Origin: Candidatus Moraniibacteriota bacterium
GTDB lineage: Bacteria > Patescibacteriota > Minisyncoccia > Moranbacterales > GCA-2747515
NCBI GenBank assembly: GCA_942490825.1
Contig: CALNYG010000003.1
Span: 4,105 to 68,104, forward strand
Direction of reading: 5' to 3'
Length of the DNA: 64,000 bases
In this document: positions 1 through 64,000 of the stretch, one piece after another
Numbering within the stretch: position 1 is the stretch's first letter
Layout: the number at the start of each line of letters is the position of its first letter
Notes under the pieces: generated by a model
What the model saw: only the letters and a program-made list of their open reading frames with translations
Databases searched by the model: none
What the model was told of the DNA's origin: nothing
Made by a program: the position numbers and the translations under genes

Positions 1-1115
1 CTTTTCAAAACATCTAAATACTTTTTTGCAATAACCTCCCAACTAAAATGTTTAATATTGAACTCTCGAGTCTTTTTACCAAAATTAACTTGATCAAAAT
101 CATCATTTAATAATTCCTTAATTTTCTCAACCCAAATCTCAGCATTTTCATGAGGAACCATAAAACCATTTTCACCATCAATAATCGCATCTTTCAAACC
201 CTGAAAATCAGCTGACAAAACAACACGCTCACAAACACCTGTCTCAATCGCATTAATCCCAAAACCTTCCATCGATCCATGAATATCAATATTTGGCGAA
301 ACAACCAAATCAACCGTATTAAATAAAACAGTTTTTTCTTCATCAGTTAAATTGGTGAGCAATCGAACACGATCTTGTAAATTATTTTTTTCAACCGCTT
401 TTTTCGATTTGTCATAAGAACTTTCGTCACCAGCTGTGGCAGTAGAAACCGCCAAACCCATTGCCACAAAAATATAATCTTCAGGAAGACGTGGCATTAC
501 ATTTTCAATAAACCAATGAACACCTTTATGCGGAACAAAACGTCCCATGCGGAAAATAACTTTTTTTCCAGTTAAATTCATATCAATTAATTTTGCCAAT
601 TCATCACGAGTATGACTTTTAAAATACTCATCAGGATAAATTCCATTAGGTATAAAAGCACATTTTTCTTCTTTAATTCCAATTTTTAGAGCTTCTTTGA
701 TTGTGTGATTTCCAACCATAATAAGTTTATCCAATTTTTTCAAAGCAGGAATATTTATAGCACGGTAAATTTTCCCCATCAACGATTTTTTATAAGCATA
801 AGTAATATCGAGACCGTGAACAATGCTGACAAATTTTGTTTTTTTATTAAGCCATTTTGTCCAACGTCCAAGTGGTGCTAAAACTCCATCGCCAAAAAGT
901 ACAGCGTCATATTTGTAAGAATTAAATAAAAGGTAAAGAAAAATATAGGGTATAAAATAGGGAAGAGCTCGCTTTCCTTTTTTATTTGCAATAATTTTTG
1001 TATCGGAAATTTCAGCAAGAGAATTAGCAATACCATAATTTTGATTTTCGATTCCGCCAAAGACTGGAGGATAAGCTCGAGAAATAAAAAGTATTTTAAA
1101 ATTTTCTTTTGACAT
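1..1115 (-). CDS. Glycosyltransferase, GT4-like (GT-B fold); 3' end lies beyond window edge
   Basis: Absent from the ORF track because it is open to the edge. Own translation from ATG (rc of 1113-1115): MSKENFKILFISRAYPPVFGGIENQ...RMGRFVPHKGVHWF...MEGFGINAIETGVCERVVL, which includes an E-x7-E motif typical of GT4 enzymes. Confidence 0.7.
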   Translation of the reverse strand, partial: MSKENFKILFISRAYPPVFGGIENQNYGIANSLAEISDTKIIANKKGKRALPYFIPYIFLYLLFNSYKYDAVLFGDGVLAPLGRWTKWLNKKTKFVSIVHGLDITYAYKKSLMGKIYRAINIPALKKLDKLIMVGNHTIKEALKIGIKEEKCAFIPNGIYPDEYFKSHTRDELAKLIDMNLTGKKVIFRMGRFVPHKGVHWFIENVMPRLPEDYIFVAMGLAVSTATAGDESSYDKSKKAVEKNNLQDRVRLLTNLTDEEKTVLFNTVDLVVSPNIDIHGSMEGFGINAIETGVCERVVLSADFQGLKDAIIDGENGFMVPHENAEIWVEKIKELLNDDFDQVNFGKKTREFNIKHFSWEVIAKKYLDVLK

Positions 1116-1247
1116 ATTTTTTTATTTATAAATAAACTTTCATTATTTATATAATACACTTTATGGAATATCCAGGCAATAAAATTAGCACATAAACTAG
1201 AGACAGTCTATGTGCTAAGCCCTTTGACTTTTGAGTTTTCAAAAATC

Positions 1248-1331
1248 TTAAGGGTAAAAATATAACCATAAAAATAATAAAACAACCAAAAAAAACTGCC
1301 AACAAAAATATTTATTAAAATAACTCTTCAT
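1248..1331 (-). CDS. Possible 27-aa hydrophobic micropeptide upstream of the glycosyltransferase
   Basis: AAAGGAGGTGA Shine-Dalgarno 6 nt before ATG (rc of 1329-1331). Translation MKSYFNKYFCWQFFLVVLLFLWLYFYP. Below the ORF-track size cutoff. Confidence 0.3.
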   Translation of the reverse strand: MKSYFNKYFCWQFFLVVLLFLWLYFYP

Positions 1332-1464
1332 CGTCAGTCACCTCCTTTAATTAATTGTTTTTATTGGATTTACTTAAAATACAAATAATTTACTTAAAAG
1401 TCAACTCTATCCTTAATTTAGTTTTTGATTTATAATTAGGATAGTAAATAATAATATTAAAAAT

Positions 1465-1716
1465 ATGGGAACAAATAAAATTTCTGTTAGTCAAAAGCGA
1501 AATGATTGTATCGGTTGCGGTGCATGCACAGCTTTTGCTCCAAATAATTGGTCAATGAGTGATGAGGATGGTAAGGCAGATTTAAAAGATGCAGTTGAAA
1601 AAGGTGACATGATGGTTGCTGAAGTTGATGAAGATCAGTTAGAAGAAAATAAACAAGCCGCGGATGCTTGTCCAGTTCAAATTATTAAAGTCGCTGGACA
1701 TAATGAGAATGAATAA
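1465..1716 (+). CDS. Small single-cluster ferredoxin
   Basis: 83 aa with Cys pattern CIGCGAC ... ACP (CxxCxxC...CP). Followed by a hairpin terminator. Confidence 0.7.
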   Translation: MGTNKISVSQKRNDCIGCGACTAFAPNNWSMSDEDGKADLKDAVEKGDMMVAEVDEDQLEENKQAADACPVQIIKVAGHNENE

Positions 1717-1732
1717 TTTTGAGAATATTATT

Positions 1733-1766
1733 AAAAACCACTTGAGAGAGTGGTTTTTAATTTTTG
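1733..1766 (+). terminator. Intrinsic terminator after ferredoxin
   Basis: AAAAACCACTT-GAGAG-AGTGGTTTTT hairpin followed by a T-rich run. Confidence 0.7.
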
Positions 1767-1773
1767 TATAAGT

Positions 1774-1917
1774 TGTCATTCTGAATGTAGCGTAGCGGAG
1801 TGAAGAATCTCAGTAAATTTTTCTGATATTTTAGTTTTAGAGTTTTGTGATTTTTTGTGGGGGATTCTTCGCTTCGTAAAATTTTCTAACGAAAATCTTA
1901 CTCTATTCAGAATGACG
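1774..1917. repeat. R2 palindromic element (TGTCAT...ATGAC termini), full copy
   Basis: TGTCATTCTGAAT-GTAGCGTAGCGGAGTGAAGAATC ... GGGGGATTCTTCGC ... ATTCAGAATGACG. Outer and inner inverted repeats surround an AT-rich spacer. Confidence 0.8.
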
Positions 1918-1924
1918 CGAAAAT

Positions 1925-1949
1925 GTATCATAGCCCGTGCGGCGAGCAC
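1925..1949 (+). repeat. R1 box, short form (GTATCATAGCCCGTGCGGCGAGCAC)
   Basis: One of 10 copies of the GCCCGTGCGGCGAGC core in the window. Confidence 0.8.
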
Positions 1950-2042
1950 TGTATTTTTTAAAATTATGTACTTTACTCAAATGTTTATAAAATATATAAT
2001 GGAAAGACAGTTTGATCTCTTTATTTCAAAAATAAAAACAAA

Positions 2043-3239
2043 ATGGTAAGAAGAAGAAAGATAACGGCTAGAAAAGTTGGAAAGAAAAAAGCCAAAAATA
2101 AACATAGAATAATATCTAGTCAAATTTTCACTGTAGAAGGTGTGGTGGACAGATTTTTATTACAGATTGTTTGTGCAATAGTTATTTTTGGTCTTTTAAT
2201 GATTGCTAGTGCAGGAGTAATTTATGCAGATGTTAATTTTGGAGATCCAGATTTCTTTTTTAAGAGACAGCTTTTTGGAGCGGTTTTAGGTTTCATTTCA
2301 ATGTTTATATTTAGTCGTATTGATTACCATTTTTTTCGCAAATGGTCTTTTTTAATTTTTATCGGTTCGCTTGTAATGTTATCTTTGACTTTGATTAGCG
2401 GGCTAGCAATCGAATCTTATGGCGCTAGTCGTTGGCTATCATTGGGACCATTCTCTTTTCAGCCTTCGGAAATGGTGAAATTAACTTTGATTCTTTATGT
2501 TTCTGCTTGGTGTTCATCGAAAGGACAAAAGAGTGTTGCAGATTTTAACGAGGGATTTCTTCCATTTATGGTTATTTTAGCAGCGGCCTGTGCATTGATT
2601 ATTGCTCAGCCAGATGTGGGAACAACAGGAATGCTTGCGATGATTGCAATTAGCATGTTCTATTTGGCAGGAGCACAGATTCAACATATCGTTTCAATTT
2701 TTGGCTTGGGAGCAACTTCTTTAATTATTTTAGTAGCAACTGCGGAATATCGATTAGTTCGTTTTACTTCTTTTTTGAATCCAGAAAAACATCTTGATGG
2801 TGCAGGTTATCAGATTTATCAAGCTTTAATTGCGATTGGTAGTGGTGGTATTTGGGGACTTGGTTTAGGGCGTAGTCAGCAAAAGGCTTTGTATTTGCCT
2901 GAGCCAGTCGGAGATTCTATTTTTGCGATTATTTCTGAAGAACTTGGTTTTTTGGGTGTAGTTGCTGTTTTAATAGCTTTTTTATTATTTGCTTCTAGAG
3001 GGATAAAGATTGCTCGTAATGCGCCAGACTTATTTGGTCGGCTGATTGCAGGTGGAATTGTTACTTGGATTATGGGGCAGGCAATTATGAACATCGCTGG
3101 AATTTCTGCTCTTATTCCATTGACAGGAATTACTTTGCCATTCATTAGCTATGGTGGTACGTCAATCGTTTTTGTTTTAACGGCAGTTGGGATTTTACTT
3201 AATATTTCGAGACAATCAATTATTTTGGAGAAAAATTAG
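2043..3239 (+). CDS. ftsW: SEDS-family peptidoglycan polymerase, FtsW-type
   Basis: Polytopic membrane protein with SEDS-like segments ([36 protein letters not shown]). Lies immediately upstream of murG. Confidence 0.8.
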   Translation: [398 protein letters not shown]

Positions 3240-3354
3240 AAATATTTTTTGGGTAGAGTTTTATGTGAGTTTAGAAAAAAGTTAAATTAATGTATAATAT
3301 TAAGTAGTTGATAAATTTAGTAATTAGCTAAATATTTTTTATTTAAAAATAAAT

Positions 3355-4473
3355 ATGGCAAAAAGAATAGTTTTAGTTGGCGGCGGATCAGGTGGACATA
3401 TTTTTCCGCTTGTAGCTGTGGCAAAAGAATTTAAAAAGCAACATCCAAATACAAAATTTCTCTATATGGGAAGTAACTCTCCAATGAGGCAAAAGGCTGA
3501 AGAAGCAATGACAAAAGAGGACATTAAAACAACCATTATTTTTTCGGGAAAGATTCGGCGTTATTTTTCATTTCGAACTATTTTGGATTTATTATTTATT
3601 CCATTGGGAATTATTCAATCGCTTATCATTTTATTGATTTATATGCCAGATGCGGTTTTTTCAAAGGGTGGTCATGATTCAGTTCCGGTGGTTTTAGCGG
3701 CTTGGATTTATCGAATTCCTGTTTTGACTCATGATTCAGATGCAATTCCAGGATGGGCAAATCGTTTTTGTGGAAGGTTGTCTAAATACGTAGCGATTTC
3801 TTATGAGCGAAGTCGAAAGTATTTTTTTAGTTATAAAACTTTATTAACGGGAAATCCTATTCGAGAGGAATTAACTCAAGGTGATGTAAAAAAAGCAAGA
3901 GAGCGATGGGGATTTAGTGAGTCTAAACCAGTTGTTTTTGTTACGGGAGGTAGTCAAGGAGCAAGGTTGATTAATAATTCTATTATTAAAATTTTAGGTG
4001 AATTGACTCATGTTGCTCAAGTTTTGCATGTAACAGGTCCAAAAAATTATGATCGAGTGAAAAAGTTAGCAGGAGAATATGGTTTTCGAACTGATCGACA
4101 TCGTTATGTTGCGGTTCCATTTTTAGAAAGGGATGAAATGGCGGATGCATATGCGTTTGCAGATGTGGTTATTTCGAGGAGTGGGGCTAATTCAATTACT
4201 GAAATTGCGGCAAATAAAAAACCATCTATTTTGATTCCACTAGCGAGTGCAGCGAATAATCATCAATATATGAATGGTTTTGAGATCGCTAGAATGGGGG
4301 GTGCGGTTGTTTTAGAGGAGGGTAATTTGACGAGACATGTTTTATTAGAAAAAATTAAGAAATTGATTTTGGATAAAGAATTAGCTAAACAAATGAGTGA
4401 AAAATCGTCTGGGTTTTATAATCCTAATTCTGCGAAAGAGATTGTGGAGGGGATTGATAAGATGATGAAATAG
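3355..4473 (+). CDS. murG: Undecaprenyl-PP-MurNAc-pentapeptide GlcNAc transferase MurG
   Basis: N-terminal GGGSGGHIFP loop, TGGSQGA motif, and length and position typical of MurG. Confidence 0.85.
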   Translation: MAKRIVLVGGGSGGHIFPLVAVAKEFKKQHPNTKFLYMGSNSPMRQKAEEAMTKEDIKTTIIFSGKIRRYFSFRTILDLLFIPLGIIQSLIILLIYMPDAVFSKGGHDSVPVVLAAWIYRIPVLTHDSDAIPGWANRFCGRLSKYVAISYERSRKYFFSYKTLLTGNPIREELTQGDVKKARERWGFSESKPVVFVTGGSQGARLINNSIIKILGELTHVAQVLHVTGPKNYDRVKKLAGEYGFRTDRHRYVAVPFLERDEMADAYAFADVVISRSGANSITEIAANKKPSILIPLASAANNHQYMNGFEIARMGGAVVLEEGNLTRHVLLEKIKKLILDKELAKQMSEKSSGFYNPNSAKEIVEGIDKMMK

Positions 4474-4581
4474 TTTTTGACGTTGGTGATTTATAATTTT
4501 AAAAAATAAAGATATTTATCAAAGTAATTTTTTATGGCTATAATAAATCTAAGTTTAATAAATATTTAAAAAAATAAAAAA

Positions 4582-5325
4582 ATGGAAGAAAATACTCCGA
4601 GTAAAGTGGGAACTTTTTTGAGTTCTGCAATGCATAAGTTTATAAGTATAATAGTGGTTTTATTAATTTTAGGATTAGCTGGAATTATAGTTTTCTTTTG
4701 GAATAAAAATCAACTTTTAGAGCAAAAGAATGAAATTTTACAAGAACAAAAAGATAATTTTACTGAAATGAATAATCAGGTTAGGGTTGAAGATGTTGTA
4801 GTTAAGAAAACTATTAAAGATGATGTTGAAGGTTTTGATAATATTGAAGTAACTACAAATAATAATTCTAGCGTACCTTTAAATTCTCGAAATGATATTT
4901 CAACTCAAAATAATACAATTGATAATAAAGTTTATTTTGAAGTTAAAGAATTAGGTATAAAATTTTTAATGGATAAAGATTTTGCAAATAAATTAACTTA
5001 TAAAGTAATAAGTGCAAACAGTGTAAATTTTTCAACAAAAGAACTTAACTCTATAGAGGGTGGTACTTGTGATAAAAAATTAGTTAGGATAACTAAAATT
5101 AAGGGAGTAGCTAATAATGATGATTCTTATGAAAAACCAATTAATATGAATTATATTAAACAATTTAAAAATTATTATATTCAACTTGAAGGACCACAAA
5201 TATCATGTTCTAATAATGATGAAAGAGTTTTAATGGATAAAAATAAAAAAGATTATTATTATCAACAAGAATTAGAAGTTTCAAAAAAAATATTGGATTC
5301 AATGATATCAATAACAGAATTATAA
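4582..5325 (+). CDS. Membrane-anchored protein, MEENTPSKV-family paralog 1 (conserved N-terminus, unique C-terminal domain)
   Basis: The first 24 aa (MEENTPSKVGTFLSSAMHKFISII) are identical to ORFs 50903-51700(-) and 52743-53498(-). A TM helix then a coiled-coil-like LLEQ...LQ.Q...F.EMN segment follows. The remainder is unrelated to the other paralogs. Confidence 0.6.
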   Translation: MEENTPSKVGTFLSSAMHKFISIIVVLLILGLAGIIVFFWNKNQLLEQKNEILQEQKDNFTEMNNQVRVEDVVVKKTIKDDVEGFDNIEVTTNNNSSVPLNSRNDISTQNNTIDNKVYFEVKELGIKFLMDKDFANKLTYKVISANSVNFSTKELNSIEGGTCDKKLVRITKIKGVANNDDSYEKPINMNYIKQFKNYYIQLEGPQISCSNNDERVLMDKNKKDYYYQQELEVSKKILDSMISITEL

Positions 5326-5331
5326 TTTAAA

Positions 5332-5397
5332 ATGTTAACTTTTTACTAAGATCTACCGCAAAAATTAGATCCTGTTTTATTTTTAACAGGATCTTTT
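5332..5397 (+). pseudogene. Fragment copying the 5' end of lgt (stop at codon 6)
   Basis: ATGTTAACTTTTTACTAAGATCTACCGCAAAAATTAGATCCTGTTTTATTTTTAACAGGATCTTTT aligns with the rc of the true lgt start (52738 downward), ATGTTAACTTTCTACCAAAACCTACCGCAAAAATTAGATCCTGTTTTATTTTCAGCAGGATCTTTT. Confidence 0.7.
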
Positions 5398-5439
5398 TTA
5401 ATTTCCCTAAAAACCCAAATTTTCTGGTATAATAAAAAC

Positions 5440-6312
5440 ATGATAATCGGACACAATAAACAAAAACAACTAATTGACCAAATGCTACAGAAAGAAAGTA
5501 TGAATCACCATGCTTTTATTTTTGCTGGTCCAGAATATATCGGAAAATATAAAATAGCCCAGCAATTTTCAAACGCCTTATCTGAAGGAACTAGTGATTG
5601 CGATTGGCGAAACATAAATCAGCGAGTAAATAGCGATATTACAATTATTGAGCCTCTAGCCGAAGAGAAAAAAGGAATTGTAAAATATAAAAATATATCT
5701 GTTTCACAAATTCGCGAGGCAGTGAGAGTTTTTCATTTATCAGTAGATAAAAAAGCGAAAGTTATAATTATTCGAAACGCACACAAAATGACTGTTGGGG
5801 CTCAAAATGCACTTTTGAAAACTTTAGAAGAACCACCTAAAAATTCTTTTTTAATTTTGACAACTTCTGAAACTTCAAATCTTTTAGACACGATCGTTTC
5901 CCGTTGTTTTAAAATTACATTTAATTTACTTGAAAAAGAAGAATTGCGAGTTTTAAGTGATGACGAGGAATTAATCGATAATGCAATGGGGCGACCAGAA
6001 TTATTACAAAAGATAACTGAAGATCATGAATTTAATGATTGGGTTAAATATTCGGTTGAGCAATTACGATCTTTGGCAAAATTATCCATACATGAAAAAA
6101 TTAATTTGGCGGAATTATTGAGTAAAAAAAATAAAAGCGATTTAGATATTTTCTTGCAAGTTTGGATTTGGAGAATCAGAAATGCTGCTCACAAAACGAA
6201 GAAATATAATTTGTTAAAATTTGCTGACAAGACAGAGAAAGTTTATCATGAGATTCATTCTAGTAATATTAATGTTCGATTGATTTTGGAGGATCTATTT
6301 TTAGGTGTTTGA
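5440..6312 (+). CDS. holB: DNA polymerase III delta-prime subunit (clamp loader)
   Basis: HAFIFAGPEYIGK P-loop-like segment, LKTLEEPP box and SRC motif, about 290 aa. Confidence 0.7.
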   Translation: MIIGHNKQKQLIDQMLQKESMNHHAFIFAGPEYIGKYKIAQQFSNALSEGTSDCDWRNINQRVNSDITIIEPLAEEKKGIVKYKNISVSQIREAVRVFHLSVDKKAKVIIIRNAHKMTVGAQNALLKTLEEPPKNSFLILTTSETSNLLDTIVSRCFKITFNLLEKEELRVLSDDEELIDNAMGRPELLQKITEDHEFNDWVKYSVEQLRSLAKLSIHEKINLAELLSKKNKSDLDIFLQVWIWRIRNAAHKTKKYNLLKFADKTEKVYHEIHSSNINVRLILEDLFLGV

Positions 6313-6332
6313 TGTGACATAGCTTTTGTGTA

Positions 6333-6468
6333 TGTCATCCCCACATGGTGGAGATTTAGGTTTAAAAAACTTTGGGTTAAATTACAAACTGAAGTGCAAT
6401 CGTAAAATTATAATTTTAATTATTCTGGACCTATCTGCCGAACAGGCAAGCTCCAGCCGGAAATGACA
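6333..6468. repeat. R2-family variant (TGTCATCCCCACATGG ... CCAGCCGGAAATGACA)
   Basis: Same TGTCAT/ATGACA termini and about the same size (136 bp) as other R2 copies. The right arm contains a CTATCTGCCGAACAGGCAAG hairpin module. Confidence 0.6.
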
Positions 6469-6489
6469 TTAAGATAGTTTATATAAATA

Positions 6490-7440
6490 ATGAAAATGTA
6501 CATAAAATCAATTAAAAAAAAGATAAAGAAAAAAAGTACTAAAAAACGTAAAAGTCAACAAAAGGAATTTTCTTGGAATAGATTTTATTTTAAATTGATC
6601 TGTATTTTATTTTTTGGAATAACAATTTATGTTTTATTTTTTTCTAAATTAGCAAAGGTTGATGAGATAAATATTAATGGTAATCAAGTTGTTAATTCAG
6701 AATCTATACTTCAAAATGTTGAGTTACAAATGACGACGAAAAACTTTTTACAAATCTCAAAAAGTAATTTTTTTCTTGTTTCAGAAAATAAGCTACAACA
6801 AACTATTTTGGATAATTTTCCTAAAATAAAAAATGTGGAAGTGAAAAAAGTTTTTCCAAATCAAATTGACGTTTCTGTTACTGAACATGATTTAATTCCT
6901 ATTGTGTGTATTGAGAGTCAGGAAGGGGAATGTTTTATTTTAGAAAATGATGGACGAATTGTTGAAAAAGCAGATTTTGATAGTGCAAAATTAAAAGAAA
7001 ATAAAATAGTGGTAATCATTGATAAGAATAAAAATGATATTGTTGAAATCGGCAAAGAATTTATTTTGGAGGAAAAGTTAAATAATATTATTTTTTTAGG
7101 GGAAGAGCTAACTTATGTTTTAAATGTTAAAATTAAACAGCCTTATATTATTCCAGCACGTGGGGCAAAGGAGGTTCAATTTAATACAGGCGAAGGTTGG
7201 TATTTGCAAATTGATACGGTTGATGATCCGCAAATTTCTTTGAAGGTAACCGAGCTTTTTTTTGAAAAAGGTTTTAATATTCAACACGATGATTTGACTC
7301 GTTATGATTTGGAATATGTTGATGCCAGAACAAATAAAAAGGTTTTTTATAAATATAATAAAAGCGAAAGAATTGTTGAAAGTGATCAAATGATGGATGA
7401 GGATTTAGAAGAAGAAAATGATGAAGTTGTTGAAAATTAG
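6490..7440 (+). CDS. ftsQ: Cell division protein FtsQ/DivIB-like (POTRA)
   Basis: Lys-rich N-terminus, a single TM, then a POTRA-like ININGNQVVNSESILQNV segment. Lies near ftsW-murG. Confidence 0.55.
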   Translation: MKMYIKSIKKKIKKKSTKKRKSQQKEFSWNRFYFKLICILFFGITIYVLFFSKLAKVDEININGNQVVNSESILQNVELQMTTKNFLQISKSNFFLVSENKLQQTILDNFPKIKNVEVKKVFPNQIDVSVTEHDLIPIVCIESQEGECFILENDGRIVEKADFDSAKLKENKIVVIIDKNKNDIVEIGKEFILEEKLNNIIFLGEELTYVLNVKIKQPYIIPARGAKEVQFNTGEGWYLQIDTVDDPQISLKVTELFFEKGFNIQHDDLTRYDLEYVDARTNKKVFYKYNKSERIVESDQMMDEDLEEENDEVVEN

Positions 7441-7555
7441 AGAAATTTTTTTTTTGTATATTTTATTTTTAATTATTTTAACAAACGTTGTATTTTAATT
7501 TAGAATTTTTCACTTTATATTTTTGAATAACGGAAAAATATGAATCTGTTATATT

Positions 7556-8041
7556 TTAAAAAAATTTATCACAGATCTTTTTTTCTTCGATCAAAACTTT
7601 TCTAATACCTTTGATCATCGCGAACAATCTACCAATCAACAATCCAGCCAAAAAAATCAAAGCAAAAGCATTCAGCTCATTACCATTTAACCAATGCCCA
7701 AAAATCCACTTTTTACCAATCTCAATTCCAATATAAATCACAAGAATAACAGTTCCCATTCTATCCAATTTCGTAACAACCTGTTGCTCCTCCTCATGCC
7801 AAAGCGTCTTAAACATCCTACCAGCAATCAATCCAATGGCAGTTCCAATCGATAAACTAAAAATAGCCAAGGGAAAACTCACATCTCCTCGAAAAATTTT
7901 GTGAGCAGAAATACCTAAAATTATAAAAATAATAATAAAGAATATCTTCAATCTTTTGCGGAGTTTTTTGCAAACATGCTTTCTAGTAATGTGTTTTTTA
8001 TTTTTAATATTATGATTTAATTTTTTTATAATTTTTTTCAT
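7556..8041 (-). CDS. Hypothetical membrane protein (3-4 TM)
   Basis: 161-aa ORF with a basic N-terminus and hydrophobic helices. No recognisable motif. Confidence 0.5.
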   Translation of the reverse strand: MKKIIKKLNHNIKNKKHITRKHVCKKLRKRLKIFFIIIFIILGISAHKIFRGDVSFPLAIFSLSIGTAIGLIAGRMFKTLWHEEEQQVVTKLDRMGTVILVIYIGIEIGKKWIFGHWLNGNELNAFALIFLAGLLIGRLFAMIKGIRKVLIEEKKICDKFF

Positions 8042-8103
8042 GTTTATTTTTGTAAAAAAGATTGAAAGTTTTGATGTTTAACAAAATTCCAGATAAATAA
8101 TTT

Positions 8104-8222
8104 TTTCACTCTGTTACAAAATTATTTTCCAGAATGACATGATTTGGATGACTTGTTGATGTGATGTCTGTATTTTATAAGTTTATCAGAAAAGTTGATT
8201 GTTTGCTATGTTCAGAATGACG
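8104..8222. repeat. Two partial R2 right arms (...CCAGAATGACA at 8130-8139; ...GTTCAGAATGACG at 8210-8222)
   Basis: The sequences match the right-arm ends of full R2 copies but lack left arms. Confidence 0.5.
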
Positions 8223-8413
8223 TGAAAAAATTAAATCATGTTTATAAAATTAATGCAGAAAATACGCAGAGATATTTTATTGAAGTTTGGAACTGGTCGA
8301 TCGATTATGGTGAAATTTCTTTTACACACATTCGACGAGAGCAAAATAAAGTTGCAGATAGTTTGGTGAATAAAGCTTTGGATGAAGAAAGCGATCAGGT
8401 GGCTTTGTTTTAA
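8195..8413 (+). pseudogene. RNase H-like C-terminal remnant
   Basis: Only the C-terminal ~55 aa of an RNase HI/RVT_3-type domain is present (...ISFTHIRREQNKVADSLVNKALDEE). The N-terminal catalytic half is absent, and the 5' part of the ORF is R2 repeat sequence. Confidence 0.6.
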
Positions 8414-8431
8414 TTTATTGTAATGAAATAA

Positions 8432-8552
8432 TGCAGGAGCGGGTTTTGTAACCCGCTCCACACGTTCATCTTTAACTTATAAATAAATTTAAAATATAGT
8501 TTTTCTATAATTCAGAAACGTCATGAAACCAGTTGTAAAACTAGTTCCTGCG
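8432..8552. repeat. R3 element (TGCAGGA...TCCTGC termini, 121 bp)
   Basis: Left arm TGCAGGAGCGGGTTTTGTAACCCGCTCCACACGTT and right arm AACGTCATGAAACCAGTTGTAAAACTAGTTCCTGCG. Each arm is itself a hairpin. Other copies are at 59084 and 62130. Confidence 0.8.
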
Positions 8553-8586
8553 AAAAGTTTTGTTGATGCTTAAATTTAAAATTTTT

Positions 8587-8676
8587 GTGATTTTCTGTGG
8601 GGGATTCCTGTCTGCCGACAGGCAGGCTTCACTTCTTTATTTTTTTAACAAAAAAATAAATCCGTTCAGAATGACA
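8587..8676. repeat. R2 half element with embedded hairpin module H (8607-8626)
   Basis: GTGATTTTCTGTGGGGGATTC-[CTGTCTGCCGACAGGCAGG]-CTTCAC...CCGTTCAGAATGACAG. Apart from the H insertion it is the rc of the copy at 58984-59050. Confidence 0.75.
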
Positions 8677-8703
8677 GAAGACTTTAAGAAAAACTATTAA
8701 CCC

Positions 8704-8750
8704 AAAAAGCCCGTGCGGCGAGTCTGCCTATCGGCAGACAGGCACTTTTT
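8704..8750 (+). repeat. R1 box, long form (with CTGCCTATCGGCAGACAGGC hairpin and T-run)
   Basis: AAAAAGCCCGTGCGGCGAGTCTGCCTATCGGCAGACAGGCACTTTTT. Confidence 0.85.
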
Positions 8751-8864
8751 AAAATAAAAAAAACTTTTAACTTAACTTAAATTAAAGATAAAGATTTTCC
8801 AACTATTGACAAAATAAAAATAAAATGTTATAGTTGATGGTTAACTTAGCATTAAAAATATTAA

Positions 8865-9893
8865 ATGAAAAAATATTTACCAACAATTATAGTATTTATC
8901 GTGGTTTTTGCGGTGATATATTTTATATTCGGAGGAGGAATGGTTCGGGTGCAGGCGTTGATGAAGGAAGAAGAAAAAACAACCATCACAACAACTCAGC
9001 TGATGGAAAAATTAACTGAGCAGAATTTTGGTATTTCGCCGTATTGGCTGGAGCGTTATGAAATCTCAGTTAGTTCAATGGAGGATGCACAGGCAGATGC
9101 AGATAGTGATGGCTTGACTTTAGAGCAGGAATATTTGTATTTAACTAATCCGTTCAGTGACGATACTGATGGTGATGGATATAAAGATGGTGAGGAAGTT
9201 GTAAATGGGAATTCACCAACAGGAAATGGAAAATTGGATATGCAACAAATTGCTAATAAACATTCAGAGGAAAGTTTAGCGGTTAAATTGGATGAAGATG
9301 ATCGTAATCAAGATGATTTTGATAATGATGGTTTGGATAATGATTTAGAAAAGACGCATGGAACTGATCCAAATAAAGCCGATACTGATGGTGATGGCTA
9401 TGATGATTTTACGGAAATTAAAAATGGTTACGATCCAGTGGCTTCTGGTGAAGTTCGTCCAACTGTAGAAATCGAAATTGATAAAATTGGTGTTAATGCT
9501 CCAGTTATTCTAGCTGTTGATAGCTCAGAGGAGGCTTTGCAGGATAATTTGGAGAGTGGCGTGGTTCATTATCCGAAAACAGCGATGCCTGGTCAGCGGG
9601 GTAATGTTTATATTGCAGGACATAGCAGTAATTATTCTTGGTCAACTGGGAGTTATAATTATATTTTTCAGGGATTGAATGGTTTAAGTGTTGGTGATAA
9701 AATTACTTTGAAAGTTAAGCAGAAAAATGGGAAGACTTTGACTTATGAATATGAGGTGAGTGAGAAGTTGGAAGTGGAGGCTGATGATCCGCGGATTTTT
9801 TCTAATACTCAATCTCAGATTTTGACTTTGACGACTTGTTGGCCGTTGGGCACAAGTAATAGACGATTAATGATTAAGGCTTATTTGATTTAG
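8865..9893 (+). CDS. Sortase-family transpeptidase fused to thrombospondin type-3-like Ca-binding repeats
   Basis: N-terminal TM. Four D-x-D-x-D-G-type repeats (DSDGLT, DTDGDGYKDGEE, DNDGLDND, DTDGDGYDDFTE). C-terminal sortase motifs are YIAGHSS (His), LTLTTC (Cys) and NRRLMIKA (Arg). Confidence 0.75.
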   Translation: MKKYLPTIIVFIVVFAVIYFIFGGGMVRVQALMKEEEKTTITTTQLMEKLTEQNFGISPYWLERYEISVSSMEDAQADADSDGLTLEQEYLYLTNPFSDDTDGDGYKDGEEVVNGNSPTGNGKLDMQQIANKHSEESLAVKLDEDDRNQDDFDNDGLDNDLEKTHGTDPNKADTDGDGYDDFTEIKNGYDPVASGEVRPTVEIEIDKIGVNAPVILAVDSSEEALQDNLESGVVHYPKTAMPGQRGNVYIAGHSSNYSWSTGSYNYIFQGLNGLSVGDKITLKVKQKNGKTLTYEYEVSEKLEVEADDPRIFSNTQSQILTLTTCWPLGTSNRRLMIKAYLI

Positions 9894-10016
9894 GTAGTTC
9901 AATCTTATTTTTTAGACATGAGAGTTGGTTTTTTTAACTAACTCTTTTTGTTTTTTGACTTTTGTTTTGAATAAAGTTAATATTAATGTAGAAAAATAAA
10001 TTTTAGATCTGAACTT

Positions 10017-10427
10017 ATGAAAAATGAAAATGAAAAAAAATATGACATTGATCAAGTTGGTTCTATGATTGAAGCTTTGACCAGTACGGTTCAACTTGCT
10101 TTTGATCAAAATGATATAACTAACAGACACTTGAACAATATTGAAAAGGATGTCTCGACCTTGAAGTCTGATGTTTCAGAATTGAAAACTGATGTTTCAG
10201 AATTGAAAACTGATGTTTCAACTTTAAAATCTGAAATGGTGGAAGTAAAAGGCAGATTGGGTAATGTTGAAATTAAATTGGAAAATGTTGAAGATAAAGT
10301 GGATGTTTTGCAAGAAGATGTCACTGATATTAAACATAAATTATCGGAGAAAGTTGATCGGGAGGAATTTAATGCTTTGGAAAAGAGGTTGATTAAATTG
10401 GAAAGGATGGTTTTAGAAAAGGCTTAG
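10017..10427 (+). CDS. Coiled-coil protein with heptad tandem repeats
   Basis: 136 aa containing the DVSTLKSDVSELKTDVSELKTDVSTLKSEM repeat block. Confidence 0.55.
   Translation: MKNENEKKYDIDQVGSMIEALTSTVQLAFDQNDITNRHLNNIEKDVSTLKSDVSELKTDVSELKTDVSTLKSEMVEVKGRLGNVEIKLENVEDKVDVLQEDVTDIKHKLSEKVDREEFNALEKRLIKLERMVLEKA
10149..10232 (+). repeat. 4 x 21-bp in-frame tandem repeat (GATGTTTCAGAATTGAAAACT consensus)
   Basis: Read directly from the sequence. The two central units are identical. Confidence 0.9.
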
Positions 10428-10572
10428 TTTTTTATAAATAATAAGTGTTTTTTGACTTTTATATTGATTGGGTGTAGTATGGATTTATAGGGAGTTAGTT
10501 GATTGGAGAAAAATTGAGTTTGAAAGAATGTTTGTAAGGGATTATTTGTTTAATCTTTTGTGGGTAAAAATA

Positions 10573-10605
10573 GGCTGGTCTCAAGCGGGAGATCAGTCTT
10601 TTTTT
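10573..10605 (+). terminator. Intrinsic terminator T0
   Basis: GGCTGGTCTC-AAGCGG-GAGATCAGTC forms 10 bp including 2 G-U pairs, so it folds only in + strand RNA. T7 follows. Confidence 0.65.
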
Positions 10606-10617
10606 GTTCGCGTGGGG

Positions 10618-10645
10618 TTGACAGGATTTTTGATGTGTGTATAAT
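10618..10645 (+). promoter_or_regulatory. Sigma-70-like promoter of leader U
   Basis: TTGACA (10618-10623), 16 nt spacer, TATAAT (10640-10645). The TTGACAGG start is shared with the promoter at 13844. Confidence 0.55.
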
Positions 10646-10675
10646 ATTAAGTGTTAGTTGATTTATTTTTTTGAA

Positions 10676-10830
10676 ATGAATATACAAAAACAAACAATTT
10701 GGACTTCTTTTATTTTTATGCTGCTGTTCGTCTTTAAGATAGACCGGTTTGTTTTTGTTGATAATAGTTAGAAAGTTAAAATATTTTATCGATAAACATA
10801 AGCTGGTCTCAAAAAGAGGGCGGTTTTTTT
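10676..10830 (+). promoter_or_regulatory. Leader/attenuator-like element U upstream of the ligase operon
   Basis: Short T-rich ORF(s). Region 1 (10729-10733) pairs with region 2 (10741-10750). Region 2 pairs with region 3 (10800-10809, 10 bp including 2 G-U). Region 3 pairs with region 4 (10816-10825), followed by T7. Architecture and sequence are homologous to 13878-14010. Confidence 0.5.
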
Positions 10831-10978
10831 GTTCTTTTAAAATTGGTTTTCAGATTTTTTTGTTCTCCTTGGGTTTTTTCTTTCCACTTTTTTGTTTAGT
10901 TTCTTTTTTGAAAGTGAATGGGAATGTGGAAGGAGGTTTGTTTTTTATTTAAAAATAGATGCCTGAGGGAGGCGAGTT

Positions 10979-12076
10979 ATGAAATCAAATATTACAGCAA
11001 AAAATATAGTGAATTCTCTGAAAAGAGTAAATTTATCTCAGTATAGAAATATAAGCTACTTTGCTTTCTATGGGATGGAACTTGAATGTTTTATAGTCGA
11101 CCAGTCTGGTCGAGCAATTGATTTGACAAGTCCAATTTCTCAGGGGGTTTTTGCACAACTTCGTGCGAATAAAAAAGTTGCTCGGATTTTATGGGCTATT
11201 GGAACTGATTTTGGGCGTAACATGTTTGAAGTTGCGTTTAAAAAATTTAACAATCCAGTTGATTTTATGAAGGCAATGATTTGCCTTTTTGATGCTATTT
11301 CTAAGGATCCAATTGCTCGTAAATGGAGGTTTGTTTTTGGTAATAATCCGGATACGAGTTTGGGTTGGATTAGAGAGAATGAGCGATACAGGGTGCTTTA
11401 TAGTATTGCTAGAAAAAATGGTATTGATTTAATTGATCAGATGGCATCTTTTGCTTCAATGCAGATAAATATTTGTGCGGAAGCTTTTGGAGGGATGTTT
11501 AGCCCGTTAGCTTTTGAATGTTTTAAGGGACTGAGTAATTGGGCACCTGCAATTGCGAGAGATGTTGAATTGTCAGTTAATCCTCTGATAGATAAACAAC
11601 AAGGGAGAGATAGAATTTCAGAAGTCTTTGCAGACTTTGTGAATAAAAAAAATCTAGCCCGATATATAGGAAAGGATTATTTTTACAAAGATTTGAAATC
11701 CGTGATTATAAGCACTCCTCATGTCATTATTCAAAAAGATGGCAAATGGATTCCAGCTCCTTCTGAGAGTTATCCTCAGAAGTTAAGTGAGGCTAACTAT
11801 TCAACTAATTGGCCTGATCTTAGGTCAAGTGGATACAATGGACCTGAAAAAGATCGTAGATTTGAATTTCGTCCATTGGACTCCATGAATCCTTTAACTA
11901 TGTTTCATGTTGTGAATCATTTTGATGGAATTTTAAGAAAAATAGTTAAGTTAGCAAAGAAAGGAGAAATTATATATCAAAGTGAGACAGATTGGCGGCG
12001 TGTTCGTTACAAAAAGGATTATAATTTAGCACGTTCCTTTTTGAATAATGTAGGCATTAAACCTATGGTTATCTGA
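10979..12076 (+). CDS. Carboxylate-amine ligase, glutamate-cysteine ligase family 2 (YbdK/GCS2)-like
   Basis: YGMELECFIVD resembles the GxExE..V(D/N) N-terminal motif of YbdK. WPDLRSS...RRFEFRPLDS resembles its HWDIRP...VEVRVMD C-terminal motif. GAGGGAGG SD precedes the ATG. Confidence 0.6.
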   Translation: MKSNITAKNIVNSLKRVNLSQYRNISYFAFYGMELECFIVDQSGRAIDLTSPISQGVFAQLRANKKVARILWAIGTDFGRNMFEVAFKKFNNPVDFMKAMICLFDAISKDPIARKWRFVFGNNPDTSLGWIRENERYRVLYSIARKNGIDLIDQMASFASMQINICAEAFGGMFSPLAFECFKGLSNWAPAIARDVELSVNPLIDKQQGRDRISEVFADFVNKKNLARYIGKDYFYKDLKSVIISTPHVIIQKDGKWIPAPSESYPQKLSEANYSTNWPDLRSSGYNGPEKDRRFEFRPLDSMNPLTMFHVVNHFDGILRKIVKLAKKGEIIYQSETDWRRVRYKKDYNLARSFLNNVGIKPMVI

Positions 12077-12082
12077 AAACCA

Positions 12083-12119
12083 GAGACGGAGACTCGCACG
12101 CATGCGTAGTCTCTGTCTC
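12083..12119 (+). other. GC-rich 16-bp intercistronic hairpin
   Basis: GAGACGGAGACT-CGCA-CGCA-TGCG-T-AGTCTCTGTCTC, starting 7 nt after the ligase stop. No T-run follows. Confidence 0.6.
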
Positions 12120-12234
12120 ACAAATAAAATTTTATTTTGTAACAACTTCGAATAATAAAAATTCTAAGCAAATACAAAATAAAATAAATTTATTTTTTGT
12201 GTTATTATAAATTCATTATTATTCAAAAAATATT

Positions 12235-13035
12235 ATGTCAAAAAGTCATTATTCAAAATATAGAAAAAAATCGAATATACTTGTAACTTGTGAACATGCT
12301 TCAAAAAGAATTCCTAAAGAGTATGGGCTTTTAGGCTTGACTAGGGAAGATTTAAAAAATTCAAAAGACTGGAATGACGAAGGATCTTACGATGTAATGA
12401 AAAATTTAAGTGAAAAAATCGGATCTAGTTATCTCTATTCAAATGTTTCAAGATTATTCATAGATTGTAATAGAAAATTAAATCCGAGCAATAAAGACAA
12501 GGATAGTTTTTATTCATGCCCAATGAAGACAGAGCTTTTAGTTGAAAAAGATGAAGAAGAAAAATTGATAAAAATTCCTGCAAATATTTATAAAAATAAA
12601 AAGGAATTTTCGTGTGAAGAAAAAAAAAGATACAAAGAATATGTTGAACCTTATGTTAAAGATGGATATAAAATAATTGAAAAAATAAGAGGGAATCATG
12701 AGAAGAGTTTTTTGATTATGATCCATTCATTTTTTCCAGTTTATAATGGAGACAAGCGAAAAACTGATATTGGTGTTTTGCACGAGAATTCTTCTGTAGC
12801 TAAAAAAATTACAAAGAGTTTAAGAAAAAATTCTAATGGTTTAAAAATTGATGAAAATAAACCTTATAAATTAGCAGATGCGGATGGAGCGGTTTTTTAT
12901 AAAGTTCAAGAAGAAATGGATGATGTTGAATTGATTGTTTTTGAATTGAATAATAAAAATTTACGGACAAAGACAGGGGTAAATAAAATTTCTAGTTTAA
13001 TTTATAAGAGTTTGAAAGATATTGGAATTGTATAA
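12235..13035 (+). CDS. N-formylglutamate amidohydrolase (FGase)-family hydrolase
   Basis: ILVTCEHASKRIP start, VSRLFIDCNR, LIMIHSF and ENKPYK segments match the characteristic FGase-family blocks. Confidence 0.65.
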   Translation: MSKSHYSKYRKKSNILVTCEHASKRIPKEYGLLGLTREDLKNSKDWNDEGSYDVMKNLSEKIGSSYLYSNVSRLFIDCNRKLNPSNKDKDSFYSCPMKTELLVEKDEEEKLIKIPANIYKNKKEFSCEEKKRYKEYVEPYVKDGYKIIEKIRGNHEKSFLIMIHSFFPVYNGDKRKTDIGVLHENSSVAKKITKSLRKNSNGLKIDENKPYKLADADGAVFYKVQEEMDDVELIVFELNNKNLRTKTGVNKISSLIYKSLKDIGIV

Positions 13036-13082
13036 AAGTAGAAAATTAATTTTAAAAAGTGAGTCAAATATTATAGTATTTT

Positions 13083-13826
13083 ATGAATAAAAAAATTTTA
13101 GTTTTACAATTTAGATCAGAAGATTTAGCTTCAGATAATGAGTTTGAAGATGTAATTTTAGGGATTGGCGGTTTAAAGGAGAATGAAGTTCATCGAGTTC
13201 GACTTGAACATGGTGAGATGTCAGAAATTAATTTAGATGATTATAATGGTGTGATTGCTTGTGGAGGTCCGTATGATTCCAGTAAGCCAGCTAAAGAAAA
13301 ATCTGAAAGTCAAATCAAGTCTGAAGAGAAATTTTCTGAAATTATCAAGGAGGTGATTGAAAAAGATAAATTATTTCTATCTATTTGTTTTATTGGTCTT
13401 GTAAATAAAATTTGTGACGGTAAAGTTTCTAAAGAGAAATATTCAGAAGATCCAGCAGTTGTTGATGTTATTTTAACGGAAGAAGGTAAAGAAGATAAAA
13501 TTACCAATGGAATTTCTGATAAATTTAGAGCTATCGTGGCACATAAAGAGGCTTGGCAAAATGCTGGAGAGGGCGTGACAGTTTTGGCTGAATCAGAAGG
13601 TTGTCCATTTGAATTGATGCGTGTTAAAAATAATGTTTACGCTTGTCAATTTCATCCTGACTTAGATGTTGGTGGGTTAGAATTTAGATTAAATATTTAC
13701 AAGAACTTTGGGTATTGTGATCCAGATGAGATTGAGGAGATTATTGGTGGTATGAGAGGGGAAGATGTGTCTGAATCTTTAAAGATTTTAACTAATTTTG
13801 TTGGATTTTGTAGAGAAGTTGAATAA
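13083..13826 (+). CDS. Class I glutamine amidotransferase-like protein
   Basis: Nucleophile-elbow-like LSICFIG and ACQFHPD (the usual form is QFHPE). About 247 aa standalone GATase1. Confidence 0.55.
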   Translation: MNKKILVLQFRSEDLASDNEFEDVILGIGGLKENEVHRVRLEHGEMSEINLDDYNGVIACGGPYDSSKPAKEKSESQIKSEEKFSEIIKEVIEKDKLFLSICFIGLVNKICDGKVSKEKYSEDPAVVDVILTEEGKEDKITNGISDKFRAIVAHKEAWQNAGEGVTVLAESEGCPFELMRVKNNVYACQFHPDLDVGGLEFRLNIYKNFGYCDPDEIEEIIGGMRGEDVSESLKILTNFVGFCREVE

Positions 13827-13843
13827 TATTAGTTAGTAGGCTA

Positions 13844-13871
13844 TTGACAGGTATTTTTATTTGAATATAAT
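13844..13871 (+). promoter_or_regulatory. Sigma-70-like promoter of leader D (probably leaderless mRNA)
   Basis: TTGACA (13844-13849), 16 nt spacer, TATAAT (13866-13871). The ATG at 13878 begins only 6 nt after the -10 box. Confidence 0.55.
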
Positions 13872-13877
13872 GTAATT

Positions 13878-13931
13878 ATGAATTTGAAATTACAAACAAC
13901 TAAATCACTTTGGTGGTGGCGATCTAACTAA
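13878..13931 (+). CDS. 17-aa leader peptide MNLKLQTTKSLWWWRSN
   Basis: Three consecutive TGG codons (13911-13919) lie directly 5' of RNA region 1. The stop codon lies in the loop of the 1:2 hairpin. Confidence 0.45.
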   Translation: MNLKLQTTKSLWWWRSN

Positions 13932-14010
13932 AGATCAGCTTGTTTTTGTTTATAAAAAAATTTAAACTTTCGTAAATAATATTAGCTGATCTTTTAGGTC
14001 GGCTTTTTTT
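13918..14010 (+). promoter_or_regulatory. Attenuator D: alternative 1:2, 2:3 (antiterminator) and 3:4 (terminator) structures
   Basis: 13918-13925 pairs with 13932-13940. 13930-13940 (AAAGATCAGCT) is the perfect complement of 13984-13994. 13984-13991 pairs with 13997-14004 (8 bp, 2 G-U), followed by T7. Confidence 0.55.
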
Positions 14011-14057
14011 GTTTTGCATTAATTTAAGTTTTTAAATAAAAACAAGGAGAATTTATA

Positions 14058-14214
14058 ATGCCTAAGTCAAAAGAAAAAATGTCCACACTGTAATACAGTA
14101 CTTATAAAAAAGAAAGGCAAAAGAAGTTGTTCTTTTGGTTCTTCAAAAAAAGATGGCGTATGGGTTTGTCCAAATCAGCCTCATTGTGCAAAAAAAAGAT
14201 TTAGTTCTACCTAA
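14058..14214 (+). pseudogene. Small topoisomerase-type C4 zinc-ribbon ORF interrupted by a frameshift in an A-run
   Basis: AAGGAG SD then ATG 14058 gives MPKSKEKMSTL*. The +1 frame continues KCPHCNTVLIKKKGKRSCSFGSSKKDGVWVCPNQPHCAKKRFSST*. Deleting one A from GAAAAAATG would join them into a 51-aa protein. Confidence 0.45.
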
Positions 14215-14241
14215 AAGTTTCTTAATTGGCTAGATTAAATG

Positions 14242-14276
14242 ATTCGTGTTGGTGATTTCACTGGCACGAATTTTTT
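14242..14276 (+). terminator. Intrinsic terminator
   Basis: ATTCGTG-TTGGTGATTTCACTGG-CACGAAT followed by T6. Confidence 0.6.
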
Positions 14277-14327
14277 CTTTTTACGAAAGGGTTAGAAAAT
14301 AAAAAAAATAATTTTATCACAAAACCT

Positions 14328-14353
14328 AAAAAGCCTGTGCAGCGAGCACAAAA
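14328..14353 (+). repeat. R1 box, degenerate short form
   Basis: AAAAGCCTGTGCAGCGAGCACAAAAA has two substitutions relative to the GCCCGTGCGGCGAGCAC core. Confidence 0.6.
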
Positions 14354-14602
14354 AAATAACATTAACAATTTATTAAATCAAAACCACAAAAAACAAAAAA
14401 TCAACAATTTAAATACAAAAAACCGTTAAAAATTCCCAAAAACAACAAATATTCACGATTTTTATTTTTTGAAACTCTAAAAAATAAAATAAATAATGAT
14501 AAGTTTTTTAAAAAAATTAAAATTATTGACAATACTTGATATTATCCCTATTTTGGAATAGAATAAAATCATAATATACAATAATCTTAAAAAATAAAAA
14601 CT

Positions 14603-15376
14603 ATGAAAAGTTTTATCAAAAATGAAGACATAATCAGATATTTAAATAAAACAAAATCATTAGCTTTAATTTTTGGTTGCTTTGTTTTAGTTTTTCTTTT
14701 AGCTTTAGTACTTATCGATGCAAAAGAAAGTGCACCAAAAAAAACAGTTTCAGTTATTGGAGCAATTGAAGAAAAAATTTACAAGGACGCACAGTTTTCT
14801 TTAGATTTTGTTGCATACGGATTAAATGAAGAAGACGCAAAAAAGAAAATTGATGATAAAGTTATTGAGATTAAAGGATCAGTAGAAAACTTTGATGAAA
14901 TTATAATTGGTAAAGTGAAGACGGATGTAACAGTCGAATGTATCGTTAGTCAAGGACAATATTATCAAGCCCAGACAACAGAAAACGGTGTATGTTTAAG
15001 TAACAACTGGCGAGCCCAATCAAGAATTAAAATTTTAATTAAAGGAAATAAATATACAGAGAAAATTAAAAATAAATTTTTGAGTTTAGCACCAAATATT
15101 GTAAATACTGCAAGCGGTCCAGTTTTTATCAAAAAAGAAATTGATGATGAATTTAAAGAATTACTTATTGAAAAAGCAATGGCAAATGCTGAGGTGAAAG
15201 CAAGTAAAATGGCTACAGAGAGTAATAAAAAATTAGGAGAGGTTATTCGAATAAATGAAGATCCAATTGTTAATAATAATTTGATGTCTGTGCGAAGTGA
15301 GGATAAAGTTATTCTTGGCCCAGGTGAAGATTTAGTAAAGAAAGAAATTTTGGTTGAGTACGAGTTAGAAAATTAA
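14603..15376 (+). CDS. SIMPL/DUF541-like secreted protein
   Basis: N-terminal TM anchor. The C-terminal LIEKAMANAEVKASKMATESNKKLGEVIRINED block resembles the conserved SIMPL-domain C-terminus. Confidence 0.45.
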   Translation: MKSFIKNEDIIRYLNKTKSLALIFGCFVLVFLLALVLIDAKESAPKKTVSVIGAIEEKIYKDAQFSLDFVAYGLNEEDAKKKIDDKVIEIKGSVENFDEIIIGKVKTDVTVECIVSQGQYYQAQTTENGVCLSNNWRAQSRIKILIKGNKYTEKIKNKFLSLAPNIVNTASGPVFIKKEIDDEFKELLIEKAMANAEVKASKMATESNKKLGEVIRINEDPIVNNNLMSVRSEDKVILGPGEDLVKKEILVEYELEN

Positions 15377-15492
15377 TTGTATATTTTTTAGTTTTGAAAA
15401 GGCGTGAATTATCACGTCTTTTTTATTTTGTGGGTAGACTTTAAAATAGATTTGATTTAAAATTAGGATGTTACTAGTTAAATATAAAAAAT

Positions 15493-15765
15493 ATGGAAAA
15501 TGCAATGAAAGAAAAAATGAAGAAACTTATAAAAACACAGTTTTTTGTTTTGTTAGTGGGAACAATTTTTGCTTGGGGAAATTTTATTTGGGAATTAGTG
15601 AATTATCTTCAAGATAAAGAGTGTGCAACAAGTTGTACAGTTGGTCTAGTAAATCCATTCAAGACACCTTGTTTTTTTGGGGCAATGTTTTTTCTTACTG
15701 CTTTTGTTATAAGTGCAATAATGTTTAAGGGAATTAAAAAATGCTGTGCTGGAAAATGTGAATAA
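15493..15765 (+). CDS. Small Cys-rich two-TM membrane protein
   Basis: 90 aa with two hydrophobic helices and Cys clusters (ECATSC, PC, CCAGKC). Confidence 0.45.
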   Translation: MENAMKEKMKKLIKTQFFVLLVGTIFAWGNFIWELVNYLQDKECATSCTVGLVNPFKTPCFFGAMFFLTAFVISAIMFKGIKKCCAGKCE

Positions 15766-15799
15766 TAACGGAATAAATATAATTTAGTTAATAAAAATT

Positions 15800-16666
15800 A
15801 TGAGTAAAAAAATAAAAAAAGCGGTTGTGGCAGTGGCAGGGTCGGGAACACGATTATTGCCTGCAACAAAAGCACAACCAAAAGAAATGTTACCAATCGT
15901 TGATAAACCAATCATTCAATTAGTAGTGGAAGAATTAGTCGAAGCAGGAATTGAAGATATTATCTTTGTAACTCGTTGGGATAAAAAGCCGTTAGAAGAT
16001 CATTTCGATCATTCAAGAGCTTTGGAATACGATTTAAAAAAGAGTGGAAAAGAAGAACTATCAAAAGCTATGTCAGATTTAGCGGAGATGGCAAATTTTG
16101 TTTATGTTCGACAAAAGCCTCAGTATGGAAATGGTGTTCCAATTTTGTCTGCTGCTAGTCTTGTTGATGATGAGCCTTTTGTATTTTGTTTTGGTGATGA
16201 TTTAGTTAGATCAAAAAGTTCTTTTACAAAGCAAATGGTAGAGGATTATGAAAAAAATGAAAATTTAATGGTGGGTGTTCAAGAAGTTCCTTTAAAAGAA
16301 GTTTCTAAATATGGTATTGCAAATTTAGTTGAGGGAACAATGCAAATTGATGAATTAGTTGAAAAGCCTTCAGCTGAGGAAGCTAAATCTCGATTAGCGG
16401 TTTTTGGTAGATATATTTTAAATCAAGAAATTATTGATGCTTTAAAAAATACAGCGATAGGTAAAGGAGATGAGTTATGGGTAAGTGATGCAATTGAAAA
16501 TTATATTAAAGATGGGGGAAAGTTTTATGCAAAGAAAGTTGAAGATGGTGAGTGGATGACCACAGGAGATCCAATGAATTATTTGAAAACAACTTTAGCT
16601 TATGCGATGGATAGAGATGATATTGGAGGAGAATTGAAGAAGTATGTGAAAGATTTATATTGTTAA
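15800..16666 (+). CDS. galU: UTP-glucose-1-phosphate uridylyltransferase
   Basis: KAVVAVAGSGTRLLPATKAQPKEMLPIVDKPIIQ N-terminal signature. About 288 aa. Confidence 0.85.
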   Translation: MSKKIKKAVVAVAGSGTRLLPATKAQPKEMLPIVDKPIIQLVVEELVEAGIEDIIFVTRWDKKPLEDHFDHSRALEYDLKKSGKEELSKAMSDLAEMANFVYVRQKPQYGNGVPILSAASLVDDEPFVFCFGDDLVRSKSSFTKQMVEDYEKNENLMVGVQEVPLKEVSKYGIANLVEGTMQIDELVEKPSAEEAKSRLAVFGRYILNQEIIDALKNTAIGKGDELWVSDAIENYIKDGGKFYAKKVEDGEWMTTGDPMNYLKTTLAYAMDRDDIGGELKKYVKDLYC

Positions 16667-16685
16667 TTCTTACAAATAATTTAGT

Positions 16686-16720
16686 AAAAACCAACAAATT
16701 GTATAATTTTGTTGGTTTTT
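16686..16720 (+). terminator. Intrinsic terminator after galU
   Basis: AAAAACCAACAAA-TTGTATAA-TTTTGTTGGTTTTT. Confidence 0.7.
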
Positions 16721-17245
16721 AATTTTCTGATTTAGTGAGGAAGTTTTTTTAGTTATATTTAACAAAATAACACAATGCCAGTCTATTTAAAAATATTGTA
16801 ATGGTAGTGGAATTTCTCAATTTTTTTCTCAATTTAGTCTTAATAAAATGCTTTATTTTTATATTTTTTTATAATCTAGCCTGTTCTAATTAATTCATTT
16901 TTAATTATATTGGAGCGTTGTTTTTAATTGCTAAAGAAGGATAAATTTTTTTGTGGTTTTTTAAAAAATATGTTATTATTTTAGTATCAATAAACTCCTA
17001 CCCGCAACAGTCAATTAGGACACCCAGCAAAAGCTTGTCGCCAAAAGGCTTTTACAAGTATAATATCTTAATAAGAGCTTAGAATACTTTAAATAAAGCA
17101 TTTTTATCCCTTTTTGAGATAGGCAGGTTATTAGTTTTTCTTATAAAATAAGGCTTATTAACTAGTAGCTACTGTCCTAATTCAAAAAGGAATGTAGGAA
17201 CTTAAAATAAAAAATAAAAAGTTGTAAAATAAAAGTTATAAATTT

Positions 17246-18553
17246 ATGGATGGGTGTAAAATAAAATGTAACGTTTCAAATAAAAATCAAACAACAGGGA
17301 GGGGAAGAGAATCTATAGAAAATAAAATACAAAACTCTTTTAGTATGCAAAACTCTTTTGATCAGTCTTTATGGCAAGAAAAAAATAAAAGGGTTTATAG
17401 AAAACCTTTGTTGCCTTGGGTAGCCTCATTATCCTTGGTTATTTTTATGCTTAGTTTTGTTAACAGTCGCGCTGAAGAGAACGTTAATATCAATGAAGCT
17501 ACAAATAAGTCAGCAGGAAATCATTTAGAGTTTAATTTAAGTAATGATGATAGTGGTATTTTTGCAAATGATGTTCAAAATATTGGAATTGGTACAAACA
17601 ATCCAAATTATAAATTGGAGGTCTCAGGAGCTCTAATGCTAGAAGATTCTTCAATGCCAAATTCTGCAAATGGTCATTCTGGAATATATTCAACCGGAGG
17701 AGAATTATATGCTTTAGATGCTTCAGGAAATTCAGTAAAAATTTCTTCTCACGATCAAAATGGTCTCTGGCAGTATAATTCAAAAAACTCAAAAACAGGA
17801 AAAGAATTAGAAGTGGAAATGGAACTTTTAACCAAAGATCTTAATAAGATGTTAGGAGGTGGATATGTAGTTGAGAATGGTGAAGTTATAGATCAAGGTG
17901 AAAATGAAATTAAAAAACTAACTCTTCAAACAAATGAAAATGTTAGTACTCTACAGGAATTACAGTCATCAATTGATAATAATTTAGAGATTGTTAATTC
18001 AGAGATTAATAAATATGATAAAACAACTGAAGAGTTATTGAAAACAGTTGCAAAAACAAAGAAAGATGCAAACCAACGAGCTGACTTGTTAAAAAATATT
18101 AAATCAAAAGTAGATTCTCTAGAATCAGAGAATGAGTCTTTAATGAATTTTTTCTTAGCTATAAATCCAGATACTTTGGTTTATGTTGATGAAGATGGAA
18201 ATTTAGATATAGATGGATTAGTTAATGCAAGAGAGATTTCAGCTGAAGTTGTTGAGACGGAAAAATTAGCTATCGTTTCTAATGATTTTTCACAATCTTT
18301 GGGCACAGGTAAGATTGTTGCAGGCGAATCAGAAGTGTTTATAGAAAATATATCAATTGAAAAAAATGATAAAATATTTATTACTCCAAACACTCCAATG
18401 AAGCAAGTTATTGCAGCAACTGAAATTAAGGCTGAGGAAGGCTTTTCAGTTTCAGTGGTGGATGCTTTGAAAGAAGATATTTCATTCGATTGGTTTGTGG
18501 TTAATGAAATTGATAATAGATCGGAGAAGATGCTTACAGATGAAATTCAGTAA
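17246..18553 (+). CDS. Secreted/anchored hypothetical protein with IGIGTNNPNYKLEVSG motif and coiled coil
   Basis: Signal-anchor segment LLPWVASLSLVIFMLSFVNSRA. The GIGT..P..KL.V.G motif is common in tail-fiber-like surface proteins. The true start is uncertain (the internal ATG giving MQNSF... is possible). Confidence 0.5.
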   Translation: MDGCKIKCNVSNKNQTTGRGRESIENKIQNSFSMQNSFDQSLWQEKNKRVYRKPLLPWVASLSLVIFMLSFVNSRAEENVNINEATNKSAGNHLEFNLSNDDSGIFANDVQNIGIGTNNPNYKLEVSGALMLEDSSMPNSANGHSGIYSTGGELYALDASGNSVKISSHDQNGLWQYNSKNSKTGKELEVEMELLTKDLNKMLGGGYVVENGEVIDQGENEIKKLTLQTNENVSTLQELQSSIDNNLEIVNSEINKYDKTTEELLKTVAKTKKDANQRADLLKNIKSKVDSLESENESLMNFFLAINPDTLVYVDEDGNLDIDGLVNAREISAEVVETEKLAIVSNDFSQSLGTGKIVAGESEVFIENISIEKNDKIFITPNTPMKQVIAATEIKAEEGFSVSVVDALKEDISFDWFVVNEIDNRSEKMLTDEIQ

Positions 18554-18758
18554 ACTCTTAGATGATTTTTTAAAAGAAGTGACTTTCCTCGCTTCTTTTT
18601 TGTAGTAATTTAGATTATTTAAATATTTTTTTCAGTTTCAATAATTAGCTAATTTATTTTTAACTTTTAAAATTTATATGCTTATTAATTTAAATATTCG
18701 AGTATCTTTGTCAAGATTAATAAAATTTTGTATAATTTAAAGATAAGTTAATATAATA

Positions 18759-21407
18759 ATGAAAAATCAAACAAAACAAGAAAATAAAAATGCTTTGTTA
18801 GATGTAAAAGTGTCTGATGTTTTTGTTGTGCAAAACTCTAAAAAAAGAGCTTTTGTAGAACAGTTTAATCATAAAGGAATAAACTTTACACAAAAGAAAT
18901 TAGGAACCCTATTCGGGTTTTTTATTGTACGTGATTTTTCATCTTCTTCTGCTAACATAGTTAATTTTTTGACAGCTGAAATTAAAAAAGAATATTTTGC
19001 TTTTCCAAAAAGAGAAATGACAGAAAGTTTTGAAGCAGCTTTGCATCGAGTAAATAGAGCTTTGGCAGAAGTGGCTAATATAGGAAATGTAGATTGGCTA
19101 GGAACTATTGATGGCGTTGTTTGTGCTATTGATGATACAAAAATGCATTTTAGCGTAACAGGAGATGCTGTTGTATTGTTAATGAGAGGTGAGACAATAA
19201 TTAATATTAGTGAGGGTATGGTGTCAGGCGAGGCAAGACAGCACCCTTTAAAAACTTTTGTTGATATTTCAAATGGTCAGTTAATGGCAGATGATAAAAT
19301 CATTATCACTTCACCTGAGTTATTAGATCTGGTTTCTTTTGATGAGTTACAGAGAAATGCTTTGCGTTTAGAGAGAGATAGTTTTGTGCAGTTTATAAAT
19401 ACAGTGTTGACCAATGAATGTAAGATGGCTGTTGCTAGTATAGTTGATATTGATGTAAAAAATAACCCTGAAACTGTTCTTAGCGGGGATGTTAAGCAAG
19501 AAATGGGTGAAGAGAGTTTTGAGGAAATGAATATCCCAGATAATATATTTAGCGCTAAAGTTTTTGAAAACAATAAAGAAAATATAGTAGAAGAAAAAGT
19601 TATTGTAGCTGATGAAAATTCAGATGAAATCTCAAATAAAAAGAACTATGTAGATGAAAGAACGGGGCATATTTATCTTCAGGGCGATGAAAATCTTGAA
19701 AATACTAATCAACTTTGGCTATCTGTTAAAGACTTCTTTAAAGATACTACTCGAAATATAAAAGAAGGTACAAAAAAGAAATTTAGACGAGGAAAGAAAA
19801 GTGTACAAAAAATTATTGATTCTAAAAAAATTGATAAAATCGAACAGGATGCTATTCCGTCAGCTGATAAAGATTATGAAATTGCTAAATTGAAAGAAGA
19901 GATTGGCGCAAGAAAAGATAATGAAGGGATAGATGAAATTAAAGTAGAAGAAAAAAATAAAAAAATTAAGATAAATGTTACTGGAGATACTGAAAAGAAG
20001 ACTGATGAACATAAGAAAGAAAAAATAAATTCTAATTATTCTGATGATAAAAATTATAATAAAAGTAAAGGATCTAGTAATATAGATTCAATTAATTTAG
20101 AAAAAAATAAAGAACAGAATAAAAAGCAAGAGGACGATAGCTTTAAGAGGAGCTTGGCTTCAGAGGATATTAATAATTCTATTATTTCTAAAATTTTAAA
20201 TTTTATAGATAATATTACTGATTTTATTGTAGATGTTTTTTCAAAAGTTTTTAAGTATGCTGTAGATTTAAATAAAAAATCTTTTAGTGCTATAAAAAAA
20301 GTTTTTAATAAGAAGGAAAAAAATCAAAAGAGCCTTAAACTTGAATCTAAATTTACTTCTTCTGAGGCTGATAATAAAACTTTTAGTTTCTTTCAAACTT
20401 TAAAAAATTCATGGAAAAATATAGGTGGAAGAAGTAAAATCATTGGTTTAACTGTGGTAGCTCTAATTTTGATTATTCCTTTGTTTTTCTTTAATAAAAA
20501 ACAACAAGATAATGAAGTCACTGAAAATCATTTATTAATTGAAAATCTTGTAGCTAGTCAAAATAATGAAAGTAGTGCAACTAATGTAAATCAAAATGAC
20601 AATCCAAATGCAGACACAACAACAGCTATAGCCACTAAAGCAGAAGAATCTAAATCTAAAATTGAGGGGAATATAAATGATCCTGAGGAGTTATATAAAG
20701 GCACAGCTTTGATTTATGTTGGTAAGATGAAAAAATACAATTTGGCAGTTACTAAAGATACTGTAGTTGTTTTGGATAATGAAAATATTAAATATTCTCT
20801 TCCTGATGAATCTGGCACAATAAAATACATTACTACCATGGATGATTTGAATTTAGTTTTTCTGCTTACAGATAAAAATAAACTTTTTTCTTTTAGTCCA
20901 ATTTCTAAAAAGTTTGAAAGTCAAACGTTAAAAGTTGATATTAAAAAAATTAAGGCTATTGATGCATACATGACTTATTTGTATGTTGTTACAGATAGCG
21001 GAATTAAAAGATATGCAAGAAAAGAGGGCGGTTTTGATGATGGTGAAGATTGGTTGAAAGAAGAATATAAAACAAATGATATTGATAAGATTTCTATTAA
21101 TGAAAATATATATCTTTTGGCTGCTAATAAAGTAAAAATATTATTTAGTGGTAAAAAGAAAGATTTCAAATTAGAAAATGATAAACCTGTAGATTTAATT
21201 TATGCTAAAAGTGATAAATATTTATGGGCTATAAACAAGGAAAAAGCAACAATCTATAAGTTCAATAGGTTTTCAGGGAAGTTGGCAGATGAATTTGTTC
21301 ATGATGATATTAAAAATGTAGCTTCATTTACTATTGATGAAAGTAAAAATTCAGCGATTATAACAACTTCAAAAAAAGTTTTAAACTTTAAATTAAAGAA
21401 AAAATAA
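18759..21407 (+). CDS. Large (882 aa) membrane protein: N-terminal globular domain, Lys-rich low-complexity linker, one TM, C-terminal repeat-like domain
   Basis: The long ORF is intact. The N-terminal region (GTIDGVVCAIDDTKMHFSVTGDAVVLLMRGE) looks weakly PPM/SpoIIE-phosphatase-like, but this is unverified. Confidence 0.5.
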   Translation: MKNQTKQENKNALLDVKVSDVFVVQNSKKRAFVEQFNHKGINFTQKKLGTLFGFFIVRDFSSSSANIVNFLTAEIKKEYFAFPKREMTESFEAALHRVNRALAEVANIGNVDWLGTIDGVVCAIDDTKMHFSVTGDAVVLLMRGETIINISEGMVSGEARQHPLKTFVDISNGQLMADDKIIITSPELLDLVSFDELQRNALRLERDSFVQFINTVLTNECKMAVASIVDIDVKNNPETVLSGDVKQEMGEESFEEMNIPDNIFSAKVFENNKENIVEEKVIVADENSDEISNKKNYVDERTGHIYLQGDENLENTNQLWLSVKDFFKDTTRNIKEGTKKKFRRGKKSVQKIIDSKKIDKIEQDAIPSADKDYEIAKLKEEIGARKDNEGIDEIKVEEKNKKIKINVTGDTEKKTDEHKKEKINSNYSDDKNYNKSKGSSNIDSINLEKNKEQNKKQEDDSFKRSLASEDINNSIISKILNFIDNITDFIVDVFSKVFKYAVDLNKKSFSAIKKVFNKKEKNQKSLKLESKFTSSEADNKTFSFFQTLKNSWKNIGGRSKIIGLTVVALILIIPLFFFNKKQQDNEVTENHLLIENLVASQNNESSATNVNQNDNPNADTTTAIATKAEESKSKIEGNINDPEELYKGTALIYVGKMKKYNLAVTKDTVVVLDNENIKYSLPDESGTIKYITTMDDLNLVFLLTDKNKLFSFSPISKKFESQTLKVDIKKIKAIDAYMTYLYVVTDSGIKRYARKEGGFDDGEDWLKEEYKTNDIDKISINENIYLLAANKVKILFSGKKKDFKLENDKPVDLIYAKSDKYLWAINKEKATIYKFNRFSGKLADEFVHDDIKNVASFTIDESKNSAIITTSKKVLNFKLKKK

Positions 21408-21465
21408 GCATTAGAAGAAGAAAGTAGTGAAAAATAATTAGGAATAAATAAGCTTCTTGATAAAT

Positions 21466-21497
21466 AAAAAAACTGATTATTAATAATCAGTTTTTTT
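21466..21497. terminator. Bidirectional hairpin terminator between convergent genes
   Basis: AAAAAACTGATTATTAATAATCAGTTTTTTT. Confidence 0.7.
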
Positions 21498-21662
21498 ATT
21501 AGCTTCCAATGTCCAGTTGAAAGCTCTAAACTTTAATCTAATTACTGTAGTGTTATATTTATTCATTTCATTTCACTTCACTCGAAAGTAAGGCATTCCA
21601 ATCAAGATCTACTATATAGTCAAATGACGTATCTGTTTTATTTTTAAAAGGTTGTAAAGAAT

Positions 21663-22520
21663 TTATTCTGTGATTTGTTTTTCGTCAATTTCTTGCGTAT
21701 TTGAATTGGGTTCTAGGGGATAATTATATTTTTTCCATGCTTCAAAACCACCATTTATAGTTTCAATATTAAAAAAACCTAAATCATATAATATAACTCC
21801 CGCACTAAAACTGCTTTCAGTTGTCTCACCATAAACATAAACTTTTTTTTGTGAAGAAATATCACGATGTTTTTTTTCAAGTTCTAAAATAGGAATATTA
21901 ATTGCTCCAGGAACATGACTATCTGTAAAATTACCTTTTCGACGTACATCTATGATCAATATTTTTTCAGGATATTCAGTATAATTTTTATTGACATCTC
22001 GAGGTTCGATAAATTTTATTTTAGATTGATCAATAAATGAATTTGAATCACCATAAGATATAATTATTCCATTTGCATTCTTCCACGCATTGAAGCCACC
22101 CATTAATATTTTTACAGTATTGTATTTTTCAGTTAGTGAATTATAAATTGGAGGTATGTTTGATTCAGTTCCATATTCGGTAACTAAAATTACATCTTTA
22201 GAATTACGATCGTCACCTATGCTTGTCGTTTGAATACTATTGATTATATGACCTTTTTTGAAGACTTCTTCATTTCTTATGTCGAGTATAATAGGGGGAT
22301 TTTTTGTAAAAATTAAATTCTTTAATTCAATTGATGAAATTGAAGGTAATAAATCAATTTCTTCCTGAGCAACTTCTTCGGGAGTTTTTTGATTCGTTTT
22401 ATTATTTTCAATTTTAACTTGCACTTTATTTGCTTTTCGATAATTAGAAAAAGTCCAAATGAAAATAAAGCTTATTCCAAGTAGTGCAATGATTAATAAA
22501 TTTTTTTCTATTTGTTTCAT
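21663..22520 (-). CDS. Membrane-anchored tandem rhodanese-homology-domain protein (no catalytic Cys seen)
   Basis: Two RHOD-like segments (PPIILDIRNEEVFKKGHIINSI and ILIIDVRRKGNFTDSHVPGAINIP). The active-site loop positions read VTEYGTES and VYGETTES, without Cys. Confidence 0.6.
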   Translation of the reverse strand: MKQIEKNLLIIALLGISFIFIWTFSNYRKANKVQVKIENNKTNQKTPEEVAQEEIDLLPSISSIELKNLIFTKNPPIILDIRNEEVFKKGHIINSIQTTSIGDDRNSKDVILVTEYGTESNIPPIYNSLTEKYNTVKILMGGFNAWKNANGIIISYGDSNSFIDQSKIKFIEPRDVNKNYTEYPEKILIIDVRRKGNFTDSHVPGAINIPILELEKKHRDISSQKKVYVYGETTESSFSAGVILYDLGFFNIETINGGFEAWKKYNYPLEPNSNTQEIDEKQITE

Positions 22521-22629
22521 TTTTTTTGTAAATTTTAAGTTATTTTTATTATATCACACTGATTTTTTTGTTTGTAAAAATTTACATTTAAAGGTAAAAT
22601 ATTAATATTATTTAATTAAGTTTTATTTT

Positions 22630-22938
22630 ATGGCATTTGAGCTAATACCGGATGGTAATAAAGAGCAAAAAGGAGTTGAACAAATTAAAAAGGAGCAAGC
22701 TAGAAAAAAAGCTATAAAAATTATTAAAGAAAGAGGATATAAAAATATAGATGAAGATACTATTAGAATATCATCGAAAGAGAATCTAAAAGGAGAAAAG
22801 TCTGCTGGTTGTATTAGGTGTGATAATTCGTTGATCGCTTTTGATGTTATGGATGGAGACACTCCAAAAGAGAGGCGTTTTTGCTGTTCTGATGTTAATT
22901 GTACATATGATCGATCAATGTTTAAGTATGGAGATTAG
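22630..22938 (+). CDS. Hypothetical Cys-containing small protein
   Basis: 102-aa ORF with CIRCDNS...CCSDVNC. No recognisable family. Confidence 0.4.
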   Translation: MAFELIPDGNKEQKGVEQIKKEQARKKAIKIIKERGYKNIDEDTIRISSKENLKGEKSAGCIRCDNSLIAFDVMDGDTPKERRFCCSDVNCTYDRSMFKYGD

Positions 22939-23077
22939 TTTTTAATAAAATTATTTTTTATTAATTTATCATAGGGATATTTATTATTTTTTTAGCTTAA
23001 CTTTATTTTTTGAGCTAGGCTAATTTTTTATGTAAAAAGTGTAATATAATAAAAGTATTGTTTGTTGAATTAAATTT

Positions 23078-24169
23078 ATGAATATAGAAAAGTTAATTAC
23101 AGTTAAGCCTCGGGGTTTTTGTGCAGGGGTAACGCGGTCTATTAAAGTAGTGGAAGACTGTTTAAAAATTTTTGGAGCACCAGTTTATGTAAAACACGAA
23201 ATTGTACATAATAAAACAGTTGTTTCAGATTTAGAAAAAAAAGGAATGATTACGGTAGAGGAAGTTTCTGAAATTCCCAAGGGAGCAGTGGCAATTTTCA
23301 GTGCACACGGATCTCCGCCAGCACATTTTGAAGAAGCTAAAAAAAGAAATATTCAAGTGATTGACGCAACTTGTCCTTTGGTGGCAAAGGTTCATATTGA
23401 GATGGTTCGATATATTAAAGAAGGTTTTAAAGTAATTTACATTGGTCATCATGGGCACGTGGAAGGCTTGGGAGTTTTAGGTATGGCTGAAAAAATTAAG
23501 AAAGATATTTTAAAAGCTGTGGGAGAGGGATTAGAAATTTTAGGTGTAACTAAGGAGAAATTTACAAAAGAATTTTTTACGATTGATGGTGGAAAAGAAA
23601 TTGTTGGTGTTTTAGGTGAAGCAAAAAAGATTGGAATGGAAATTCCAGTAGTTGATAGTATTGAAGATATTGAAAATATAAAATATGATTTCAATGATAA
23701 GATTGCTATTTTAACTCAGACAACTTTAAATATATACAAGACTAAAAAGATTATTGATGCCATTAAAGAAAAGTATAAAAATGTTACGGAACCGCCAGCG
23801 GAGGATATTTGTTATGCAACGACTAATCGACAGAATGCGGTTAAAGAATTAGTTAAACGTGTTGATGTTGTTTTAGTCGTAGGGTCTAAAACTTCATCCA
23901 ATTCAAATCGATTGGCGGAGTTAGCTCGAGAAAATAACGTGGATGCTTATTTGATCGATGCAATGAAGGAAATTGAAAAAGAATGGTTTAAAGATAAAAA
24001 AAATGTAGGCTTAACTTCAGGGGCGAGTGCACCAGAATATCGTGTTCAGGAAATTGTTAAATATTTTATGGATCAGGGAGTAAAACATGAAGAACTTGTT
24101 TTTGACGAGGAAAATTTAAATTTTACAGAACCGATAGAGCTTGTTAGAATAAAGAGGGAAAAGCTTTAA
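23078..24169 (+). CDS. ispH: 4-hydroxy-3-methylbut-2-enyl diphosphate reductase IspH/LytB with an internal insertion
   Basis: RGFCAGVTRSI, FSAHGSPP, IDATCPLVAKVH, IGHHGHVEG, LTQTT, ICYATTNRQ, VVGSKTSSNSNRL and SGASAPE blocks. There are about 75 aa between the GHxGHxE and LTQTT blocks. Confidence 0.85.
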   Translation: MNIEKLITVKPRGFCAGVTRSIKVVEDCLKIFGAPVYVKHEIVHNKTVVSDLEKKGMITVEEVSEIPKGAVAIFSAHGSPPAHFEEAKKRNIQVIDATCPLVAKVHIEMVRYIKEGFKVIYIGHHGHVEGLGVLGMAEKIKKDILKAVGEGLEILGVTKEKFTKEFFTIDGGKEIVGVLGEAKKIGMEIPVVDSIEDIENIKYDFNDKIAILTQTTLNIYKTKKIIDAIKEKYKNVTEPPAEDICYATTNRQNAVKELVKRVDVVLVVGSKTSSNSNRLAELARENNVDAYLIDAMKEIEKEWFKDKKNVGLTSGASAPEYRVQEIVKYFMDQGVKHEELVFDEENLNFTEPIELVRIKREKL

Positions 24170-24319
24170 AAAAGTTATAAAATAAATTTCTAAAATATAA
24201 ATGTGATTTCAATAAAGTATTATGAAAATAAAAAATATATAAAAAAATAGTTCAATAAAATTTTTGAAATAGATAAAATAGAGAATAACATTTAAAATTA
24301 TTAAATAACAAAACAATAT

Positions 24320-26170
24320 ATGTTTGAAATATTTGCAATTATCATAGCAATAGTCATTGCTATTAACTTGAACAGTAGGATGAGTAGGTTAGAAAAAACA
24401 ATCAAAGAGCAGTTGAAGAAAAATAGTTTTTCTATGGAAAAAAATCCAGATTTCACTAAGCCCGCAGATGTCAAAAATGATTTCATTTCTCAGCCGGTGA
24501 ACAGTCAGAAAATTTATGATAAAAAAGAAAAATATTCTGAAATTCAGCAAAATATACAGAAAAATGTTGACGTTAAAAAAGAAGATATTGAAATCAAGCA
24601 ATATGAAGAAGATCCTATAACTAAATTTTTCTCTTGGCTAGTTAAAGATTGGCCAATGAAAATTGGAGCATTCTTAGTTATTTCAGCAATCGGCTGGTTT
24701 GTTTCTTATGCTTTTCGGAATGATTGGATTAGTCCAGAAGGGCGGGTTTTTATAGGATTACTTTTCGGAATTGTATTATTGGTTATTGGAGCTTTTCGTT
24801 CATTTAAGCAGAAAATTCAAGGCAATGTTTTAATGGTTATTGGAGGAATTTCAGTGCTTGTTGCAATTATTTCGGGAGTGGTTATGTATGAACTTTTCCC
24901 AGTGGAATTAGTGTTTATTGTATCTTTGCTGGTAGTTGCATTTTTATCTGCTATGGCGATGAAACAAAATAACCTTTCTTTGGGTGTTGTAACTTATTTG
25001 CTAGGTGCAATTATTCCATTTTTTGTCATAAGCGATATAGAAATAAACACTTTATTTTTCTATCTTTTTGTCTTAACTTCAGGAACTTTGTGGATTGTTT
25101 ATAAAACAAAATGGAGGGCTTTGACAGTTATCTCTCTTCTCGTGGTAGCTATGTATTCCCTTGTTTTTAGTGCAATCGAAGGGTTTGAGAGAAATACTGT
25201 AAACTTAATTTTTTCTTTTATGTTCTCAGCAGTTTTTTATTTTGCAAATATCTCAGCATTAATATCATCTAAAAAAGTGACCTTTGCAGATATGTTCGTA
25301 TCTCTAGGAACTGGATTATTATTTTTAATGTGGATGAACATGGTGGCAGATAAAGATCTCATAAGCATTTTTGTTTTACTGGGGGCATTTATTTTTGCTG
25401 TCGGATCTTTTGTTTTGTATAAGCTGTCTTCTTTAAAACATCCAGTGGCTATGTATTCTGTTGTTTCCTTAACCCTATTGGCAGCGGCAACTGCTGTTGA
25501 ATTAGAAGGCTTTGCTTTAACTATTGCTTTAATTACAGAATTTACTTTAGCAATTATTATTTGGCTATTTTTAGCTTCAAATGAAAGGTTACCTAAAATA
25601 AATTTTTCTAGCGTTTTAATTTTCGGAATTCCATTATTAATGTCTTTGGAGAACATTGCAGACTTATTTGAATATATAAGTGATTATGGTTATTACGGTG
25701 ATAATTTTAACGTGGCTGAAAATTTATTTGTAGTATTCTACATTTGTTTAGCTGCTTTTCTAGTGGGAATTAGCATGTTGTATTTTTCAGCTATAAAAAA
25801 CAAAAGTATTGATTATAATCAACGATTTGTTTTAAGAACATTTTTGGCGATTGGAGGGATTTATGCAACTGCATTAATTTGGATTGTTTCTCATTTATCT
25901 TTTATGTCTCTTGATATAAATAGTGAATTTGCAATAATGACTTCTTTGATTATTTATACTTTGGCTGGAGTTTATTTTTACGTCACTGGAAAGAAAAATA
26001 GTAATACTGCTTTGAGAGTTGCGGGAGATTTATTTTTTGTGATTGTTATTTTGCGGGTATTTTTAGTTGAATTTTGGCAGATGGATATTGTAGAAAGAAT
26101 TATTACTTTGTTTGTTGTGGGAGTTTTATTGGTCAGTACAGTTTTTTTCGGACGAAAAGATAAAAAATAA
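24320..26170 (+). CDS. Large polytopic membrane protein, DUF2339-like
   Basis: 616 aa. An N-terminal helix plus RLEKTIKEQL coiled segment is followed by more than 12 hydrophobic helices. Confidence 0.45.
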   Translation: MFEIFAIIIAIVIAINLNSRMSRLEKTIKEQLKKNSFSMEKNPDFTKPADVKNDFISQPVNSQKIYDKKEKYSEIQQNIQKNVDVKKEDIEIKQYEEDPITKFFSWLVKDWPMKIGAFLVISAIGWFVSYAFRNDWISPEGRVFIGLLFGIVLLVIGAFRSFKQKIQGNVLMVIGGISVLVAIISGVVMYELFPVELVFIVSLLVVAFLSAMAMKQNNLSLGVVTYLLGAIIPFFVISDIEINTLFFYLFVLTSGTLWIVYKTKWRALTVISLLVVAMYSLVFSAIEGFERNTVNLIFSFMFSAVFYFANISALISSKKVTFADMFVSLGTGLLFLMWMNMVADKDLISIFVLLGAFIFAVGSFVLYKLSSLKHPVAMYSVVSLTLLAAATAVELEGFALTIALITEFTLAIIIWLFLASNERLPKINFSSVLIFGIPLLMSLENIADLFEYISDYGYYGDNFNVAENLFVVFYICLAAFLVGISMLYFSAIKNKSIDYNQRFVLRTFLAIGGIYATALIWIVSHLSFMSLDINSEFAIMTSLIIYTLAGVYFYVTGKKNSNTALRVAGDLFFVIVILRVFLVEFWQMDIVERIITLFVVGVLLVSTVFFGRKDKK

Positions 26171-26181
26171 TTTAATATTTT

Positions 26182-27342
26182 ATGAAAAAAAGTTTACTTA
26201 TAATGCCTTTTATTTTGTTGGTGTTTTGTGCAATATCACCAGCTAAAAAAGAAAGTATTGATGAAGAGGGAAAAGAAAATATTTTGGAGTCTTTTCAGTC
26301 TGTTATAAACATTGAAAATCAAAATATTAAGGTGCCAACAGTAGTAGAAGTTCCAATTTCTTTCGAAAAAGAAGTTTTAAATAGCGTGGCAGTAGTAGAT
26401 AATTCAAATGAATTATTTTTACCAAATTTAGTTGTTTCTAACGATGAAACTAAAAAAGTAATATGGAATGTTTTGGATGAAGTAACTGGAAAAGCTCAGC
26501 AATTGATTGATAAAAATAATGATACTTATAAGGAATATGCTATTTCTAATGACGGTAAAATTAGCAATGTTGCTCTAAAGGTTTCATCTACAAATCAATT
26601 GATTGAGACTTCTTCACTGACTTTTAATTTTGATAGATATGTAGCTTTACCAAAAACCATTCAGATTTCTGTTTATGATAACGAAAGCCAAGCTGATAAA
26701 ATTATTTTGGCGAAAACTTCCATGAAGTCTAATACAGTTAATTTCCCAAAAACTTCAGGTGAGAGTTTTAAAATTGAATTGGAATATTCACAGCCATTGC
26801 GAATTCGTGAAATAAGTTTTAATCCGACTAACTTACAGCATTCAAGTAAGTCTGTTAGATTTTTAGCTCAGCCAAATAAATCTTATAAAATTTATTACGA
26901 CGCTGATCTTTATGTAAAAGCTGAAACTGGAGAAATGCCAAATTTACGGGGTGATAAGGATATTTTAGTGGTTGAAAATTTTCAAAGCAATTTAAATTAT
27001 ATTTATAAAAAGTCAGATTCTGACAGCGATGGTATTCCGGATGAAATAGATAATTGTGTAAAAATAGCAAATAAAGATCAAGAGGACATTAATAAAAATG
27101 AGAGAGGGGATGTTTGTGATGACTTTGATCGGGATGGCGTTTTAAATGCGGATGATAATTGTCCAAATGATCCAAATCGTTATCAAAAAGATGAGGATGT
27201 TGATGGGATTGGTGATATTTGTGATGAAGATGAGAGTCGATTTTTTGCAAAATATTCTTGGCTAGCTATGACTTTAATTGTTATTGTTGGTTTCGTGGTG
27301 GTAGCTTTGTTTTTGATAACTTTCAAAAAGGAGACTGATTAA
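26182..27342 (+). CDS. Secreted protein with thrombospondin type-3 repeats and C-terminal TM anchor
   Basis: Signal peptide. DSDSDGIPDEIDNC, DFDRDGVLNADDNCPNDPN and DEDVDGIGDICD repeats. C-terminal hydrophobic helix plus KKETD. Confidence 0.6.
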   Translation: MKKSLLIMPFILLVFCAISPAKKESIDEEGKENILESFQSVINIENQNIKVPTVVEVPISFEKEVLNSVAVVDNSNELFLPNLVVSNDETKKVIWNVLDEVTGKAQQLIDKNNDTYKEYAISNDGKISNVALKVSSTNQLIETSSLTFNFDRYVALPKTIQISVYDNESQADKIILAKTSMKSNTVNFPKTSGESFKIELEYSQPLRIREISFNPTNLQHSSKSVRFLAQPNKSYKIYYDADLYVKAETGEMPNLRGDKDILVVENFQSNLNYIYKKSDSDSDGIPDEIDNCVKIANKDQEDINKNERGDVCDDFDRDGVLNADDNCPNDPNRYQKDEDVDGIGDICDEDESRFFAKYSWLAMTLIVIVGFVVVALFLITFKKETD

Positions 27343-27454
27343 TTGTTTGTAGGACAAAAATTTAATTTTTTTACCAAAAGCTAAAAATATTGTACAATAC
27401 GTAGGATAAATACTTTATTTTTTAAAATCTGAAAAATCAGATCATTTTTTACTT

Positions 27455-29773
27455 ATGTTTCTAAAAAGAATTGAAATCAGCGGGTTTAAGTCATTTGCAA
27501 ATCCAATTACGTTAGAATTTTTACCAAATTGCGTAGGAGAGTCTTTAGATAAATCAAGTTGTGGAATTACTGGAATCGTTGGACCAAATGGATCAGGAAA
27601 ATCAAATGTTTCTGATGCGGTGCGTTGGGTGATGGGGGAGCAGTCGATGAAAAATTTGCGAGGGAAAAAAAGTGAAGACGTTATTTTTTCTGGTTCAGAA
27701 AAAAAAGGAAAGATGTCGATGGCAAAGGTATCTTTAACTTTTGACAATACGGATAAAAAAATTCCAGTTGAATACAATGAAGTTATTGTGACACGAAAAT
27801 TATACCGAAATGGAGAAAGTGAATATTCAATTAATGATTCACGAGTTCGTCTTTTGGATATCGTAGATATTTTAGCTCAGGCAGGAATCGGGAAAGAAAG
27901 TTATTGCGTGGTTGGTCAGGGAATGACGGATGCAATTTTGAATGCAACTCCGATTGATCGACGAGGAATGATTGAGGATGCGGCAGGTGTAAAACATTTT
28001 CAAATTAAAAAGAATCGATCGTTGAAAAAATTAGATCGAACACGGGAAAACTTAAAACGAGTGAATGAATTAATTGAGGAAGTGAAGCCTCATTTAAATT
28101 CTTTGCGTCGTCAAGCAAAGAAGGCGGAAAAAAGTAAGGGTGTTTATGAAGAGTTAAAAAATACACAACGAAAGTTTTTTGCATTTTTATGGCGATCTTT
28201 TAATCAAGAACAAGTTAAATTAGAAAAACAAAAACAACAGGTGGGAATCGATATGAAAAATCACGAACGTGGTATCGATGGTTTAAATGAACAGATTGTG
28301 GCGGAATCAAAAAAAGTGGAAAATGCTAGTCAGGCGGAAAATCATGAAACTAAGAAAAAAGAGTTTTACCAAAATTTGCGTGAGTTAGAAAAAAAGACAG
28401 CGGTGGCAGAAGGTCATGTTGAAATTTATAAAGAGAGAATTGCACAGGAGCGAAAGGTTAAAATTATCCCCGTAGATTTGACTTATGTTCAGAAAAAATT
28501 GGAGGTTATTCGGGGCGATCAGAATTCTATTATTAATGATTTGGATGCGGTGGAAGAAGTTTCTGAAATAAGTGCGATTTCAGAAAGAATGAAAAGTGTC
28601 ACTCATTCCATTGGAACTTTACAAGGTGATGCACGTAAGCGACGAGTTGAAGTGGAAAATACTGAGGGAGCAGAGAGAGTACAACAGTATGAAGAAAAAA
28701 TTATTAAATTAGAAAAGGATGTTATAGAACAAGAAAAAGTTTGTGGCGAGGTAAAGGAAAAAATTAATGAAATAAATTCTGAGATTGCTAAGGCGATGGC
28801 GGCGGACAAGGAAGCTCGGATGAGATTTTTTGAATTAGAAAAAGAGGTACGAGCGAAACAGCAAGAGTTGGATGTGGTGCGAAATAAATTCAACGAAATT
28901 AAAATTGAATTGGCTAAAATTGATGTGCGTGAGGAAGACTTAGTTTCCGAGATTCGACAGGAATTAGGTGTTGAGTTGGAAGATTTAGAGTATGATGAAA
29001 AACAGGAATTTAATCGGGAAGAGATGGAATTGAAAATTAATAAATTGAAAACGGAATACGAACATGTGGGTGGAATTGATCCGATGGTGATTGATGAGTA
29101 TAAGGAAATGCAAGAGCGTTTTGATACTTTAACGGAGGAATCGAAAGACTTAGATAAAGCGATCGATCAGTTGAAAGAAGTGGTTAAAGAAATGGATAAG
29201 AAAATTCACAGTGCTTTCATTGGTGCCTATAAACAGATCAGTGAGGAGTTTACTAAATATTTTAGAATTCTTTTTAACGGTGGAAATGCTAAGCTTTCCA
29301 AAATTAATGTTGATAAGATGGTACAGAAGTTTGATGACGAGATGAATGATGATGATTTAGAAGAGCCTGAAGAAAATGATGGTGAACCAAGAAAGAAATC
29401 GCTGAAAACGGAAATTGGGATTGAGATTGCTGCTAGTCCGCCGAATAAAAAAGTTAAGCACCTTTCTTTGCTTTCTGGTGGTGAGCGGTCGTTGACTTCG
29501 ATTGCGATGTTGTTTGCGATTATTTCTTTTAATCCTCCGCCATTTATTATTCTTGATGAGGTTGAGGCGGCGTTGGATGAGGCTAATTCTCGCCGTCTAG
29601 CGAAGATTTTTGCGGAATTGAGTTCTAAGACGCAATTTATTATTATTACGCATAATAGGGAGACTATGAGGCACTCTGATGTGCTGTATGGTGTTACGAT
29701 GGGGAATGATGGTATTTCTCAGGTGCTTTCTGTGAAATTGGATCAGATTGGGAAAGCTGGGGAGATTGATTAG
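27455..29773 (+). CDS. smc: SMC-family ATPase, unusually short (772 aa), no recognisable hinge
   Basis: N-terminus [15 protein letters not shown]...[26 protein letters not shown]. C-terminus [17 protein letters not shown]...[15 protein letters not shown]. The middle is continuous coiled-coil-like sequence. Confidence 0.75.
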   Translation: [772 protein letters not shown]

Positions 29774-29785
29774 GCTTTTTGTAGG

Positions 29786-29808
29786 GACACGATTTATCGT
29801 GTCTTTTT
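29786..29808 (+). terminator. Intrinsic terminator after smc
   Basis: GACACGA-TTTA-TCGTGTC followed by T5. Confidence 0.65.
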
Positions 29809-29840
29809 ACATTGTGTAGTTTTGTAGACTTTTTTAAGTG

Positions 29841-29975
29841 TGTCATTCCCGGACGTAGCGTAGCGGAGTGGAAGGGAATCCAGGAAAATTAAATTTTAAG
29901 TTTGTGACTCAATTCTAGTTTATAATATAACTTAAAGTTTTACACTCCTGGATCCCCGCCTACGCGGGAATGACA
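29841..29975. repeat. R2 element, variant c (TGTCATTCCCGG ... CGCGGGAATGACA)
   Basis: 135 bp with inner inverted repeat GGGAATCCAGGA / TCCTGGATCCCC. The partner copy in opposite orientation is at 61102-61236. Confidence 0.8.
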
Positions 29976-30009
29976 TGGTTTTGGGAGTTTTGTTTGATAA
30001 TTTAAATTT

Positions 30010-30630
30010 ATGATGGATAGTTTTTATATTTTTGAGACGGTTAATAATGTTGAGAAGGGCGGTTTTGATTGGTTGGGGTTTTTGGGTTTGGTTGTGCAAG
30101 GTTTGCTTTTGTATGTTGCATTCCGTGCTTTAAATATTTGGAAAAAACAATTAAGAGGAACTGACGAATATAAGACGGCTTTTGATTTATTATTAATAGT
30201 TAGAAAAATAAAAGATAAGGTTGGAGGACGCATATGGTATTTAGATGTTGATAATAAAATTGATGATGAAAATAAATTTATGGATGATATTAGACCTATC
30301 TATAAATTTAAGTCTGATAAATATGATGAAATAGTATTTAAATCAAAAATTGTTTTTAATGATAAAAATCTTAACGAATTATTAAATATTTTAAATAGTA
30401 AAATAGAGTCTTTTTTGAATAATTATAATTTTATATTATTTGGAGATGGTTTAAGAAAGGATATAGCTAAAGAAATGAAAAAAGATGTTTTATTTAGCCA
30501 AAAAGATAAAAAATTGTATTCGAAAGAACTTAGTAAAATAGTTAATGATATAGAAATCTTTATAAAAGAAAATTACATAAATGATAGAAGTTTATATTCA
30601 AAAATAAAAAACTTCTTGTTTAAAAAATAA
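30010..30630 (+). CDS. Hypothetical protein with one N-terminal TM
   Basis: 206-aa very AT-rich ORF bracketed by repeat elements. No motif recognised. Confidence 0.4.
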   Translation: MMDSFYIFETVNNVEKGGFDWLGFLGLVVQGLLLYVAFRALNIWKKQLRGTDEYKTAFDLLLIVRKIKDKVGGRIWYLDVDNKIDDENKFMDDIRPIYKFKSDKYDEIVFKSKIVFNDKNLNELLNILNSKIESFLNNYNFILFGDGLRKDIAKEMKKDVLFSQKDKKLYSKELSKIVNDIEIFIKENYINDRSLYSKIKNFLFKK

Positions 30631-30675
30631 TGCTATTTTTTAGAGAGACATAATTGTGAGTTTTAAGGTTGCTTC

Positions 30676-30711
30676 AAGGTTCGACCTTCGGATTCCCGAA
30701 GATCGAACCTT
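30676..30711 (+). terminator. 16-bp hairpin, probable terminator
   Basis: AAGGTTCGACCTTCGG-ATTC-CCGAAGATCGAACCTT (one mismatch), followed by TTGGGTTTT. Confidence 0.55.
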
Positions 30712-30759
30712 TTGGGTTTTGTGGAGATTGCTTGTGATTTTTAGTTTTGTTGATTTTAT

Positions 30760-30788
30760 GTATCATAGCCCGTGCGGCGAGCACTTTT
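30760..30788 (+). repeat. R1 box, short form
   Basis: GTATCATAGCCCGTGCGGCGAGCACTTTT. Confidence 0.85.
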
Positions 30789-30793
30789 GGAGC

Positions 30794-30822
30794 TTGACAT
30801 TTTATTAATTTGGGTGTAAAAA
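30794..30822 (+). promoter_or_regulatory. Sigma-70-like promoter
   Basis: TTGACA (30794-30799), 17 nt spacer, TAAAAA. The spacer ATTTGGGTGTA resembles the promoter at 10452 (ATTGGGTGTA). Confidence 0.4.
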
Positions 30823-30869
30823 ATATTTAGGTAGAGTACACAAACTTACTTAAATAAGGAGTTAAAATT

Positions 30870-31061
30870 ATGACTGTCCAAAAGGAAGAGCAAAGACCTT
30901 GGAAAAAAGATGGAGCAAAAGACGCACATAAGCCAAACTCAAATTCATTAAAGTGCCCTGATTGTCAGCGAGGAAAAATAATTTTTTTTACTGATAGACA
31001 TGGTGAGAGGCGGAGAAGTTGTGAGCTTTGTCTCTGTGATAGAAAAGCAAATCAAGACTAA
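30870..31061 (+). CDS. Small zinc-ribbon protein
   Basis: AAGGAG SD. 63 aa with CPDC...CELC (CxxC...CxxC). Confidence 0.5.
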   Translation: MTVQKEEQRPWKKDGAKDAHKPNSNSLKCPDCQRGKIIFFTDRHGERRRSCELCLCDRKANQD

Positions 31062-31152
31062 TAATTTTCTATTGGCTTTAATAATCTTTTCAAAAGCCTC
31101 GGCGAGAACAATCGTCGAGGCAATTTTTTTAAAAAACTTAAAAATAAAAACT

Positions 31153-31776
31153 ATGCTTTTATATATTTTAGATTTACTGGGAACTTTAGCATTTGCAGTA
31201 ACTGGAGCGTACAAAGCCAAAGTCAAAAAACTAAACATTTTCGGAGTGATATTTTTAGGATCAATTACTGCCGTTGGCGGGGGAACATTTCGAGATTTAA
31301 TTATCGGAAGGACGCCATTATTTTATTTAGAAGATTCAAATTATTTATTGATAGCAATCTTAGCCAGTTTAGTAACATTTTTTGTGCCAGCTTTGATAAA
31401 AAATACATATTCACTTTTTCGGTTTATAGATTCTATCGGTTTGGCAGTTTTCGTGATAATCGGAGTTTCAATTGTTCAAAATCATTTATTTGCAAATCAG
31501 GAAATTGGTTTGATGATGATAATTTCATGTACTTTTTTGGGAATGATTACGGGATTTGGTGGTGGAATCGTGCGTGATTCTATTATGGGAGAAGAGCCGT
31601 ATTCTTTACGTTATGGTTCAAATTATGTGTTGTCATCTTTTCTGGGAAGTTTTTCTTTTTTAGTTTTATCTTTTGTGAGTGTTAATTTTGCAATGTTTTT
31701 TGCTTTTGCGGTTGTGATTATTTTTAGGGAAATTTTATCACCTTATGGAGTTTTGAAGAGGGTTTTGAAGTCTTGA
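31153..31776 (+). CDS. UPF0126/TRIC-type membrane protein (YadS/YicG-like)
   Basis: Start moved to the internal ATG giving MLLYILDLLGTLAFAVTGAYKA. This LD..GT.AFA.TGA motif recurs in the second half (GMITGFGGGIVRD). The upstream part of the track ORF overlaps the previous gene. Confidence 0.65.
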   Translation: MLLYILDLLGTLAFAVTGAYKAKVKKLNIFGVIFLGSITAVGGGTFRDLIIGRTPLFYLEDSNYLLIAILASLVTFFVPALIKNTYSLFRFIDSIGLAVFVIIGVSIVQNHLFANQEIGLMMIISCTFLGMITGFGGGIVRDSIMGEEPYSLRYGSNYVLSSFLGSFSFLVLSFVSVNFAMFFAFAVVIIFREILSPYGVLKRVLKS

Positions 31777-31945
31777 AAAATAAATCAAGACGAATGCCTA
31801 ATAGGTATTCGTCTTGTGCTATAGCTAACTTCATTTATCAGGGAGATACTTTTGCAAGACAGTCACTTGCAACTTCTCAGCAATTCTTGCAAATAATATA
31901 TTAGGAATAATTTTTTTATTAGGATTGATTTCCACTACTTTTTTT

Positions 31946-32716
31946 GGTATTGCTACCAAACTATAGATAATGTAAAATGAATAGGTAATTAAATACCTAA
32001 AAACAAAAAAATGAAAATTAAATGCCCTCATTGCAATAATAAGAATTATGTTAAAAATGGTAAAGTAAATAAAAAACAAAGATATCTATGTAAAGACTGT
32101 AGCTATAACTTTTCTAGATTTACAAAAAGAGGAAAACCTAAAGAAATTAAGAAAAAAGCAATTGAAATGTATTTAGAGGGACTAGGATTTAGATCAATAG
32201 GAAGAATACTGAAAGTTAGTAACGTTAGTATATTAAGATGGGTAAAAAAGCAAATAAAAAATTAAGGAATATTTTAAAAAGTAAAAAAGAAGTAAAATAT
32301 TGGAAAATAGAAAAAATGGAATTAGATGAAATGTGGCATTTTGTGTTAAAAAAAAAAAAAGCCTGGATTTGGCTTGCAGTTGATAGATCTAGTAAAATAA
32401 TAATTGATTTCGTGATAGGGACAGAGAGGTGAAAAAACTGGAAGAAAATTATGGGACAAAATCAAAAAAATTGATTGCGATAAATACTGTTCAGATCATT
32501 GGGATGTTTATAAAAAATTTTTACCAAAAGATAAGCACATTCAAACAAAAGCAGAGACTTTTACAGTTGAAGGAATGAATAATCAATTAAGACATTGTAT
32601 AGCAAGATTTCATAGGAAAACTCATTGTTATTCTAAAAGTATTGAAATGGTTGAATATACAATCTTGCTATTCATGCACAGAGAAATTGCTATTTCTATA
32701 TTTGAGTAGCAATACC
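31946..32716 (+). mobile_element. IS1-family insertion sequence, copy 1 (degenerate)
   Basis: 771 bp with terminal IRs GGTATTGCTAC.../...GTAGCAATACC. Flanked by the 8-bp direct repeat CTTTTTTT (31938-31945 and 32717-32724). About 99 percent identical to copy 2 except for 3 indels. Confidence 0.9.
32011..32707 (+). pseudogene. IS1 InsA/InsB transposase, disrupted by indels
   Basis: Differences relative to copy 2: A6 versus A7 at 32244-32249, A13 (32348-32360) versus A8GA6, and one extra base at about 32425. The reading frame is broken into 3 pieces. Confidence 0.8.
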
Positions 32717-32920
32717 CTTTTTTTAAGGTTGTTTTTGGCAAAAATAAAATTCCTATTTTTACAAATGTTAAAGTATAAAATACCTTAAAAAATCTTCTGC
32801 CTACTTGTATTCTTGCAGTATACACTTCCATTTATGCACCTTTTTTTGATATTTTGAATGTTATTTGTTTACTTTAATTTAAATTTAGAATAATTTAATT
32901 AAAAATTTTTGTCAATATTT

Positions 32921-34210
32921 TTATTTTCTTAAAAATTTGAAGTAAGTCAAAATTAAAGCACTTGATCCCATAAAGCTTGAAGTTGTAGAAAAAATAATTG
33001 CCGTTGCAGTAATTCCGTAAGCTGGAATAAAAATATAATTTAAAGTAACGCTTAAAATAATTGCAATAAATGTTATAACTGCAGGAGTTTTTGTATAACC
33101 AGCACCGTTCCAGATTGAAGCAAGTACAAAAAAAATCGTTCCGAAAATCGTTCCGCCAATCATTAAAGGAATCAATCCTCCGGCATCATAAAATTTATTT
33201 CCATAAAGTAAATTAATAAATAAATCAGAGAAAAATATTAAGATTACAGAAATTGGAATTAAAGTTGCAAAAAGTAATGCAATAATTTTCGTGACTAATT
33301 TTTTTATTTTTTTGTGATCGCCATTTGATTTTAAATTTGAGATTGTAGGAAAGAGAATAAAAGTTAAGGCAAAAACTAAATAGTAGGGAATTAAAGAAAT
33401 TGTCATCGCAGAATCATAAATTCCAACAAAATAATCATCTTTTAAAAATATTTTAATTAAGTAAATATCTGTTCTAGTAAAAAATTCATAGAACAATGTA
33501 AAAAGTATAAAAACTCTGGCATAAGAAATAATTGATTGCCAGGGATATTTTTCTTCGCTAATTTCTGAAGATTTTTTTAAGTTTTTTTGAGAAAGTTTAA
33601 AATCTTTGTAAATAAAAATTTCGATTAAAATTGCAACGCAAAAAACGGAAAGTGGTGCTAAGATCGCTCCCCAAAATGCACCGTTCAATTGAAAAGAATA
33701 AGTTAAACCAACGATCCAAATTATTCTAAAAATTCCACGGGAAGTTTTTAAAGCGGTCATTGCTTGAAATCTTTTTAATCCGTTGAAATATAAAACGTGA
33801 AAAGATGATAATGAAAAAGCGGGAATTATTAAGGAGCTGAATTGAAAAAGTGGAATTAATGTTGGATCATTAAAAAATTTAGCTATAAGTGGGGCAGAAA
33901 AATAGAAAGCTAAGGTTAAAAATGTGATTATGTAAAATTGTAATTTGGCTGCGGTTTTTTTTATTGCTTGAACGATGACGAAATTATCTTTATTTTCGCT
34001 AATTCTTTTTGCCATGGCAGTGGGAATACTGCGTCCGACTAAAACAATTATCATTGTAGTAAAGCCGATGACTAAAGTGTAACGTCCGTATTCTTCTACG
34101 TTGAGAAGTCGTCCTAAACTGGATTTGATGATGTAACCTGAAACGTTATAAATGAATTCTGCTGTGAGTAATAGTAGGAATGAGAATGTCAATGTTTTTT
34201 TGAATTTCAT
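32921..34210 (-). CDS. Polysaccharide/lipid-linked oligosaccharide flippase (MOP/Wzx-like)
   Basis: 429 aa with about 12 or more TM helices and the typical architecture of the oligosaccharide flippase family. Confidence 0.6.
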   Translation of the reverse strand: MKFKKTLTFSFLLLLTAEFIYNVSGYIIKSSLGRLLNVEEYGRYTLVIGFTTMIIVLVGRSIPTAMAKRISENKDNFVIVQAIKKTAAKLQFYIITFLTLAFYFSAPLIAKFFNDPTLIPLFQFSSLIIPAFSLSSFHVLYFNGLKRFQAMTALKTSRGIFRIIWIVGLTYSFQLNGAFWGAILAPLSVFCVAILIEIFIYKDFKLSQKNLKKSSEISEEKYPWQSIISYARVFILFTLFYEFFTRTDIYLIKIFLKDDYFVGIYDSAMTISLIPYYLVFALTFILFPTISNLKSNGDHKKIKKLVTKIIALLFATLIPISVILIFFSDLFINLLYGNKFYDAGGLIPLMIGGTIFGTIFFVLASIWNGAGYTKTPAVITFIAIILSVTLNYIFIPAYGITATAIIFSTTSSFMGSSALILTYFKFLRK

Positions 34211-34230
34211 TGAGTATTTTTAATTTTAAT

Positions 34231-34276
34231 AAAAAGTGCCTGTCTGCCGATAGGCAGGCTCGCCGCACGGGCTTTT
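34231..34276 (-). repeat. R1 box, long form
   Basis: The rc reads AAAAGCCCGTGCGGCGAGCCTGCCTATCGGCAGACAGGCACTTTTT. It ends about 20 nt before the flippase ATG. Confidence 0.85.
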
Positions 34277-34279
34277 ATT

Positions 34280-34399
34280 TATTATAGCGAAATTTGAGTT
34301 TTTACGCCATTGACATTGTTATTTTTTTGTGATTAAATTAAGCGTTGGGGAAAAAGGTTCCCAACCTTGTTCTTATTATTTTAATTTTAGAGGTTTGTT
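34280..34399 (+). promoter_or_regulatory. Shared promoter plus 5' leader module, copy A
   Basis: TATTATAGCGAAATTTG...TTGACA (34310), 17 nt, extended -10 TGATTAAAT, then leader hairpin GTTGGG...CCCAAC. Homologous to 35762-35890. Confidence 0.6.
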
Positions 34400-34618
34400 T
34401 TGAAAGCAAATAAATTGACTATGGCTTTGATCTTGGTTTCAAGTTTTTTTATTCTAAGTGGCTGTTCAATTAAGGCAGATGCATTTGGGTATAAAATTGA
34501 TTATGAGCTAAAAGCTGCTCCAAAGTCTTTGAAAAAAGCAAGAAAGGATGTGAATAAAAGAAAGGGTAGGAAAATTTATAACCCGACAACTGGGACTTAT
34601 CATTACAAAGATAAGTAG
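34400..34618 (+). CDS. Small lipoprotein (72 aa)
   Basis: TTG start. Signal peptide ending in the lipobox-like ILSGC. Confidence 0.55.
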   Translation: MKANKLTMALILVSSFFILSGCSIKADAFGYKIDYELKAAPKSLKKARKDVNKRKGRKIYNPTTGTYHYKDK

Positions 34619-34736
34619 TGGTACTGCAAAATAAAAGGTGAATGAATGGGGGACTTGGATTACTTGTCCCTCATTTCAAAAATTTGTAGGTAATTTTTTA
34701 AAATTGTCTTTAGATTTTTGGAAAAACTTTAGCTTT

Positions 34737-34818
34737 GTGATTTTCTGTGGGGGATTCTTCACTTCGCTCCGCTCCCCTGAACCATACGGTGCAGGGCTCC
34801 GCTACGTTCAGAATGACA
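34737..34818. repeat. R2 half element (right-arm type)
   Basis: GTGATTTTCTGTGGGGGATTCTTCAC...CGTTCAGAATGACA. Confidence 0.75.
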
Positions 34819-34893
34819 GGAAAACTTTAAAAATTTTTTTAAGCTAAATTATCTTTAAGTATTTCAAAAACTTTTTCTTTGGAAACACACCAA

Positions 34894-35018
34894 TGCCATT
34901 TCGACTGGAGCGTAGCGGAATGGAGAAATCTCAAAGTTTGCAGAAGATTATAGAGTTTTGAGATCTTTCCACTTCATATTTTAAAACTTTGTTTAAAAAT
35001 ATTCCGGTCAAGATGACA
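34894..35018. repeat. R2 element, variant b (TGCCATTTCGACTGG ... CCGGTCAAGATGACA)
   Basis: Contains GGAGCGTAGCGGAATGGAGAAATCTCAAAG and the inverted TTTTGAGATCTTTCC. The left half is nearly identical to the copy at 51750. Confidence 0.75.
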
Positions 35019-35041
35019 CAGATTAAGGAGAGATCCATTAT

Positions 35042-35740
35042 CTAAACTAAATTCAAATCCTCTTTAAGTATTTCAAAAACTTTATCTTTAGAATTTTCGC
35101 CTAATATTTTTTTTAAATTCCATTTGGAAAATTTCTGATTTAAAATTGCGTTCTTTATTTTTAAATAACTCAAGCCTTGTTCTGGTGCACGATCACGAGT
35201 CATAATTTCATCAGGTGAAACAGAAAGATAAAAAGCCTTATTTGGACGGGGAATTATTTTTTCGATAATTCGAATTACTAGACAAGTTTGAGTATTGGCT
35301 AAAGTAATTTCATTTTCTTCATTCTTTTTATTTTTTTTAAAAAAAAGATTTTGGGTTAAGTATTCTATATTTACAATTGAGTCATAAAAGTAGCGATCAG
35401 TAACAAGGTGAGTGTAACCTTTTTTTTTTATTTTCTTGATAAATTTTTTGAAGCGAAAAACATCAACGATCAGAAATATTTTTCTGATTTGGATCAGAAA
35501 CCAATTTGCTTGAGCCACAGATTCGTCTGTGTCTTTTTTTAAATCTTTTGATTTTTTATTTTTGGATTTGAAAAGATTGTTAATTTTATTGGCAATTGAA
35601 AATTGGATGGCGTGAAAGTAAAGGACTTTTTTGCCTTGTTTTTCCAGATGTTTTTTGAGCATGTTTACTTGGGTGGTTTTTCCTGAACCATCGAGTCCTG
35701 ATATGCTGATTATTTTTAATGTTGGGTTTTTTGTGGACAT
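35042..35740 (-). CDS. Thymidylate kinase-family P-loop kinase (dTMP kinase-like)
   Basis: ISISGLDGSGKTTQ P-loop and the TDRYFYDSIVN (DRY-type) motif. 232 aa with an insertion. Confidence 0.55.
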   Translation of the reverse strand: MSTKNPTLKIISISGLDGSGKTTQVNMLKKHLEKQGKKVLYFHAIQFSIANKINNLFKSKNKKSKDLKKDTDESVAQANWFLIQIRKIFLIVDVFRFKKFIKKIKKKGYTHLVTDRYFYDSIVNIEYLTQNLFFKKNKKNEENEITLANTQTCLVIRIIEKIIPRPNKAFYLSVSPDEIMTRDRAPEQGLSYLKIKNAILNQKFSKWNLKKILGENSKDKVFEILKEDLNLV

Positions 35741-35761
35741 AGTTTTTATTTAATGTGCTTC

Positions 35762-35890
35762 TATTATAGCGAAATTTGGGAGTTTCGTCGCTATTGACAT
35801 TGTTATTATTATGTGATAAGATTAGCTTTCGGAAATGGTTCCGAGTTTGTTCGTTCTTTTAATTTTCAAAAACCTCAAGGAGGGTATATT
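35762..35890 (+). promoter_or_regulatory. Shared promoter plus 5' leader module, copy B
   Basis: TATTATAGCGAAATTTGGG...TTGACA (35794), 17 nt, extended -10 TGATAAGAT, leader hairpin TCGGAA-ATGG-TTCCGA, then AAGGAGGG SD. Confidence 0.6.
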
Positions 35891-36436
35891 TTGAAAAAGT
35901 TATTATTGGTGGCAGGATTGTTTTTATTTTTATTTCCGTCAGTAAGTTTGGCAGAAAGAAATTCTGGAGAAGATGTAAGAAGAAGTCTGCATGGAGAGGA
36001 CTCTTCTGTTAAGGCTAGAAGGGCTTTTAAAATACTAAAAAAGCCATTTCGAGTAGTTAAGGAGGGTGATAATTTTATAATAATTACCACTCTTCAGGAC
36101 GATGAAAAATGGATTTTTTCTTGGCCTGTTTTAAAAAAGGCGGTTGCAAAGAAAAAATCATCTCTGCCTGTAGGCATGCAGACAGCCATCTTCACAGTGC
36201 GTTCTCCGCGTACTGCTAAAGAATTAGACAGGGCATTAAATGAGAGGATTCATACAATGCCTGGAAACCTTTCTTTAGATGATTTAGATAAGAAGAGACG
36301 GATTTTGTTACCGAAAGGTGTTGGTAAAAGAAAAAATAGTAGAATTCAAACTTTAGTAAAAAACAGAATTTCTAATAAAGATCTTCAATCATTTCAAGGG
36401 GGTGAAGTAAGAGCAATTCATTATTACGGACCTTAG
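35891..36436 (+). CDS. Secreted basic protein (about 181 aa)
   Basis: Start moved to the TTG at 35891 (SD AAGGAGGG lies 7 nt upstream), giving MKKLLLVAGLFLFLFPSVSLA signal peptide. The 5' part of the track ORF is promoter-module sequence. Confidence 0.55.
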   Translation: MKKLLLVAGLFLFLFPSVSLAERNSGEDVRRSLHGEDSSVKARRAFKILKKPFRVVKEGDNFIIITTLQDDEKWIFSWPVLKKAVAKKKSSLPVGMQTAIFTVRSPRTAKELDRALNERIHTMPGNLSLDDLDKKRRILLPKGVGKRKNSRIQTLVKNRISNKDLQSFQGGEVRAIHYYGP

Positions 36437-36611
36437 AAGAAAAAAACGAACAATTGGCAGTGTTATCTGATTGTTCGTTTCAAAAATTTCGAGATAATTT
36501 TAAAAGATTGTCTTTAGATTTTTGAAAAAACTTTTGTTGAATTTTGAATTGAAAAATGTGAACTTAAAATTTTGTGTAGGGATTTGTCAGTGGTAAGTCC
36601 CTTACGGTTAT

Positions 36612-36659
36612 GTATCATAGCCCGTGCGGCGAGCCTGCCTATCGGCAGACAGGCACTTT
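36612..36659 (+). repeat. R1 box, long form
   Basis: GTATCATAGCCCGTGCGGCGAGCCTGCCTATCGGCAGACAGGCACTTT. Confidence 0.85.
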
Positions 36660-36740
36660 AAAAATCATAAATTAAGTGAGATATCTTGAGATCAGTATTG
36701 ATTTTTATTGAGAATTATATATAATAGAAAGAGTTATTAA

Positions 36741-36811
36741 TGGGCTGTAGCCAAGTGGTAAGGCATCGGGTTCTGATCCCGCGACCGTAGGTTCGAATCC
36801 TACCGGCCCAA
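36741..36811 (+). tRNA. tRNA-Gln (anticodon CUG)
   Basis: Hand-folded. Acceptor stem TGGGCTG/CGGCCCA (U1-A72 as in bacterial tRNA-Gln). D arm GCC-AAGTGGTAA-GGC. Anticodon loop TTCTGAT. T arm GTAGG-TTCGAAT-CCTAC. CCA is not encoded. Confidence 0.85.
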
Positions 36812-36838
36812 CAGAAATTTTAAACTTTTTATTTTTCC

Positions 36839-37003
36839 TGTCATTCTGAACGAAGCGTAGCGTAGTGAAGAATCCCCCAAGGAAAAGCACGAAACTTTAA
36901 AATTAAAGTATCAGAAAAAATTACGGGGATTCTTCACTGCATAAAATTTTTTACAAAAATTTTCTTACGCCTGTCTGCCGACAAAGGCAGGTTCAGAATG
37001 ACA
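36839..37003. repeat. R2 element, full copy with embedded H hairpin (36970-36991)
   Basis: TGTCATTCTGAAC-GAAGCGTAGCGTAGTGAAGAATCCCC ... GGGGATTCTTCAC ... [CCTGTCTGCCGACAAAGGCAGG] TTCAGAATGACA. Ends 11 nt before the truB ATG. Confidence 0.85.
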
Positions 37004-37014
37004 AACTTTATTTT

Positions 37015-37740
37015 ATGAAAGCAAAAGGATTTTTTACTGTCAATAAACCACTTGGGATTAGCTCGCAGAGAGCTGTTCAATTTGTAAAATATTGGGCACG
37101 AAAAAAAACAGGCAATCGTAAAATCAGAGTTGGACATGCAGGAACACTTGATCCGTTAGCGACGGGTGTTTTAGTCATTGCTGTAGACAGAGAATACACT
37201 AAACAAATTGATCAAGTGGTTGAAGCAGAAAAAGAATATATTGCAGAAATAAAATTAGGTGAAACTAGTACAACAGATGACGCAGAAGGCGAAAAGAAAG
37301 TTTTCAACGTTGAAAAAAAACCAACTGATTTGGAGATTGAAAAGGTCTTGCAAAATTTTATTGGAAAAATTAAACAGATTCCGCCAAGTTACAGTGCAAT
37401 TAAAATTAAAGGACAGGAGGCATATAAAAGAGTGCGAAAAGGTGAGGTTGTTAAAATGAAAGAGAGGACTGTTGAAATTAAAAAAATAGAAACTTTAAAT
37501 TATAGTTATCCTTTTTTGAAAATCAAAGTTGTTTGTGGAAAAGGGACTTACATTCGATCATTGGCAAGAGATGTTGGGGAGTGTTTACAGATAGGTGGTT
37601 ATTTGTCGTTTCTTCAGCGGACAAGAGTGGGACAGTTTGATTTGAAAAATGCGTATGAGGTTTTTGAGTTTAAAAGAGATAAGAGTTTTAAGGAAATGTT
37701 TTTAACTTTTGTGAATAGAGTTAAAAGAATTTTTAAATAG
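37015..37740 (+). CDS. truB: tRNA pseudouridine(55) synthase
   Basis: VNKPLGISS...GHAGTLDPLATGVL catalytic Asp motif. About 241 aa. Confidence 0.85.
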   Translation: MKAKGFFTVNKPLGISSQRAVQFVKYWARKKTGNRKIRVGHAGTLDPLATGVLVIAVDREYTKQIDQVVEAEKEYIAEIKLGETSTTDDAEGEKKVFNVEKKPTDLEIEKVLQNFIGKIKQIPPSYSAIKIKGQEAYKRVRKGEVVKMKERTVEIKKIETLNYSYPFLKIKVVCGKGTYIRSLARDVGECLQIGGYLSFLQRTRVGQFDLKNAYEVFEFKRDKSFKEMFLTFVNRVKRIFK

Positions 37741-37755
37741 ATAATAAAAAAAGAT

Positions 37756-38115
37756 ATGTCTATAGAAAAAATGCCAACTTTTGAACAAGTTAAAAGTCCT
37801 GAACAAATATTAATTGAAATACTTAAAACATATGGCTTGAATAGTGAAACGCGAAAATATTTAATCGAATATCAAAAAGAACAAGAAAGAATGAATGAAG
37901 GATTTGATGGGGATGAATATAAAATAGAACAAATAAAATCAAATCTTAAAATCGCACGAATATATCGCGAGGCTGAACTTGACGGAGAGATAATTAGAGG
38001 AACTTATGATGATTTATTGACTCAAATATATCAAGAATTTGGAAATTGTGAATTTTATTGGGAAGTATATGAAGAATTAGAAGATTGTAAAAAACAATTT
38101 GATTCTAGCAAATAA
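37756..38115 (+). CDS. Hypothetical acidic protein
   Basis: 119-aa ORF with no recognisable motif. Confidence 0.4.
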   Translation: MSIEKMPTFEQVKSPEQILIEILKTYGLNSETRKYLIEYQKEQERMNEGFDGDEYKIEQIKSNLKIARIYREAELDGEIIRGTYDDLLTQIYQEFGNCEFYWEVYEELEDCKKQFDSSK

Positions 38116-38181
38116 ATTGAAAAGTTTTTTAGAAAATAATTTTTTCAGGAAAGTATAGATGTAGAATTTAATTTTAAACCC

Positions 38182-38208
38182 AAAAAGCCCGTGCGGCGAG
38201 CACTTTTT
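38182..38208 (+). repeat. R1 box, short form
   Basis: AAAAAGCCCGTGCGGCGAGCACTTTTT, 19 nt before the next ATG. Confidence 0.85.
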
Positions 38209-38227
38209 AAATATAAAGTTTTTAAAA

Positions 38228-39343
38228 ATGAAAATAGCAATACATGCCAGCGAATTAGATCAGGAAAGAATCGATGGAACGCGGGTTTATATTTCGCAGT
38301 TACTTAAACATTTTCACAAATTAAATTCTGAAGATGAATTTTTAATTTATCATAAAGGCGATTTTAATTCAGAATTAGCACCGCCTGAAGCTGAAAATTA
38401 TACAATAAAAAAAATAAATCCTGCACCTTTTTGGACGCAGAATAAATTTTCCATGCAAGTTTTTCGGGATAATGTCGATGTGCTTTGGATGCCGTTGCAT
38501 GATTTGCCGATGGTGCGGAGGAAAAATATGAAAACTGTTGTTACGGCTCATGATTTGGCTTTTAAACTTTTTCCTGAAACTTTTACAAAAAAAGATTTGT
38601 TAAAATTAAATCTTCTAGCAGATTATTCATTTCCGAATGCAGATAAAATTATTGCGATTTCTGAAGCGACGAAAAATGATCTTTTGAAATTTTACCCAAA
38701 AATTAAAGAAGAAAATATTCAAGTGATTCATCATGGATTTGATGCGAGTTTTTGGCAGAAAGATTTATCAGATGATGAAATTGAAAAAGTTTTAAAAAAG
38801 TTTAATGTTATTGAAAATAAATACTTGATTTATGTCGGAGCAATTCAGCCACGAAAGAATTTGAAATTTTTGATTAAAGTTTTTGATAGAATTAAGAAAA
38901 ATTATCCTGAGTTGAAATTGGTTTTGGCGGGTGGAAATGGTTGGATGTGGCAAGATGTTTATCAAGCGGCTGAGATTAGTAAGTTTTCAAATGATATTAT
39001 TTTTACGAAAAATATTCCTTTTGCTGTGATGCGGATTTTATTGCGGAGTGCGAAGTTGTTTGTTTTGCCGAGTTTGTATGAAGGTTTTGGAATTCCTGTT
39101 TTGGAAGCGATGGCGAGTGGTGTACCTGCGGTGTGTGCGAATAATTCAAGTTTATCTGAAGTTGGCGGGGAAGCGGTTGGTTTTTTCGAAACGGATAGTT
39201 TGGATGATTGTGAAAATGAGATTTTGAAGGTTTTGAATAATAGTGATTTGCAAAATGAAATGATTTTAAAAGGCTTGAAAAGAGTCGGTAATTTTTCATG
39301 GGAAAAATGTGCGGAGGAGACTTTGGGGGTTTTAAGGGGTTGA
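38228..39343 (+). CDS. Glycosyltransferase family 4 (GT-B)
   Basis: LPSLYEGFGIPVLEAMASGVPAVC (E-x7-E motif). 371 aa. Confidence 0.8.
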   Translation: MKIAIHASELDQERIDGTRVYISQLLKHFHKLNSEDEFLIYHKGDFNSELAPPEAENYTIKKINPAPFWTQNKFSMQVFRDNVDVLWMPLHDLPMVRRKNMKTVVTAHDLAFKLFPETFTKKDLLKLNLLADYSFPNADKIIAISEATKNDLLKFYPKIKEENIQVIHHGFDASFWQKDLSDDEIEKVLKKFNVIENKYLIYVGAIQPRKNLKFLIKVFDRIKKNYPELKLVLAGGNGWMWQDVYQAAEISKFSNDIIFTKNIPFAVMRILLRSAKLFVLPSLYEGFGIPVLEAMASGVPAVCANNSSLSEVGGEAVGFFETDSLDDCENEILKVLNNSDLQNEMILKGLKRVGNFSWEKCAEETLGVLRG

Positions 39344-39435
39344 CTGAAGTTATTTTTTTAGTTATTATTTAACTTCTGGTAAAAATAGGTTTATCAGATT
39401 TTAATAGTTCATTTAAAAAACAAGGAGACTTTGAG

Positions 39436-39780
39436 ATGGTAAAAACAAAAGCCTTGCGAGTAAAATTAGAAAAAGGTTCCATAGTTGTCTGGATTAAAAA
39501 TAGTCATGGTAAATTTGAGGAGATAGTGCGTTTTATTTTTAAAAATGCCTATGAGGAGCAGTTCATTATTCATATGAGCAATGAATCCGCAAATATGCTT
39601 GAAAGTAAATATAATTATAATATCAAATATTCTTCAAATTTAGATAATTTTTTTAGAAGGGTTTTTTCTAAAGCCTTTGATGAAAATATTAGAAAACGAA
39701 GAAGGAAAAAAAATGGTATTGTAGATTATTTTTTGTGTAATATTTTTATGAAAGTTTTAAAAGGAGACTATAATGAATGA
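39436..39780 (+). CDS. Hypothetical basic protein (first gene of overlapping pair)
   Basis: AAGGAGACT SD. 114 aa with an RKRRRKKN basic patch. Confidence 0.45.
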   Translation: MVKTKALRVKLEKGSIVVWIKNSHGKFEEIVRFIFKNAYEEQFIIHMSNESANMLESKYNYNIKYSSNLDNFFRRVFSKAFDENIRKRRRKKNGIVDYFLCNIFMKVLKGDYNE

Positions 39781-40114
39781 TGAAATGACGTGTCCAAATT
39801 GCGGAAAGGAGATAACTGATAAAATTGGACTGACCAATATTGGTGATAAAATTTGTTGCGATTTTTGTAAAACTACTATACTGAAAGGGGTGAATAGAAA
39901 ATTTATTTCTACACTTTTAACTCTAAGATCACTAAATCAACTCCTAAAAAACACGGAATTAATTCCAGTTTCTACAGTGAATTGCAAAAGACTTAGAGAT
40001 TTAATTGCTACTGGAGGTCCATATATTTTCTCTGGATCTGAAAATGGCAGAATTTTTTTAAACTATTCTACAGAAGAGTCTTTTCCTGTAGAATGGTTTA
40101 TTTTAAAAAATTGA
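39773..40114 (+). CDS. Hypothetical zinc-ribbon protein (second gene of overlapping pair)
   Basis: AAGGAGACT SD. Start overlaps the upstream stop by 8 nt (ATGAATGA). N-terminal CPNC...CCDFC. Confidence 0.45.
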   Translation: MNDEMTCPNCGKEITDKIGLTNIGDKICCDFCKTTILKGVNRKFISTLLTLRSLNQLLKNTELIPVSTVNCKRLRDLIATGGPYIFSGSENGRIFLNYSTEESFPVEWFILKN

Positions 40115-40146
40115 AAAGTTCTTATTTTAAAAAGAACTAAAAAAAG

Positions 40147-40178
40147 AAGGCGAGTTTTGTATTCAAAACCGCCTTTTT
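40147..40178 (+). terminator. Intrinsic terminator
   Basis: AAGGCGAGTTTT-GTATTC-AAAACCGCCTT followed by T-run. Confidence 0.65.
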
Positions 40179-40358
40179 AAAATGATAAAATAAATTATAA
40201 GATTTTTGGTAATTTTAATTTTCTAATACAATTTTCATTGTTAAATTAATTGTTTTGAATATTTTAAAAAAATAAAATAACTTTAAAAAATAGTTAAAAC
40301 AAAATTAATAATTTATGCTAAAATACAAATAGAATATAATAAAAATTAATCTAAAAAT

Positions 40359-41588
40359 ATGGAACATAATAAATCATCAAGCGAACTCGAAGATAATATC
40401 AATTCCATAAAAAAATCCAAGCACAATCTAGTTATTGGCAGTATCATTGTATTAGTATTAATCTTAACAATGCTTGTGATTTTATTATTTAACTTCAAAA
40501 AAGAAAATTTAGGAATCAAAAAAGAAAAAGCTAAAAATAATGTAATTTCAGAAATGACAGAACAAAAAGATTCTTCAATCAAAAAGTTTTCAGATTATAA
40601 CGAATTAAAAGATTTCCTAGAGAGCAATTCTAATAATGTAGCTGGTGAACCAATGTATGGAAATGCTATAGATAGCGATGAAATTGATATGGTATTAGAA
40701 GAAGGTGGTATGGCAAGAAAATCAAATATCGTTGAAATAGAAACAACACAAATGCCAACAACAGCAGAAGATAAAAAAAAATATTCAGAAACAAATATCC
40801 AAGTTGAAGGTGTAGACGAAGCAGATATTATAAAAACAGATGGAAATTATATTTACACAGTCTCAAAGAAAAATTTATTTATTGTTGATAGTAAAGATCC
40901 AAAAAATTTAAATATTCTTTCTAAAATAGAATTCGAAGATCAGCCACAAGATATTTATTTAAATAATGACCGATTAATTGTTTTTGGACGCAATAATGAG
41001 ATTCGCAAAAAAGAAAAATATTCTAATTTTAAAAGACACTCCCAATACACATTTTTTAAAGTTTTTGATATCAGCGATCGACAGAATCCGAAACAGTTAA
41101 AAAATTATGATTTTGAAGGAAATTATTCAAACTCGAGAATGATTGGTGATCATGTTTATTTTTTAACTAATACTTCAAGCGTAAACTATAGTGATCCATT
41201 TCCAGTTCCACGAGTTTTAGATAATAATACAGAAATTTATAATTATTCAAAAGAAAAGCAAAGTTGTTCGGGTGGCTGTCCTGATGTTTATTATATTGAT
41301 GATATTAGCAGTCGTTACACGATGGTTAATGTTATGGCGATAAATGTTCAAGATGTTAGTGTGGAAAACAATGATAGTTTGAGTCATGAGGTTTATTTAA
41401 TGCCACATAATCAAAATTTATACGTTTCACAGGATAATTTGTATCTAACTTACACAAAATATTTAAATCAACAAGATTTTTTAACTAATTTAAAATTAGA
41501 AATTGTTTGGAATAAACTTTCTGCTAGCGAACAAAATAAAATAAATAAAATTAAAAATGCTGAATATTTTATTTTTAAGCAAAGGTGA
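40359..41588 (+). CDS. Beta-propeller-domain secreted protein, N-terminal half of a split gene
   Basis: TM anchor, then SETNIQVEGVDEADIIKTDGNYIYTV, a block characteristic of the bacterial/archaeal Beta_propel family. Confidence 0.65.
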   Translation: MEHNKSSSELEDNINSIKKSKHNLVIGSIIVLVLILTMLVILLFNFKKENLGIKKEKAKNNVISEMTEQKDSSIKKFSDYNELKDFLESNSNNVAGEPMYGNAIDSDEIDMVLEEGGMARKSNIVEIETTQMPTTAEDKKKYSETNIQVEGVDEADIIKTDGNYIYTVSKKNLFIVDSKDPKNLNILSKIEFEDQPQDIYLNNDRLIVFGRNNEIRKKEKYSNFKRHSQYTFFKVFDISDRQNPKQLKNYDFEGNYSNSRMIGDHVYFLTNTSSVNYSDPFPVPRVLDNNTEIYNYSKEKQSCSGGCPDVYYIDDISSRYTMVNVMAINVQDVSVENNDSLSHEVYLMPHNQNLYVSQDNLYLTYTKYLNQQDFLTNLKLEIVWNKLSASEQNKINKIKNAEYFIFKQR

Positions 41589-41592
41589 AAAA

Positions 41593-42720
41593 ATGCGAAA
41601 AATCCAAATGATCGTAGAAAGAATTAATCTTTCTGAAGAAGATGAAAAAACATTGGATGATAAATTAAAAAATAAAGTTCAAGAATTGTATCCGCAAATT
41701 GTTGATAAAATTGAAGAAACAATAGTTCATAAAATTGCAATTGATGATGGCAACTTGGAATATAAAGGATTTGGGGCTGTTCCTGGCACAGTTTTAAATC
41801 AATTTTCTATGGATGAAAATGGTGAGAATTTTAGAATTGCAACGACAAGAAGTCAAAATCGAACGTATTGGTTGCGAAATTATAACATAGAAGATATTAA
41901 AAATCAACAAGAATCTTACAATAATTTGTATGTTTTAGATAATGATTTAAAAATTTCTGGACGTCTTGAGGGATTAGCTGAGGGCGAGAAAATTTATTCT
42001 GTTAGATTTATGGGCAATCGAGCTTATATGGTGACCTTTCGTCAAACTGATCCACTTTTTGTAATTGATTTACAAAATCCAAAGAATCCAAAAGTTTTGG
42101 GTAAATTGAAAATTCCTGGATTTTCTAATTATCTCCATCCTTATGACGAAAATCATTTGATTGGAATTGGTAAAGATACAAAGGAAAACTCTTTTGGTGG
42201 TGTTGTGACTAGTGGTTTGAAAATTTCATTATTTGATGTTTCTGACGTGGCAAATCCTAAAGAAAAAGCGAAGTATATTTTGGGCGGAAAGGGAAGCGAT
42301 TCAATTGCTTTGCGAGATCATAAAGCTGTTCTTTTTGATAAGGAAAAGAATTTGTTAGTTTTGCCTGTTACTTTACGAGATTATAATAATGAGCGTGTTT
42401 CTATTCCTGTGATGAATAGTGATCTTGTGAGTGAGCGATATATGCCGGTTGAGAAGCATTTTGTTGGTGCTGCTGTTTTGAATATTGATGATAAAAATAT
42501 TGGTTTACGTGGTTTGATTTCTCATTCTAAAAATAGTGTTGATAATTGGTGTTTGGGTAGTTGTTATGGTGATGTTATTTTGCGGAGTTTGTGGATTGAT
42601 GATGCTTTGTATACTTTTTCGAATGGGTTTTTGCAGGCGAATGATGTTTCTAGTTTGAATTTGATTAAGAAATTGGAATTGGTGTTTGGTGGCGAGGATG
42701 ATTTTCGGGTGGTGAATTAA
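41593..42720 (+). CDS. Beta-propeller-domain protein, C-terminal half of a split gene
   Basis: LNQFSMDENGENFRIATT, VRFMGNRAYMVTFRQTDPLFVIDL and KIPGFSNYLHPYDENHLIGIG blocks. The start is chosen at the ATG preceded by AAAGGTGA, which contains the upstream TGA stop. The track ORF starts at 41557. Confidence 0.6.
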   Translation: MRKIQMIVERINLSEEDEKTLDDKLKNKVQELYPQIVDKIEETIVHKIAIDDGNLEYKGFGAVPGTVLNQFSMDENGENFRIATTRSQNRTYWLRNYNIEDIKNQQESYNNLYVLDNDLKISGRLEGLAEGEKIYSVRFMGNRAYMVTFRQTDPLFVIDLQNPKNPKVLGKLKIPGFSNYLHPYDENHLIGIGKDTKENSFGGVVTSGLKISLFDVSDVANPKEKAKYILGGKGSDSIALRDHKAVLFDKEKNLLVLPVTLRDYNNERVSIPVMNSDLVSERYMPVEKHFVGAAVLNIDDKNIGLRGLISHSKNSVDNWCLGSCYGDVILRSLWIDDALYTFSNGFLQANDVSSLNLIKKLELVFGGEDDFRVVN

Positions 42721-42730
42721 TTTTAAAAAT

Positions 42731-43519
42731 ATGCCAAAATGTATTTACAGAAAAAAACAATATTTTGAAAATCTATTTGATAACGTAAGTAATGACATTG
42801 ACAAAATATTTCAAAGCTATAGAACACTTAATGATATTTATAAAACTTCATTAGATAATTTAAAACAAACATTAGAGTTAACTCAATATCAAAGAGAAAA
42901 ATTTGAAAATAACCTAAAAATGTTTGAAAATATTTCTATTAAAGTTGATCTGAAACAAAAAGAAATAAGCTCTCAATTATATGAACAAGGATTGGTTTTA
43001 CTAGCAGGTTCAAGTGAGTCTATTTTGAAGCAGGCTTTTAATAACTTAGTATTATTCAATTTAGAAAAAGTAAATAATCCAATGAAAAAAAGGATTAATT
43101 TTTGTTTTGACGATTTAAAAATGTTAAGTGAAGAAACTAAGACAATTGAAAGTATATTTTTATCTAAATTGCATGATGATAAAGATCCAACTGAAAAATT
43201 AAACTTTCAAAATGTTAATCAAATAAAGCAAATCTTTAAAAGTTATTTTGAATTGAATTTTATTGATGACGAAATATCGGTAGAACTTCACAAATATTGG
43301 CAAATTCGTCATATAATAATTCACAATGAAGGCAATGTAGATGAAAATTTTATAAATAATTTAAAAAAAGCAAACATTGATGTCAGCGATTATAAATTAG
43401 AAAGGCAAATTCATATAAGTGAAAATGAATATAATGCTTGTAAAAAAGTGTGTGAAAAGTTATTTAAATGTCTTGATGAAGATATTTATAATAAAGATTT
43501 ACGTAGTATAATTTTCTAA
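42731..43519 (+). CDS. Hypothetical protein with HEPN-like Rx4H motif
   Basis: 262 aa, predicted all-helical. WQIRHIIIHNEG (R-x4-H, nt 43307-43324) lies near the C-terminal third. Confidence 0.4.
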   Translation: MPKCIYRKKQYFENLFDNVSNDIDKIFQSYRTLNDIYKTSLDNLKQTLELTQYQREKFENNLKMFENISIKVDLKQKEISSQLYEQGLVLLAGSSESILKQAFNNLVLFNLEKVNNPMKKRINFCFDDLKMLSEETKTIESIFLSKLHDDKDPTEKLNFQNVNQIKQIFKSYFELNFIDDEISVELHKYWQIRHIIIHNEGNVDENFINNLKKANIDVSDYKLERQIHISENEYNACKKVCEKLFKCLDEDIYNKDLRSIIF

Positions 43520-43561
43520 ATTTTATGGTATAATAAATATACTTAAAAATAAAAAAATAAA

Positions 43562-44269
43562 ATGTCATTAATAGCATTAGATAAATTAACAAAAATATAC
43601 CCAAACGAATTTATAGCTCTAGCAGAAGTCTCTTGCAAAATAGGACAGGGAGAGTTTGTATCTTTAGTTGGTGCCAGTGGAGCAGGAAAATCAACCTTAT
43701 TAAAAATGATCTACGCCAGTGAGCGACCAACTTATGGGTCAGTATATTTCGGAGGACGAGACATCGCCAGCATTCCCGAGAGACTCTTACCATTTTATCG
43801 CCGAAACTTCGGGACTGTATTTCAAGACTTTAAATTATTGCCTAAAAAAACAGTTTTTGAAAACATAGCTTATGCTTTAGAAGTGCAGGTAAAGTCAAAC
43901 GCACAAATTCGTGAGGAAGTACCAAAAATAATAGAATTAGTTGGTATGGATGAACAAGCAAATAAGTATCCAGATCAAATCAGTGGTGGGGAAGCACAGC
44001 GTGTTGCTTTAGCGAGGGCCATAATTTCTAGACCACGAGTTCTTATTGCTGATGAGCCAACAGGAAATTTAGACCCACATGCAACAGATGAGATTATACG
44101 GCTTTTGATCAAAATTAATGAACTTGGAACAACTGTAATTCTAGCAACACACGATCAATCAATTGTAAATAGATTGCATAAACGAGTAATCGTACTTGAT
44201 GATGGTCGTATCGTTCGGGATGATGTTCAAAGTGGATATGATAGAAAAAATAATACAAATCAAATTTGA
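43562..44269 (+). CDS. ftsE: Cell division ABC ATPase FtsE
   Basis: GASGAGKST Walker A, SGGEAQR signature, LIADEPTGNLD Walker B. Followed by ftsX. Confidence 0.85.
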   Translation: MSLIALDKLTKIYPNEFIALAEVSCKIGQGEFVSLVGASGAGKSTLLKMIYASERPTYGSVYFGGRDIASIPERLLPFYRRNFGTVFQDFKLLPKKTVFENIAYALEVQVKSNAQIREEVPKIIELVGMDEQANKYPDQISGGEAQRVALARAIISRPRVLIADEPTGNLDPHATDEIIRLLIKINELGTTVILATHDQSIVNRLHKRVIVLDDGRIVRDDVQSGYDRKNNTNQI

Positions 44270-44281
44270 TAAATATAAAAT

Positions 44282-45205
44282 ATGAAAACACTTAAACTTT
44301 TCCGCACTTTTCATGAGGGCGCTCAAAATTTTCGTAGAGATAAATGGCTAACTGCTGTTACGGTGATGGTTATGAGTTTAGCTCTATATTTAATGGGGGT
44401 TTTTTTCTTTAGTGGATTCGGCATTTTGAATGTTATGAAGAGCATTGAAGATAGGATTAATATCAGTGCTGAGTTTGATTTTAATACTAGTGAAGAAGAT
44501 ATTTTGTCTATAAAACAAAGGATTGAAGAGATTGAAGAAGTTAAATTTGTAAATTATATTTCTCGGGAAAAAGCACTGGAGCAATTTATTGAAAAAAATA
44601 AAGATAATAAAAGTATCATGAGTGCCTTGGAAATGTCAAAAGATGTAAATCCTGACAATAATCCTTTCTATGCATCATTAGTAATTACTGCAAAGGATTT
44701 TCGTAACTATGATAAGATTGATGAATATTTAAAAAAAGAGTATAAAGATGAATTAGTCAAAACAAACTTTGAAAAAAATAGAGGTCAAATGGGGGAGTTT
44801 AATAAATATATTATTTTTATTAGAAATGCGAGCTTAGGACTTGGGATTATATTAATAGTCATTTCTGTTTTACTTAATCTTAACACTATTAGAATGAGTT
44901 TGTATGCGAATCGTAAAGAGTTTGAAATCATGCGATTAGTTGGTGCATCTAATTTATATGTAAAGTTACCAACAATTTTTGAAGGTCTTCTGTATGGCTT
45001 AACTAGTGCCCTTATTACAATCTTTGCTTTAATTATTACAGTATATAGTTCTGATCATTTTATTAAAAAAATGTTGCCAGATATTAGAATTGCTGATTTT
45101 TATACAAAACATATTATTGAAATTGCTTTAATAATAATTGTATTAGGGAGTGTCCTGGGGGTGATTAGTAGTTACATAAGTATTAGAAAATATTTAGAAA
45201 AATAA
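44282..45205 (+). CDS. ftsX: Cell division permease-like protein FtsX
   Basis: 4-TM topology with a large first extracytoplasmic loop. Lies immediately after ftsE. Confidence 0.8.
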   Translation: MKTLKLFRTFHEGAQNFRRDKWLTAVTVMVMSLALYLMGVFFFSGFGILNVMKSIEDRINISAEFDFNTSEEDILSIKQRIEEIEEVKFVNYISREKALEQFIEKNKDNKSIMSALEMSKDVNPDNNPFYASLVITAKDFRNYDKIDEYLKKEYKDELVKTNFEKNRGQMGEFNKYIIFIRNASLGLGIILIVISVLLNLNTIRMSLYANRKEFEIMRLVGASNLYVKLPTIFEGLLYGLTSALITIFALIITVYSSDHFIKKMLPDIRIADFYTKHIIEIALIIIVLGSVLGVISSYISIRKYLEK

Positions 45206-45512
45206 TAGAAATAAATAAAGGATAATAAGTATGCTTTATTTATTCTAAATTTAAAATAGATCTTAAGGATTGTGCGACGTTAACTTTTCTAATAAAATTT
45301 TATGCCACATTTAAATTATTATTTAGATTATTGTGCTGAAGCTTTTATTGTTTTTGAAAATAAAGTTCTTTTACGGATTCATGATAAATATGACATTTGG
45401 TTAAGTGTTAGTGGTCCATATCGAACCAAATGAAGATCCTAATGTAGCTATCAAAAGAGAAATTTTAGAAGAGATTGGTTTAAATGACATGGAAATTTTT
45501 ACAAAAAATAAT

Positions 45513-46285
45513 GGTATTGCTACCAAACTATAGATAATGTAAAATGAATAGGTAATTAAATACCTAAAAACAAAAAAATGAAAATTAAATGCCCTCATTG
45601 CAATAATAAGAATTATGTTAAAAATGGTAAAGTAAATAAAAAACAAAGATATCTATGTAAAGAATGTAGCTATAACTTTTCTAGATTTACAAAAAGAGGA
45701 AAACCTAAAGAAATTAAGAAAAAAGCAATTGAAATGTATTTAGAGGGACTAGGATTTAGATCAATAGGAAGAATACTGAAAGTTAGTAACGTTAGTATAT
45801 TAAGATGGGTAAAAAAAGCAACTAAAAAATTAAGGAATATTTTAAAAAGTAAAAAAGAAGTAAAATATTGGAAAATAGAAAAAATGGAATTAGATGAAAT
45901 GTGGCATTTTGTGTTAAAAAAAAGAAAAAAGCCTGGATTTGGCTTGCAGTTGATAGATCTAGTAAAATAATAATTGATTTCGTGATAGGGACAAGAGGTG
46001 AAAAAACTGGAAGAAAATTATGGGACAAAATCAAAAAAATTGATTGCGATAAATACTGTTCAGATCATTGGGATGTTTATAAAAAATTTTTACCAAAAGA
46101 TAAGCACATTCAAACAAAAGCAGAGACTTTTACAGTTGAAGGAATGAATAATCAATTAAGACATTATATAGCAAGATTTCATAGGAAAACTCATTGTTAT
46201 TCTAAAAGTATTGAAATGGTTGAATATACAATCTTGCTATTCATGCACAGAGAAATTGCTATTTCTATATTTGAGTAGCAATACC
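45513..46285 (+). mobile_element. IS1-family insertion sequence, copy 2 (apparently intact)
   Basis: 773 bp with IRs GGTATTGCTAC. The 8-bp target duplication AAAATAAT is at 45505-45512 and 46286-46293. Confidence 0.9.
45578..46278 (+). CDS. IS1 transposase InsA / InsAB' (programmed -1 frameshift expected)
   Basis: InsA-like Zn finger CPHC...CKEC plus HTH. The overlapping -1 frame encodes the DDE part (WIWLAVDRSS...DHWDVYKKF...). The frames overlap at the A8GA6 run 45916-45930. Confidence 0.85.
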
Positions 46286-47148
46286 AAAATAATATGTCTT
46301 TTTTAGACGCAGAAAATTATAAATTCTAATTCAACCACAGTTCCATATATAGGCATAAAATAACTGAAACCCATGATCATTTAGCTATGGTATTTTTTGT
46401 TAAAGCAAGAACAGATAAACTGAAACTGTCAGAAAATAAAGAAGTTTCTGCAGAATGTAAATAGTTTACTAAAGAAGAATTAAATTCAAATAAATATTCA
46501 ATAAAAAAGATTTAAATATATGGCTTCAGAAGCATTAAAAGCTTTAGATAAATCTTAACTAATGGATATAATAATTTATCTAAAAAACTTAACAAAAACT
46601 ATTTAATCTATTTTAAATAAGCCCAATGTCTTAAAATGTAGATTGTGCGACATGGTGTATATTTTAAACCAAGCTATACAAATATATATAAAAAATAATA
46701 AAAACTTTATTTAGCTATGCATTTATATATAAATTTCAATAGCTTTTATCAATGAATTTATTTAAACTCAGAAACTCTCTATAGTTACTATTTATATTAT
46801 AATTTTTTCATATTATTCAAATGAAATTCCTAAGCTTATAAAGTTACCTATTATTAAATTTAAAATATCAATATTTTCTTCGACAATTTCTTGTTTAGAT
46901 TTACCCTTAGTTATGCTTATGAAAGTCCTCCTAATTCTTTAATAATTAAATTTAAAATAAATTCATAGATTTATTATTAGTTTCTTTCATCTAAAATTTA
47001 TCATGAAAGTTTTGGATAGTCATTACAATATTTTTTCATACGCTCTATATTTATTATTTAATATAATTTAATTAAAAAATAGCACGTCGCACAATCTAGA
47101 AAAAGTTTTTACTAATTTTTCAAATATTTTTGTAATTTACTATTCTAC

Positions 47149-48072
47149 TTAATACACGATTTCAACTTCTTCTTTCAATTGAACATCGAACTCGTCTCTC
47201 ACTCGCATTTTTGCCATGGAAACTAATTGCAAGACCTGATCATAATTTCCTTCACCTAAATTTATAAAATAATTAGCTTGATTTTCTCCTGTAGTAATAT
47301 TACCAATTTTCTTTCCTTGCATTCCTGCTTTATCTAATAACCAACCAGCCGGCACTCTTCCCTTAATACACTTAGTGTTTTTTTCTTGTTCGAATATTTG
47401 TTGAACTCGTTTACTAGCCACTGGGTTTGCAAAAAATGAACCTGCTGTTTTTACGTTCTGCAATTGCAAGCTGTTTCTTTTTTCTATAATTTCTTTCATG
47501 ATTTTTTTAGACTCTTCTTTATTTCCAATTTCTAATTTGAAAGTTGCTTTTAAAATTATCCAGTTTTTGTCTTTTTTGAAAAGGCTATTTCGATATTCAA
47601 GTTCACATTTTTCTTTTGAAAAAGTTTTGACCTCACCTGTTTCTATATTTAAAGCTTCTGCCTGAGTGATTACATTTATTATTTCTGTTCCAAATGCTCC
47701 GGCGTTTCCTCGGACTGCCCCACCGACTGTTCCGGGAATTCCAAATAGTTTCTCCATTCCTGTGAGGTTTTGTTCAACAGTTAAATTTACTAGTTGACTA
47801 AGCATCGTTCCAGCTCCTGCAGTGACTTCTAAAGTATTAAATTCAATTTCTCTAATATCTATTTTTATTACCAAACCATCAAATCCTAGATCAGTAAATA
47901 AAACGTTACTTCCTCCTGCTAAAATAAAATATTTTAAGTTTTTTTCTTTAGCAAAATTTAAAGCTTCTTTTAATTCATTAACATTTTTTACTGTAACAAA
48001 ATATCGTGCTTCCCCACCGATGTTAAAAGTATTGTATTTTTTTAATGAAATATTTTCTTGAATATTTAACAT
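47149..48072 (-). CDS. murB: UDP-N-acetylenolpyruvoylglucosamine reductase
   Basis: NTFNIGGEARYF, ILAGGSNVLF and GIPGTVGGAVRGNAGAFG blocks. Confidence 0.85.
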   Translation of the reverse strand: MLNIQENISLKKYNTFNIGGEARYFVTVKNVNELKEALNFAKEKNLKYFILAGGSNVLFTDLGFDGLVIKIDIREIEFNTLEVTAGAGTMLSQLVNLTVEQNLTGMEKLFGIPGTVGGAVRGNAGAFGTEIINVITQAEALNIETGEVKTFSKEKCELEYRNSLFKKDKNWIILKATFKLEIGNKEESKKIMKEIIEKRNSLQLQNVKTAGSFFANPVASKRVQQIFEQEKNTKCIKGRVPAGWLLDKAGMQGKKIGNITTGENQANYFINLGEGNYDQVLQLVSMAKMRVRDEFDVQLKEEVEIVY

Positions 48073-48275
48073 AAGTCTTATTTTATTTTTTAATATTTTT
48101 TCTAAACTTTTTGATACATTGCACTACATTATTTTCTTAGTACTTTCTTTAAGAATGTTTAACAAAAATACAATTTATTAGTATGTTTTTTACTTTATAA
48201 ATTTTTCCTTATAAGTATTTTAATCTTTAAAAAGTGGTAGGTACTGCATAAAAAAATAATTTAATATAATTAAAA

Positions 48276-49649
48276 TTATTCCTCAGTAATATCATCTTTA
48301 ATCAAATCATAAACTTTATAAATATCACCAGCTCCTAACGTTACAAAAACCTCATCTTTGGTTAATTTTTCTTTCATAAATTTAGCTAGTTCTTCGATGT
48401 CTTTTAAATTATGAGCTTTATTTTGAATACCTTGATTAATTTCATCAACTAAATCTTGAGAAGAAATACCTCCTTGTTCTTCTCGAGCACTGCCATAAAT
48501 ATCTAAGATAATTACCTCACTAGCAATATCTAACATTCTTGCAAATCCCTCCAGCAAAGCCTTTGTTCGTGAAAAAGTATGAGGATGAAAAGCTGCTACA
48601 ATACGTTTATTTAGAAAAGTTTCTCGTAAGGTATTTAAAGTTGCTCTAATCTCTTCAGGATGGTGTGCATAATCATCATAAAGCAAAGTTCCATTTAAAT
48701 CACCTATTTTTTCTAATCTTCGCTTTGTGCCCAAAAAATTAGCTACACCTTGATTACTTAGTTCAGTGTATCCAGTTAATACAAAAGACATCACCCAGCT
48801 CGCCACTGCATTTAAAGCGTTATGTAAGCCAAGTAAATTTATTGTGATTTCATATTCTTTATTTTCGTAAGTAAACTTGATTTTTTGTTTGTCCTTAATT
48901 AGTTTACGTTCTGTAATATGAACATCAACACTATGCTTTGTTCCATAAGTAATAACCTTACAGTTTGCTTTTCGTGCTATATCAATAACATCACGGTCAT
49001 CTCCAAAAGCCACTAAAAATCCATCTGATGAAATTCGTTTTACAAAATCAATAAAAGCTTTTTTATATTCATCAAAATCTTTAAAAAAATCTGGATGATC
49101 AAAATCAATACTGGTTAAAATTGCATAATTTGGATGATAATGTGCCAGTTTATTTTGATATTCATCTGCTTCAATAATTAAAAATTCATCTCCTCCTTTA
49201 TGAAATCCACCTAGAGACCATCCTATGACAGGAGCACCAACAATGACTGTAGGATCTTTTTGACAAGATATTAAAGCATGTGCTGTGAATCCAGTAGTAG
49301 TTGTTTTTCCATGTGTTCCGCATACTGCAATTGTATAAAATTCTTTTGTTACTTTTCCTAGTGCTTCAGGATAAGATACTAATTTTATATTTCTTTTTTT
49401 AATTTCAGCAATCTCCAAATTCGAATCATTGAAAGCAGTTGAATAAACCGCAAAATCAATTTCTTTTGGAATGTTCTCTATAGCAAAAATTTTAAAAATT
49501 TTAATACCTTCTTTTTGTAATGGAGTATCATAAAAACCATCTCCATCATCTGAACCGCTAACATTATAGCCTCTTGATTTATAAAATTGTGCTAATGCGG
49601 ATGTTCCCGCTCCACCTATTCCAATTATGTAAATATTTAATTTTTTCAT
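48276..49649 (-). CDS. murC: UDP-N-acetylmuramate-L-alanine ligase
   Basis: IGIGGAGTSALAQ, SGSD and GTHGKTTTT blocks. 457 aa. Confidence 0.85.
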   Translation of the reverse strand: MKKLNIYIIGIGGAGTSALAQFYKSRGYNVSGSDDGDGFYDTPLQKEGIKIFKIFAIENIPKEIDFAVYSTAFNDSNLEIAEIKKRNIKLVSYPEALGKVTKEFYTIAVCGTHGKTTTTGFTAHALISCQKDPTVIVGAPVIGWSLGGFHKGGDEFLIIEADEYQNKLAHYHPNYAILTSIDFDHPDFFKDFDEYKKAFIDFVKRISSDGFLVAFGDDRDVIDIARKANCKVITYGTKHSVDVHITERKLIKDKQKIKFTYENKEYEITINLLGLHNALNAVASWVMSFVLTGYTELSNQGVANFLGTKRRLEKIGDLNGTLLYDDYAHHPEEIRATLNTLRETFLNKRIVAAFHPHTFSRTKALLEGFARMLDIASEVIILDIYGSAREEQGGISSQDLVDEINQGIQNKAHNLKDIEELAKFMKEKLTKDEVFVTLGAGDIYKVYDLIKDDITEE

Positions 49650-50067
49650 GTTTATTTTTTTAATATAATGATCTGTATCTCATTATACTATTTAAATGAA
49701 GTTTTTTCAATTGCACTAATATTACCTACTTTTCTTTTTAAAGTGGGACATTTTGTTAAAATAACAGAGAAAGAATAGGGAGTATGGATAACATCTACAA
49801 AAAATCATTAAAAATTAATTTCCAGAAATGAAAAGTTTAACTTTAGATTATGATAAGAAATATATTTAAGTTGTACAAAATAAATGTAATCAAAGATATA
49901 TAAAATGTTTAAGTTGTCTAATTCCAATTGAAAGTTTAGAGAAAGAGAAGGAACACTTGCACATTTATAGAAAGTCTAAAAAATAAAATGTTATATTTGA
50001 CTATTGCTGTTAGGTTAAAAATGTATTATAATGTATAGCATAAAATCAAAACAAAGAAAAAATAAAT

Positions 50068-50628
50068 ATGGACTCAAATGAATTAAAAAAAGATTATAAC
50101 ACTCGTCCGACTATTGATATTGATAATTTTAGCAAAAGCCAAAAAAGTCAAAAAGTTTCAATTAAGACAAGAGAAGATGTAGAATCTAGTATAGACATTG
50201 CTGATTGGATTAGAAAAGGAACTAAAGAAAGGGTTCCTTTAAACTTTATGGATTCTGAAGAAATAGGTATTTTTGGTAATAAGGAATTTAGTGAGGATTG
50301 GATTAATTCTCTGCTTAGAAAAGCTTTTTTAGGTGAAAATAAGACTGATGGAATGTTATTCGATTTATTTTATTTTAAGGACAATGGTGCGTTAATGTAT
50401 GTATTAGTGGATCCTTATAAAATAGATTCTGTTGTTGGCGATGATGATGATCAGATAGATAGACTGAACCCTGTTGAGCTAATGCATAAAGTTAGTACTA
50501 AACTTATTGAAGAAGTTGGTTTTCATGAAGTTTTTTCTGGAGGTAAACATTCTGATAAAATAAAAGATTATTTGAAACTTTATAAGCAAATTGAAAATGC
50601 AAGAAAGAATGTAGATATTTTTGAGTAA
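50068..50628 (+). CDS. Hypothetical protein
   Basis: 186-aa ORF with no motif recognised. Confidence 0.4.
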   Translation: MDSNELKKDYNTRPTIDIDNFSKSQKSQKVSIKTREDVESSIDIADWIRKGTKERVPLNFMDSEEIGIFGNKEFSEDWINSLLRKAFLGENKTDGMLFDLFYFKDNGALMYVLVDPYKIDSVVGDDDDQIDRLNPVELMHKVSTKLIEEVGFHEVFSGGKHSDKIKDYLKLYKQIENARKNVDIFE

Positions 50629-50830
50629 TTTTCACAACACAATTTTAAAAATTAAAAAACTCTTTTCGTTTAGAAAGGAGTTTTTTTAGAAACGTAATTT
50701 TATAAAAGTTTTTTTATTTGTAAATTTAAAAGATGAGACTTTTTTTAAAAGAGTTCTACATTTCTTTTCTAATTCGTCAAATTATAAGTCACAACTAAAA
50801 AACTATTAATTTACATTATTAAATACTAGC

Positions 50831-50903
50831 AAACGGCAAAAGATCCTGCTGAAAATAAAACAGGATCTAATTTTTGTGGTAGGTTTTGGTAGAAAGTTAA
50901 CAT
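50831..50903 (-). pseudogene. Copy of the first ~24 codons of lgt (no continuation)
   Basis: 73 nt identical, except for one base, to 52666-52738 (the true lgt 5' end). Its ATG overlaps the stop of paralog 2 (TAATG). Confidence 0.8.
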
Positions 50904-51700
50904 TAGTAAACTTTTACAGATTCAACCAAATTAATGAAATCTTTTTCACTTATTTCTGGTAATTCATTATTTGAACCAAAAGCAAAATTTAATCCAGACA
51001 ATTTTTCATTTTTTTCTAAATTACAAATAGCATAATAAACTTTACCATCAAACCATTCTTTTGATGTAGAATAGGCACACATATTTGAAGAAGATACTTT
51101 ATAAGTATCTTTTGAGCTAGATAAATCAATAATTATTTTTTTTGAATTGTTAGGATAAGATGATTTAATTTTAAATCCTTGTGGATCAATCAAAGAGCCA
51201 CCTCTTTCGGGACCATTTACCCAATAATCATTATGCAATCCCCCTAAATATGCATTTTTCAAATTGGAAAAAACAAAATATTCTGATTTATTAGAGCCAT
51301 CAAATTTAGACTTATTAACCTCACCCCAATTTTTAGGATAATCAAAAGAAATGCCTAATTCATCATTTTTATAAGTAATTAATTCTTCAGTATTCTCACT
51401 TGGAGTAGTATTATTAACTGTCACCTCATCTTTTTTTATTTCAACATTTTCAGCAACTTTTCCTTCAACCTCTTCCTTAATCACAACATCCCTAACTTTA
51501 GCCTGATCATTCATTTCCTCAAACTTATTCATCTGATCTTGCAAATCATTAGTCCTTTGTTCTAAAAGTTGATTATTATGCCAAAACCACGCAACTAAAG
51601 ATACCAATCCAATGATAACTAAAACCACTATTATACTTATAAACTTATGCATTGCAGAACTCAAAAAAGTTCCCACTTTGCTCGGAGTATTTTCTTCCAT
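50903..51700 (-). CDS. Membrane-anchored protein, MEENTPSKV-family paralog 2
   Basis: The first ~76 aa differ from paralog 3 at only 4 positions. The C-terminal domain is unrelated. Confidence 0.6.
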   Translation of the reverse strand: MEENTPSKVGTFLSSAMHKFISIIVVLVIIGLVSLVAWFWHNNQLLEQRTNDLQDQMNKFEEMNDQAKVRDVVIKEEVEGKVAENVEIKKDEVTVNNTTPSENTEELITYKNDELGISFDYPKNWGEVNKSKFDGSNKSEYFVFSNLKNAYLGGLHNDYWVNGPERGGSLIDPQGFKIKSSYPNNSKKIIIDLSSSKDTYKVSSSNMCAYSTSKEWFDGKVYYAICNLEKNEKLSGLNFAFGSNNELPEISEKDFINLVESVKVY

Positions 51701-51749
51701 TTTTTTTACTTTTAATTTATTTATTAGACTTTTTAAAAAACCTGCCCTG

Positions 51750-51835
51750 TGTCATTTCGACTGGAGCGTAGCGGAACAGAGAAATCTCAAAGTATCAGAA
51801 AAAAACAGGGTTTTGAGGTTTCTCGACTTTGCCAT
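51750..51835. repeat. R2 element variant b, right half degenerate
   Basis: TGTCATTTCGACTGGAGCGTAGCGGAACAGAGAAATCTCAAAG ... TTTTGAGGTTTCTCGAC. Confidence 0.65.
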
Positions 51836-51907
51836 CACTACACTCGAGAAGATAATTAGAAGTTTTAAGAAGTTTGTTAAACTTAGATTTATTATAGCAA
51901 TAAAAAA

Positions 51908-52738
51908 TTACTTTGAAAAATATTTTGATTTCTTCAAAATAATAAAACTTAATATTGCTCCCACAAAAAACATTCCTAAAGACAAAACCTGTCCCATACT
52001 TAAATTCAAAAACACAAAACCTAAATGTTCATCAGGCTGTCTAAAAAATTCAATGACAAAACGAACCGCTGGATATAACATTAAATATAAACCACTCAAT
52101 ATTCCTTTCGGAAGTTTTTTATTTCGCAAAGACCAGAGAATTATAAAAATAAACAAGCCCTCTCCAAAAGCTTCATATAATTGAGACGGATGCCGTAAAA
52201 AGTTATCTTCATTGAAATACATTCCCCAAGGTTTTTCAGTTGCTCGTCCAACTAATTCACTGTTGAAAAAATTTCCTAATCTGCCAAAAAGAAAGCCTAA
52301 CGGAAAAGCTGGAACGATAAAATCCACCAATTCAAAAAAATCTTTTTTGTATCTGCGAACTGTCCACAATAAAGCTAAAATAACTCCGATTATTCCGCCG
52401 TGATAACTCATCCCGTAAATACCTGTCCACTCTCCTGAAGTGAAGTTATAAGGTGAAATTACTTCTAAAGGTCGACTGACAAAATAAGCAAAATCGTAGA
52501 ATAAAATGTAACCTAATCGTCCACCAATCAAAGCTCCAATAAATCCATTGAGCAACACATCTTGAATAAAATTTATTGTATATTTAGTTTCTTTTTTCTT
52601 AATTCTCCAAACTAGCAATAAATATGTCACTACTAAAACCATCAGCCACATTACTGAATACCAGTAAACGGCAAAAGATCCTGCTGAAAATAAAACAGGA
52701 TCTAATTTTTGCGGTAGGTTTTGGTAGAAAGTTAACAT
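51908..52738 (-). CDS. lgt: Prolipoprotein diacylglyceryl transferase
   Basis: YGMSYHGGIIG, GRLGNFFNSELVG, PWG and RHPSQLYEAFGEG blocks. Confidence 0.85.
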   Translation of the reverse strand: MLTFYQNLPQKLDPVLFSAGSFAVYWYSVMWLMVLVVTYLLLVWRIKKKETKYTINFIQDVLLNGFIGALIGGRLGYILFYDFAYFVSRPLEVISPYNFTSGEWTGIYGMSYHGGIIGVILALLWTVRRYKKDFFELVDFIVPAFPLGFLFGRLGNFFNSELVGRATEKPWGMYFNEDNFLRHPSQLYEAFGEGLFIFIILWSLRNKKLPKGILSGLYLMLYPAVRFVIEFFRQPDEHLGFVFLNLSMGQVLSLGMFFVGAILSFIILKKSKYFSK

Positions 52739-52742
52739 TATT

Positions 52743-53498
52743 CTATTTTTGGTAAATCTCTACTTTATCAAATTTAGAATAACAATCAGGAGCTCCACCA
52801 CCAGTTTCTAATGCATAAGTTTCAACATGTAAAATTATCTGATTTTCAATAGAAGAATCTAAAACATTATTAGTTAATTCTTTTGAATAAAATTCATCTT
52901 CTCGAGCACTATTATAAACAATCTTATTTTCTTCTAAACAACCCAGTAAATAACCGTATTCTTTATTGTAAAATTCATCAAAACCAAATTTCTTTTTAAA
53001 ATCATTTATTTTTCCATAATCAGTTACAAAAAATGGAACTTCTTTTTGTGTTACGCCGCCCCGATTTTTTCTATTTTCAATCTTAGCATAACCTTTAATA
53101 TAAAAATCACCTTCATAACCATAATTTACTTTTTTAAAACTTCCCTCTGGTAAAACAATCTTCTCCATTTTATTATTATTTTCAGTAGCTATGACAGTAT
53201 CATTCTTTGAACTGCTATTTTGGGAGCCTTCTTGAATAGAGTTTTTTACATTTTCATCATTCCTTACTCCTTCCTTAATCACAACATCCCTAACCTTAGC
53301 CTGATCATTCATTTCCTCAAACTTATTCATCTGATCTTGCAAATCATTAGTCCTTTGTTCTAAAAGTTCATTATTATGCCAAAACCAAGCAACTAATCCC
53401 ACCAAAGCTATAATAACTAAAACCATTATTATACTTATAAACTTATGCATTGCAGAACTCAAAAAAGTTCCCACTTTGCTCGGAGTATTTTCTTCCAT
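52743..53498 (-). CDS. Membrane-anchored protein, MEENTPSKV-family paralog 3
   Basis: Conserved N-terminus as above, with a unique C-terminal domain. Lies directly upstream of the genuine lgt. Confidence 0.6.
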   Translation of the reverse strand: MEENTPSKVGTFLSSAMHKFISIIMVLVIIALVGLVAWFWHNNELLEQRTNDLQDQMNKFEEMNDQAKVRDVVIKEGVRNDENVKNSIQEGSQNSSSKNDTVIATENNNKMEKIVLPEGSFKKVNYGYEGDFYIKGYAKIENRKNRGGVTQKEVPFFVTDYGKINDFKKKFGFDEFYNKEYGYLLGCLEENKIVYNSAREDEFYSKELTNNVLDSSIENQIILHVETYALETGGGAPDCYSKFDKVEIYQK

Positions 53499-53544
53499 TT
53501 TTTTTATTTTAAATTATTTATGTTTTGTATTATAACAAACTTTC

Positions 53545-54780
53545 CTATTTATATAAAGGAAATTTTGCACACAAAGCTTTAACTTCCTTATGAATTTTTT
53601 TCAATTCCTTTTCATTATCATGATTTTCAATTGCATCATTTATCCATTTTGCAATTTGTTTAACTTCTTTTTCTTTCATTTTTCGTGTCGTCAAAGCTGG
53701 TGTACCAATTCTAATTCCACTCGGATCAAATGGACTTCTTGGATCATCAGGGATAACATTTTTATTGATAGTAATTCCAATTTTATCTAAAGCCACTTCC
53801 GCCTCTTTTCCAGTAACGCCTTTACTACCAAAAACATCAACTAAAACCATATGATTATCTGTCCCTTTAAACATTAAATCAAATCCATAAAATTTTAATT
53901 CTTTTTCTAAAACTTTAGCGTTTGCGATAACTTGCTTTGCGTAAGTTTGAAAACTTGGCTTCAAAGCTTCCCCAAAAGCCACCGCTCGAGCTGCAATATT
54001 ATTCATGTGCGGACCACCTTGAAATCCAGGAAAAGTCGCTTTATCAATTGCTTTGGCAAGTTCTTTTTTACACATAATCATTCCACCCCGAGGACCTCGA
54101 AGGGTTTTATGTGTCGTGGTTGTTACAATATCAAAATAAGGCACTGGATTTGAAATTGCCTTTCCTGCAATTAAGCCTGCAATGTGGGCAATATCAATCA
54201 TCAAAATTGCATTCACTTTATTTGCGATTTGTCGAAATCTTCTATAATTTAAATTTCTAGTATAAGCTGAAAAACCTGCTAAAATCATTTGGGGCTTTTC
54301 TTTGATCGCCATTTTTTCTAAAGCGTCGTAATCGATTTTTCCGTTTTTACCTGTTTTGTAGCCTATAAAATTATAAATTTGTGCAGAAAGTGTAACCGGA
54401 TGTCCATGGGTTAAATGTCCTCCATGTGATAAATCCATTCCTAAAATTTTATCGCCTGGCTTTAAAACTGCACTGTAGGCAATCATATTTGCAGGAGCTC
54501 CAGAATGTGGCTGTACGTTTACATGTTGTGCTTTGAAAAGTTTTTTCGCTCGCTCGATTGCTAAATTTTCAACAACATCGGTAAAATCTTGCCCGCCATA
54601 ATATCTTTTTCCAGGGTAACCTTCGGAATATTTATTTGTGAAAACTGTTCCTAATGTTTCTAAAACTGCTTTTGATACATAATTTTCTGAAGCAATCATT
54701 TCTAGTCCTTCTTCTTGCCTCTTTTCTTCATTTTTGATTGCTTTATAAATTTTTGAGTCTGTCTTTTTTAGATTTTTCAT
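53545..54780 (-). CDS. glyA: Serine hydroxymethyltransferase
   Basis: LIASENYVS, the HGGHLTHG loop and the TTTTHKTLRGPRGG PLP-Lys motif. Confidence 0.9.
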   Translation of the reverse strand: MKNLKKTDSKIYKAIKNEEKRQEEGLEMIASENYVSKAVLETLGTVFTNKYSEGYPGKRYYGGQDFTDVVENLAIERAKKLFKAQHVNVQPHSGAPANMIAYSAVLKPGDKILGMDLSHGGHLTHGHPVTLSAQIYNFIGYKTGKNGKIDYDALEKMAIKEKPQMILAGFSAYTRNLNYRRFRQIANKVNAILMIDIAHIAGLIAGKAISNPVPYFDIVTTTTHKTLRGPRGGMIMCKKELAKAIDKATFPGFQGGPHMNNIAARAVAFGEALKPSFQTYAKQVIANAKVLEKELKFYGFDLMFKGTDNHMVLVDVFGSKGVTGKEAEVALDKIGITINKNVIPDDPRSPFDPSGIRIGTPALTTRKMKEKEVKQIAKWINDAIENHDNEKELKKIHKEVKALCAKFPLYK

Positions 54781-54804
54781 AGGTTTTTATTTAAAAATAA
54801 AAAA

Positions 54805-55818
54805 TTATTTTAACTTTTTAAGTAATTCTAAACTTAGTTCACTTGCTGGAAAAACACCATCTATATTTTGTAAAAAATTTTTAGAATTATAAACTTCATC
54901 AGCAACAAATAAATAAACATCATGTTTTCTTATAGAGTTAGCTATATTTTCCCTTAAATCAGTTCCTAAGGTAATTTCAATCATTACATCTATTTTTGAC
55001 ATCTGAGCTGTTTTAATAAATTGCTTATATCTTTCCCGCAATGTTCTTTTTGCTCCTATTCCAAAAGTTCTACCTTTCAATTCAAAGAAAAAATCAAATT
55101 CAGTTGAGTCATCATTTTTATCATGTATTTTTTCAATTTTATCATTAGAAATTCCCATAGTTATTAAAATATTCTTTATTCTATCCTCATAACTTGAGCC
55201 TGCTGAACTTGTAATTGATTGATTTACACTTTCAGAAAAAAGCAGCATAAAAATTTGATTTGCCTCGACGCCTTTTTTTGAAAGCTTATTATAATTAATA
55301 ATTAAATTTTTAATAAAAATCTGTGAACTTTCTGCTATAAAATTAGTTTGATTTTTTTCTAATTTTTCAAAAAACAATAATGAAAGTAAAGCTCCACTAA
55401 CTCTTCTACTATACGCAACTTGAATAGACTTTTTATCATAGGTTAGAGATAGTTGATTTAATCCTTCTAACTCCTGAGCCTTTACCGCTTGTTTAATTTT
55501 TGCTTCACTCAATAACAAATCTCTAAACATGTTTAATTTTAAAGAAAATATAAATATATCTATTGTTTCTTCATTGATATCATCAATTACATCTGTAATT
55601 AAATAAATATCTTTTCTTTTGATTTTTTCCTCAATATAAGAAATAAAAAGTTCTTTTAAAATTTTAGCCTTAACATTTTTATTTGAAAAATATATAGATA
55701 AAATATCCCCCGTTTGATTATCTGTCAACTTAGCTTGCGTTATTTTTTTAAGAAAATTATAAAAAACTAAATTTATATCAAAAACATTTTCTTTTATTTG
55801 TAGTTTATTTATTTTCAT
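54805..55818 (-). CDS. Probable type II restriction endonuclease (partner of adjacent C5-MTase)
   Basis: Lies 13 nt downstream of the MTase on the same strand. The C-terminal EFDFFFELKGRTFGIGAKRTLRERYKQ resembles a D...ExK nuclease core plus the AK(T/R)TxK(E/D)R(W/Y)xQ block seen in several type II enzymes. Confidence 0.5.
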   Translation of the reverse strand: MKINKLQIKENVFDINLVFYNFLKKITQAKLTDNQTGDILSIYFSNKNVKAKILKELFISYIEEKIKRKDIYLITDVIDDINEETIDIFIFSLKLNMFRDLLLSEAKIKQAVKAQELEGLNQLSLTYDKKSIQVAYSRRVSGALLSLLFFEKLEKNQTNFIAESSQIFIKNLIINYNKLSKKGVEANQIFMLLFSESVNQSITSSAGSSYEDRIKNILITMGISNDKIEKIHDKNDDSTEFDFFFELKGRTFGIGAKRTLRERYKQFIKTAQMSKIDVMIEITLGTDLRENIANSIRKHDVYLFVADEVYNSKNFLQNIDGVFPASELSLELLKKLK

Positions 55819-55831
55819 ATAATATTAATAA

Positions 55832-56803
55832 TTATTTTTTTAATTCTTTAATTTTAGGAATAATTTTTTTTGCTAAAGCTCGAATAACAGGAACCGCCAC
55901 ACTGTTGCCACATTGTCTGTATGCTTGTGTATCACTAACTGGAAAAAGATAATCTTCAGGATAACCCTGTAATCTCAAACCCTCTCGAGGTGTAATCTTT
56001 CTCGGATTTTTTCCTTTTTGTTCAATTAAAATTTCTGAACCATCTTTATAATATCTTGCACTCATTGTGCTTGTATACTCCGAATCTCCATTAAATATAG
56101 AATAACCGAAGCCATTACCTTTTTCTTTGTGCTCTTTTTTTCTTCTTTGATGTCCTTGCCATAGTCTATCCGACAAAGTATACTTATTATCTACTTTTTT
56201 TTCTAAAATGTCACCAAGTCTTGTTTTAATTCCACTTTCTTTTGGATATTCAAAATCAATATCTTTATCTAAAAAACCAATTATATAAATACGCTCTCTA
56301 TTTTGAGGAACGCCAAAATTTCTAGCATTAATAACTTTAGAAAAAATTTTATATCCTAGTTTTTCTAAATTATCCTTTACAACTTCAAAAGTATTTCCTT
56401 TATTATGACTTTTAAATCCTTTAACATTTTCTAAAAAAATTACCTTTGGCTTATGTTTTTTTATTATTCTAGCTATATCAAAAAATAATGTCCCTCTCGT
56501 ATCGCTAAATCCTTTCTTTAATCCTGCATTAGAAAAAGGTTGACAAGGAAATCCTGCTAAAAGTAAATCAAAACTAGGTATTTCTTCTTCGCTAATTTTC
56601 GTTATATCACCTTTTGGTAATTCATTAAAATTTTCTGAATACGTTTGTTGTGCAAATTTATCAAATTCAGAAGTAAAAACACATTCCCCTCCTAATTCTT
56701 CAAAAGGTATTCTTATGCCACCCAAACCCGCAAATAAATCTATAAAAGTAAAATCTTTTTTATCACTTTGCCAACTTTTATTTTTTGGAAACAATGAATT
56801 CAT
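55832..56803 (-). CDS. DNA (cytosine-5)-methyltransferase
   Basis: FIDLFAGLGG (motif I), GFPCQPFS (motif IV), ENV (motif VI), QNRERIY (VIII) and CGNSVAVPV (X). Confidence 0.9.
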   Translation of the reverse strand: MNSLFPKNKSWQSDKKDFTFIDLFAGLGGIRIPFEELGGECVFTSEFDKFAQQTYSENFNELPKGDITKISEEEIPSFDLLLAGFPCQPFSNAGLKKGFSDTRGTLFFDIARIIKKHKPKVIFLENVKGFKSHNKGNTFEVVKDNLEKLGYKIFSKVINARNFGVPQNRERIYIIGFLDKDIDFEYPKESGIKTRLGDILEKKVDNKYTLSDRLWQGHQRRKKEHKEKGNGFGYSIFNGDSEYTSTMSARYYKDGSEILIEQKGKNPRKITPREGLRLQGYPEDYLFPVSDTQAYRQCGNSVAVPVIRALAKKIIPKIKELKK

Positions 56804-56848
56804 TTTTTTAACTTTATATTTTTAGTTTAATTATTCTACCTTAAAATT

Positions 56849-57304
56849 TTATTTAACAAGTTCTATCCCATTCTTCGTAATAACTATTCTACGCATCCTA
56901 TATAAATTACCGATCGCTTGCTTAAACACTTTTTTACTCACTTGAAACTCTCTTTTTATATCTTCAGGAGCACTTTTATCGTTAAAACCAGACTTTCCAT
57001 CAGATGCCCTAAGATGCTCAAGAATTTTGTCAGAAGTTGAAAAAACAGATTTACCCCTGTTTGGCTGTAAAGAAATATCTACTTTTCCATCATCTCTAAT
57101 TTGTTTTATATAACCTTTTAATTGTTGACCTTCCTCATAATCATCATAAATCTGATTTTTAAAAATCAACCCTGTATACTCATCATTTATTGCTACATTC
57201 ATCCCTAAATCAGTAAATTCATATATCACTAAATCAACTTCCTGTCCTTTTTCAAATACATCTGACTCTACTATTTCTTTTAAATACTTGTAATTATCTA
57301 TCAT
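56849..57304 (-). CDS. Short CvfB/YitL-like S1-domain plus winged-helix RNA-binding protein
   Basis: GLIFKNQIYDDYEEGQQLKGYIKQIRDDGKVDISLQP (S1-like) and the C-terminal KKVFKQAIGNLYRMRRI. At 151 aa it is about half the usual length. Confidence 0.45.
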   Translation of the reverse strand: MIDNYKYLKEIVESDVFEKGQEVDLVIYEFTDLGMNVAINDEYTGLIFKNQIYDDYEEGQQLKGYIKQIRDDGKVDISLQPNRGKSVFSTSDKILEHLRASDGKSGFNDKSAPEDIKREFQVSKKVFKQAIGNLYRMRRIVITKNGIELVK

Positions 57305-57349
57305 TTTTTTACTTTAAATTGAAATTATATAATTATAGATTAGACTTTT

Positions 57350-57712
57350 TTATTTTAAATATTCAACTGAGTCGGAACAAACAATTAAAAGATTTCCACC
57401 TGCAACAAATTCAAAATTTATAAGTAACATTTTTAATTCAGACTGTATATCATTTGTTATAAATTCTTTATTATAGTTTTCTATTTCGGTTACTTCTACT
57501 GCACCTAATATGTTTAATCTGTCGATTTTGAATTCAGAAATTTCATAAACTGAATTAAAAAGTAACCCTCTAATATCTTTTGAAATAGACTTGTTCCAAA
57601 CTTCATCAAAATCAATTTCTAATTCCATGGAACCATTCCCATTTAATTTTAATGAAATTAAAGATGAGTCATGGAGTTCAATTTCTTTTAATATATCTTT
57701 AAAATGTTTCAT
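57350..57712 (-). CDS. Hypothetical protein
   Basis: 120-aa ORF with no reliable motif. Confidence 0.4.
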   Translation of the reverse strand: MKHFKDILKEIELHDSSLISLKLNGNGSMELEIDFDEVWNKSISKDIRGLLFNSVYEISEFKIDRLNILGAVEVTEIENYNKEFITNDIQSELKMLLINFEFVAGGNLLIVCSDSVEYLK

Positions 57713-57791
57713 ACCTATATCTTAATATTAGTGCTGATTGAATTAATTCAATCCAGTTAATATCGCTTCAAAATTACGCCTAGATTAATAA

Positions 57792-58799
57792 TTAAATTCC
57801 CTTAAAAAGTGGCAAACCATTATTCCCAACCGGAACATAAATAGTTCCTGCTCTATCTTTCAGCTCTTTAATGTAAAGATATTCCAAATAGTTTGGTGTT
57901 AGAGATTCATTGATAATTTTCTGAGAATCACGCTGTCCTGCCGCTTCAACCCTTTTTCTATCAGCCTCTTTTTCCTCTTTTTGCAAAATAAATTCATAAC
58001 GTTGCGATTCCTGTTCAGCCTGCAATTTTTCCTGAATACTCGCTGACAATTTAGCTGGCAAAGTAATATTCCTCAAAAGTGCATCCTCCACAATAATCCC
58101 TCGTGGCTCGATAGTTGCAATAAGACGATCCTTGATTGCCAAAGCAACCTCGTCCCTCTTTTCACTATAAATTTCTTTTGCACTATATTTAGCCACAACC
58201 TCACGAATAGTACTTCGAATTTCTGGACGAATAATTTTCTCTTGATAATTTACACCTAATTCTCGATAAACATCTGACGCTTTGTCTTCCTGCAATCGAT
58301 AGAAAACTGTAATATCCAAATCTATCGGCAAACCTTCATTAGTCAAAGCAGAGATTTGATCTGCACCAACTTTTTGACCTTCACCCTGAGTGATGCTCAT
58401 TGTATATTCTGCAGTCTGAATCTTCATCTTTTCAATAGAAACCAAAGGATTTACAATATGCAAACCTGATGAAAGCTCTTTATCTTGTACTTTTCCAAAA
58501 ATTGATTGTACTCCTGTAACTCCGGTTGGGATTACTACAAAAATATTCAGAGCTACAAAAAACAGAATTATTGCTCCGATCACAAAAGAGATTGTTTTTA
58601 CTGGCGACTTACTTGCTGTGGGCATAGTTTTACTATTAGATTTATTAAAATTAAAAATTGTCGAAATTAAATTTTCAAAAAATTTTGAAATTGGATTTGA
58701 ATTAGCATTGATAACGTTACCACTTCTCGATTTTTTGAAAAATTTTTGTACATTTGGAATAACCCAAAGAACAATTATGATCAAAATTATAATTTCCAT
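57792..58799 (-). CDS. SPFH/band-7 (prohibitin/HflC-like) membrane protein
   Basis: N-terminal TM(s), then an SPFH core (GLHIVNPLVSIEKM...DLDITVFYRL...IIRPEIRSTIREV) and a C-terminal coiled coil. Confidence 0.75.
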   Translation of the reverse strand: MEIIILIIIVLWVIPNVQKFFKKSRSGNVINANSNPISKFFENLISTIFNFNKSNSKTMPTASKSPVKTISFVIGAIILFFVALNIFVVIPTGVTGVQSIFGKVQDKELSSGLHIVNPLVSIEKMKIQTAEYTMSITQGEGQKVGADQISALTNEGLPIDLDITVFYRLQEDKASDVYRELGVNYQEKIIRPEIRSTIREVVAKYSAKEIYSEKRDEVALAIKDRLIATIEPRGIIVEDALLRNITLPAKLSASIQEKLQAEQESQRYEFILQKEEKEADRKRVEAAGQRDSQKIINESLTPNYLEYLYIKELKDRAGTIYVPVGNNGLPLFKGI

Positions 58800-58901
58800 T
58801 ATTTTATTATATTTAAAATATTTACAACTTTTTAAAGTATACCACTGATAAATTTAAAAATCTACTTGACTTCAATTGCTTTTATGGCTTTTCAAAGAAA
58901 T

Positions 58902-58946
58902 AAAAGTGCCTGTCTGCCGATAGGCAGGCTCGCCGCACGGGCTTTT
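58902..58946 (-). repeat. R1 box, long form
   Basis: The rc reads AAAAGCCCGTGCGGCGAGCCTGCCTATCGGCAGACAGGCACTTTT. Confidence 0.85.
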
Positions 58947-58983
58947 CACCATTTAAAATTTTTTGAAATTCTAAACAGTTGCC

Positions 58984-59050
58984 TGTCATTCTGAACGAAG
59001 TTAATTTTTTATAAAAAATTAACGCAGTGAAGAATCCCCCACAGAAAATT
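58984..59050. repeat. R2 half element (left-arm type)
   Basis: TGTCATTCTGAACGAAG-TTAATTTTTTATAAAAAATTAA-CGCAGTGAAGAATCCCCCACAGAAAAT. Confidence 0.75.
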
Positions 59051-59083
59051 AGATAGCTTTAAAATTATATTATTATTCACTTT

Positions 59084-59205
59084 TGCAGGAGCCAGTTTTA
59101 TAACTGGTTCCATAACGTTTTTGCAAAGTTTAAACATTATCTTTAATTTTTTTCACAAAATCTTTCCAAAAACGTCTTGGGTCGGGTTGTAAAACCCAAC
59201 CCTAT
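59084..59205. repeat. R3 element
   Basis: TGCAGGAGCCAGTTTTATAACTGGTTCCATAACGTTTTT ... AAAAACGTCTTGGGTCGGGTTGTAAAACCCAACCCTA. Confidence 0.75.
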
Positions 59206-59276
59206 TTCTCTAAAAAACCGTTGACTATTCACTAAATTTCAAGCATAATGAAAAGGTAAATCATAAAGTAAAAAGT

Positions 59277-59792
59277 ATGATGTATTCTACTTTAAATGAA
59301 GCAAAAAATGATTTAAAATTGGTTCCTTCTGAAGATCCAGTTTTAAGAAAAGAAGCTGAATTTATAAAAAATCCGCTTGATTTAGAAGTGCAAAAACTAA
59401 TTCCGAAAATGTTCGAAAGTATGGAGGAAGAAAAAGGCGTTGGATTAGCGGCCCCTCAAGTTGGTATTTCTTTGCGTTTAGCCACCATTAAAATTAAAGA
59501 CAAAAAATTAACTTTAATTAATCCTGAAATTGTTAGTCATTCAAAAAAAATGTCTATTTATCCTGAAGGTTGTTTAAGTTTGCCAGGAAAAGAATTTCCG
59601 ATTGTTCGTTATAATACAGTCACAGTTAAATTTATAAATGAGCTCGGAAGAAAAATGAAAATTAAAAAGAGTGGTTTACTAGCGATTGCTTTTCAACATG
59701 AGATTGATCATTTGGATGGTATTTTGATGTCTGATCGTTTTGAAGAACAAAAGCGTTTGAGAGAAAACTTGAGTGTTAATAGTAAAGCTTAA
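59277..59792 (+). CDS. def: Peptide deformylase
   Basis: GVGLAAPQVG, EGCLS and QHEIDHL motifs. Confidence 0.9.
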   Translation: MMYSTLNEAKNDLKLVPSEDPVLRKEAEFIKNPLDLEVQKLIPKMFESMEEEKGVGLAAPQVGISLRLATIKIKDKKLTLINPEIVSHSKKMSIYPEGCLSLPGKEFPIVRYNTVTVKFINELGRKMKIKKSGLLAIAFQHEIDHLDGILMSDRFEEQKRLRENLSVNSKA

Positions 59793-59851
59793 AAATAAAA
59801 AAGCGGAAGAGATTTTATAATCTCAATTCCGCTTAAAGGCATTATTCTTTA

Positions 59852-60013
59852 TTATTTCTTATAAAGAATTACTTCTGCACTTTCTTTCTTTGAAGGACGT
59901 TCTTTATTTTTAACATCTCTGTGACAAATACGGCAACTCATCAAAAAAGATGGAGTCGGAGGCTTGCATTTTTTGCCATCATGAGGACATTTAGCATTAG
60001 ATTCAACGGTCAT
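59852..60013 (-). CDS. Unlisted 53-aa Cys-containing basic protein
   Basis: AGAGGGAGAG SD 3-4 nt before ATG (rc of 60011-60013). Translation MTVESNAKCPHDGKKCKPPTPSFLMSCRICHRDVKNKERPSKKESAEVILYKK. Shares a bidirectional hairpin (59802-59833) with def. Confidence 0.4.
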   Translation of the reverse strand: MTVESNAKCPHDGKKCKPPTPSFLMSCRICHRDVKNKERPSKKESAEVILYKK

Positions 60014-60100
60014 AACTCTCCCTCTTTTTCAAAGTTAATAATTATAATATTTTAAAACATAATTTTAAGTCAAACACATTATTTTAATAAAGTCAAGCCT

Positions 60101-61078
60101 ATGTCTCAATCAAATCTACAAAAAATCAAAACAATCTTTATGGGAACTAGTAAATTAGCCTCCCCTATTTTATCGAAATTAATTGAAGAAAAATATCAAG
60201 TTGTTGCAATTGTAACAAAAGCCGACAAAAAAATTGGAAGTAAATCAAAAAGAAAAACCGCCTTTAATCCAATCAAAGAAATCGCTTCAGAAAATAATAT
60301 CCTTTTACTGCAACCCGAAAAAATAACCGATGAGTTTGTTCAAGAAATAAAAAATTTAAATCCAGATTTAATTGTCGTAACATCCTATGGAAAAATAATT
60401 CCCGAAGAACTTTTAAATATCCCAAAATATAATTGTCTAAACGCTCATGTTTCTCTGTTGCCAAAATTACGTGGTGCCTCCCCTGTTCAGAATGCCGTCT
60501 TAGAAGGATTGTCAGAAACTGGAGTGACTATAATGAAAATGGATGTCGGAATGGATGACGGAGATATTATTGCTCAAGAAAAAATTGAAATTCAAGAAAA
60601 TGAAACTGCTGAAGAATTATCTGCTAGAATTTTTCCATTAGGTGCTGAAAAGTTAATTGAGATTTTGCCAGATTGGATCGAAGGTAAAATTGAAGTTGAA
60701 AAGCAAAGTGAATCTGAGGCGACTTTTTGTAAAATTTTAAAACGAGAAGATGGAAAAGTTGAGTGGAATAAATCCGCTCAAGAAATTTATAATCAATTTC
60801 GTGCGTTTACGCCATGGCCTGGTATTTTTACTTTTTGGAATAAAGCTGAAAATAAGCAAGTCAGAATTAAATTAAATACTATTGAAATTTATAAAGAAGA
60901 AGTTTTTTCTAAAAATTTAAAATCAGGTGAGGCTTTCAAGGAAAATAAAAAAGTTTTAGTTAATACTGAAAATGGTGTAATTGAAATTATTGAATTGCAA
61001 AGTGAAGGTAAAAAAGTTATGCGAGCTATAGATTTTATAAATGGTAATGGTGATTTTGTTGGAAGTGTTTTAAGATGA
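60101..61078 (+). CDS. fmt: Methionyl-tRNA formyltransferase
   Basis: FMGT start, NAHVSLLPKLRGASPVQ motif, and the def-fmt neighbourhood. Confidence 0.9.
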   Translation: MSQSNLQKIKTIFMGTSKLASPILSKLIEEKYQVVAIVTKADKKIGSKSKRKTAFNPIKEIASENNILLLQPEKITDEFVQEIKNLNPDLIVVTSYGKIIPEELLNIPKYNCLNAHVSLLPKLRGASPVQNAVLEGLSETGVTIMKMDVGMDDGDIIAQEKIEIQENETAEELSARIFPLGAEKLIEILPDWIEGKIEVEKQSESEATFCKILKREDGKVEWNKSAQEIYNQFRAFTPWPGIFTFWNKAENKQVRIKLNTIEIYKEEVFSKNLKSGEAFKENKKVLVNTENGVIEIIELQSEGKKVMRAIDFINGNGDFVGSVLR

Positions 61079-61101
61079 TTTTTTATTTCATCTCCTATAT
61101 A

Positions 61102-61236
61102 TGTCATTTCCGCGTAGGCGGAAATCCAGGTACATAAAACTTTAAGTCAGCTTATACACAAAAGTTCATCTACAAATTTTAAGTTTAATTCTCCTGGATT
61201 CCTTTCCCCTTCGCTACGCTACGGACGGGAATGACA
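61102..61236. repeat. R2 element, variant c (inverted relative to 29841 copy)
   Basis: TGTCATTTCCGCGTAGGCGGAAATCCAGG ... CCTGGATTCCTTTCCCCTTCGCTACGCTACGGACGGGAATGACA. Confidence 0.8.
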
Positions 61237-61252
61237 TACAAACTTTAATTTT

Positions 61253-61279
61253 AAAAAGCCCGTGCGGCGAGCACAAAAA
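61253..61279 (+). repeat. R1 box, short form
   Basis: AAAAAGCCCGTGCGGCGAGCACAAAAA. Confidence 0.85.
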
Positions 61280-61302
61280 GTATTTTAAATTTTTTGCAAA
61301 AT

Positions 61303-61334
61303 AAAAAACCACTGATTTTACTCAGTGGTTTTTT
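61303..61334. terminator. Hairpin terminator downstream of ndk (bidirectional shape)
   Basis: AAAAAACCACTGA-TTTTA-CTCAGTGGTTTTTT. Confidence 0.7.
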
Positions 61335-61356
61335 AAATTGTAGATCTTAAATAAAA

Positions 61357-61968
61357 CTATTCCAAAATCCCGTCTAAATTTACATCGTAAAGAATTTGTT
61401 CTTGAACTAGACGATAATTAATAACATCATCTTCATTCATCCAAAGTTTAATTTCACGTTCAGCCTCCTCAGGAATATCAGAACAATGAAGTAAATTACG
61501 CACAGCTCGCTCATCAGCTCCAGCTAAATCATAACTATCAACAACAAAATCACCCCGAATAGTTCCAACATCAGAAGTTGCAGGTTCAGTCCCACCAACT
61601 AATTTTTTAACAATCGCTACAGCAGAATTTCCTTCAATAACTAATGCCATAACAGGACCAGAAGTTACATAATCAACATTTTGTTGAATTATATCCTTCC
61701 CGTATTCTGGAATTTCTTTTTCAATTGGCAATCCTGCTTTTTTACGAGCATCAACAACATTTTGTCCTTTTTCTGCAAACCAAACATCATCTTTTGCATA
61801 ATGATCCCATACTCTTTGCTCATCTGCCACAAAAAATTTAATTGCCGTAATTTTTAATCCTATTCGTTCAAATCTTGAAATAATTTCACCCATCAATGAT
61901 CTTTGTACTGCATCAGGCTTAAGCATCACAAAACAACGCTCTTTTTTTAAATTTTTTTCTTCTGCCAT
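61357..61968 (-). CDS. ndk: Nucleoside diphosphate kinase, long form with insertion
   Basis: ERCFVMLKPDAVQRSLMGEIISRFE, SGPVMALVIEG, GTIRGDF and the NLLHCSD catalytic His region. 203 aa. Confidence 0.8.
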   Translation of the reverse strand: MAEEKNLKKERCFVMLKPDAVQRSLMGEIISRFERIGLKITAIKFFVADEQRVWDHYAKDDVWFAEKGQNVVDARKKAGLPIEKEIPEYGKDIIQQNVDYVTSGPVMALVIEGNSAVAIVKKLVGGTEPATSDVGTIRGDFVVDSYDLAGADERAVRNLLHCSDIPEEAEREIKLWMNEDDVINYRLVQEQILYDVNLDGILE

Positions 61969-62044
61969 ATAATTTTATTTATAAATTAATTACTAAAACA
62001 TTAAAATAATTGTAACACAATAATAAAAACTTTCAAATTTTTCT

Positions 62045-62090
62045 GTGCCTGTCTGCCGATTAGGTAGGCTCGCCGCACGGGCTATGATAT
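62045..62090 (-). repeat. R1 box, long form (variant hairpin)
   Basis: The rc reads ATATCATAGCCCGTGCGGCGAGCCTACCTAATCGGCAGACAGGCAC. Confidence 0.8.
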
Positions 62091-62129
62091 ATAATTTTAA
62101 ATTTCCTGTCATTCTGAGTAGATTTATCT

Positions 62130-62250
62130 TGCAGGAGCCAGTTTTGCAATTGGCTTCATAACGTTTTTCTTAAAAAAATATTTACCACTTAATTTTTCCC
62201 ATAAACTAAAAGATAAACATATGGAACTGGTTGTAAAACCAGTTCCTGCA
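62130..62250. repeat. R3 element (121 bp), preceded by an R2 left-end fragment at 62107-62118
   Basis: TGCAGGAGCCAGTTTTGCAATTGGCTTCATAACGTTTTT ... ATATGGAACTGGTTGTAAAACCAGTTCCTGCA. Confidence 0.8.
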
Positions 62251-62264
62251 AAATATCCTACATT

Positions 62265-63572
62265 CTAACTATCCATTTCAGTTTTAGCAACTCCCTCTAT
62301 TTCTACCAACCAATCAGGACGACAAACATCCGCCACAACATAAGTTCTCGGCAAATTTTCAGGTAAATGTTTTTCACAAACTGAAATAACTTTTTCGAAA
62401 TCTTCTTCAAATTTCACATAAATTCTAACCAGCATAAGATTATTCAAGTCAACTTCTTTATTAACCTTAACACCATTATTATTTAAGTTTTTCTTAGAAA
62501 TCAAAAGTCCAACATTTTCTAAGGTAACTTTAGTCTGTATAACAATATCACCAATACCAATAACATCCTCGCCAGCTTCTCCATCCTTCTTCCCTCTTAC
62601 AGAAGCTGTTCCAGAAATATAAATTCTAACATCTCCGTCCTCAAAAACCACCGCCCTTGCACGTTCCCATTGAGGCGCAGTTTTCGCATTATCCCCTACT
62701 AAAACTTTTTTACTATATTTATGTGGATCAATCTGATTTGGATTGGTTACTGGATAAGTTTTAACTTTCTCATTTTCAGTTTTTAAAGCTTTGGCTCGAA
62801 TCGAAATAATATTTACGCCACCAGCGACTGTACCAATTCCTGTAGCCGCAGGATATCCATTTGACCATCTTTTATGACCAAAGTTATCACCTCTTTTTTC
62901 ATTATAAATTTGATATCTTTGTGACACTTTGCCATCTTCATCTTCCATTATCTCAACTATATGATCAATATGATTTCGCTGACACACAATATTTTTTATG
63001 GTCATTCCTTCAGCTTTTAAAACTGCATTCAAAAGATGATAAGCACCATCAGCTTGAAAAAAAGTATCTTTAAAATGTTCATTAACACCTAGTCCTTCAA
63101 TGCTTAATTCTTTAACATCTTCACTTTCAATTACTCCGTAACCAACAACATATTTTTTTTTATTAAAATCAATCGCAAGTTCTTTTTGAGTATATTCAAC
63201 TTTTTCATTTTGAATAACTATCAAAGTAATTTCTAATGCAACTTGTGATTGATAAGGCGCTTGAGCTGTATAACCAACAATGTGCTTAGTTTTTAATTCG
63301 AAAAGTTTATTTATTTCACTTTCAAAAATATTACATCGATCTTGATATTCATCATCATTCTCAACTCGCAATAGAGATACAATACTTAAGATATTTAAAG
63401 CACTTAAATTGTTTTCATCAAAATAATTCCTTAGTTGACTTAAACAATTTATTGATTGTTTTCTAAAATCAACATCCTTATTTTCTGGATGAATGGTTAG
63501 ATATATTTCTTTATAATCTCCGTAATTTGCCTCTTTGATTAAAATATTTTTAATGTTTTTTTCTTCAGTCAT
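62265..63572 (-). CDS. YjgF/RidA-fold protein, FkbO/Hyg5 chorismatase-like, with extra N-terminal domain
   Basis: YPAATGIGT, NPNQIDPHKYS, PQWERA, RIYISGTASVRG, GDIVIQTKVTLENV and C-terminal DWLVEIEGVA blocks resemble the chorismatase / endoribonuclease L-PSP superfamily pattern. Confidence 0.4.
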   Translation of the reverse strand: MTEEKNIKNILIKEANYGDYKEIYLTIHPENKDVDFRKQSINCLSQLRNYFDENNLSALNILSIVSLLRVENDDEYQDRCNIFESEINKLFELKTKHIVGYTAQAPYQSQVALEITLIVIQNEKVEYTQKELAIDFNKKKYVVGYGVIESEDVKELSIEGLGVNEHFKDTFFQADGAYHLLNAVLKAEGMTIKNIVCQRNHIDHIVEIMEDEDGKVSQRYQIYNEKRGDNFGHKRWSNGYPAATGIGTVAGGVNIISIRAKALKTENEKVKTYPVTNPNQIDPHKYSKKVLVGDNAKTAPQWERARAVVFEDGDVRIYISGTASVRGKKDGEAGEDVIGIGDIVIQTKVTLENVGLLISKKNLNNNGVKVNKEVDLNNLMLVRIYVKFEEDFEKVISVCEKHLPENLPRTYVVADVCRPDWLVEIEGVAKTEMDS

Positions 63573-63714
63573 TTTTGTGTTTCAAATTAATTTTTATTTA
63601 TTTCATTTTAAATATATACCCAGAACTATTTAGTGTCAAATATTTTAACATTTATCTCTGTAAATAATTTAAAACTATTTTTTATAAAGACTATTATTTT
63701 CCAATTTACTTTTT

Positions 63715-63978
63715 TTAAAATAATTTTGCAATGATAGAATTTTCAAAAATAACAAAACCTAACAAAAAAGATCCTAAATTCATCAAAAAACTCAACATTA
63801 ACCACTTCCGCCAATTACCTCGAAAAGTAAAAAATAACAAACCAAATTCAATCAAAACTATAATCAGTTCTAATAAAATAATTGAAAAATAATTACTCGA
63901 ATTAAATAATCCAATCAAAGAATTTGTATAAAGAAAAAAACAAAAAGCTGGATGTGTAATTAAATTAACTAAAATCAC
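63715..63978 (-). CDS. Hypothetical membrane protein; frame stays open to the window edge, so the N-terminus may lie outside
   Basis: Hydrophobic 87-aa ORF (GTG start in the track). There is no in-frame stop between 63979 and 64000. Confidence 0.35.
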   Translation of the reverse strand: MILVNLITHPAFCFFLYTNSLIGLFNSSNYFSIILLELIIVLIEFGLLFFTFRGNWRKWLMLSFLMNLGSFLLGFVIFENSIIAKLF

Positions 63979-64000
63979 ACAAAAGAAAACTTTTTTTTCT

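Follow-up and report, generated by a model that had tools for sequence, protein, structure and literature searches.

The closest described systems to the element at positions 10618-10830 of the window (the whole 64-kb stretch of Candidatus Moraniibacteriota DNA that was analysed) are the classical amino acid attenuators, represented by the E. coli trpL, pheL/pheA, hisL, leuL, thrL, and ilv leaders. As in those leaders, a short ORF lies between promoter and operon, four segments can pair as 1:2, 2:3, and 3:4, with 3:4 being an intrinsic terminator with a U tract, and regulatory codons (WWW in the paralogous copy B of this element) are set so that a stalled ribosome would mask segment 1. The differences from the classical attenuators are several: the present leader matches no Rfam leader family, copy B and the orthologs have a leaderless start, and the A-type leaders (copy A, at 10618-10830, and its orthologs) are without a clean codon run. 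Whereas the trp leader ORF ends between regions 1 and 2, the A-type ORF crosses segment 2 into the 2:3 apical loop. The downstream genes encode a GCL-fold ligase, an amidohydrolase, and an amidotransferase, rather than enzymes for the biosynthesis of a cognate amino acid, and the host is Patescibacteria-like.

Two further groups of systems share parts of this arrangement. TnaC of the tryptophanase operon and SpeFL of the ornithine decarboxylase operon resemble the present leader in having a short upstream ORF with a conserved C-terminal motif near the stop codon and in that the position of the ribosome governs termination before a catabolic or modifying operon. Their termination is Rho-dependent and their arrest residues have been defined by experiment, whereas here the terminator is intrinsic and arrest is a possibility rather than a defined event. 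In RiPP operons, including nisA-nisB and many lantibiotic precursor genes, a precursor gene is followed by a leaky terminator and the enzymes are produced by read-through. The likeness lies in the strong promoter, short ORF, hairpin terminator, and read-through enzyme genes, and the present locus differs in the conserved pairing of coding sequence with a terminator arm, in substitutions that are not protein-like, and in having no protease or transporter gene. A partly similar system is found in mycobacteria, where leaderless polycysteine short ORFs form attenuators present in several copies per genome that respond to a common logic (Canestrari et al., bioRxiv 10.1101/834739), the polycysteine ORF being an unannotated first cistron in which pausing at the codons of one amino acid controls the downstream genes (10.1101/834739). 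Both have a leaderless, AUG-first short ORF heading an operon; here the competing structure is an intrinsic terminator, and control would therefore be transcriptional, unlike in the mycobacterial polycysteine system.

Our comparison of aligned leaders indicates that the element is probably a ribosome-mediated (leader-peptide) transcription attenuator that gates read-through into a ligase-FGase-GATase operon. The same device precedes related ligase genes in four other genomes, and a real attenuator is therefore the most likely reading.

Layout of the leader and its paralog

Leader A consists of the following features, and every coordinate that the earlier note had given for 10618-10830 was verified.

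10618-10645, + strand: promoter of leader A, TTGACAGG at 10618, with TTGACA, a 16-nt spacer, and TATAAT (12/12 consensus)
10676-10771, + strand: leader ORF A, 31 codons, ATG at 10676 and TAG at 10769-10771, product MNIQKQTIWTSFIFMLLFVFKIDRFVFVDNS
10684-10695, + strand: 5' arm of the P0 "outer helix", ACAAAAACAAAC, the exact reverse complement of 10747-10758
10723-10735, + strand: Region 1 (R1), partner of R2, or of R4 when the long hairpin forms
10741-10764, + strand: Region 2 (R2), 5' strand of the antiterminator, within ORF codons I22-N30
10786-10810, + strand: Region 3 (R3), 3' strand of the antiterminator, of which 10800-10810 doubles as the 5' arm of the terminator
10816-10830, + strand: Region 4 (R4), comprising the 3' terminator arm (10816-10826), which leads into the T7 tract (10824-10830)
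10831-10978, + strand: structured spacer of 148 nt, MFE -48.5 kcal/mol, z = -5.3

The attenuator layout proposed in the earlier note is borne out, in that the promoter, the 31-codon ORF, the overlapping R1:R2, R2:R3, and R3:R4 pairings, and the T7 tract were all found. Between positions 1 and 20000 of the window the only 12/12 promoter matches are those of leader A and leader B (13844). In copy A the R1:R2 core (GTCT at 10730-10733 with AGAC at 10741-10744) has a predicted energy of -4.8 kcal/mol, the R2 segment AGACCGGTTT (10741-10750) pairs with the R3 segment AAGCTGGTCT (10800-10809) at 10/10 positions including 2 G.U pairs, and the R3:R4 terminator (-10.7 kcal/mol) contains one G.G mismatch and several G.U pairs; because of that one mismatch a simple terminator scan overlooked it. 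The minimum free energy fold of both copies is one long co-axial hairpin joining R1R2 with R3R4, the base of which abuts the U tract, and this corrects a picture of two separate hairpins as the most stable fold of copies A and B. The folding z-score is -3.2 for copy A and -4.7 for copy B. In the long hairpin of copy A 9/35 pairs are G.U, and the structure is therefore confined to the + strand RNA. A DNA palindrome or mobile element was rejected on account of the many G.U pairs, the strand-specific scores, and a position fixed 5' of orthologous genes in genomes of 30-54 % GC. On the minus strand of copy A there is a single promoter-like site (10812-10783, 10/12), for which no obvious counterpart in L081 was seen by eye.

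The spacer that follows the terminator in copy A is itself folded, with the pyrimidine-rich stretch 10859-10874 pairing with 10961-10976, which holds the ligase Shine-Dalgarno sequence; this structure is not conserved, the ortholog spacers being ~31-85 nt. The leader ORF of copy A is without a Shine-Dalgarno sequence, and its AUG is preceded by a ~24-nt untranslated leader; both observations were counted against the attenuator.

The paralogous leader B, which the earlier note had described as a WWW element at 13844-14010, is organized as follows.

13844-14010, + strand: leader B, with its promoter at 13844-13871 (12/12)
13878-13931, + strand: leader B ORF, ATG at 13878, stop codon at 13929-13931, product MNLKLQTTKSLWWWRSN
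13918-13927, + strand: R1 of leader B
13931-13955, + strand: R2 of leader B
13972-13993, + strand: R3 of leader B
13996-14004, + strand: R4 of leader B
14004-14010, + strand: T7 tract of leader B
14058-14214, + strand: gene 3' of leader B, a 51-aa C4 zinc-ribbon frame with a weak match to PF03119

The claimed paralogy of the two copies holds. They share 76 % column identity in a MAFFT alignment, and the covariance model designated R2, which was made without copy B, finds B as its second-best match in the 64-kb window (34.8 bits, rough E ~6e-6), the next + strand match in the 64-kb window scoring only 18.4 bits. Plain blastn gave fragmentary pieces of which none was individually significant (E 0.13-0.46). 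In the R2:R3 helix a single pair differs between A and B by a true compensatory change (C-G to U-A), two others go from wobble to Watson-Crick, and the last pair is lost in copy B. The A6 run at 14074-14079 carries a +1 frameshift that breaks the zinc-ribbon frame downstream of leader B. No further leader copies were found by nhmmer or covariance model in the window or in the fetched loci scanned, which were L001-L080 for nhmmer and L001-L014, L084-L087, L090, and L092-L096 for the covariance model designated R1. The upstream terminator at 10572-10599 has only its 5' arm in common with the leader.

Conserved pairings and the proposed switch

Four of the closest ligase homologs have the device directly 5' of the gene, at loci L081, L082, L088, and L089 (L083 is a second contig with the same leader sequence as L082). 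In this device a promoter is followed by an ATG that coincides with the transcription start or lies close to it and that opens an ORF of 27-32 codons, and an antiterminator helix and a terminator complete it. The four homologs with the device span 33-54 % GC, with L088 at 54 % compared with 30 % for the window, and an HMM made from L081, L082, and L088 alone recovers copy A with E = 3e-14. The device was not found upstream of the more distant ligase homologs examined; a small ORF at the distant locus L094 was considered as a member and set aside, being without the R2:R3 architecture. A metagenome scan with the DNA pattern TTGTTTTTGTTKATAAN{20,50}AGCTGRTCT gave 0 matches, and a protein-profile scan of metagenomes gave 0 confirmed loci.

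The terminator is present in 6/6 sequences (-10.5 to -21 kcal/mol), with an interrupted U tract in L088, and the antiterminator that shares R3 with it is likewise present in 6/6 (-17.5 to -28 kcal/mol), while the R1:R2 hairpins are weak (-3.7 to -7.2 kcal/mol) and occur in 5/5 sequences having R1 on the contig, L089 being left out of this count as its contig begins downstream of R1. The covariation sits in R2 (alignment A4, columns 24-47). Of the R2:R3 cells 81.8 % are paired, compared with 35-51 % when the partners are slid by 1-3 columns, both sides have changed in 9/23 pairs, and the covariation score is 0.374 versus at most 0.168 in the slid controls; these statistics rest on few sequences, the orthologous loci at hand numbering just five (four genomes plus the window). 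RNAalifold independently predicts the R2:R3 helix as the consensus, and the varying R2 nucleotides fall in codons that are not conserved (KIDR / KRGH / RRGR / PGDR). The scores of the covariance model are strand-specific, with 88-98 bits on the + strand and 34 bits on the minus strand. Selection on the RNA pairings, which the earlier note had argued from the two copies, is far more strongly evident in the orthologs from four other genomes than in the A/B pair alone. The 12-bp outer helix, which had also been proposed, is an exact complement in copy A (-14.4 kcal/mol), but it is strong only in A and L081 and in B, L082, and L088 is no better than in shuffled sequence, and it was therefore dropped as a feature of the family.

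A riboswitch was rejected, since what is conserved is one long hairpin whose apical loop is A-rich and variable, and not a multi-helix aptamer with conserved unpaired nucleotides. At gathering score Rfam found one tRNA only in the whole window, and a permissive Rfam scan of 10400-14100 gave chance-level miRNA-type matches, the nearest leader family, L20_leader, reaching 18.5 bits where its gathering score is 58.7.

These pairings suggest how an attenuator could work. R2, in the last third of the ORF, is complementary to R3, which lies 45-60 nt downstream; R4, directly adjoining the U tract, is a second complement of R3; and R1, within the ORF just 5' of R2, can pair with R2 or R4. Without a ribosome, R1:R2 and R3:R4, or the co-axial R1R2:R3R4 hairpin, would form at the U tract and lead to termination. 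A ribosome moving unimpeded to the stop codon in the apical loop would unwind R1 and R2, R3:R4 would form, and termination would again follow. In the case of a ribosome stalled ~12-25 nt 5' of R2, R1 would be masked and R2 left free, and free R2 could capture R3, leaving R4 without a partner and allowing RNA polymerase to read into the operon. The stall codons of copy B would be its three Trp codons. As the signal of copy A and its orthologs we would weakly suggest slow decoding of Phe codons, possibly together with other hydrophobic codons, and it is plausible from the codon content that A and B are a pair of sensors for different aromatic amino acids. We know of no demonstration of transcription-translation coupling in Patescibacteria. 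The host organisms are expected to be amino acid auxotrophs, and this was counted against the attenuator.

The position of the element bears on another possibility, that the ~150-180-nt terminated transcript is a trans-acting small RNA, forming a unit independent of the operon and with an ORF that is incidental or secondary. Consensus promoters are predicted to drive short, strongly structured, terminator-ended transcripts, and one genome has two copies. In Sinorhizobium meliloti the terminated trp leader transcript rnTrpL and its peptide peTrpL can both act in trans (PMC6614838, PMC7298713), rnTrpL being an example of a known attenuator-derived trans RNA (PMC6614838); similar trans functions could explain the extra conservation of the peptide and the consensus promoters here, although the sequences are unrelated. 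In all five genomes, however, the element lies directly 5' of the ligase operon and is co-oriented with it, its open frame and in-frame indels are conserved, and no target complementarity was identified. Most loci also have no space for another promoter: the first gene begins 31-50 nt after the terminator in L081, L088, L089, and copy B, where no separate promoter would therefore fit and the operon would depend on read-through. A small RNA of this kind appears very improbable to us.

The small reading frame and its possible roles

The ORF is open in 4/4 complete A-type leaders (window copy A, L081, L082, and L088) over 27-32 codons, and the 31-aa ATG frame described in the earlier note is a real frame, conserved in L081, L082, and L088. 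The alternative frame of that note, TTG-DFFYFYAAVRL, did not survive the comparison, as it is missing from L088 and stops at a different position in L081. The ATG follows the -10 box after 6 nt in B, L081, and L082 and after 10 nt in L088; with transcription starting on the AUG or no more than a few nt from it, the mRNAs of B and the orthologs are therefore predicted to be leaderless. Indels among the orthologous ORFs are in frame, and differences by codon position are flat (9/9/11), with no third-position bias, a combination that fits a translated frame whose product is weakly constrained.

Phe accounts for 22/118 residues (19 %) of the A-type peptides, including that of L088 at 54 % GC, versus a background of 5.6 %, and in copy B W12-W14 fill the computed stall window in which R1 is masked and R2 free. 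The earlier note had looked to an alignment of related leaders for both covariation and conserved codon runs; R2:R3 does covary, but the A-type stall windows (FMLLF, IIE, LFIT, and FSFF) share no clean codon run. This was counted against the attenuator, as was the presence in the A type of Phe codons further downstream, where a stall would favour termination.

Also counted against the attenuator is that the C-terminal motif R-F-[VI]-F-[VIA]-[DR] is conserved beyond what a plain leader peptide would need. The ORF might instead act like TnaC or SpeFL and sense a metabolite of the ligase pathway through its nascent peptide: R-F-V-F-V-D would arrest the ribosome close to the stop codon, and the place of the arrested ribosome on R2 would choose between terminator and antiterminator. 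The sequence DRFVFVD is identical in the window (30 % GC) and in L088 (54 % GC), with the Val codons differing synonymously (GTT to GTC in L088), and the motif falls in the last 9 residues, inside the exit tunnel once the ribosome is at the stop codon, which is always in the antiterminator apical loop; moreover, the peptide is found with one ligase subclade only. The nucleotides of the motif nevertheless also form the antiterminator stem, plus P0 in A and L081, so that much of the conservation can be put down to constraints on the RNA. In L082 (RFIFIRE) and L089 (GFDLYV) the motif is degenerate, it is absent from copy B, which retains the RNA switch, and to our knowledge R-F-V-F-V-D resembles no described arrest motif. 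We give little credence to a sensor of this type.

It is also conceivable that the ORF encodes a functional small peptide. This could be RiPP-like, serving the ligase and amidohydrolase as precursor or substrate, or it could be a small hydrophobic protein, and the hairpin and U tract would then be a leaky terminator and stabiliser giving a high ratio of peptide to enzyme. The order of the locus would suit such an arrangement, with a short conserved ORF and its terminator between a very strong promoter and enzyme genes that depend on read-through, as would the company of the ligase and amidohydrolase genes, which in L081 extends to an ATP-grasp-like ligase. The peptides of A and L081 are 45 % identical, yet their codons show 2 synonymous versus 16 non-synonymous changes, and a leaky terminator needs no covarying pairing between R2 and its 5' arm. 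The operons examined contain no protease or transporter gene. In copy B, furthermore, the conserved peptide frame is lost through 7-nt and 4-nt indels, but the 12/12 promoter and all helices are kept, suggesting therefore that selection acts on the RNA and its translation and not on the peptide product. A functional peptide is in our view unlikely. A type I toxin-antitoxin was rejected, as the L088 peptide MNHISEHRFFSFFSFIPGDRFVFVDER is not transmembrane-like and the element is always tied to the ligase operon.

We consider it rather doubtful that the conserved R-F-V-F-V-D segment makes the ORF a ligand-sensing arrest peptide, or else the substrate of the GCL-fold ligase, and that copy B was retuned to Trp by frameshift. 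If true, the leader would report a metabolite of the unknown ligase/amidohydrolase pathway in candidate-phyla-radiation bacteria, and it would be a natural example of a translation-coupled RNA switch gaining a new input.

The ligase operon and the meaning of a probable attenuator

The operon that the putative attenuator would control contains three genes.

10979-12076, + strand: carboxylate-amine ligase of 365 aa, GCL/GS/YbdK fold, first gene of the operon
12235-13035, + strand: FGase-family amidohydrolase (PF05013, E 3.9e-19)
13083-13826, + strand: class-I glutamine amidotransferase-like protein (PF00117)

The ligase has no Pfam match above threshold; its AlphaFold2 model has a pLDDT of 90, and among PDB entries plant glutamate-cysteine ligase, glutamine synthetases, and YbdK match it best. 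It is very rare, with 15 representatives among 1.8 billion proteins in an exhaustive HMMER search, while a word-indexed search with the ligase as query returned only itself and a ligase profile matched only itself plus P0008. The order of ligase followed by FGase gene recurs in L081 and L082. The amidotransferase scores 250 bits against NCBIfam PRK07567, slightly below the cut-off of 264. Among 80 related loci around GalU the operon and the element were found in none, the nearest being from Ca. Moraniibacteriota (74 % identity). Two circumstantial hints of a link between the operon and the putative sensed amino acid come from gene context: a prephenate-dehydrogenase-like gene adjoins the leader in L081, and a tyrosine/histidine-decarboxylase-like gene is fused in the context of a distant ligase homolog.

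Regulatory RNA of the Patescibacteria (candidate phyla radiation) is almost unexplored, attenuators are so far undescribed there, and a full-text literature search returned no paper naming both Patescibacteria and transcription attenuation. If the element is a real switch, these tiny, largely auxotrophic cells would couple transcription to translation and sense nutrients by the speed of the ribosome. It would also mark out the operon of this very rare GCL-fold ligase as being under tight regulation and offer a handle on the inducing condition. Copies A and B, finally, would show on a small scale how an attenuator can be duplicated and its coding content changed from Phe-rich to WWW, with the switch kept by compensatory changes.

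Leader A and its paralog, copy B

The leader that precedes the ligase-FGase-GATase operon (leader A, or copy A) lies in a window of 29.6 % GC whose GalU is closest to that of MAGs labelled Candidatus Moraniibacteriota / Patescibacteria (74 % identity), and it is composed of the following parts, for which the coordinates of the earlier note were all correct.

Parts of leader A
10618-10645, + strand: promoter, TTGACA-16 nt-TATAAT
ATG 10676 to TAG 10769-10771, + strand: leader ORF of 31 codons, MNIQKQTIWTSFIFMLLFVFKIDRFVFVDNS
GTCT/AGAC: pairing of segment R1 with R2
10816-10826: partner of segment R3 (R4), then the U tract T7 at 10824-10830

All 10 positions of segment R2 (AGACCGGTTT) are complementary to R3 (AAGCTGGTCT), counting two G.U pairs, and 10684-10695 is an exact 12-bp complement of 10747-10758, which would form an outer helix. 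Both copy A and the second element at 13844-14010 (copy B) fold better than shuffled sequence (z = -3.2 and -4.7, respectively). The earlier folding picture holds for the coordinates and the individual pairings, but the minimum-energy fold of both copies is a single long co-axial hairpin, R1-R2 with R3-R4, whose base abuts the U tract. Since 9 of the 35 pairs of this hairpin in copy A are G.U, it is confined to the RNA of the + strand, which rules out a reading of leader A as a DNA palindrome. A riboswitch, a type I toxin and a mobile element were all rejected outright as identities for the leader.

The proposal that leader A and copy B are paralogous stands on sequence comparison: column identity is 76 % by MAFFT, and a covariance model built from copy A and the foreign orthologs, with B left out, ranks B second over the 64-kb window at 34.8 bits (rough E ~6e-6), and the next + strand match scores 18.4 bits. 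Matches by blastn are short pieces, each non-significant. In the MAFFT alignment A carries an insertion of 24 nt that separates its -10 box from its ATG, and the "coding" part has indels of 7 nt and 4 nt. Within the R2:R3 helix the copies differ by one double change, C-G to U-A, and by two wobble-to-Watson-Crick changes. Promoters matching the consensus at 12 of 12 positions occur at two sites only in window positions 1-20000, 10618-10645 and 13844-13871; copy B lacks the A-type peptide frame yet keeps a perfect promoter and all helices, and the stop codon of its own peptide lies just 5' of R2.

Copy B starts 18 nt past the GATase stop codon and is followed by a C4 zinc-ribbon frame of 51 aa (14058-14214; CPHC...CPNQPHC), with a weak DNA_ligase_ZBD-like match, and then by a strong terminator. 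The ATG at 14058 is out of frame with the zinc ribbon, which can be read from it only through a +1 shift within an A6 run (14074-14079); possible explanations of the break are a sequencing error, a pseudogene and programmed frameshifting.

Immediately upstream of leader A, at 10443-10606, there is a possible third small transcription unit (TTGACT-17 nt-TAGTAT, ~130 nt RNA; fold z = -2.8) with a strong terminator at 10572-10599 plus T7. This terminator has a 5' arm, GGCTGGTCTC, that is almost the same as leader A's R3 (blastn 82 %, 33 nt, E 9e-4), and the rest of the unit is dissimilar to leader A; the unit may be what is left of a further duplicated copy, or it may serve the gene at 10017-10427 as a distant terminator.

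Conservation of pairing and reading frame in orthologous leaders

Four contigs carrying ligase homologs have a homologous device immediately before the operon: L081 (protein P0002), L082 (P0003), L088 (P0008; a genome of 54 % GC) and L089 (P0009), the last of which starts inside the leader ORF; L083, a second P0003 contig, has the same leader sequence as L082. The comparison rests on five orthologous loci and one paralog. An HMM built from L081, L082 and L088 only finds copy A at E = 3e-14, and the covariance model of the leader family matches these six elements only in 318 kb (window plus loci), at 88-98 bits and far lower, 34 bits, on the minus strand. Two metagenome scans gave no additional copies, and the device is absent from the contigs fetched for the more distant ligase homologs P0004, 6, 7, 10, 11, 12 and 13. 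Upstream of one of these, P0012, an unrelated-looking 25-codon ORF (L094 1487-1575; MSFQSLINNTTESSLFFVFLLLVTP) is followed at once by a hairpin (GAGCAUCUUUGCUC) and a U-rich stretch, with no R2:R3 architecture and no covariance-model match.

Leader peptides, distance from terminator end to first start codon, and predicted permissive A-site window, the last assuming ~12-13 nt of mRNA covered 3' of the A-site codon, a geometry good to ~3 nt either way
Copy A: 31-codon ORF; 148 nt; F14-M-L-L-F18
Copy B: MNLKLQTTKSLWWWRSN; 47 nt; L11-W12-W13-W14
L081: MQKQNMTIWYLFLFIIELFFKRGHFVFADKPN; 49 nt; I15-I16-E17, with F14 2 nt outside
L082: MQKQTITIWYLLFITILIRRGRFIFIRE; 84 nt; L12-F13-I14-T15
L088: MNHISEHRFFSFFSFIPGDRFVFVDER; ~40 nt; F10-S11-F12-F13
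L089: ...CLFWKVGFDLYV (5' part off contig); ~31 nt

A terminator (-10.5 to -21 kcal/mol) is common to all the sequences, as is an antiterminator R2:R3 (-17.5 to -28 kcal/mol) in which the 5' arm of the terminator takes part, and the R1:R2 hairpin is found wherever the contig includes the R1 region, which excludes L089. In the six-sequence alignment, the R2:R3 helix (columns 24-47 with 70-93) is paired in 81.8 % of cells; sliding the 3' partners by 1-3 columns lowers this to 35-51 %. Of its 23 pairs, 9 are altered on both sides, and the covariation score is 0.374 against at most 0.168 in the slid controls. These values were reached by at most 4 of 500 column shuffles, and RNAalifold independently gives the same helix as its consensus, with compensatory changes in 7 of 20 pairs. 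Together these results point to selection on the RNA. MAFFT aligns the terminator helix less well, at 75.8 % paired, a figure that a +1 slide almost equals, and each sequence folded alone has its own terminator. The outer helix proposed earlier did not generalize: only A (-14.4 kcal/mol) and L081 (-16.7 kcal/mol) have it in strong form, and shuffled sequence does at least as well in B, L082 and L088.

All four complete orthologs keep the leader frame open, W9 occupies the identical codon in A, L081 and L082, and the only length difference among these three is one in-frame 2-codon deletion. Differences between A and L081 are spread evenly over the three codon positions (9/9/11), and of the changed codons 2 are synonymous and 16 non-synonymous. 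This is the pattern expected of a frame that must be translated and whose product is only weakly constrained. Variable R2 nucleotides fall at codons for non-conserved amino acids (KIDR, KRGH, RRGR, PGDR), and the F-K and F-V-F codons on either side are conserved. The layout would also suit a leaky terminator behind the gene of a functional peptide or of a RiPP-like precursor; against this reading stand the flat codon-position pattern, the covariation of the coding sequence-terminator pairing, the absence of protease and transporter genes, and copy B. The element's constant place ahead of orthologous operons, and the conservation of its frame, likewise argue against a trans-acting small RNA as the primary role, though a secondary role of this kind, as with rnTrpL (PMC6614838), may exist. 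The TTG frame (DFFYFYAAVRL), which the earlier note gave beside the ATG frame, lacks a counterpart in L088 and stops at no fixed structural position, and its likeness to out-of-frame L081 and L082 translations is due to nucleotide homology only.

The exception to weak peptide constraint is a C-terminal motif, R-F-[VI]-F-[VIA]-[DR]. DRFVFVD is identical in A and L088 across a 24-point GC gap, and its valine codons vary at third positions only. An arrest peptide or metabolite sensor acting through RFVFVD is attractive given that the motif is conserved and adjoins the stop codon, but its nucleotides double as stem nucleotides, it is degenerate in L082 and L089, and copy B lacks it.

The ATG follows the -10 hexamer by 6 nt in copy B, L081 and L082 and by 10 nt in L088, and the predicted mRNAs of these four are leaderless or nearly so; copy A alone has a leader of ~24 nt before the ATG, without a Shine-Dalgarno sequence. 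Elsewhere in the window, a 335-aa ORF at 58799 (minus strand), whose ATG lies 6 nt after a promoter-like TTAAAA-18 nt-TATAAT site, is a candidate for another leaderless mRNA of this genome.

A proposed attenuation mechanism and its signal

The anatomy is that of a classical attenuator, from which we infer a mechanism. In the absence of a ribosome, transcription would terminate through 1:2 and 3:4, or through the long hairpin whose base meets the U tract; a ribosome at the stop codon, which in A-type leaders (copy A and its orthologs) always falls within the apical loop formed by 2:3, would keep R1 and R2 open, allowing R3:R4 and again termination. The sole antiterminating state would be a ribosome stalled with R1 covered and R2 free, such that R2 captures R3 and R4 is left unpaired. 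Four of the six loci have no room after the terminator for another promoter and Shine-Dalgarno leader, and so their operon must be transcribed through the terminator.

Copy B fits a Trp attenuator very well because its permissive window holds L11-W12-W13-W14. The best candidate signal for the A type would be Phe, which accounts for 22 of 118 peptide residues (background 5.6 %), including 7 of 27 in GC-rich L088; since no A-type leader has a clean Phe run, the assignment is tentative.

The operon behind leader A and relation to known systems

Leader A is followed by a 148-nt spacer and three genes. The first encodes a 365-aa protein with no match in Pfam. This protein is very rare: a word-indexed search matched nothing but the query, and exhaustive searching with HMMER gave 15 representatives among 1.84 billion proteins. 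Its AlphaFold2 model (pLDDT 90) resembles plant glutamate-cysteine ligase (GCL), glutamine synthetases and YbdK, so that the predicted structure justifies the name "ligase" at the level of fold. The second gene encodes an FGase-family amidohydrolase and the third a class-I glutamine-amidotransferase-like protein.

The spacer from the terminator to the ligase ATG (10831-10990) is itself structured (-48.5 kcal/mol, z = -5.3 vs shuffles): pyrimidine-rich 10859-10874 pairs with 10961-10976, the site of the ligase Shine-Dalgarno GAGGGAGG, and the start codon is paired too. It may constitute a second, translational layer of control; the spacers of the orthologs are much shorter.

In L081 a 410-aa ATP-grasp-like protein (3757-4989), with weak matches to carbamoyl-phosphate-synthase-like and D-Ala-D-Ala-ligase models, is encoded between the leader and the GCL-fold ligase, and thus two different ligase types are encoded there with the FGase amidohydrolase. 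Three matches below curated cut-offs hint, by gene context, that the rare ligase acts on an amino-acid-derived amine: a tyrosine/histidine-decarboxylase-like PLP enzyme that overlaps the start of a distant ligase homolog (L086 245-2697), a prephenate-dehydrogenase-like gene divergent from the leader promoter in L081 (2664-3455), and a divergent diaminopimelate/ornithine-decarboxylase-like gene in L092 (2760-3920).

The leader matches no Rfam family, and no paper was found in the literature that ties the candidate phyla radiation to transcription attenuation. Its way of working would resemble that of the trp/phe/his-type leader-peptide attenuators. The polycysteine short ORFs of mycobacteria (bioRxiv 10.1101/834739) are leaderless as well, whereas their target is a ribosome-binding site and the target here is an intrinsic terminator. 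As read from its sequence, the leader is unusual in three traits, namely an ORF that runs through segment 2, a conserved C-terminal motif, and a putatively regulated operon that is non-biosynthetic and of uncharacterised function.

What the first reader, a model, noticed from the sequence alone, without database searches (positions are those of the whole stretch)
13844..14010. WWW leader peptide with trpL-like 1:2 / 2:3 / 3:4 RNA alternatives, not attached to trp genes
A TTGACA-16nt-TATAAT promoter is followed 6 nt later by ATG 13878. This is probably a leaderless mRNA. The ORF encodes MNLKLQTTKSLWWWRSN with three consecutive TGG codons (13911-13919).

The RNA pairings read directly from the sequence are:
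- Region 1 (13918-13925, GGCGATCT) pairs with region 2 (13932-13940, AGATCAGCT, one bulged A). The stop codon sits in the loop.
- 13930-13940 (AAAGATCAGCT) is a perfect 11-nt complement of region 3 (13984-13994).
- Region 3 pairs with 13997-14004 (8 bp including 2 G-U, so + strand RNA only), followed by T7.

This geometry matches ribosome-stalling attenuation as established for E. coli trpL. However, the downstream cistron is a tiny, frameshifted zinc-ribbon ORF rather than amino-acid biosynthesis genes. Leader-peptide attenuation in this kind of reduced AT-rich genome, and on such a target, appears undescribed as far as I know.
Basis: partly seen in the sequence, partly recalled or inferred. 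Interest (0 to 1): 0.72.

Follow-up and report, generated by a model that had tools for sequence, protein, structure and literature searches.

The report
Trp-codon leader-peptide attenuator in a Moranbacterium
A tiny candidate-phyla-radiation bacterium carries classical-looking "stalled ribosome" RNA switches, with runs of tryptophan or leucine codons, in front of small variable genes of unknown function rather than amino-acid biosynthesis genes; this looks new for this kind of organism.

Summary

The locus is one of 11 homologous modules found in five related Ca. Moranbacteria (Patescibacteria) genomes. All lie in one variable region between a coiled-coil gene and a SIMPL gene. There are three types, always in the same order:
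- a hydrophobic 31-codon leader (window copy 10618-10830);
- a Leu-run leader (LLLSLLLL);
- a Trp-run leader (WWW or WW; window copy 13844-14010).

Main evidence:
- The antiterminator helix 2:3 is 94% paired, with two-sided compensatory changes at 7 of 13 pairs.
- Every module has a terminator that overlaps this helix.
- All five Trp-type leaders start 6-7 nt after the -10 box.
- In folding with a ribosome footprint, the terminator is lost only when the A site sits on the Trp or Leu codons. It is restored when the A site is at the stop codon.

It is not homologous to the Rfam leader families and has no link to Trp metabolism. The downstream genes differ between genomes. Translation and regulation remain untested. 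I rate it a new variant of a known kind.

The parts
13844..13871 (+). Promoter of the Trp-type module: TTGACA, 16 nt, TATAAT
   Evidence: Searches give a 12/12 match. Equivalent promoters precede the modules in L131, L132 and L084.
13878..13931 (+). Leader ORF MNLKLQTTKSLWWWRSN*, probably leaderless (ATG 6 nt after the -10 box)
   Evidence: The spacing is 6-7 nt in 5 of 5 Trp-type modules. Most genes of this genome lack a Shine-Dalgarno sequence.
13911..13919 (+). Three Trp codons (TGG x3), the proposed regulatory codons
   Evidence: WWW is kept in L131 4105, L132 11146 and L084 2266; WW in L131 3665. With the A site on these codons, predicted pairing of region 4 falls to 0.19, 0.06 and 0.03.
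13892..13899 (+). Region 0 (ACAAACAA), a possible partner of the U/G tract 2b
   Evidence: The duplex is significant in most Trp- and Leu-type modules. It shows no covariation and is weak in this copy, so it is inconclusive.
13918..13925 (+). Region 1 (GGCGATCT), pairs with region 2 as the anti-antiterminator or pause hairpin
   Evidence: the whole 44-nt 1:2 segment folds at -11.3 kcal/mol (this includes a second small upstream hairpin), and 0 of 300 folds with a shuffled region 1 are as good. The register differs between module types.
13931..13943 (+). Region 2, the 5' strand of the antiterminator helix 2:3
   Evidence: 13-bp helix, 93.7% of cells paired, 7 pairs with changes on both sides.
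13940..13955 (+). U/G tract 2b (TTGTTTTTGTTTATAA), the most conserved block of the family. It is a pause- or terminator-like tail of hairpin 1:2, and it pairs with the segment just 5' of region 3.
   Evidence: RNAalifold extends helix 2:3 by 6 pairs here. The block is read in different frames in the hydrophobic-type and the Trp/Leu-type leaders, so it is conserved as nucleic acid.
13981..13994 (+). Region 3, the 3' strand of the antiterminator and the 5' arm of the terminator
   Evidence: the same nucleotides serve both helices, so the two are mutually exclusive.
13996..14010 (+). Region 4 (AGGTCGGCT) plus the T7 run: the 3' arm and U tract of the intrinsic terminator
   Evidence: One search lists a terminator at 13984-14004. 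One search gives -10.2 kcal/mol.
14044..14213 (+). Downstream cargo: SD AAGGAG, ATG 14058, and a C4 zinc-ribbon ORF broken by a 1-nt shift in the A7 run 14076-14082
   Evidence: one search gives a weak zinc-ribbon Pfam match. Only 47 nt separate the T run from the ATG, and no usable promoter lies between them.
14241..14272 (+). Terminator closing the cargo unit; its sequence is conserved behind cargo genes in the relatives
   Evidence: similar hairpins appear in L130, L131 and L084.
10618..10830 (+). Paralogous hydrophobic-type module: promoter 10618-10645, ORF 10676-10771 (MNIQKQTIWTSFIFMLLFVFKIDRFVFVDNS*), region 2 10740-10752, region 3 10798-10809, terminator 10802-10823, T run 10824-10830
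   Evidence: It scores 106.8 bits against model R1.
10979..13826 (+). Cargo of the hydrophobic-type module: a 365-aa protein of unknown family, an FGase-like amidohydrolase and a class-I glutamine amidotransferase
   Evidence: A strong SD (GAGGGAGG) precedes 10979.
10572..10599 (+). Terminator of the coiled-coil gene (H0). Its arms belong to the same sequence family as regions 1-4.
   Evidence: It is identical in L084 and L131.

Best explanation
The locus is a ribosome-mediated (leader-peptide) transcription attenuator.

Proposed mechanism:
1. Transcription starts at or next to the A of ATG 13878, giving a leaderless mRNA, and a ribosome translates the 17-codon leader.
2. If charged tRNA-Trp is short, the ribosome waits with its A site on one of the three UGG codons and covers region 1. 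Region 2 with its U/G tail then pairs with region 3 as an antiterminator. Region 4 stays single-stranded, and RNA polymerase reads through into the small SD-led gene 47 nt downstream.
3. If translation is fast, the ribosome reaches the stop codon in the 1:2 loop and covers region 2. The 3:4 terminator forms and transcription ends at about 14010.
4. Without any ribosome, 1:2 plus 3:4 (or the long 1:4 plus 2:3 hairpin) also ends at the U tract, so transcription again terminates.

The locus is the Trp member of a three-type module family (hydrophobic/CUG-Leu, Leu-run, Trp-run). The family drives a hypervariable set of small genes in one clade of Ca. Moranbacteria.

Shown: the sequence anatomy, the conservation, the covariation of 2:3, and the geometry.
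Inferred: translation of the leader, the stall, termination, and the physiological signal.
For: 1. Family. 11 modules from 5 genomes align over their whole length (A3). Model R1 finds only these in 455 kb, which includes 30 unrelated control loci: 97-128 bits on the + strand against 23-33 bits on the - strand.

2. Antiterminator 2:3. It is present in 11 of 11 modules at -12.8 to -18.4 kcal/mol. 93.7% of cells are paired, against 31-45% when the partner columns are slid. 7 of 13 pairs have changes on both sides, reached by 1 of 500 shuffles. RNAalifold predicts the same helix unprompted and adds 6 more pairs. The many G-U pairs make the structure specific to the + strand.

3. Terminator. A hairpin plus U run using the same region 3 nucleotides is present in 11 of 11 modules.

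4. The long-hairpin reading is not conserved. The 1:4 pairing is no better than shuffles.

5. Leader ORF.
- WWW or WW is kept in 5 modules from 4 genomes, while the three codons before it vary.
- The ATG lies 6-7 nt after the -10 box in 5 of 5.
- Leader lengths are fixed within a type: 16-17 codons in four Trp-type leaders (26 in L084), 27 in the Leu type, 31 in the hydrophobic type.
- In the Leu run, three codons differ between genomes by five nucleotide changes, all synonymous.
- Rare CUG and CUA Leu codons are enriched (compare).
- For the closest hydrophobic-type pair, changed codons are 4 synonymous to 5 non-synonymous in frame, against 1:9 and 0:8 out of frame.

6. Geometry. Folding with a footprint of -15 to +12 nt around the A site gives these pairing probabilities for region 4 in this locus: 0.83 with no ribosome; 0.19, 0.06 and 0.03 on the three W codons; 1.00 from the Ser codon to the stop. 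The same narrow window falls on the W codons in all 5 Trp-type modules and over most of the Leu run in the Leu-type modules. In the hydrophobic type it covers codons 14-19, which include at least one CUG Leu codon in each.

7. Dependence of the cargo on read-through. In Trp- and Leu-type modules only 40-62 nt separate the U run from the cargo ATG (one Leu-type cargo, the 102-aa ORF in L132, lies about 220 nt away). Cargo genes carry strong SDs in a genome where 3 of 53 genes have one.

8. Precedents. Leaderless polycysteine short ORFs act as attenuators in mycobacteria (10.1101/834739). Classical trpL is described in PMC6614838.
Against: - There is no experimental evidence for the transcript ends, for translation of the leader, or for a response to Trp.
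- The downstream genes have no visible link to Trp or to any amino acid. They differ between genomes and have no family assignment. The window's own cargo is frameshifted.
- The TGG run abuts and overlaps region 1, and Trp has only one codon. Nucleotide-level constraint therefore cannot be separated from amino-acid-level constraint.
- The synonymous/non-synonymous counts for the Trp-type and Leu-type pairs as a whole are no better in frame than out of frame.
- Helix 1:2 has no covariation and a type-specific register. 0:2b has no covariation.
- The L084 ortholog has lost the stop codon in the 1:2 loop.
- The hydrophobic type behaves less cleanly in the model.
- The family is known from only five closely related genomes.
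- The footprint model is an equilibrium approximation.
Confidence: 0.66

Rival explanations
1. It is a terminator/antiterminator RNA switch that does not depend on translation. A trans-acting factor (an RNA-binding protein, a small RNA, or a metabolite) chooses between 2:3 and 3:4, for example by binding the strictly conserved UUGUUUUUGUUUG tract. The short ORF is incidental or secondary.
For: - The best-conserved block is the U/G tract 2b, not the codon run. It is read in different frames in different module types.
- Synonymous/non-synonymous counts give no clear coding signal for the Trp type.
- The TGG run overlaps region 1.
Against: - ORF start, length and stop positions are conserved within each type.
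- The ATG sits 6-7 nt after the -10 box in 5 of 5 Trp-type modules.
- The Leu run is kept through five synonymous changes.
- The footprint window that opens the terminator coincides with the codon runs.
- There is no match to any Rfam riboswitch, T-box or protein-binding leader, even at E up to 10.
- Conservation of 2b is explained by its having two pairing partners plus a U-tract role.
Confidence: 0.14
2. The modules are independent small genes, encoding small proteins or sibling small RNAs that act in trans. Each has its own strong promoter and terminator. The 2:3 complementarity is a by-product of two tandem copies of one terminator hairpin (1:2 plus U tract resembles 3:4 plus U tract, and both resemble H0). 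The downstream genes are not regulated by them.
For: - Five hairpins in the window share arm sequences (GCTGRTCT / AGRYCRGYT followed by T-run GTT).
- Each module has a near-consensus promoter and a terminator, like a small-RNA gene.
- Released attenuator RNAs can act in trans in S. meliloti (PMC6614838).
Against: - In the Leu-type modules, regions 1 and 3 and regions 2 and 4 are no longer alike. Yet 2:3 is kept at 11-12 bp, with a C-G to U-A exchange between genomes.
- 2:3 is better conserved than 1:2.
- Keeping a helix that competes with the gene's own terminator makes no sense for a plain small-RNA or small-protein gene.
- Most cargo genes start 40-62 nt after the U run with no promoter of their own.
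- The Trp-type peptide is variable in its middle and is not hydrophobic, so it does not look like a type I toxin. No conserved antisense promoter was seen.
Confidence: 0.12
3. The repeats are recombination or mobile-element scars, such as integron attC-like or MITE-like hairpins. They mark cassette boundaries in a variable region and have no regulatory role.
For: - The region between the coiled-coil and SIMPL genes carries different cargo in every genome, while the hairpin modules stay.
- Long imperfect hairpins flank small ORFs.
Against: - No integrase or transposase lies in the flanking genes examined.
- The modules carry promoters, fixed ORFs and U-run terminators.
- They keep a fixed order (hydrophobic, Leu, Trp) rather than being scattered. 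No further copy occurs in the other 60 kb of the window or in the other loci.
- The G-U pairs make the structure RNA- and strand-specific.
Confidence: 0.04

Closest known systems
E. coli trpL / trp operon attenuator (classical ribosome-mediated transcription attenuation; the mechanism is summarised in PMC6614838)
   Same: - A short leader ORF with consecutive Trp codons followed by Arg and Ser/Thr and a stop (from memory, trpL ends ...GWWRTS*; this one ends ...WWWRSN*).
- Four segments giving 1:2, 2:3 and 3:4 pairings.
- A 3:4 hairpin with a U run as terminator.
- A stop codon placed so that a terminating ribosome covers region 2.
- The untranslated RNA also terminates.
   Different: - No sequence homology; there is no Rfam Trp_leader hit.
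- The leader has no SD and is probably leaderless.
- The downstream gene is a small zinc-ribbon or other variable small gene, not trp biosynthesis.
- The host is an AT-rich Patescibacterium.
- The element has sister modules with Leu-run and hydrophobic leaders built on the same scaffold.
Mycobacterial polycysteine leaderless short-ORF attenuators (Canestrari et al., 10.1101/834739)
   Same: A leaderless short ORF with a run of one amino acid's codons acts as a ribosome-stalling sensor for downstream genes of the same transcript. Several such leaders occur per genome (a 'ribulon').
   Different: [quoted passage not shown] Here an intrinsic terminator with a U run lies between leader and cargo, so control would be at transcription.
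- There, the cargo is cysteine metabolism. Here the cargo has no link to the amino acid.
- The codons are Trp and Leu rather than Cys.
Sinorhizobium meliloti trpL attenuator and its released small RNA rnTrpL (PMC6614838)
   Same: A Trp-codon leader with a terminator. Termination releases a short RNA of about 110-140 nt. The paper shows that such an RNA can have functions of its own.
   Different: The S. meliloti element sits in front of trpE(G). A trans function for the present RNA is pure speculation.
Leader-peptide attenuators predicted in Actinobacteria and found by premature-terminator surveys (PMC1262725, PMC2965389)
   Same: Both are computationally defined leader ORFs with codon runs and alternative hairpins outside the Enterobacteria.
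   Different: Those precede amino-acid biosynthesis or aminoacyl-tRNA synthetase genes. I found no report for Patescibacteria/CPR.

Membership tests
Ribosome-mediated (leader-peptide) transcription attenuators, as a mechanistic class | Short ORF in the 5' leader with a run of codons for one amino acid, at or just before region 1 | tested here: met
   WWW at 13911-13919 abuts region 1 at 13918-13925. It is conserved in 5 modules from 4 genomes.
Ribosome-mediated (leader-peptide) transcription attenuators, as a mechanistic class | Intrinsic terminator (hairpin plus U run) between the leader ORF and the regulated gene | tested here: met
   Hairpin 13984-14004 plus T7. A terminator is present in 11 of 11 modules.
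Ribosome-mediated (leader-peptide) transcription attenuators, as a mechanistic class | Antiterminator helix mutually exclusive with the terminator and kept by evolution | tested here: met
   Helix 2:3 is 93.7% paired, with 7 of 13 pairs changed on both sides. RNAalifold predicts the same helix. It shares region 3 with the terminator.
Ribosome-mediated (leader-peptide) transcription attenuators, as a mechanistic class | Anti-antiterminator or pause hairpin 1:2 | tested here: inconclusive
   The hairpin forms in Trp- and Leu-type modules: the folded 44-nt 1:2 segment gives -7 to -12 kcal/mol. It shows no covariation and a type-specific register, and it is weak in two hydrophobic-type modules.
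Ribosome-mediated (leader-peptide) transcription attenuators, as a mechanistic class | Geometry: a ribosome on the regulatory codons frees region 2, and a ribosome at the stop codon covers it | tested here: met
   In the footprint model, region 4 pairing is 0.19, 0.06 and 0.03 on the W codons and 1.00 at the stop. The same holds in all Trp- and Leu-type modules. This is a model, not a measurement.
Ribosome-mediated (leader-peptide) transcription attenuators, as a mechanistic class | Regulated genes make, import or charge the amino acid named by the codon run | tested here: not met
   The cargo is a frameshifted zinc ribbon here, and unrelated 49-478-aa proteins in the relatives. This feature is usual but not part of the mechanism.
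Ribosome-mediated (leader-peptide) transcription attenuators, as a mechanistic class | The leader is translated, and read-through rises when the cognate charged tRNA is scarce | not testable with these tools
   Only indirect evidence exists: fixed ORF lengths, synonymous Leu changes, and the conserved spacing between the -10 box and the ATG.
Rfam Trp_leader and the other Rfam amino-acid leader families (homology-based families) | Match to the family covariance model | tested here: not met
   No Rfam family reaches its gathering score. At E up to 10 in 10400-14600, only chance miRNA-like hairpin hits appear.
Mycobacterial leaderless polycysteine short-ORF attenuators | Leaderless start: the transcript begins at the AUG | tested here: inconclusive
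   The ATG lies 6-7 nt after the -10 box in 5 of 5 Trp-type modules. The transcription start site is not mapped. Leu- and hydrophobic-type leaders have 5' UTRs of about 20-35 nt, estimated from the -10 to ATG distance.
Mycobacterial leaderless polycysteine short-ORF attenuators | [quoted passage not shown] | tested here: not met
   The switch here ends in a hairpin plus U7 terminator. The cargo SD lies about 35-40 nt beyond it and is not part of the alternative helices.
Type I toxin-antitoxin small hydrophobic toxins | Hydrophobic transmembrane peptide and an overlapping antisense RNA | tested here: not met
   The Trp-type peptide is polar and variable in its middle. No conserved antisense promoter was seen. 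Minus-strand scores against the model are low.

The most novel reading that the evidence does not exclude
A clade of ultra-small, probably host-dependent Moranbacteria reads its supply of individual amino acids (Trp, Leu, and hydrophobic/CUG-Leu) with a fixed series of interchangeable leader-peptide attenuators built on one RNA scaffold. It uses them as expression platforms for a fast-turnover set of small accessory proteins. That would be an amino-acid-sensing 'ribulon' wired to accessory or host-interaction genes rather than to biosynthesis. The released attenuator RNAs may also act in trans through the conserved U/G tract.
Probability: 0.3. Interest if true: 0.8.

Novelty: new variant of a known kind. 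Interest (0 to 1): 0.66.

Why it matters
- Leader-peptide attenuation is a textbook mechanism tied to amino-acid biosynthetic operons, mostly in Proteobacteria and Actinobacteria. Here the same logic appears in a candidate-phyla-radiation bacterium. From general knowledge of CPR bacteria, not tested here, such organisms probably cannot make these amino acids.
- Three codon specificities are built on one homologous scaffold. They sit in front of small, rapidly replaced genes of unknown function.
- If real, this gives a direct handle on how an uncultivated, probably host-dependent (episymbiotic) bacterium senses nutrient supply.
- It would be a natural example of attenuators changing amino-acid specificity by leader-codon replacement while the RNA switch is kept.
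- It also provides a compact, testable regulatory part of about 135 nt.
- It flags the downstream small proteins as starvation-induced candidates.

Tried and rejected
- Rfam at gathering threshold on the whole window, and at E up to 10 around the loci: nothing relevant.
- The long-hairpin (1:4 plus 2:3) reading from the single-sequence fold: rejected as the conserved structure, because 1:4 is no better than shuffles in the family.
- Synteny through the upstream GATase gene: the closest homologs lie in other contexts without the element.
- Genome-collection scan with the 365-aa protein: no hit, so the source genome is not in that collection.
- Genome-collection scan with a terminator pattern: almost all chance terminators. 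Two Moraniibacteriota hits were useful, one of them the ortholog L084.
- Metagenome scan with the sortase alignment: only two distant loci, without modules.
- Two viral-collection scans: no hit.
- More distant or short sortase-linked contigs (L133-L138): synteny lost or contig too short.
- Cognate versus non-cognate 2:3 energy matrix: not discriminating, because the family shares a consensus and tolerates G-U pairs.
- Frame-wise synonymous/non-synonymous counts: informative only for one hydrophobic-type pair and for the Leu run.
- Cargo annotation with Pfam, NCBIfam, PADLOC and PDB sequence search: no shared function and no defence hit.
- A CCC reading in the +1 frame of the 10676 module (TGC TGC TGT ... 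TAG): no start codon in that frame, so dropped.
- T-box, TRAP-like, integron attC and type I toxin readings: considered and not supported.
Full report
**1. Observation**

- TTGACA (13844-13849), 16 nt, TATAAT (13866-13871), then ATG at 13878 after six more bases.
- The ORF reads MNLKLQTTKSLWWWRSN* (13878-13931), with TGG TGG TGG at 13911-13919.
- GGCGATCT (13918-13925) pairs with AGATCAGCT (13932-13940) around a loop that holds the stop codon.
- 13930-13940 is a perfect 11-nt complement of 13984-13994.
- 13984-13992 pairs with 13996-14004 (two G-U pairs) and is followed by seven T. The terminator scan lists this site.
- The next ORF has a good SD (AAGGAG, 14044-14049) and an ATG at 14058. It reaches its C4 zinc-ribbon frame only after a 1-nt shift in an A7 run.

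The fold is far better than shuffles (z = -4.7). So is the 2:3 duplex: -15.4 kcal/mol against -3.5 +/- 1.7, with 0 of 1000 shuffles as good. Only two perfect TTGACA-16-TATAAT sites exist in the window, and both belong to this element family. TGG is 0.78% of codons. By my frame arithmetic on the and 72 coordinates, neither of the two other TGGTGGTGG strings in the window is in frame as WWW.

**2. Organism and context**

The window is about 29% G+C and uses the standard code. Its proteins are closest to Candidatus Moranbacteria/Moraniibacteriota MAGs, so the host is a Patescibacterium (CPR).

Only 3 of 53 long ORFs have an SD-like motif. Many ATGs lie a few bases after a -10 box. SD-less and leaderless initiation is therefore the norm here, not an oddity of this leader.

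**3. The locus belongs to a family**

A paralog lies at 10618-10830. It has a perfect promoter, the ORF MNIQKQTIWTSFIFMLLFVFKIDRFVFVDNS*, the same AGAYCRGYTTGTTTTTGTT block, and a terminator. It is 76% identical to the finding, with compensatory differences in regions 2 and 3.

I used the upstream sortase gene to fetch relatives, together with one lucky hit from a pattern scan. Nine more modules turned up in four genomes (L084, L130, L131, L132). All lie between the same coiled-coil gene and, in L130-L132 as in the window, the SIMPL gene.

The modules fall into three types, always in this order:

| Type | Leader peptide examples | Codons |
|---|---|---|
| Hydrophobic | MNYFIKTIWTLKKFILFVLIGRGQFVFANKN | 31 in all four |
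| Leu-run | MNKVFQIKINLLLSLLLLKKRSACFCL; MNNNLQTRRNLLLSLLLLKKRLVCFCL | 27 |
| Trp-run | MNLKLQTIESRWWWRSN; MSLKTQTIELFWWWRSK; MNLKIQTTKRFWWRSN; MNLNKQTIDKQVWWWRSYQRSACFCL | 16-17 (26 in L084) |

All 11 modules align end to end (A3). A covariance model built from them finds only these 11 in 455 kb, a set that included 30 unrelated loci as controls. Plus-strand scores are 97-128 bits and minus-strand scores 23-33 bits.

The genes behind the modules differ from genome to genome and are unrelated to each other.
- Behind the Trp type: the zinc ribbon here, another zinc ribbon in L084, 56-aa and 49-aa proteins in L131, and 478-aa plus 136-aa proteins in L132.
- Behind the hydrophobic type: a 365-aa protein with an FGase-like amidohydrolase and a GATase here, a 448-aa protein with an ArgE/DapE M20 deacylase in L130, and small Cys-rich or Lys-rich proteins elsewhere.
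- None matches a defence family.

**4. RNA structure in the family**

Helix 2:3 is present in every module at -12.8 to -18.4 kcal/mol.
- On alignment A3 it is 93.7% paired, against 31-45% when the 3' partner is slid by 1-3 columns.
- 7 of its 13 pairs show changes on both sides, reached by 1 of 500 shuffles.
- RNAalifold, given only the alignment, predicts exactly this helix. It extends it by six pairs between the conserved U/G tract and the segment just 5' of region 3. One of those pairs alternates U-A, U-G and C-G.
- The frequent G-U pairs fix the strand.

Every module also has a hairpin plus U run that re-uses the region 3 nucleotides (-6.5 to -11.5 kcal/mol). The two structures therefore exclude each other.

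The outer 1:4 stem dominates the single-sequence fold of the two window copies, but it is no better than shuffles across the family. The conserved feature is thus the alternative 2:3 versus 3:4, not one long hairpin.

Helix 1:2 forms in the Trp- and Leu-type modules. Its register is type-specific and it does not covary. A further pairing between ACAAACAA in codons 5-8 and the U/G tract is energetically significant in most Trp- and Leu-type modules. It is low-complexity and shows no covariation, so I leave it open.

The block AGRYCRGYTTGTTTTTG is read as RGQFVFA in the hydrophobic type and as RSACFCL in the Leu type and in L084. It is therefore conserved as nucleic acid. Its two or three pairing partners and its role as a U tract after hairpin 1:2 would explain that.

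**5. Is the ORF used?**

The indirect evidence is as follows.
- The ATG is 6-7 nt after the -10 box in all five Trp-type modules.
- ORF length and stop position are fixed within each type despite 10-42 nucleotide differences.
- In the Trp type, the three codons before the run vary freely (SL, SR, LF, RF, QV), while the TGG codons, CGA and TCN stay. The Ser codon occurs as TCT, TCG and TCA.
- In the Leu run, three codons differ between L131 and L132 by five nucleotide changes, and all remain Leu. Two of these codons lie outside the paired segments.
- The Leu-run leaders use the rare CUG and CUA codons far more often than the genome does.
- For the closest hydrophobic-type pair, in-frame changed codons are 4 synonymous to 5 non-synonymous, against 1:9 and 0:8 in the other frames.

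For the Trp-type and Leu-type pairs as a whole, the same count is uninformative. Because Trp has a single codon that here overlaps region 1, RNA-level constraint cannot be excluded for the TGG run itself.

**6. Geometry**

I folded each leader up to the first U of the tract while blocking a ribosome footprint of -15 to +12 nt around the A site.

For the finding, the probability that the six bases before the U tract are paired is:

| Ribosome position | Probability |
|---|---|
| No ribosome | 0.83 |
| A site on codons 2-10 | 0.81-0.83 |
| A site on Leu-11 | 0.50 |
| A site on the three Trp codons | 0.19, 0.06, 0.03 |
| A site on Arg | 0.14 |
| A site on Ser, Asn and the stop | 1.00 |

The other four Trp-type modules have the same 3-5-codon window centred on their Trp codons. 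The Leu-type modules open over most of the Leu run. The hydrophobic-type modules open with the A site on codons 14-19, which include at least one rare CUG Leu codon in each module (two in the window copy and in L132).

This is the off/on/off logic of classical attenuation, with the codon run placed where it has to be. It is an equilibrium model with an assumed footprint, not a measurement.

**7. Cargo dependence**

In the Trp- and Leu-type modules, only 40-62 nt separate the U run from the cargo ATG. The exception is the 102-aa ORF behind the L132 Leu-type module, about 220 nt away. No usable promoter lies in the gap.

These cargo genes carry strong SDs in a genome that otherwise hardly uses them. 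That fits internal initiation on a long, structured leader transcript.

**8. Interpretation**

The best explanation is ribosome-mediated transcription attenuation, sensing tRNA-Trp charging at this locus. I give it a confidence of about 0.66. The rivals are:
- a translation-independent switch set by an unknown factor (0.14);
- independent small-RNA or small-protein genes, with 2:3 as a by-product of tandem terminator duplication (0.12). The Leu-type modules argue against this: the two hairpins are no longer alike there, yet 2:3 is kept with a C-G to U-A exchange;
- recombination scars of a cassette array (0.04).

The shared arm sequences of H0 (10572-10599), hairpin 1:2 and hairpin 3:4 suggest the scaffold may have arisen by duplication of a terminator. 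That is an origin hypothesis, not a function.

**9. Comparison with known systems**

Functionally, the locus works like E. coli trpL. From memory, trpL ends WWRTS*; this leader ends WWWRSN*. It is not a homolog of any Rfam leader family.

It shares the leaderless, codon-run short-ORF idea with the mycobacterial polycysteine attenuators (10.1101/834739). It differs in using an intrinsic terminator rather than masking of the ribosome-binding site.

It differs from all described cases I could find in three ways: its phylum, its cargo, and its membership in a three-specificity family on one scaffold (PMC1262725, PMC2965389, PMC6614838; one search found no paper on Patescibacteria). I therefore class it as a new variant of a known kind.

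**10. Limits**

- All relatives come from one narrow clade with sortase identity of at least 80%. More distant genomes have lost the synteny.
- The look-up caps are exhausted, so I could not search wider.
- The function of the cargo is unknown, and the window's own cargo gene is frameshifted.

Noticed in passing
window 1935, 8711, 14335, 30770, 34256(-), 36622, 38189, 58926(-), 61260, 62066(-): A dispersed intergenic repeat, AAAGC-CCGTGCGGCGAGC, occurs in 10 copies against 0.04 expected. It is followed either by AC plus a T or A run, or by an extra hairpin CTGCCTATCGGCAGACAGGCAC. Four copies are preceded by TGTATCATAGC. It is also present in the relatives (L130, L131, L002). It looks like a structured REP-like element or a terminator family.
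   Followed up: partly
window, genome-wide (e.g. ATGs at 5440, 10979, 14058): Only 3 of 53 long ORFs have an SD-like motif, and many ATGs lie a few bases after a TATAAT box. In contrast, the genes directly behind the leader modules have strong SDs, both here and in the relatives: GAGGGAGG, AAGGAG, TAGGAGG.
   Followed up: partly
window 14058-14213 (A7 run 14076-14082): The zinc-ribbon ORF (MPKSKEK / CPHCNTVLIKKKGKRSCSFGSSKKDGVWVCPNQPHCAKKRFSST) needs one A fewer to be in frame. The cause could be an assembly error, a pseudogene, or slippage on the A run.
   Followed up: partly
window 10427-14603; L130 1568-4739; L131 2272-4716; L132 9511-13969; L084 1893-2392: The stretch between the coiled-coil gene and the SIMPL gene is hypervariable. 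The leader modules keep their order (hydrophobic, Leu, Trp), while the genes behind them are replaced by unrelated ones in each genome.
   Followed up: partly
window 10979-13826: This three-gene block comprises a 365-aa protein with no family hit, an FGase-like amidohydrolase and a PRK07567-like glutamine amidotransferase. It sits behind the hydrophobic-type leader. In L130 the same position holds a 448-aa unknown protein plus an ArgE/DapE M20 deacylase. Both sets include amidohydrolases that could release amino acids. In the closest relative, the GATase homolog lies elsewhere, without a leader.
   Followed up: partly
window 10452-10606: The 3' region of the coiled-coil gene, including terminator H0 (10572-10599), shares arm sequences and the motif GTTAGTTGATT with the modules. 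The equivalent stretch in L084 scores weakly against the family model (33.5 bits). It may be a decayed module or the ancestral terminator.
   Followed up: partly
window 10830-10978; L130 1876-2010; L131 2690-2847; L132 9777-9921: Hydrophobic-type modules are followed by a further 134-157-nt spacer before the cargo. It begins with a conserved stretch (GTTCTTT..TTTTGGTTTTCAGAT). Its role is unknown.
   Followed up: no
window 14241-14272: The terminator behind the cargo (TTCGTGTTGG...CTGGCACGAA) recurs with near-identical arms behind unrelated cargo genes in L130, L131 and L084. Cassette ends are therefore conserved as well as cassette starts.
   Followed up: no
window about 46000: The GC skew changes sign and the cumulative skew peaks near 46 kb. 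Gene orientation switches there too, as at a replication terminus or origin.
   Followed up: no
L006 1370-1850: In a relative with 66% GATase identity, the intergenic region after the GATase gene looks like a tmRNA gene by eye (a GGGGCT... 5' end and a tRNA-like ...TCCACCA 3' end). No tRNA/tmRNA scan was run on this locus.
   Followed up: no

Follow-up and report, generated by a model that had tools for sequence, protein, structure and literature searches.

The window, the whole 64,000-nt stretch of DNA analyzed, contains three paralogous ORFs, here called par1, par2, and par3 and collectively para, that have an anchor module in common and carry different ectodomains. par2 (50903-51700; type-2 ectodomain) and par3 (52743-53498; type-3 ectodomain) lie on the minus strand on either side of lgt (51908-52738, minus strand), all at the positions given in the original prediction. 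A third copy, par1 (4582-5325, plus strand), beyond the two paralogs first recognized, encodes a signal-anchored protein with a type-1 ectodomain and comprises the 5' block, an lgt 5' remnant, and an upstream lgt 3' end with leader. All three paralogs are complete genes, each with its own promoter-like site and ATG start, and each is followed by the 5' end of lgt, which is intact after par3 and present as a remnant after par1 and par2.

An N-terminal tail, TM segment, and helical stalk, together ~76 amino acids, are common to par1, par2, and par3. In par2 this module is encoded by a conserved 5' block at 51473-51700 (minus strand) that ends at the motif GGGATGTTGTGATTAAGGAA, and repeat, identity, and motif comparison placed the corresponding par3 block at 53271-53498 (minus strand). 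The two blocks fall within a direct repeat (51472-51717 versus 53270-53515; 246 nt, 94% identity) and their first 76 residues differ at exactly four positions, the number anticipated (V25M, G31A, S34G, and Q44E). Boundary motifs occurred in 0 of 100 shuffled sequences, hence the repeats are far beyond chance. In AF2 models, residues 9-79 form one long N-terminal helix, predicted with confidence (pLDDT up to 94), that runs continuously through TM and stalk. Residues 1-76 contain no cysteine in any of the paralogs or orthologs, and there is accordingly no lipobox. We predict that the para product is a type II signal-anchored membrane protein whose short cytoplasmic tail leads into one TM helix and a helical stalk, and whose extracytoplasmic domain, joined to the stalk by a low-complexity linker, would be displayed at the cell surface.

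Past residue 76, par2 and par3 are unrelated, as had been claimed (BLASTP E = 12; hhalign probability <1%), and BLASTP and hhalign found the ectodomains of all three paralogs to be mutually unrelated. Treating them as diverged homologs was rejected on hhalign probabilities of <1%; a residual weak BLASTP match between type 1 and type 3 (par1-par3, E = 0.035) is a caveat on replacement versus extreme divergence with a shared fold. The par1 ectodomain is 65% identical to that of P0004 and 46% identical to that of P0005. The par2 ectodomain scored above the cutoff for PsbP_2 (PF18933; 30.3 bits, cutoff 27) over residues 87-132, with only profile positions 24-69 of 184 aligned, and sequence searches found neither close relatives nor a PDB relative. 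For the par3 ectodomain, 40 relatives were retrieved at E<=1e-3 (best identity, 47%). They form an uncharacterized family of small, mostly lipobox-bearing proteins, have the alignment motifs LPEGxF, GLGC, and GAPxCYSHF, and occupy other loci that do not adjoin lgt. Type-1 and type-3 ectodomains had no match in PDB, NCBIfam, or Pfam, and the quality of the AF2 models (pLDDT 53 for par1, from a 3-sequence alignment, and 44 for par3, from a single sequence) was insufficient for a fold search. Exact-protein look-ups of par2 and par3 retrieved no other contigs, such that these proteins are known from one contig only. A C-terminal toxin domain with a downstream immunity gene was not found at any of the paralogs; the ectodomains match PsbP_2 or a small secreted-protein family, and lgt or its remnant lies downstream.

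The sole intact lgt matches the Pfam LGT profile (PF01790) over its full length (4.6e-66; 223 bits against a cutoff of 24.9; profile positions 1-239 of 240), and its product is 83% and 75% identical to the Lgt proteins of the related genomes L004 and L001, respectively. The repeated 3' blocks of the paralogs are copies of the first 66-140 nt of this gene. After par1, the remnant (5332-5397, plus strand) is ~90% identical to lgt and has a stop at codon 6. After par2, it forms a 25-codon ORF (50813-50903, minus strand) with a stop at codon 26 and an ATG that overlaps the par2 stop in TAATG, and the repeat of which it is part (50813-50915 versus 52648-52750) is 103 nt long and 91% identical. The near-perfect copy of the lgt 5' end proposed at this position was borne out, with 73/75 nt matching before identity fell to 41/68 (Fisher p = 1e-8). 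The opposite end of lgt is also duplicated, and its copy lies with the para leader upstream of par1 (4494-4581, plus strand; inverted repeat 4494-4572 versus 51863-51941, 85%). Remnants carry nucleotide states specific to the lgt of their own genome. As genes they are non-functional fragments, and their probable role would be at the RNA or DNA level, as a terminator hairpin and a promoter -35.

Promoter and terminator calls, which are consensus matches, fell within these shared flanks. A promoter scan placed TTATCA-17-TATAAT at 4516-4544 (plus strand) ahead of par1. Upstream of par2 (51891-51919, minus strand), a -35 (TTTTCA) in the last lgt codons is followed by an extended -10 (TGcTATAAT). 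par1 and par2 have in common a predicted hybrid promoter, composed of the lgt 3' end, TGnTATAAT, and leader; its -10 and leader have homologs in the para leaders of L004 and L001. The par3 site (53529-53557, minus strand) lies inside the glyA 3' end and is orthologous to the L004 para promoter. Downstream, a 10-bp hairpin folds in all three copies of the lgt 5' end (z of -3.2 to -3.9), namely after par1 (5367-5394, plus strand; followed by TTTTTT; -15.5 kcal/mol, z = -3.9), after par2 (~50841-50868, minus strand), and in codons 12-21 of lgt itself (~52676-52703, minus strand). Two changes in the par1 remnant give a perfect stem and a longer T-run, and this copy was called by the terminator scan; the lgt and par2 copies have a 4-T tail only (UUUU) and failed it. 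All three para-clade genomes retain the hairpin in lgt, where one base pair has undergone a compensatory change from G-C to A-U; it is absent from the lgt of L007, a Moranbacteria genome without para. Part of the hairpin, however, is an automatic consequence of the conserved Lgt motif D-P...G-S, and similar hairpins occur in L006 and L061. The hairpin and T-run at the lgt 5' end are terminator-like, and the flanks would function as promoter and terminator. Since the shared flanks coincide with the promoter and the terminator-like hairpin, the repeated unit corresponds to a whole promoter-to-terminator transcription unit. This content offers a simpler reason for the persistence of the flanks than cassette exchange. 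Between the par2 promoter and its start codon, the leader is interrupted by R2b (~51730-51860), a member of a dispersed, MITE-like intergenic repeat family whose folding was no better than that of shuffled sequences (z = -0.9); the leaders of par1 and L004 have no such interruption.

Two related MAG lineages each encode one para-lgt pair with a type-1 ectodomain, in the order Fer4-para-lgt-holB-ftsQ in L001/L003 and glyA-para-lgt in L004. A genome scan with lgt returned one clade member, L005, which proved to be the L003 contig. In L006 and L007, the next Moranbacteria, lgt has no para upstream, and a metagenome scan with the para alignment yielded nothing beyond chance hits to an anti-sigma-like TM protein (L085-L087). 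Synteny (Fer4...para...holB-ftsQ) identifies par1 as the positional ortholog of P0004 in L001/L003. Gene order at the par1 locus follows that of L001 except that the lgt body is missing, and homology to the region upstream of L001 holB resumes at 5402, directly after the 66-nt remnant. At the syntenic glyA-para-lgt site, L004 carries a par1-type ectodomain and the present genome the par3 type, which indicates that the ectodomain was replaced between conserved flanks.

Identity along the para genes changes in steps. Over CDS nt 1-81, the three copies are 98-99% identical to one another versus 62-74% to their orthologs in the two related genomes; in par1 this homogenized tract spans 4582-4662 (plus strand). 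The flanks therefore evolve in concert, and ordinary neutral divergence, the outcome that would have counted against the original prediction, was not what we found. Over nt 82-240, identity of par1 to par2 and par3 drops to 65-67%, and the breakpoint relative to par2 is sharp (80/81 matches, then 104/159; Fisher p = 1e-10). The longest perfect run between par1 and par2 was 60 nt (permutation p<=5e-5). A mosaic also extends across lineages, whereby L004 P5 resembles par1 at columns 150-195 and par2/par3 at columns 195-240, with a 34-nt perfect run (p<=5e-5). Together, the run-length permutation tests gave p<=5e-5 to 2.5e-4, values whose significance site-to-site variation in constraint could inflate. 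These sharp and significant breakpoints point to gene conversion and mosaic recombination.

The best explanation, to which we assign a probability of about 0.6 with the predicted topology of the product included, is that the window holds three duplicates of one transcription unit, with ectodomain replacement in two of them and flanks maintained by conversion. Duplication, ectodomain replacement, and concerted evolution are each supported by the sequence comparisons. All three units would descend from a para-lgt gene pair ancestral to a small clade of Moranbacteria-like (CPR) bacteria. Tandem para-lgt-para duplication may have created a junction at which the end of lgt gives the -35 of the next para promoter, and the first ~70 nt of lgt, with the hairpin and T-run, would end or attenuate the para transcript. 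Copies of the unit, which runs from the lgt 3' tip through promoter and para to the lgt 5' tip, now occupy two loci, and the redundant lgt bodies would have been deleted, their tips being kept because the promoter and terminator lie in them. Unrelated domains would then have replaced the ectodomain part in two copies, a PsbP-like domain in par2 and one from a small, mostly lipoprotein-type secreted family in par3, while par1 would retain the ancestral form. Recombination at the flanks may have been the route of replacement, and homologous recombination (gene conversion) between copies and lineages would have produced the near-identical flanks and the mosaic anchor region. This order of events is a presumed one and its polarity is weakly constrained, as the clade has only three genomes in the databases searched. 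An lgt 3' tip upstream of par1, where the relative has Fer4 directly upstream, counts against this explanation.

Had the locus arisen simply by recent segmental duplication, with the C-terminal part replaced afterwards and conversion playing no role, flank identity would reflect duplication age only. The similar par2-par3 flank identities on both sides (5' ~94-95%, 3' 91%) and the lack of significant clustering among par2-par3 mismatches (permutation p = 0.11) agree with this, but par1, which occupies the ancestral locus, retains the ancestral ectodomain, and is 65% identical in the stalk region, has a first 81 nt that are 99% identical to the other copies, and the same promoter. This step, together with that in the par2 remnant, needs a second, later homogenizing event, and we consider duplication without conversion unlikely. 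The alternative offered in the original prediction, segmental duplication followed by C-terminal replacement, stands as part of the answer. Strain alleles of one para-lgt locus could also have been stitched in tandem, or at the wrong locus, during assembly, given that the source is probably a MAG contig (149 kb), that no other record of these proteins exists, and that short-read assembly can go wrong at repeats of 100-250 nt. Such an artefact is very improbable: the copies have unique, coherent flanks (a decayed remnant leading into unique DNA, and a MITE insertion), the par1 locus is collinear with L001 on both sides, and the remnants are diverged and truncated, unlike allelic full-length copies.

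An active surface-variation system, in which the 5' block and the lgt-derived 3' block act as recombination arms and ectodomains are exchanged at appreciable frequency among the three expression sites or with DNA of related cells, would be in keeping with the homogenization and sharp breakpoints of both flanks, the different ectodomain at the syntenic site of related genomes, and the mosaic anchor region across lineages. par1 and par2/par3 are oppositely oriented, and one possible route would be inversion of the 46 kb that separate them; since these copies lie on opposite sides of a switch in GC skew and gene strand at ~46 kb, inversion would keep gene orientation relative to replication. We nevertheless regard such a system as doubtful. 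No silent 5'-less cassettes or extra boundary motifs occur within the window, where the three paralogs are complete genes, and Pfam scans or synteny placement of window ORFs with a length of 110 aa or more revealed neither a tyrosine or serine recombinase nor a reverse transcriptase; the sole mobile-element enzyme in those ORFs was an IS1 transposase, about 5 kb away and beyond. Divergence still amounts to 5-9% between the par2 and par3 flanks and to ~35% for par1 over nt 82-228, so exchange is not frequent and any exchanges are rare, with short tracts. Because the sole intact lgt lies between direct repeats, many recombinants would delete it, and the proteins are known from a single contig. 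The proposal of cassette exchange or gene conversion is partly supported, namely for concerted evolution, sharp breakpoints, and ectodomain replacement at a syntenic site, and is not supported for an active exchange system. Judged from the DNA, the locus is the footprint of duplication, domain replacement, and gene conversion rather than a demonstrated switching machine. More speculatively, and with equally low probability, the para-lgt flanks might serve as portable homology arms with which populations of these ultrasmall, probably episymbiotic bacteria exchange ectodomain cassettes, or gain new ones, at fixed expression sites, via conversion between copies, inversion across the replication terminus, or uptake of relatives' DNA. 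This would amount to recombinase-free, host-facing surface variation in which the intact lgt trapped between repeats stabilizes the array against pop-out deletion.

Two other candidates were rejected. The 1.8-kb segment between repeats, considered as an integrative element with the lgt 5' end as its att site, holds lgt, the MITE, and par2 only and no integrase, and the window ORFs scanned or placed by synteny include no reverse transcriptase for DGR-type diversification. A past par1-par2 inversion may have occurred and would restore an ftsW-murG-...-murC-murB order, but it need not be invoked, since the order Fer4...par1-holB-ftsQ already agrees with that in L001.

A life attached to host cells is assumed for CPR/Patescibacteria, and, to our knowledge, little is known of how their surface proteins diversify. 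The para locus is a clean, small case, with one anchor module, three unrelated extracytoplasmic domains, and flanks that evolve in concert. As it stands, it documents ordinary evolutionary processes, i.e., duplication, domain shuffling, and gene conversion. Fragments of the housekeeping gene lgt also seem to have found new use as promoter and terminator. Should exchange prove to be ongoing in the population, the locus would represent simple, recombinase-free surface variation in a reduced genome.

Several known systems resemble this arrangement. Polymorphic toxin, CDI, and Rhs loci combine a conserved N-terminal delivery part with unrelated C-terminal domains that are swapped by homologous recombination, and contain displaced 'orphan' C-terminal modules. 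para likewise joins an anchor to unrelated C-terminal domains at a sharp junction motif (...RDVVIKE / GGGATGTTGTGATTAAGGAA). Unlike polymorphic toxins, para proteins are ~250 aa, have no toxin/immunity pair, are full length with their own start in every copy, and have ectodomains that resemble PsbP-like or small secreted lipoprotein families. Concerted evolution by gene conversion is known from tuf, rRNA operon copies, and Neisseria pilE/pilS, where pilS is a donor-only silent archive. In common with these, identity of para within the genome far exceeds that between genomes and tract boundaries are sharp. In contrast, only the para flanks are homogenized and no donor-only silent archive of the pilS type was found; piecemeal conversion of the central segments is not possible, as they are non-homologous.

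The Mycoplasma Vlp, Vsp, Vpma, and Vsa families and the Ureaplasma MBA 'N-terminal paralogues' (UU172 element) join a near-identical 5' module to divergent surface C-terminal parts, and chimeric genes arise in these small-genome, host-dependent organisms via recombination in the conserved 5' part (PMC3047005, PMC2268961). Their products are lipobox lipoproteins, and variation relies on a dedicated site-specific recombinase with short inversion sites or on promoter homopolymer tracts, usually with one promoter for many silent genes (PMC3047005, PMC2268961). Unlike those lipoproteins, para proteins have no N-terminal Cys; unlike those systems, para consists of three complete transcription units with no recombinase found in the ORFs scanned, and is known from one assembly. 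As in the mollicute families, several genes have a conserved 5' module and divergent surface domains; the para 5' block is 94-99% identical in three genes whose ectodomains are unrelated.

The original prediction, that divergent ectodomain-coding segments sit between blocks of high identity, was borne out in all its statements on layout by the ORFs, repeats, Pfam match and par2/par3 comparison. In this AT-rich window (GC ~29%), glyA (53545-54780), par3 (52743-53498), lgt (51908-52738; full-length Pfam LGT match, 4.6e-66) and par2 (50903-51700) all lie on the minus strand. A 246-nt direct repeat (94%; 51472-51717 and 53270-53515) covers the starts of par2 and par3, which encode paralogous membrane-anchored proteins; the first 76 residues of the two proteins show 4 differences, with no alignment beyond. 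The 5' end of lgt and the DNA directly after par2 form a second direct repeat of 103 nt (91%; 50813-50915 and 52648-52750). The pattern is larger than predicted, as a third paralog on the plus strand, par1 (4582-5325), has three matching features: the shared 5' block, an lgt 5' remnant of 66 nt directly after its stop codon (5332-5397, ~90%), and upstream a duplicate of the final lgt codons plus intergenic leader (4494-4572 versus 51863-51941, 85%).

Among 5.8 billion clusters, this very narrow family, termed para, comprised only the three window proteins and two orthologs, P0004 from Moranbacteria MAGs GCA_030630955.1 and GCA_023133275.1 and P0005 from one 6-kb ENA contig, both with par1-type (type 1) ectodomains. 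P0004 is found in the order Fer4-para-lgt-holB-ftsQ (loci L001 and L003) and P0005 in cvfB-...-glyA-para-lgt (locus L004). By tblastx, the window and L001 share gene order around par1 (GT4, Fer4, ... par1, holB, ftsQ). Unlike L001, the par1 locus has no lgt body, and homology to the region upstream of holB picks up again at 5402, four bases past the par1 remnant. Around par3 the window is collinear with L004 (cvfB, glyA at 94% and lgt at 83% amino acid identity, and an orthologous promoter), whereas the ectodomain at this syntenic glyA-para-lgt site is type 3 in the window and type 1 in L004. In the more distant Moranbacteria loci L006 and L007, genes other than para lie upstream of lgt. Given the synteny and ectodomain types of these relatives, para-lgt is probably the ancestral pair of this small clade and type 1 its ancestral ectodomain, which appears to have given way to a different one at a syntenic site whose flanks are conserved. 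Between cvfB and glyA, the window also encodes a type II restriction-modification pair (54805-56803, minus strand), consisting of a C5 cytosine methyltransferase (2.4e-109) and a weak EcoRII-C-like nuclease; MazG, a hydrolase and a 263-aa ORF occupy this position in L004, hence a variable island adjoins the par3 locus.

The three ectodomains were unrelated by BLASTP (E 0.035 to 12) and by profile-profile comparison (probability <1%). Types 1 and 3 had no matches in Pfam, NCBIfam or the PDB, while the par2 ectodomain gave a partial PsbP_2 match barely over threshold and no close relatives in a homolog search. AF2 models were poor apart from a confident N-terminal helix across the TM segment and stalk. 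The par3 ectodomain (52743-53270) falls in an unannotated family of ~40 small proteins with motifs LPEGxF, GLGC and GAPxCYSHF, most carrying a lipobox-bearing lipoprotein signal and a few a TM anchor; the nearest TM-anchored relatives adjoin rpsB, gtrA or nifS/nifU, not lgt. This family, comprising the par3 ectodomain and proteins P0006-P0044 (170-250 aa; a further conserved motif GYA; 4-5 Cys), is apparently undescribed, and its small secreted members are for the most part lipoproteins.

A promoter scan placed an extended -10 (TGcTATAAT) upstream of par2 (51919-51891), with a -35 (TTTTCA) within the last lgt codons, and the same site upstream of par1 (4516-4544). Alignment to two related genomes identified the -10 plus leader (TATAATAAnTCTAAGTTTAA...AAAAAATG) as the ancestral para leader and the sequence 5' of the -10 as lgt 3' sequence. 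Because ancestral para sequence is thus joined to lgt 3' sequence, both promoters would be copies of one junction from a tandem para-lgt-para duplication. The promoter-like site of par3 is the retained form, as in the glyA 3' end of L004. The opposite flank carries a 10-bp hairpin (AGATCCTGTT...CAGGATCT) with trailing Ts, formed by lgt codons 12-21 (52676-52703, minus strand); each of its three copies folds (z -3.2 to -3.9). Two substitutions in the par1 remnant yield a perfect stem and a T-run lengthened to six, and a terminator scan called it. Each of the three genomes with para upstream of lgt, L004 and L005 among them, has the hairpin in lgt, with one compensatory G-C to A-U exchange in L004; lgt of L007, a Moranbacteria genome without para, lacks it. 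As the Lgt motif D-P...G-S accounts for part of the palindrome and only four Ts follow it in the intact lgt and par2 copies, we can only infer a terminator or attenuator; within lgt it may act as an attenuator that sets the ratio of para to lgt expression. Overall, the repeated unit seems to run from promoter to terminator-like hairpin, which would by itself explain why precisely these lgt tips outlasted the redundant lgt bodies.

Across CDS nt 1-81, par1, par2 and par3 are 98-99% identical to one another and 62-74% identical to P0004 and P0005. Past nt 81, par1 falls to 65-67% against par2 and par3, equal to the between-genome distance, while par2 and par3 remain at ~94% up to nt 228. The par1-par2 step (80/81 versus 104/159, Fisher p=1e-10), their longest perfect run (60 nt, permutation p<=5e-5), and the par2 remnant against lgt (73/75 identical, then 41/68, p=1e-8) come from identity and run tests that site-to-site differences in constraint could inflate; synonymous positions are identical too. 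Relative to L001 and L004, substitutions private to this genome's lgt (ATGTTAAC, AAATTAGATCCTGTTTTA) are common to both remnants. The anchor is also a mosaic between genomes, the L004 gene resembling par1 at alignment columns 150-195 (80-97%) and par2/par3 at columns 195-240 (93-97%; 34 consecutive nt match perfectly where the surrounding identity is 67%, p<=5e-5), with a TM region unrelated to all three. The type-1 ectodomain tree follows locus (par1-P0004 65%, par1-P0005 46%) and not lgt/glyA relationships; unlike the ectodomain, the linker groups P0004 with P0005. Their linker-coding stretches (L001 6724-6764 versus L004) are 96-100% identical over ~40 nt despite ~19% difference in lgt between the two genomes, a further sign of probable inter-lineage recombination in para.

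The best-supported reading, to which we assign a probability of about 0.6, is duplication, lgt-body deletion, ectodomain replacement in two copies and occasional gene conversion of the flanks. An ancestral para-lgt unit would have undergone tandem duplication as well as duplication into, or out of, a second locus. Redundant lgt bodies would then have been deleted, their tips retained with the promoter -35 and the hairpin, and the ectodomains of two copies replaced by unrelated extracytoplasmic domains, occasional gene conversion homogenizing the flanks. Duplication without any conversion is unlikely, leaving par1 and the graded remnant unexplained, and the identity steps and mosaic patterns appear to require recombination after the duplications. 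Mis-assembly is very improbable since the flanks are unique, decayed and syntenic.

Cassette exchange, as originally predicted, holds in part as an account of how the loci evolved; as a working mechanism it lacks support, and we regard it as unlikely. When those window ORFs of 110 aa or more that synteny had not yet placed were scanned against Pfam, neither a tyrosine/serine recombinase nor a reverse transcriptase turned up, and the sole mobile-element enzyme was an IS1-type transposase, encoded by a pair of identical 774-nt elements. The block-boundary and lgt hairpin motifs did not occur in the window beyond the known copies, hence it holds no hidden silent cassettes. All three para genes have a start codon and promoter-like site, and exact-protein and cluster look-ups returned their proteins from one contig only.

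The IS1-family copies (31945-32716 and 45512-46285, 98-100% identical; InsA-like ORF 45578-45970, DDE_Tnp_IS1 45901-46278) are in direct orientation 13.6 kb apart, one lying exactly on a GC-skew and gene-strand switch. This switch at ~46 kb, where cumulative GC skew peaks and genes change from plus to minus strand, looks like a replication terminus or other replichore boundary. On its opposite sides lie par1 and par2/par3. The dcw genes are split (2043-4473 and 47149-49649), with ftsW-murG on the plus strand immediately upstream of par1 and murC-murB on the minus strand immediately downstream of the par2 remnant; each breakpoint is marked by a para copy. Short GC-rich palindromic intergenic repeats of MITE/REP-like type form at least two families (...GCCCGTGCGGCGAGCCTGCCTATCGGCAGACAGGC... 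and ...TGTCATTCTGAACG..AGCGTAGCG..GTGAAGAATCCCCCAC...), for example at 1754-1885, 8555-8760, 34182-34285, 34731-34937, 36608-36966, 51730-51860, 58902-59073, 61229-61274 and 62061-62095, with further copies in the spacer between lgt and holB of L001. Additional cell-surface functions are represented by two TSP3-repeat proteins (8865-9893 and 26182-27342), in the first of which bacterial TSP3 repeats are joined to a sortase.

The closest functional likeness of the para genes is to mollicute variable surface protein families and Ureaplasma MBA N-terminal paralogues, in which recombination joins a conserved 5' module to differing surface domains (PMC3047005, PMC2268961). However, the para genes lack the defining lipobox, dedicated recombinase and silent genes of those systems. 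They share a sharp conserved junction with polymorphic-toxin orphan arrays but, unlike these, have no toxin or immunity content. Hence, the para loci are best filed as a new example, in a CPR genome, of paralog duplication combined with domain shuffling and gene conversion.
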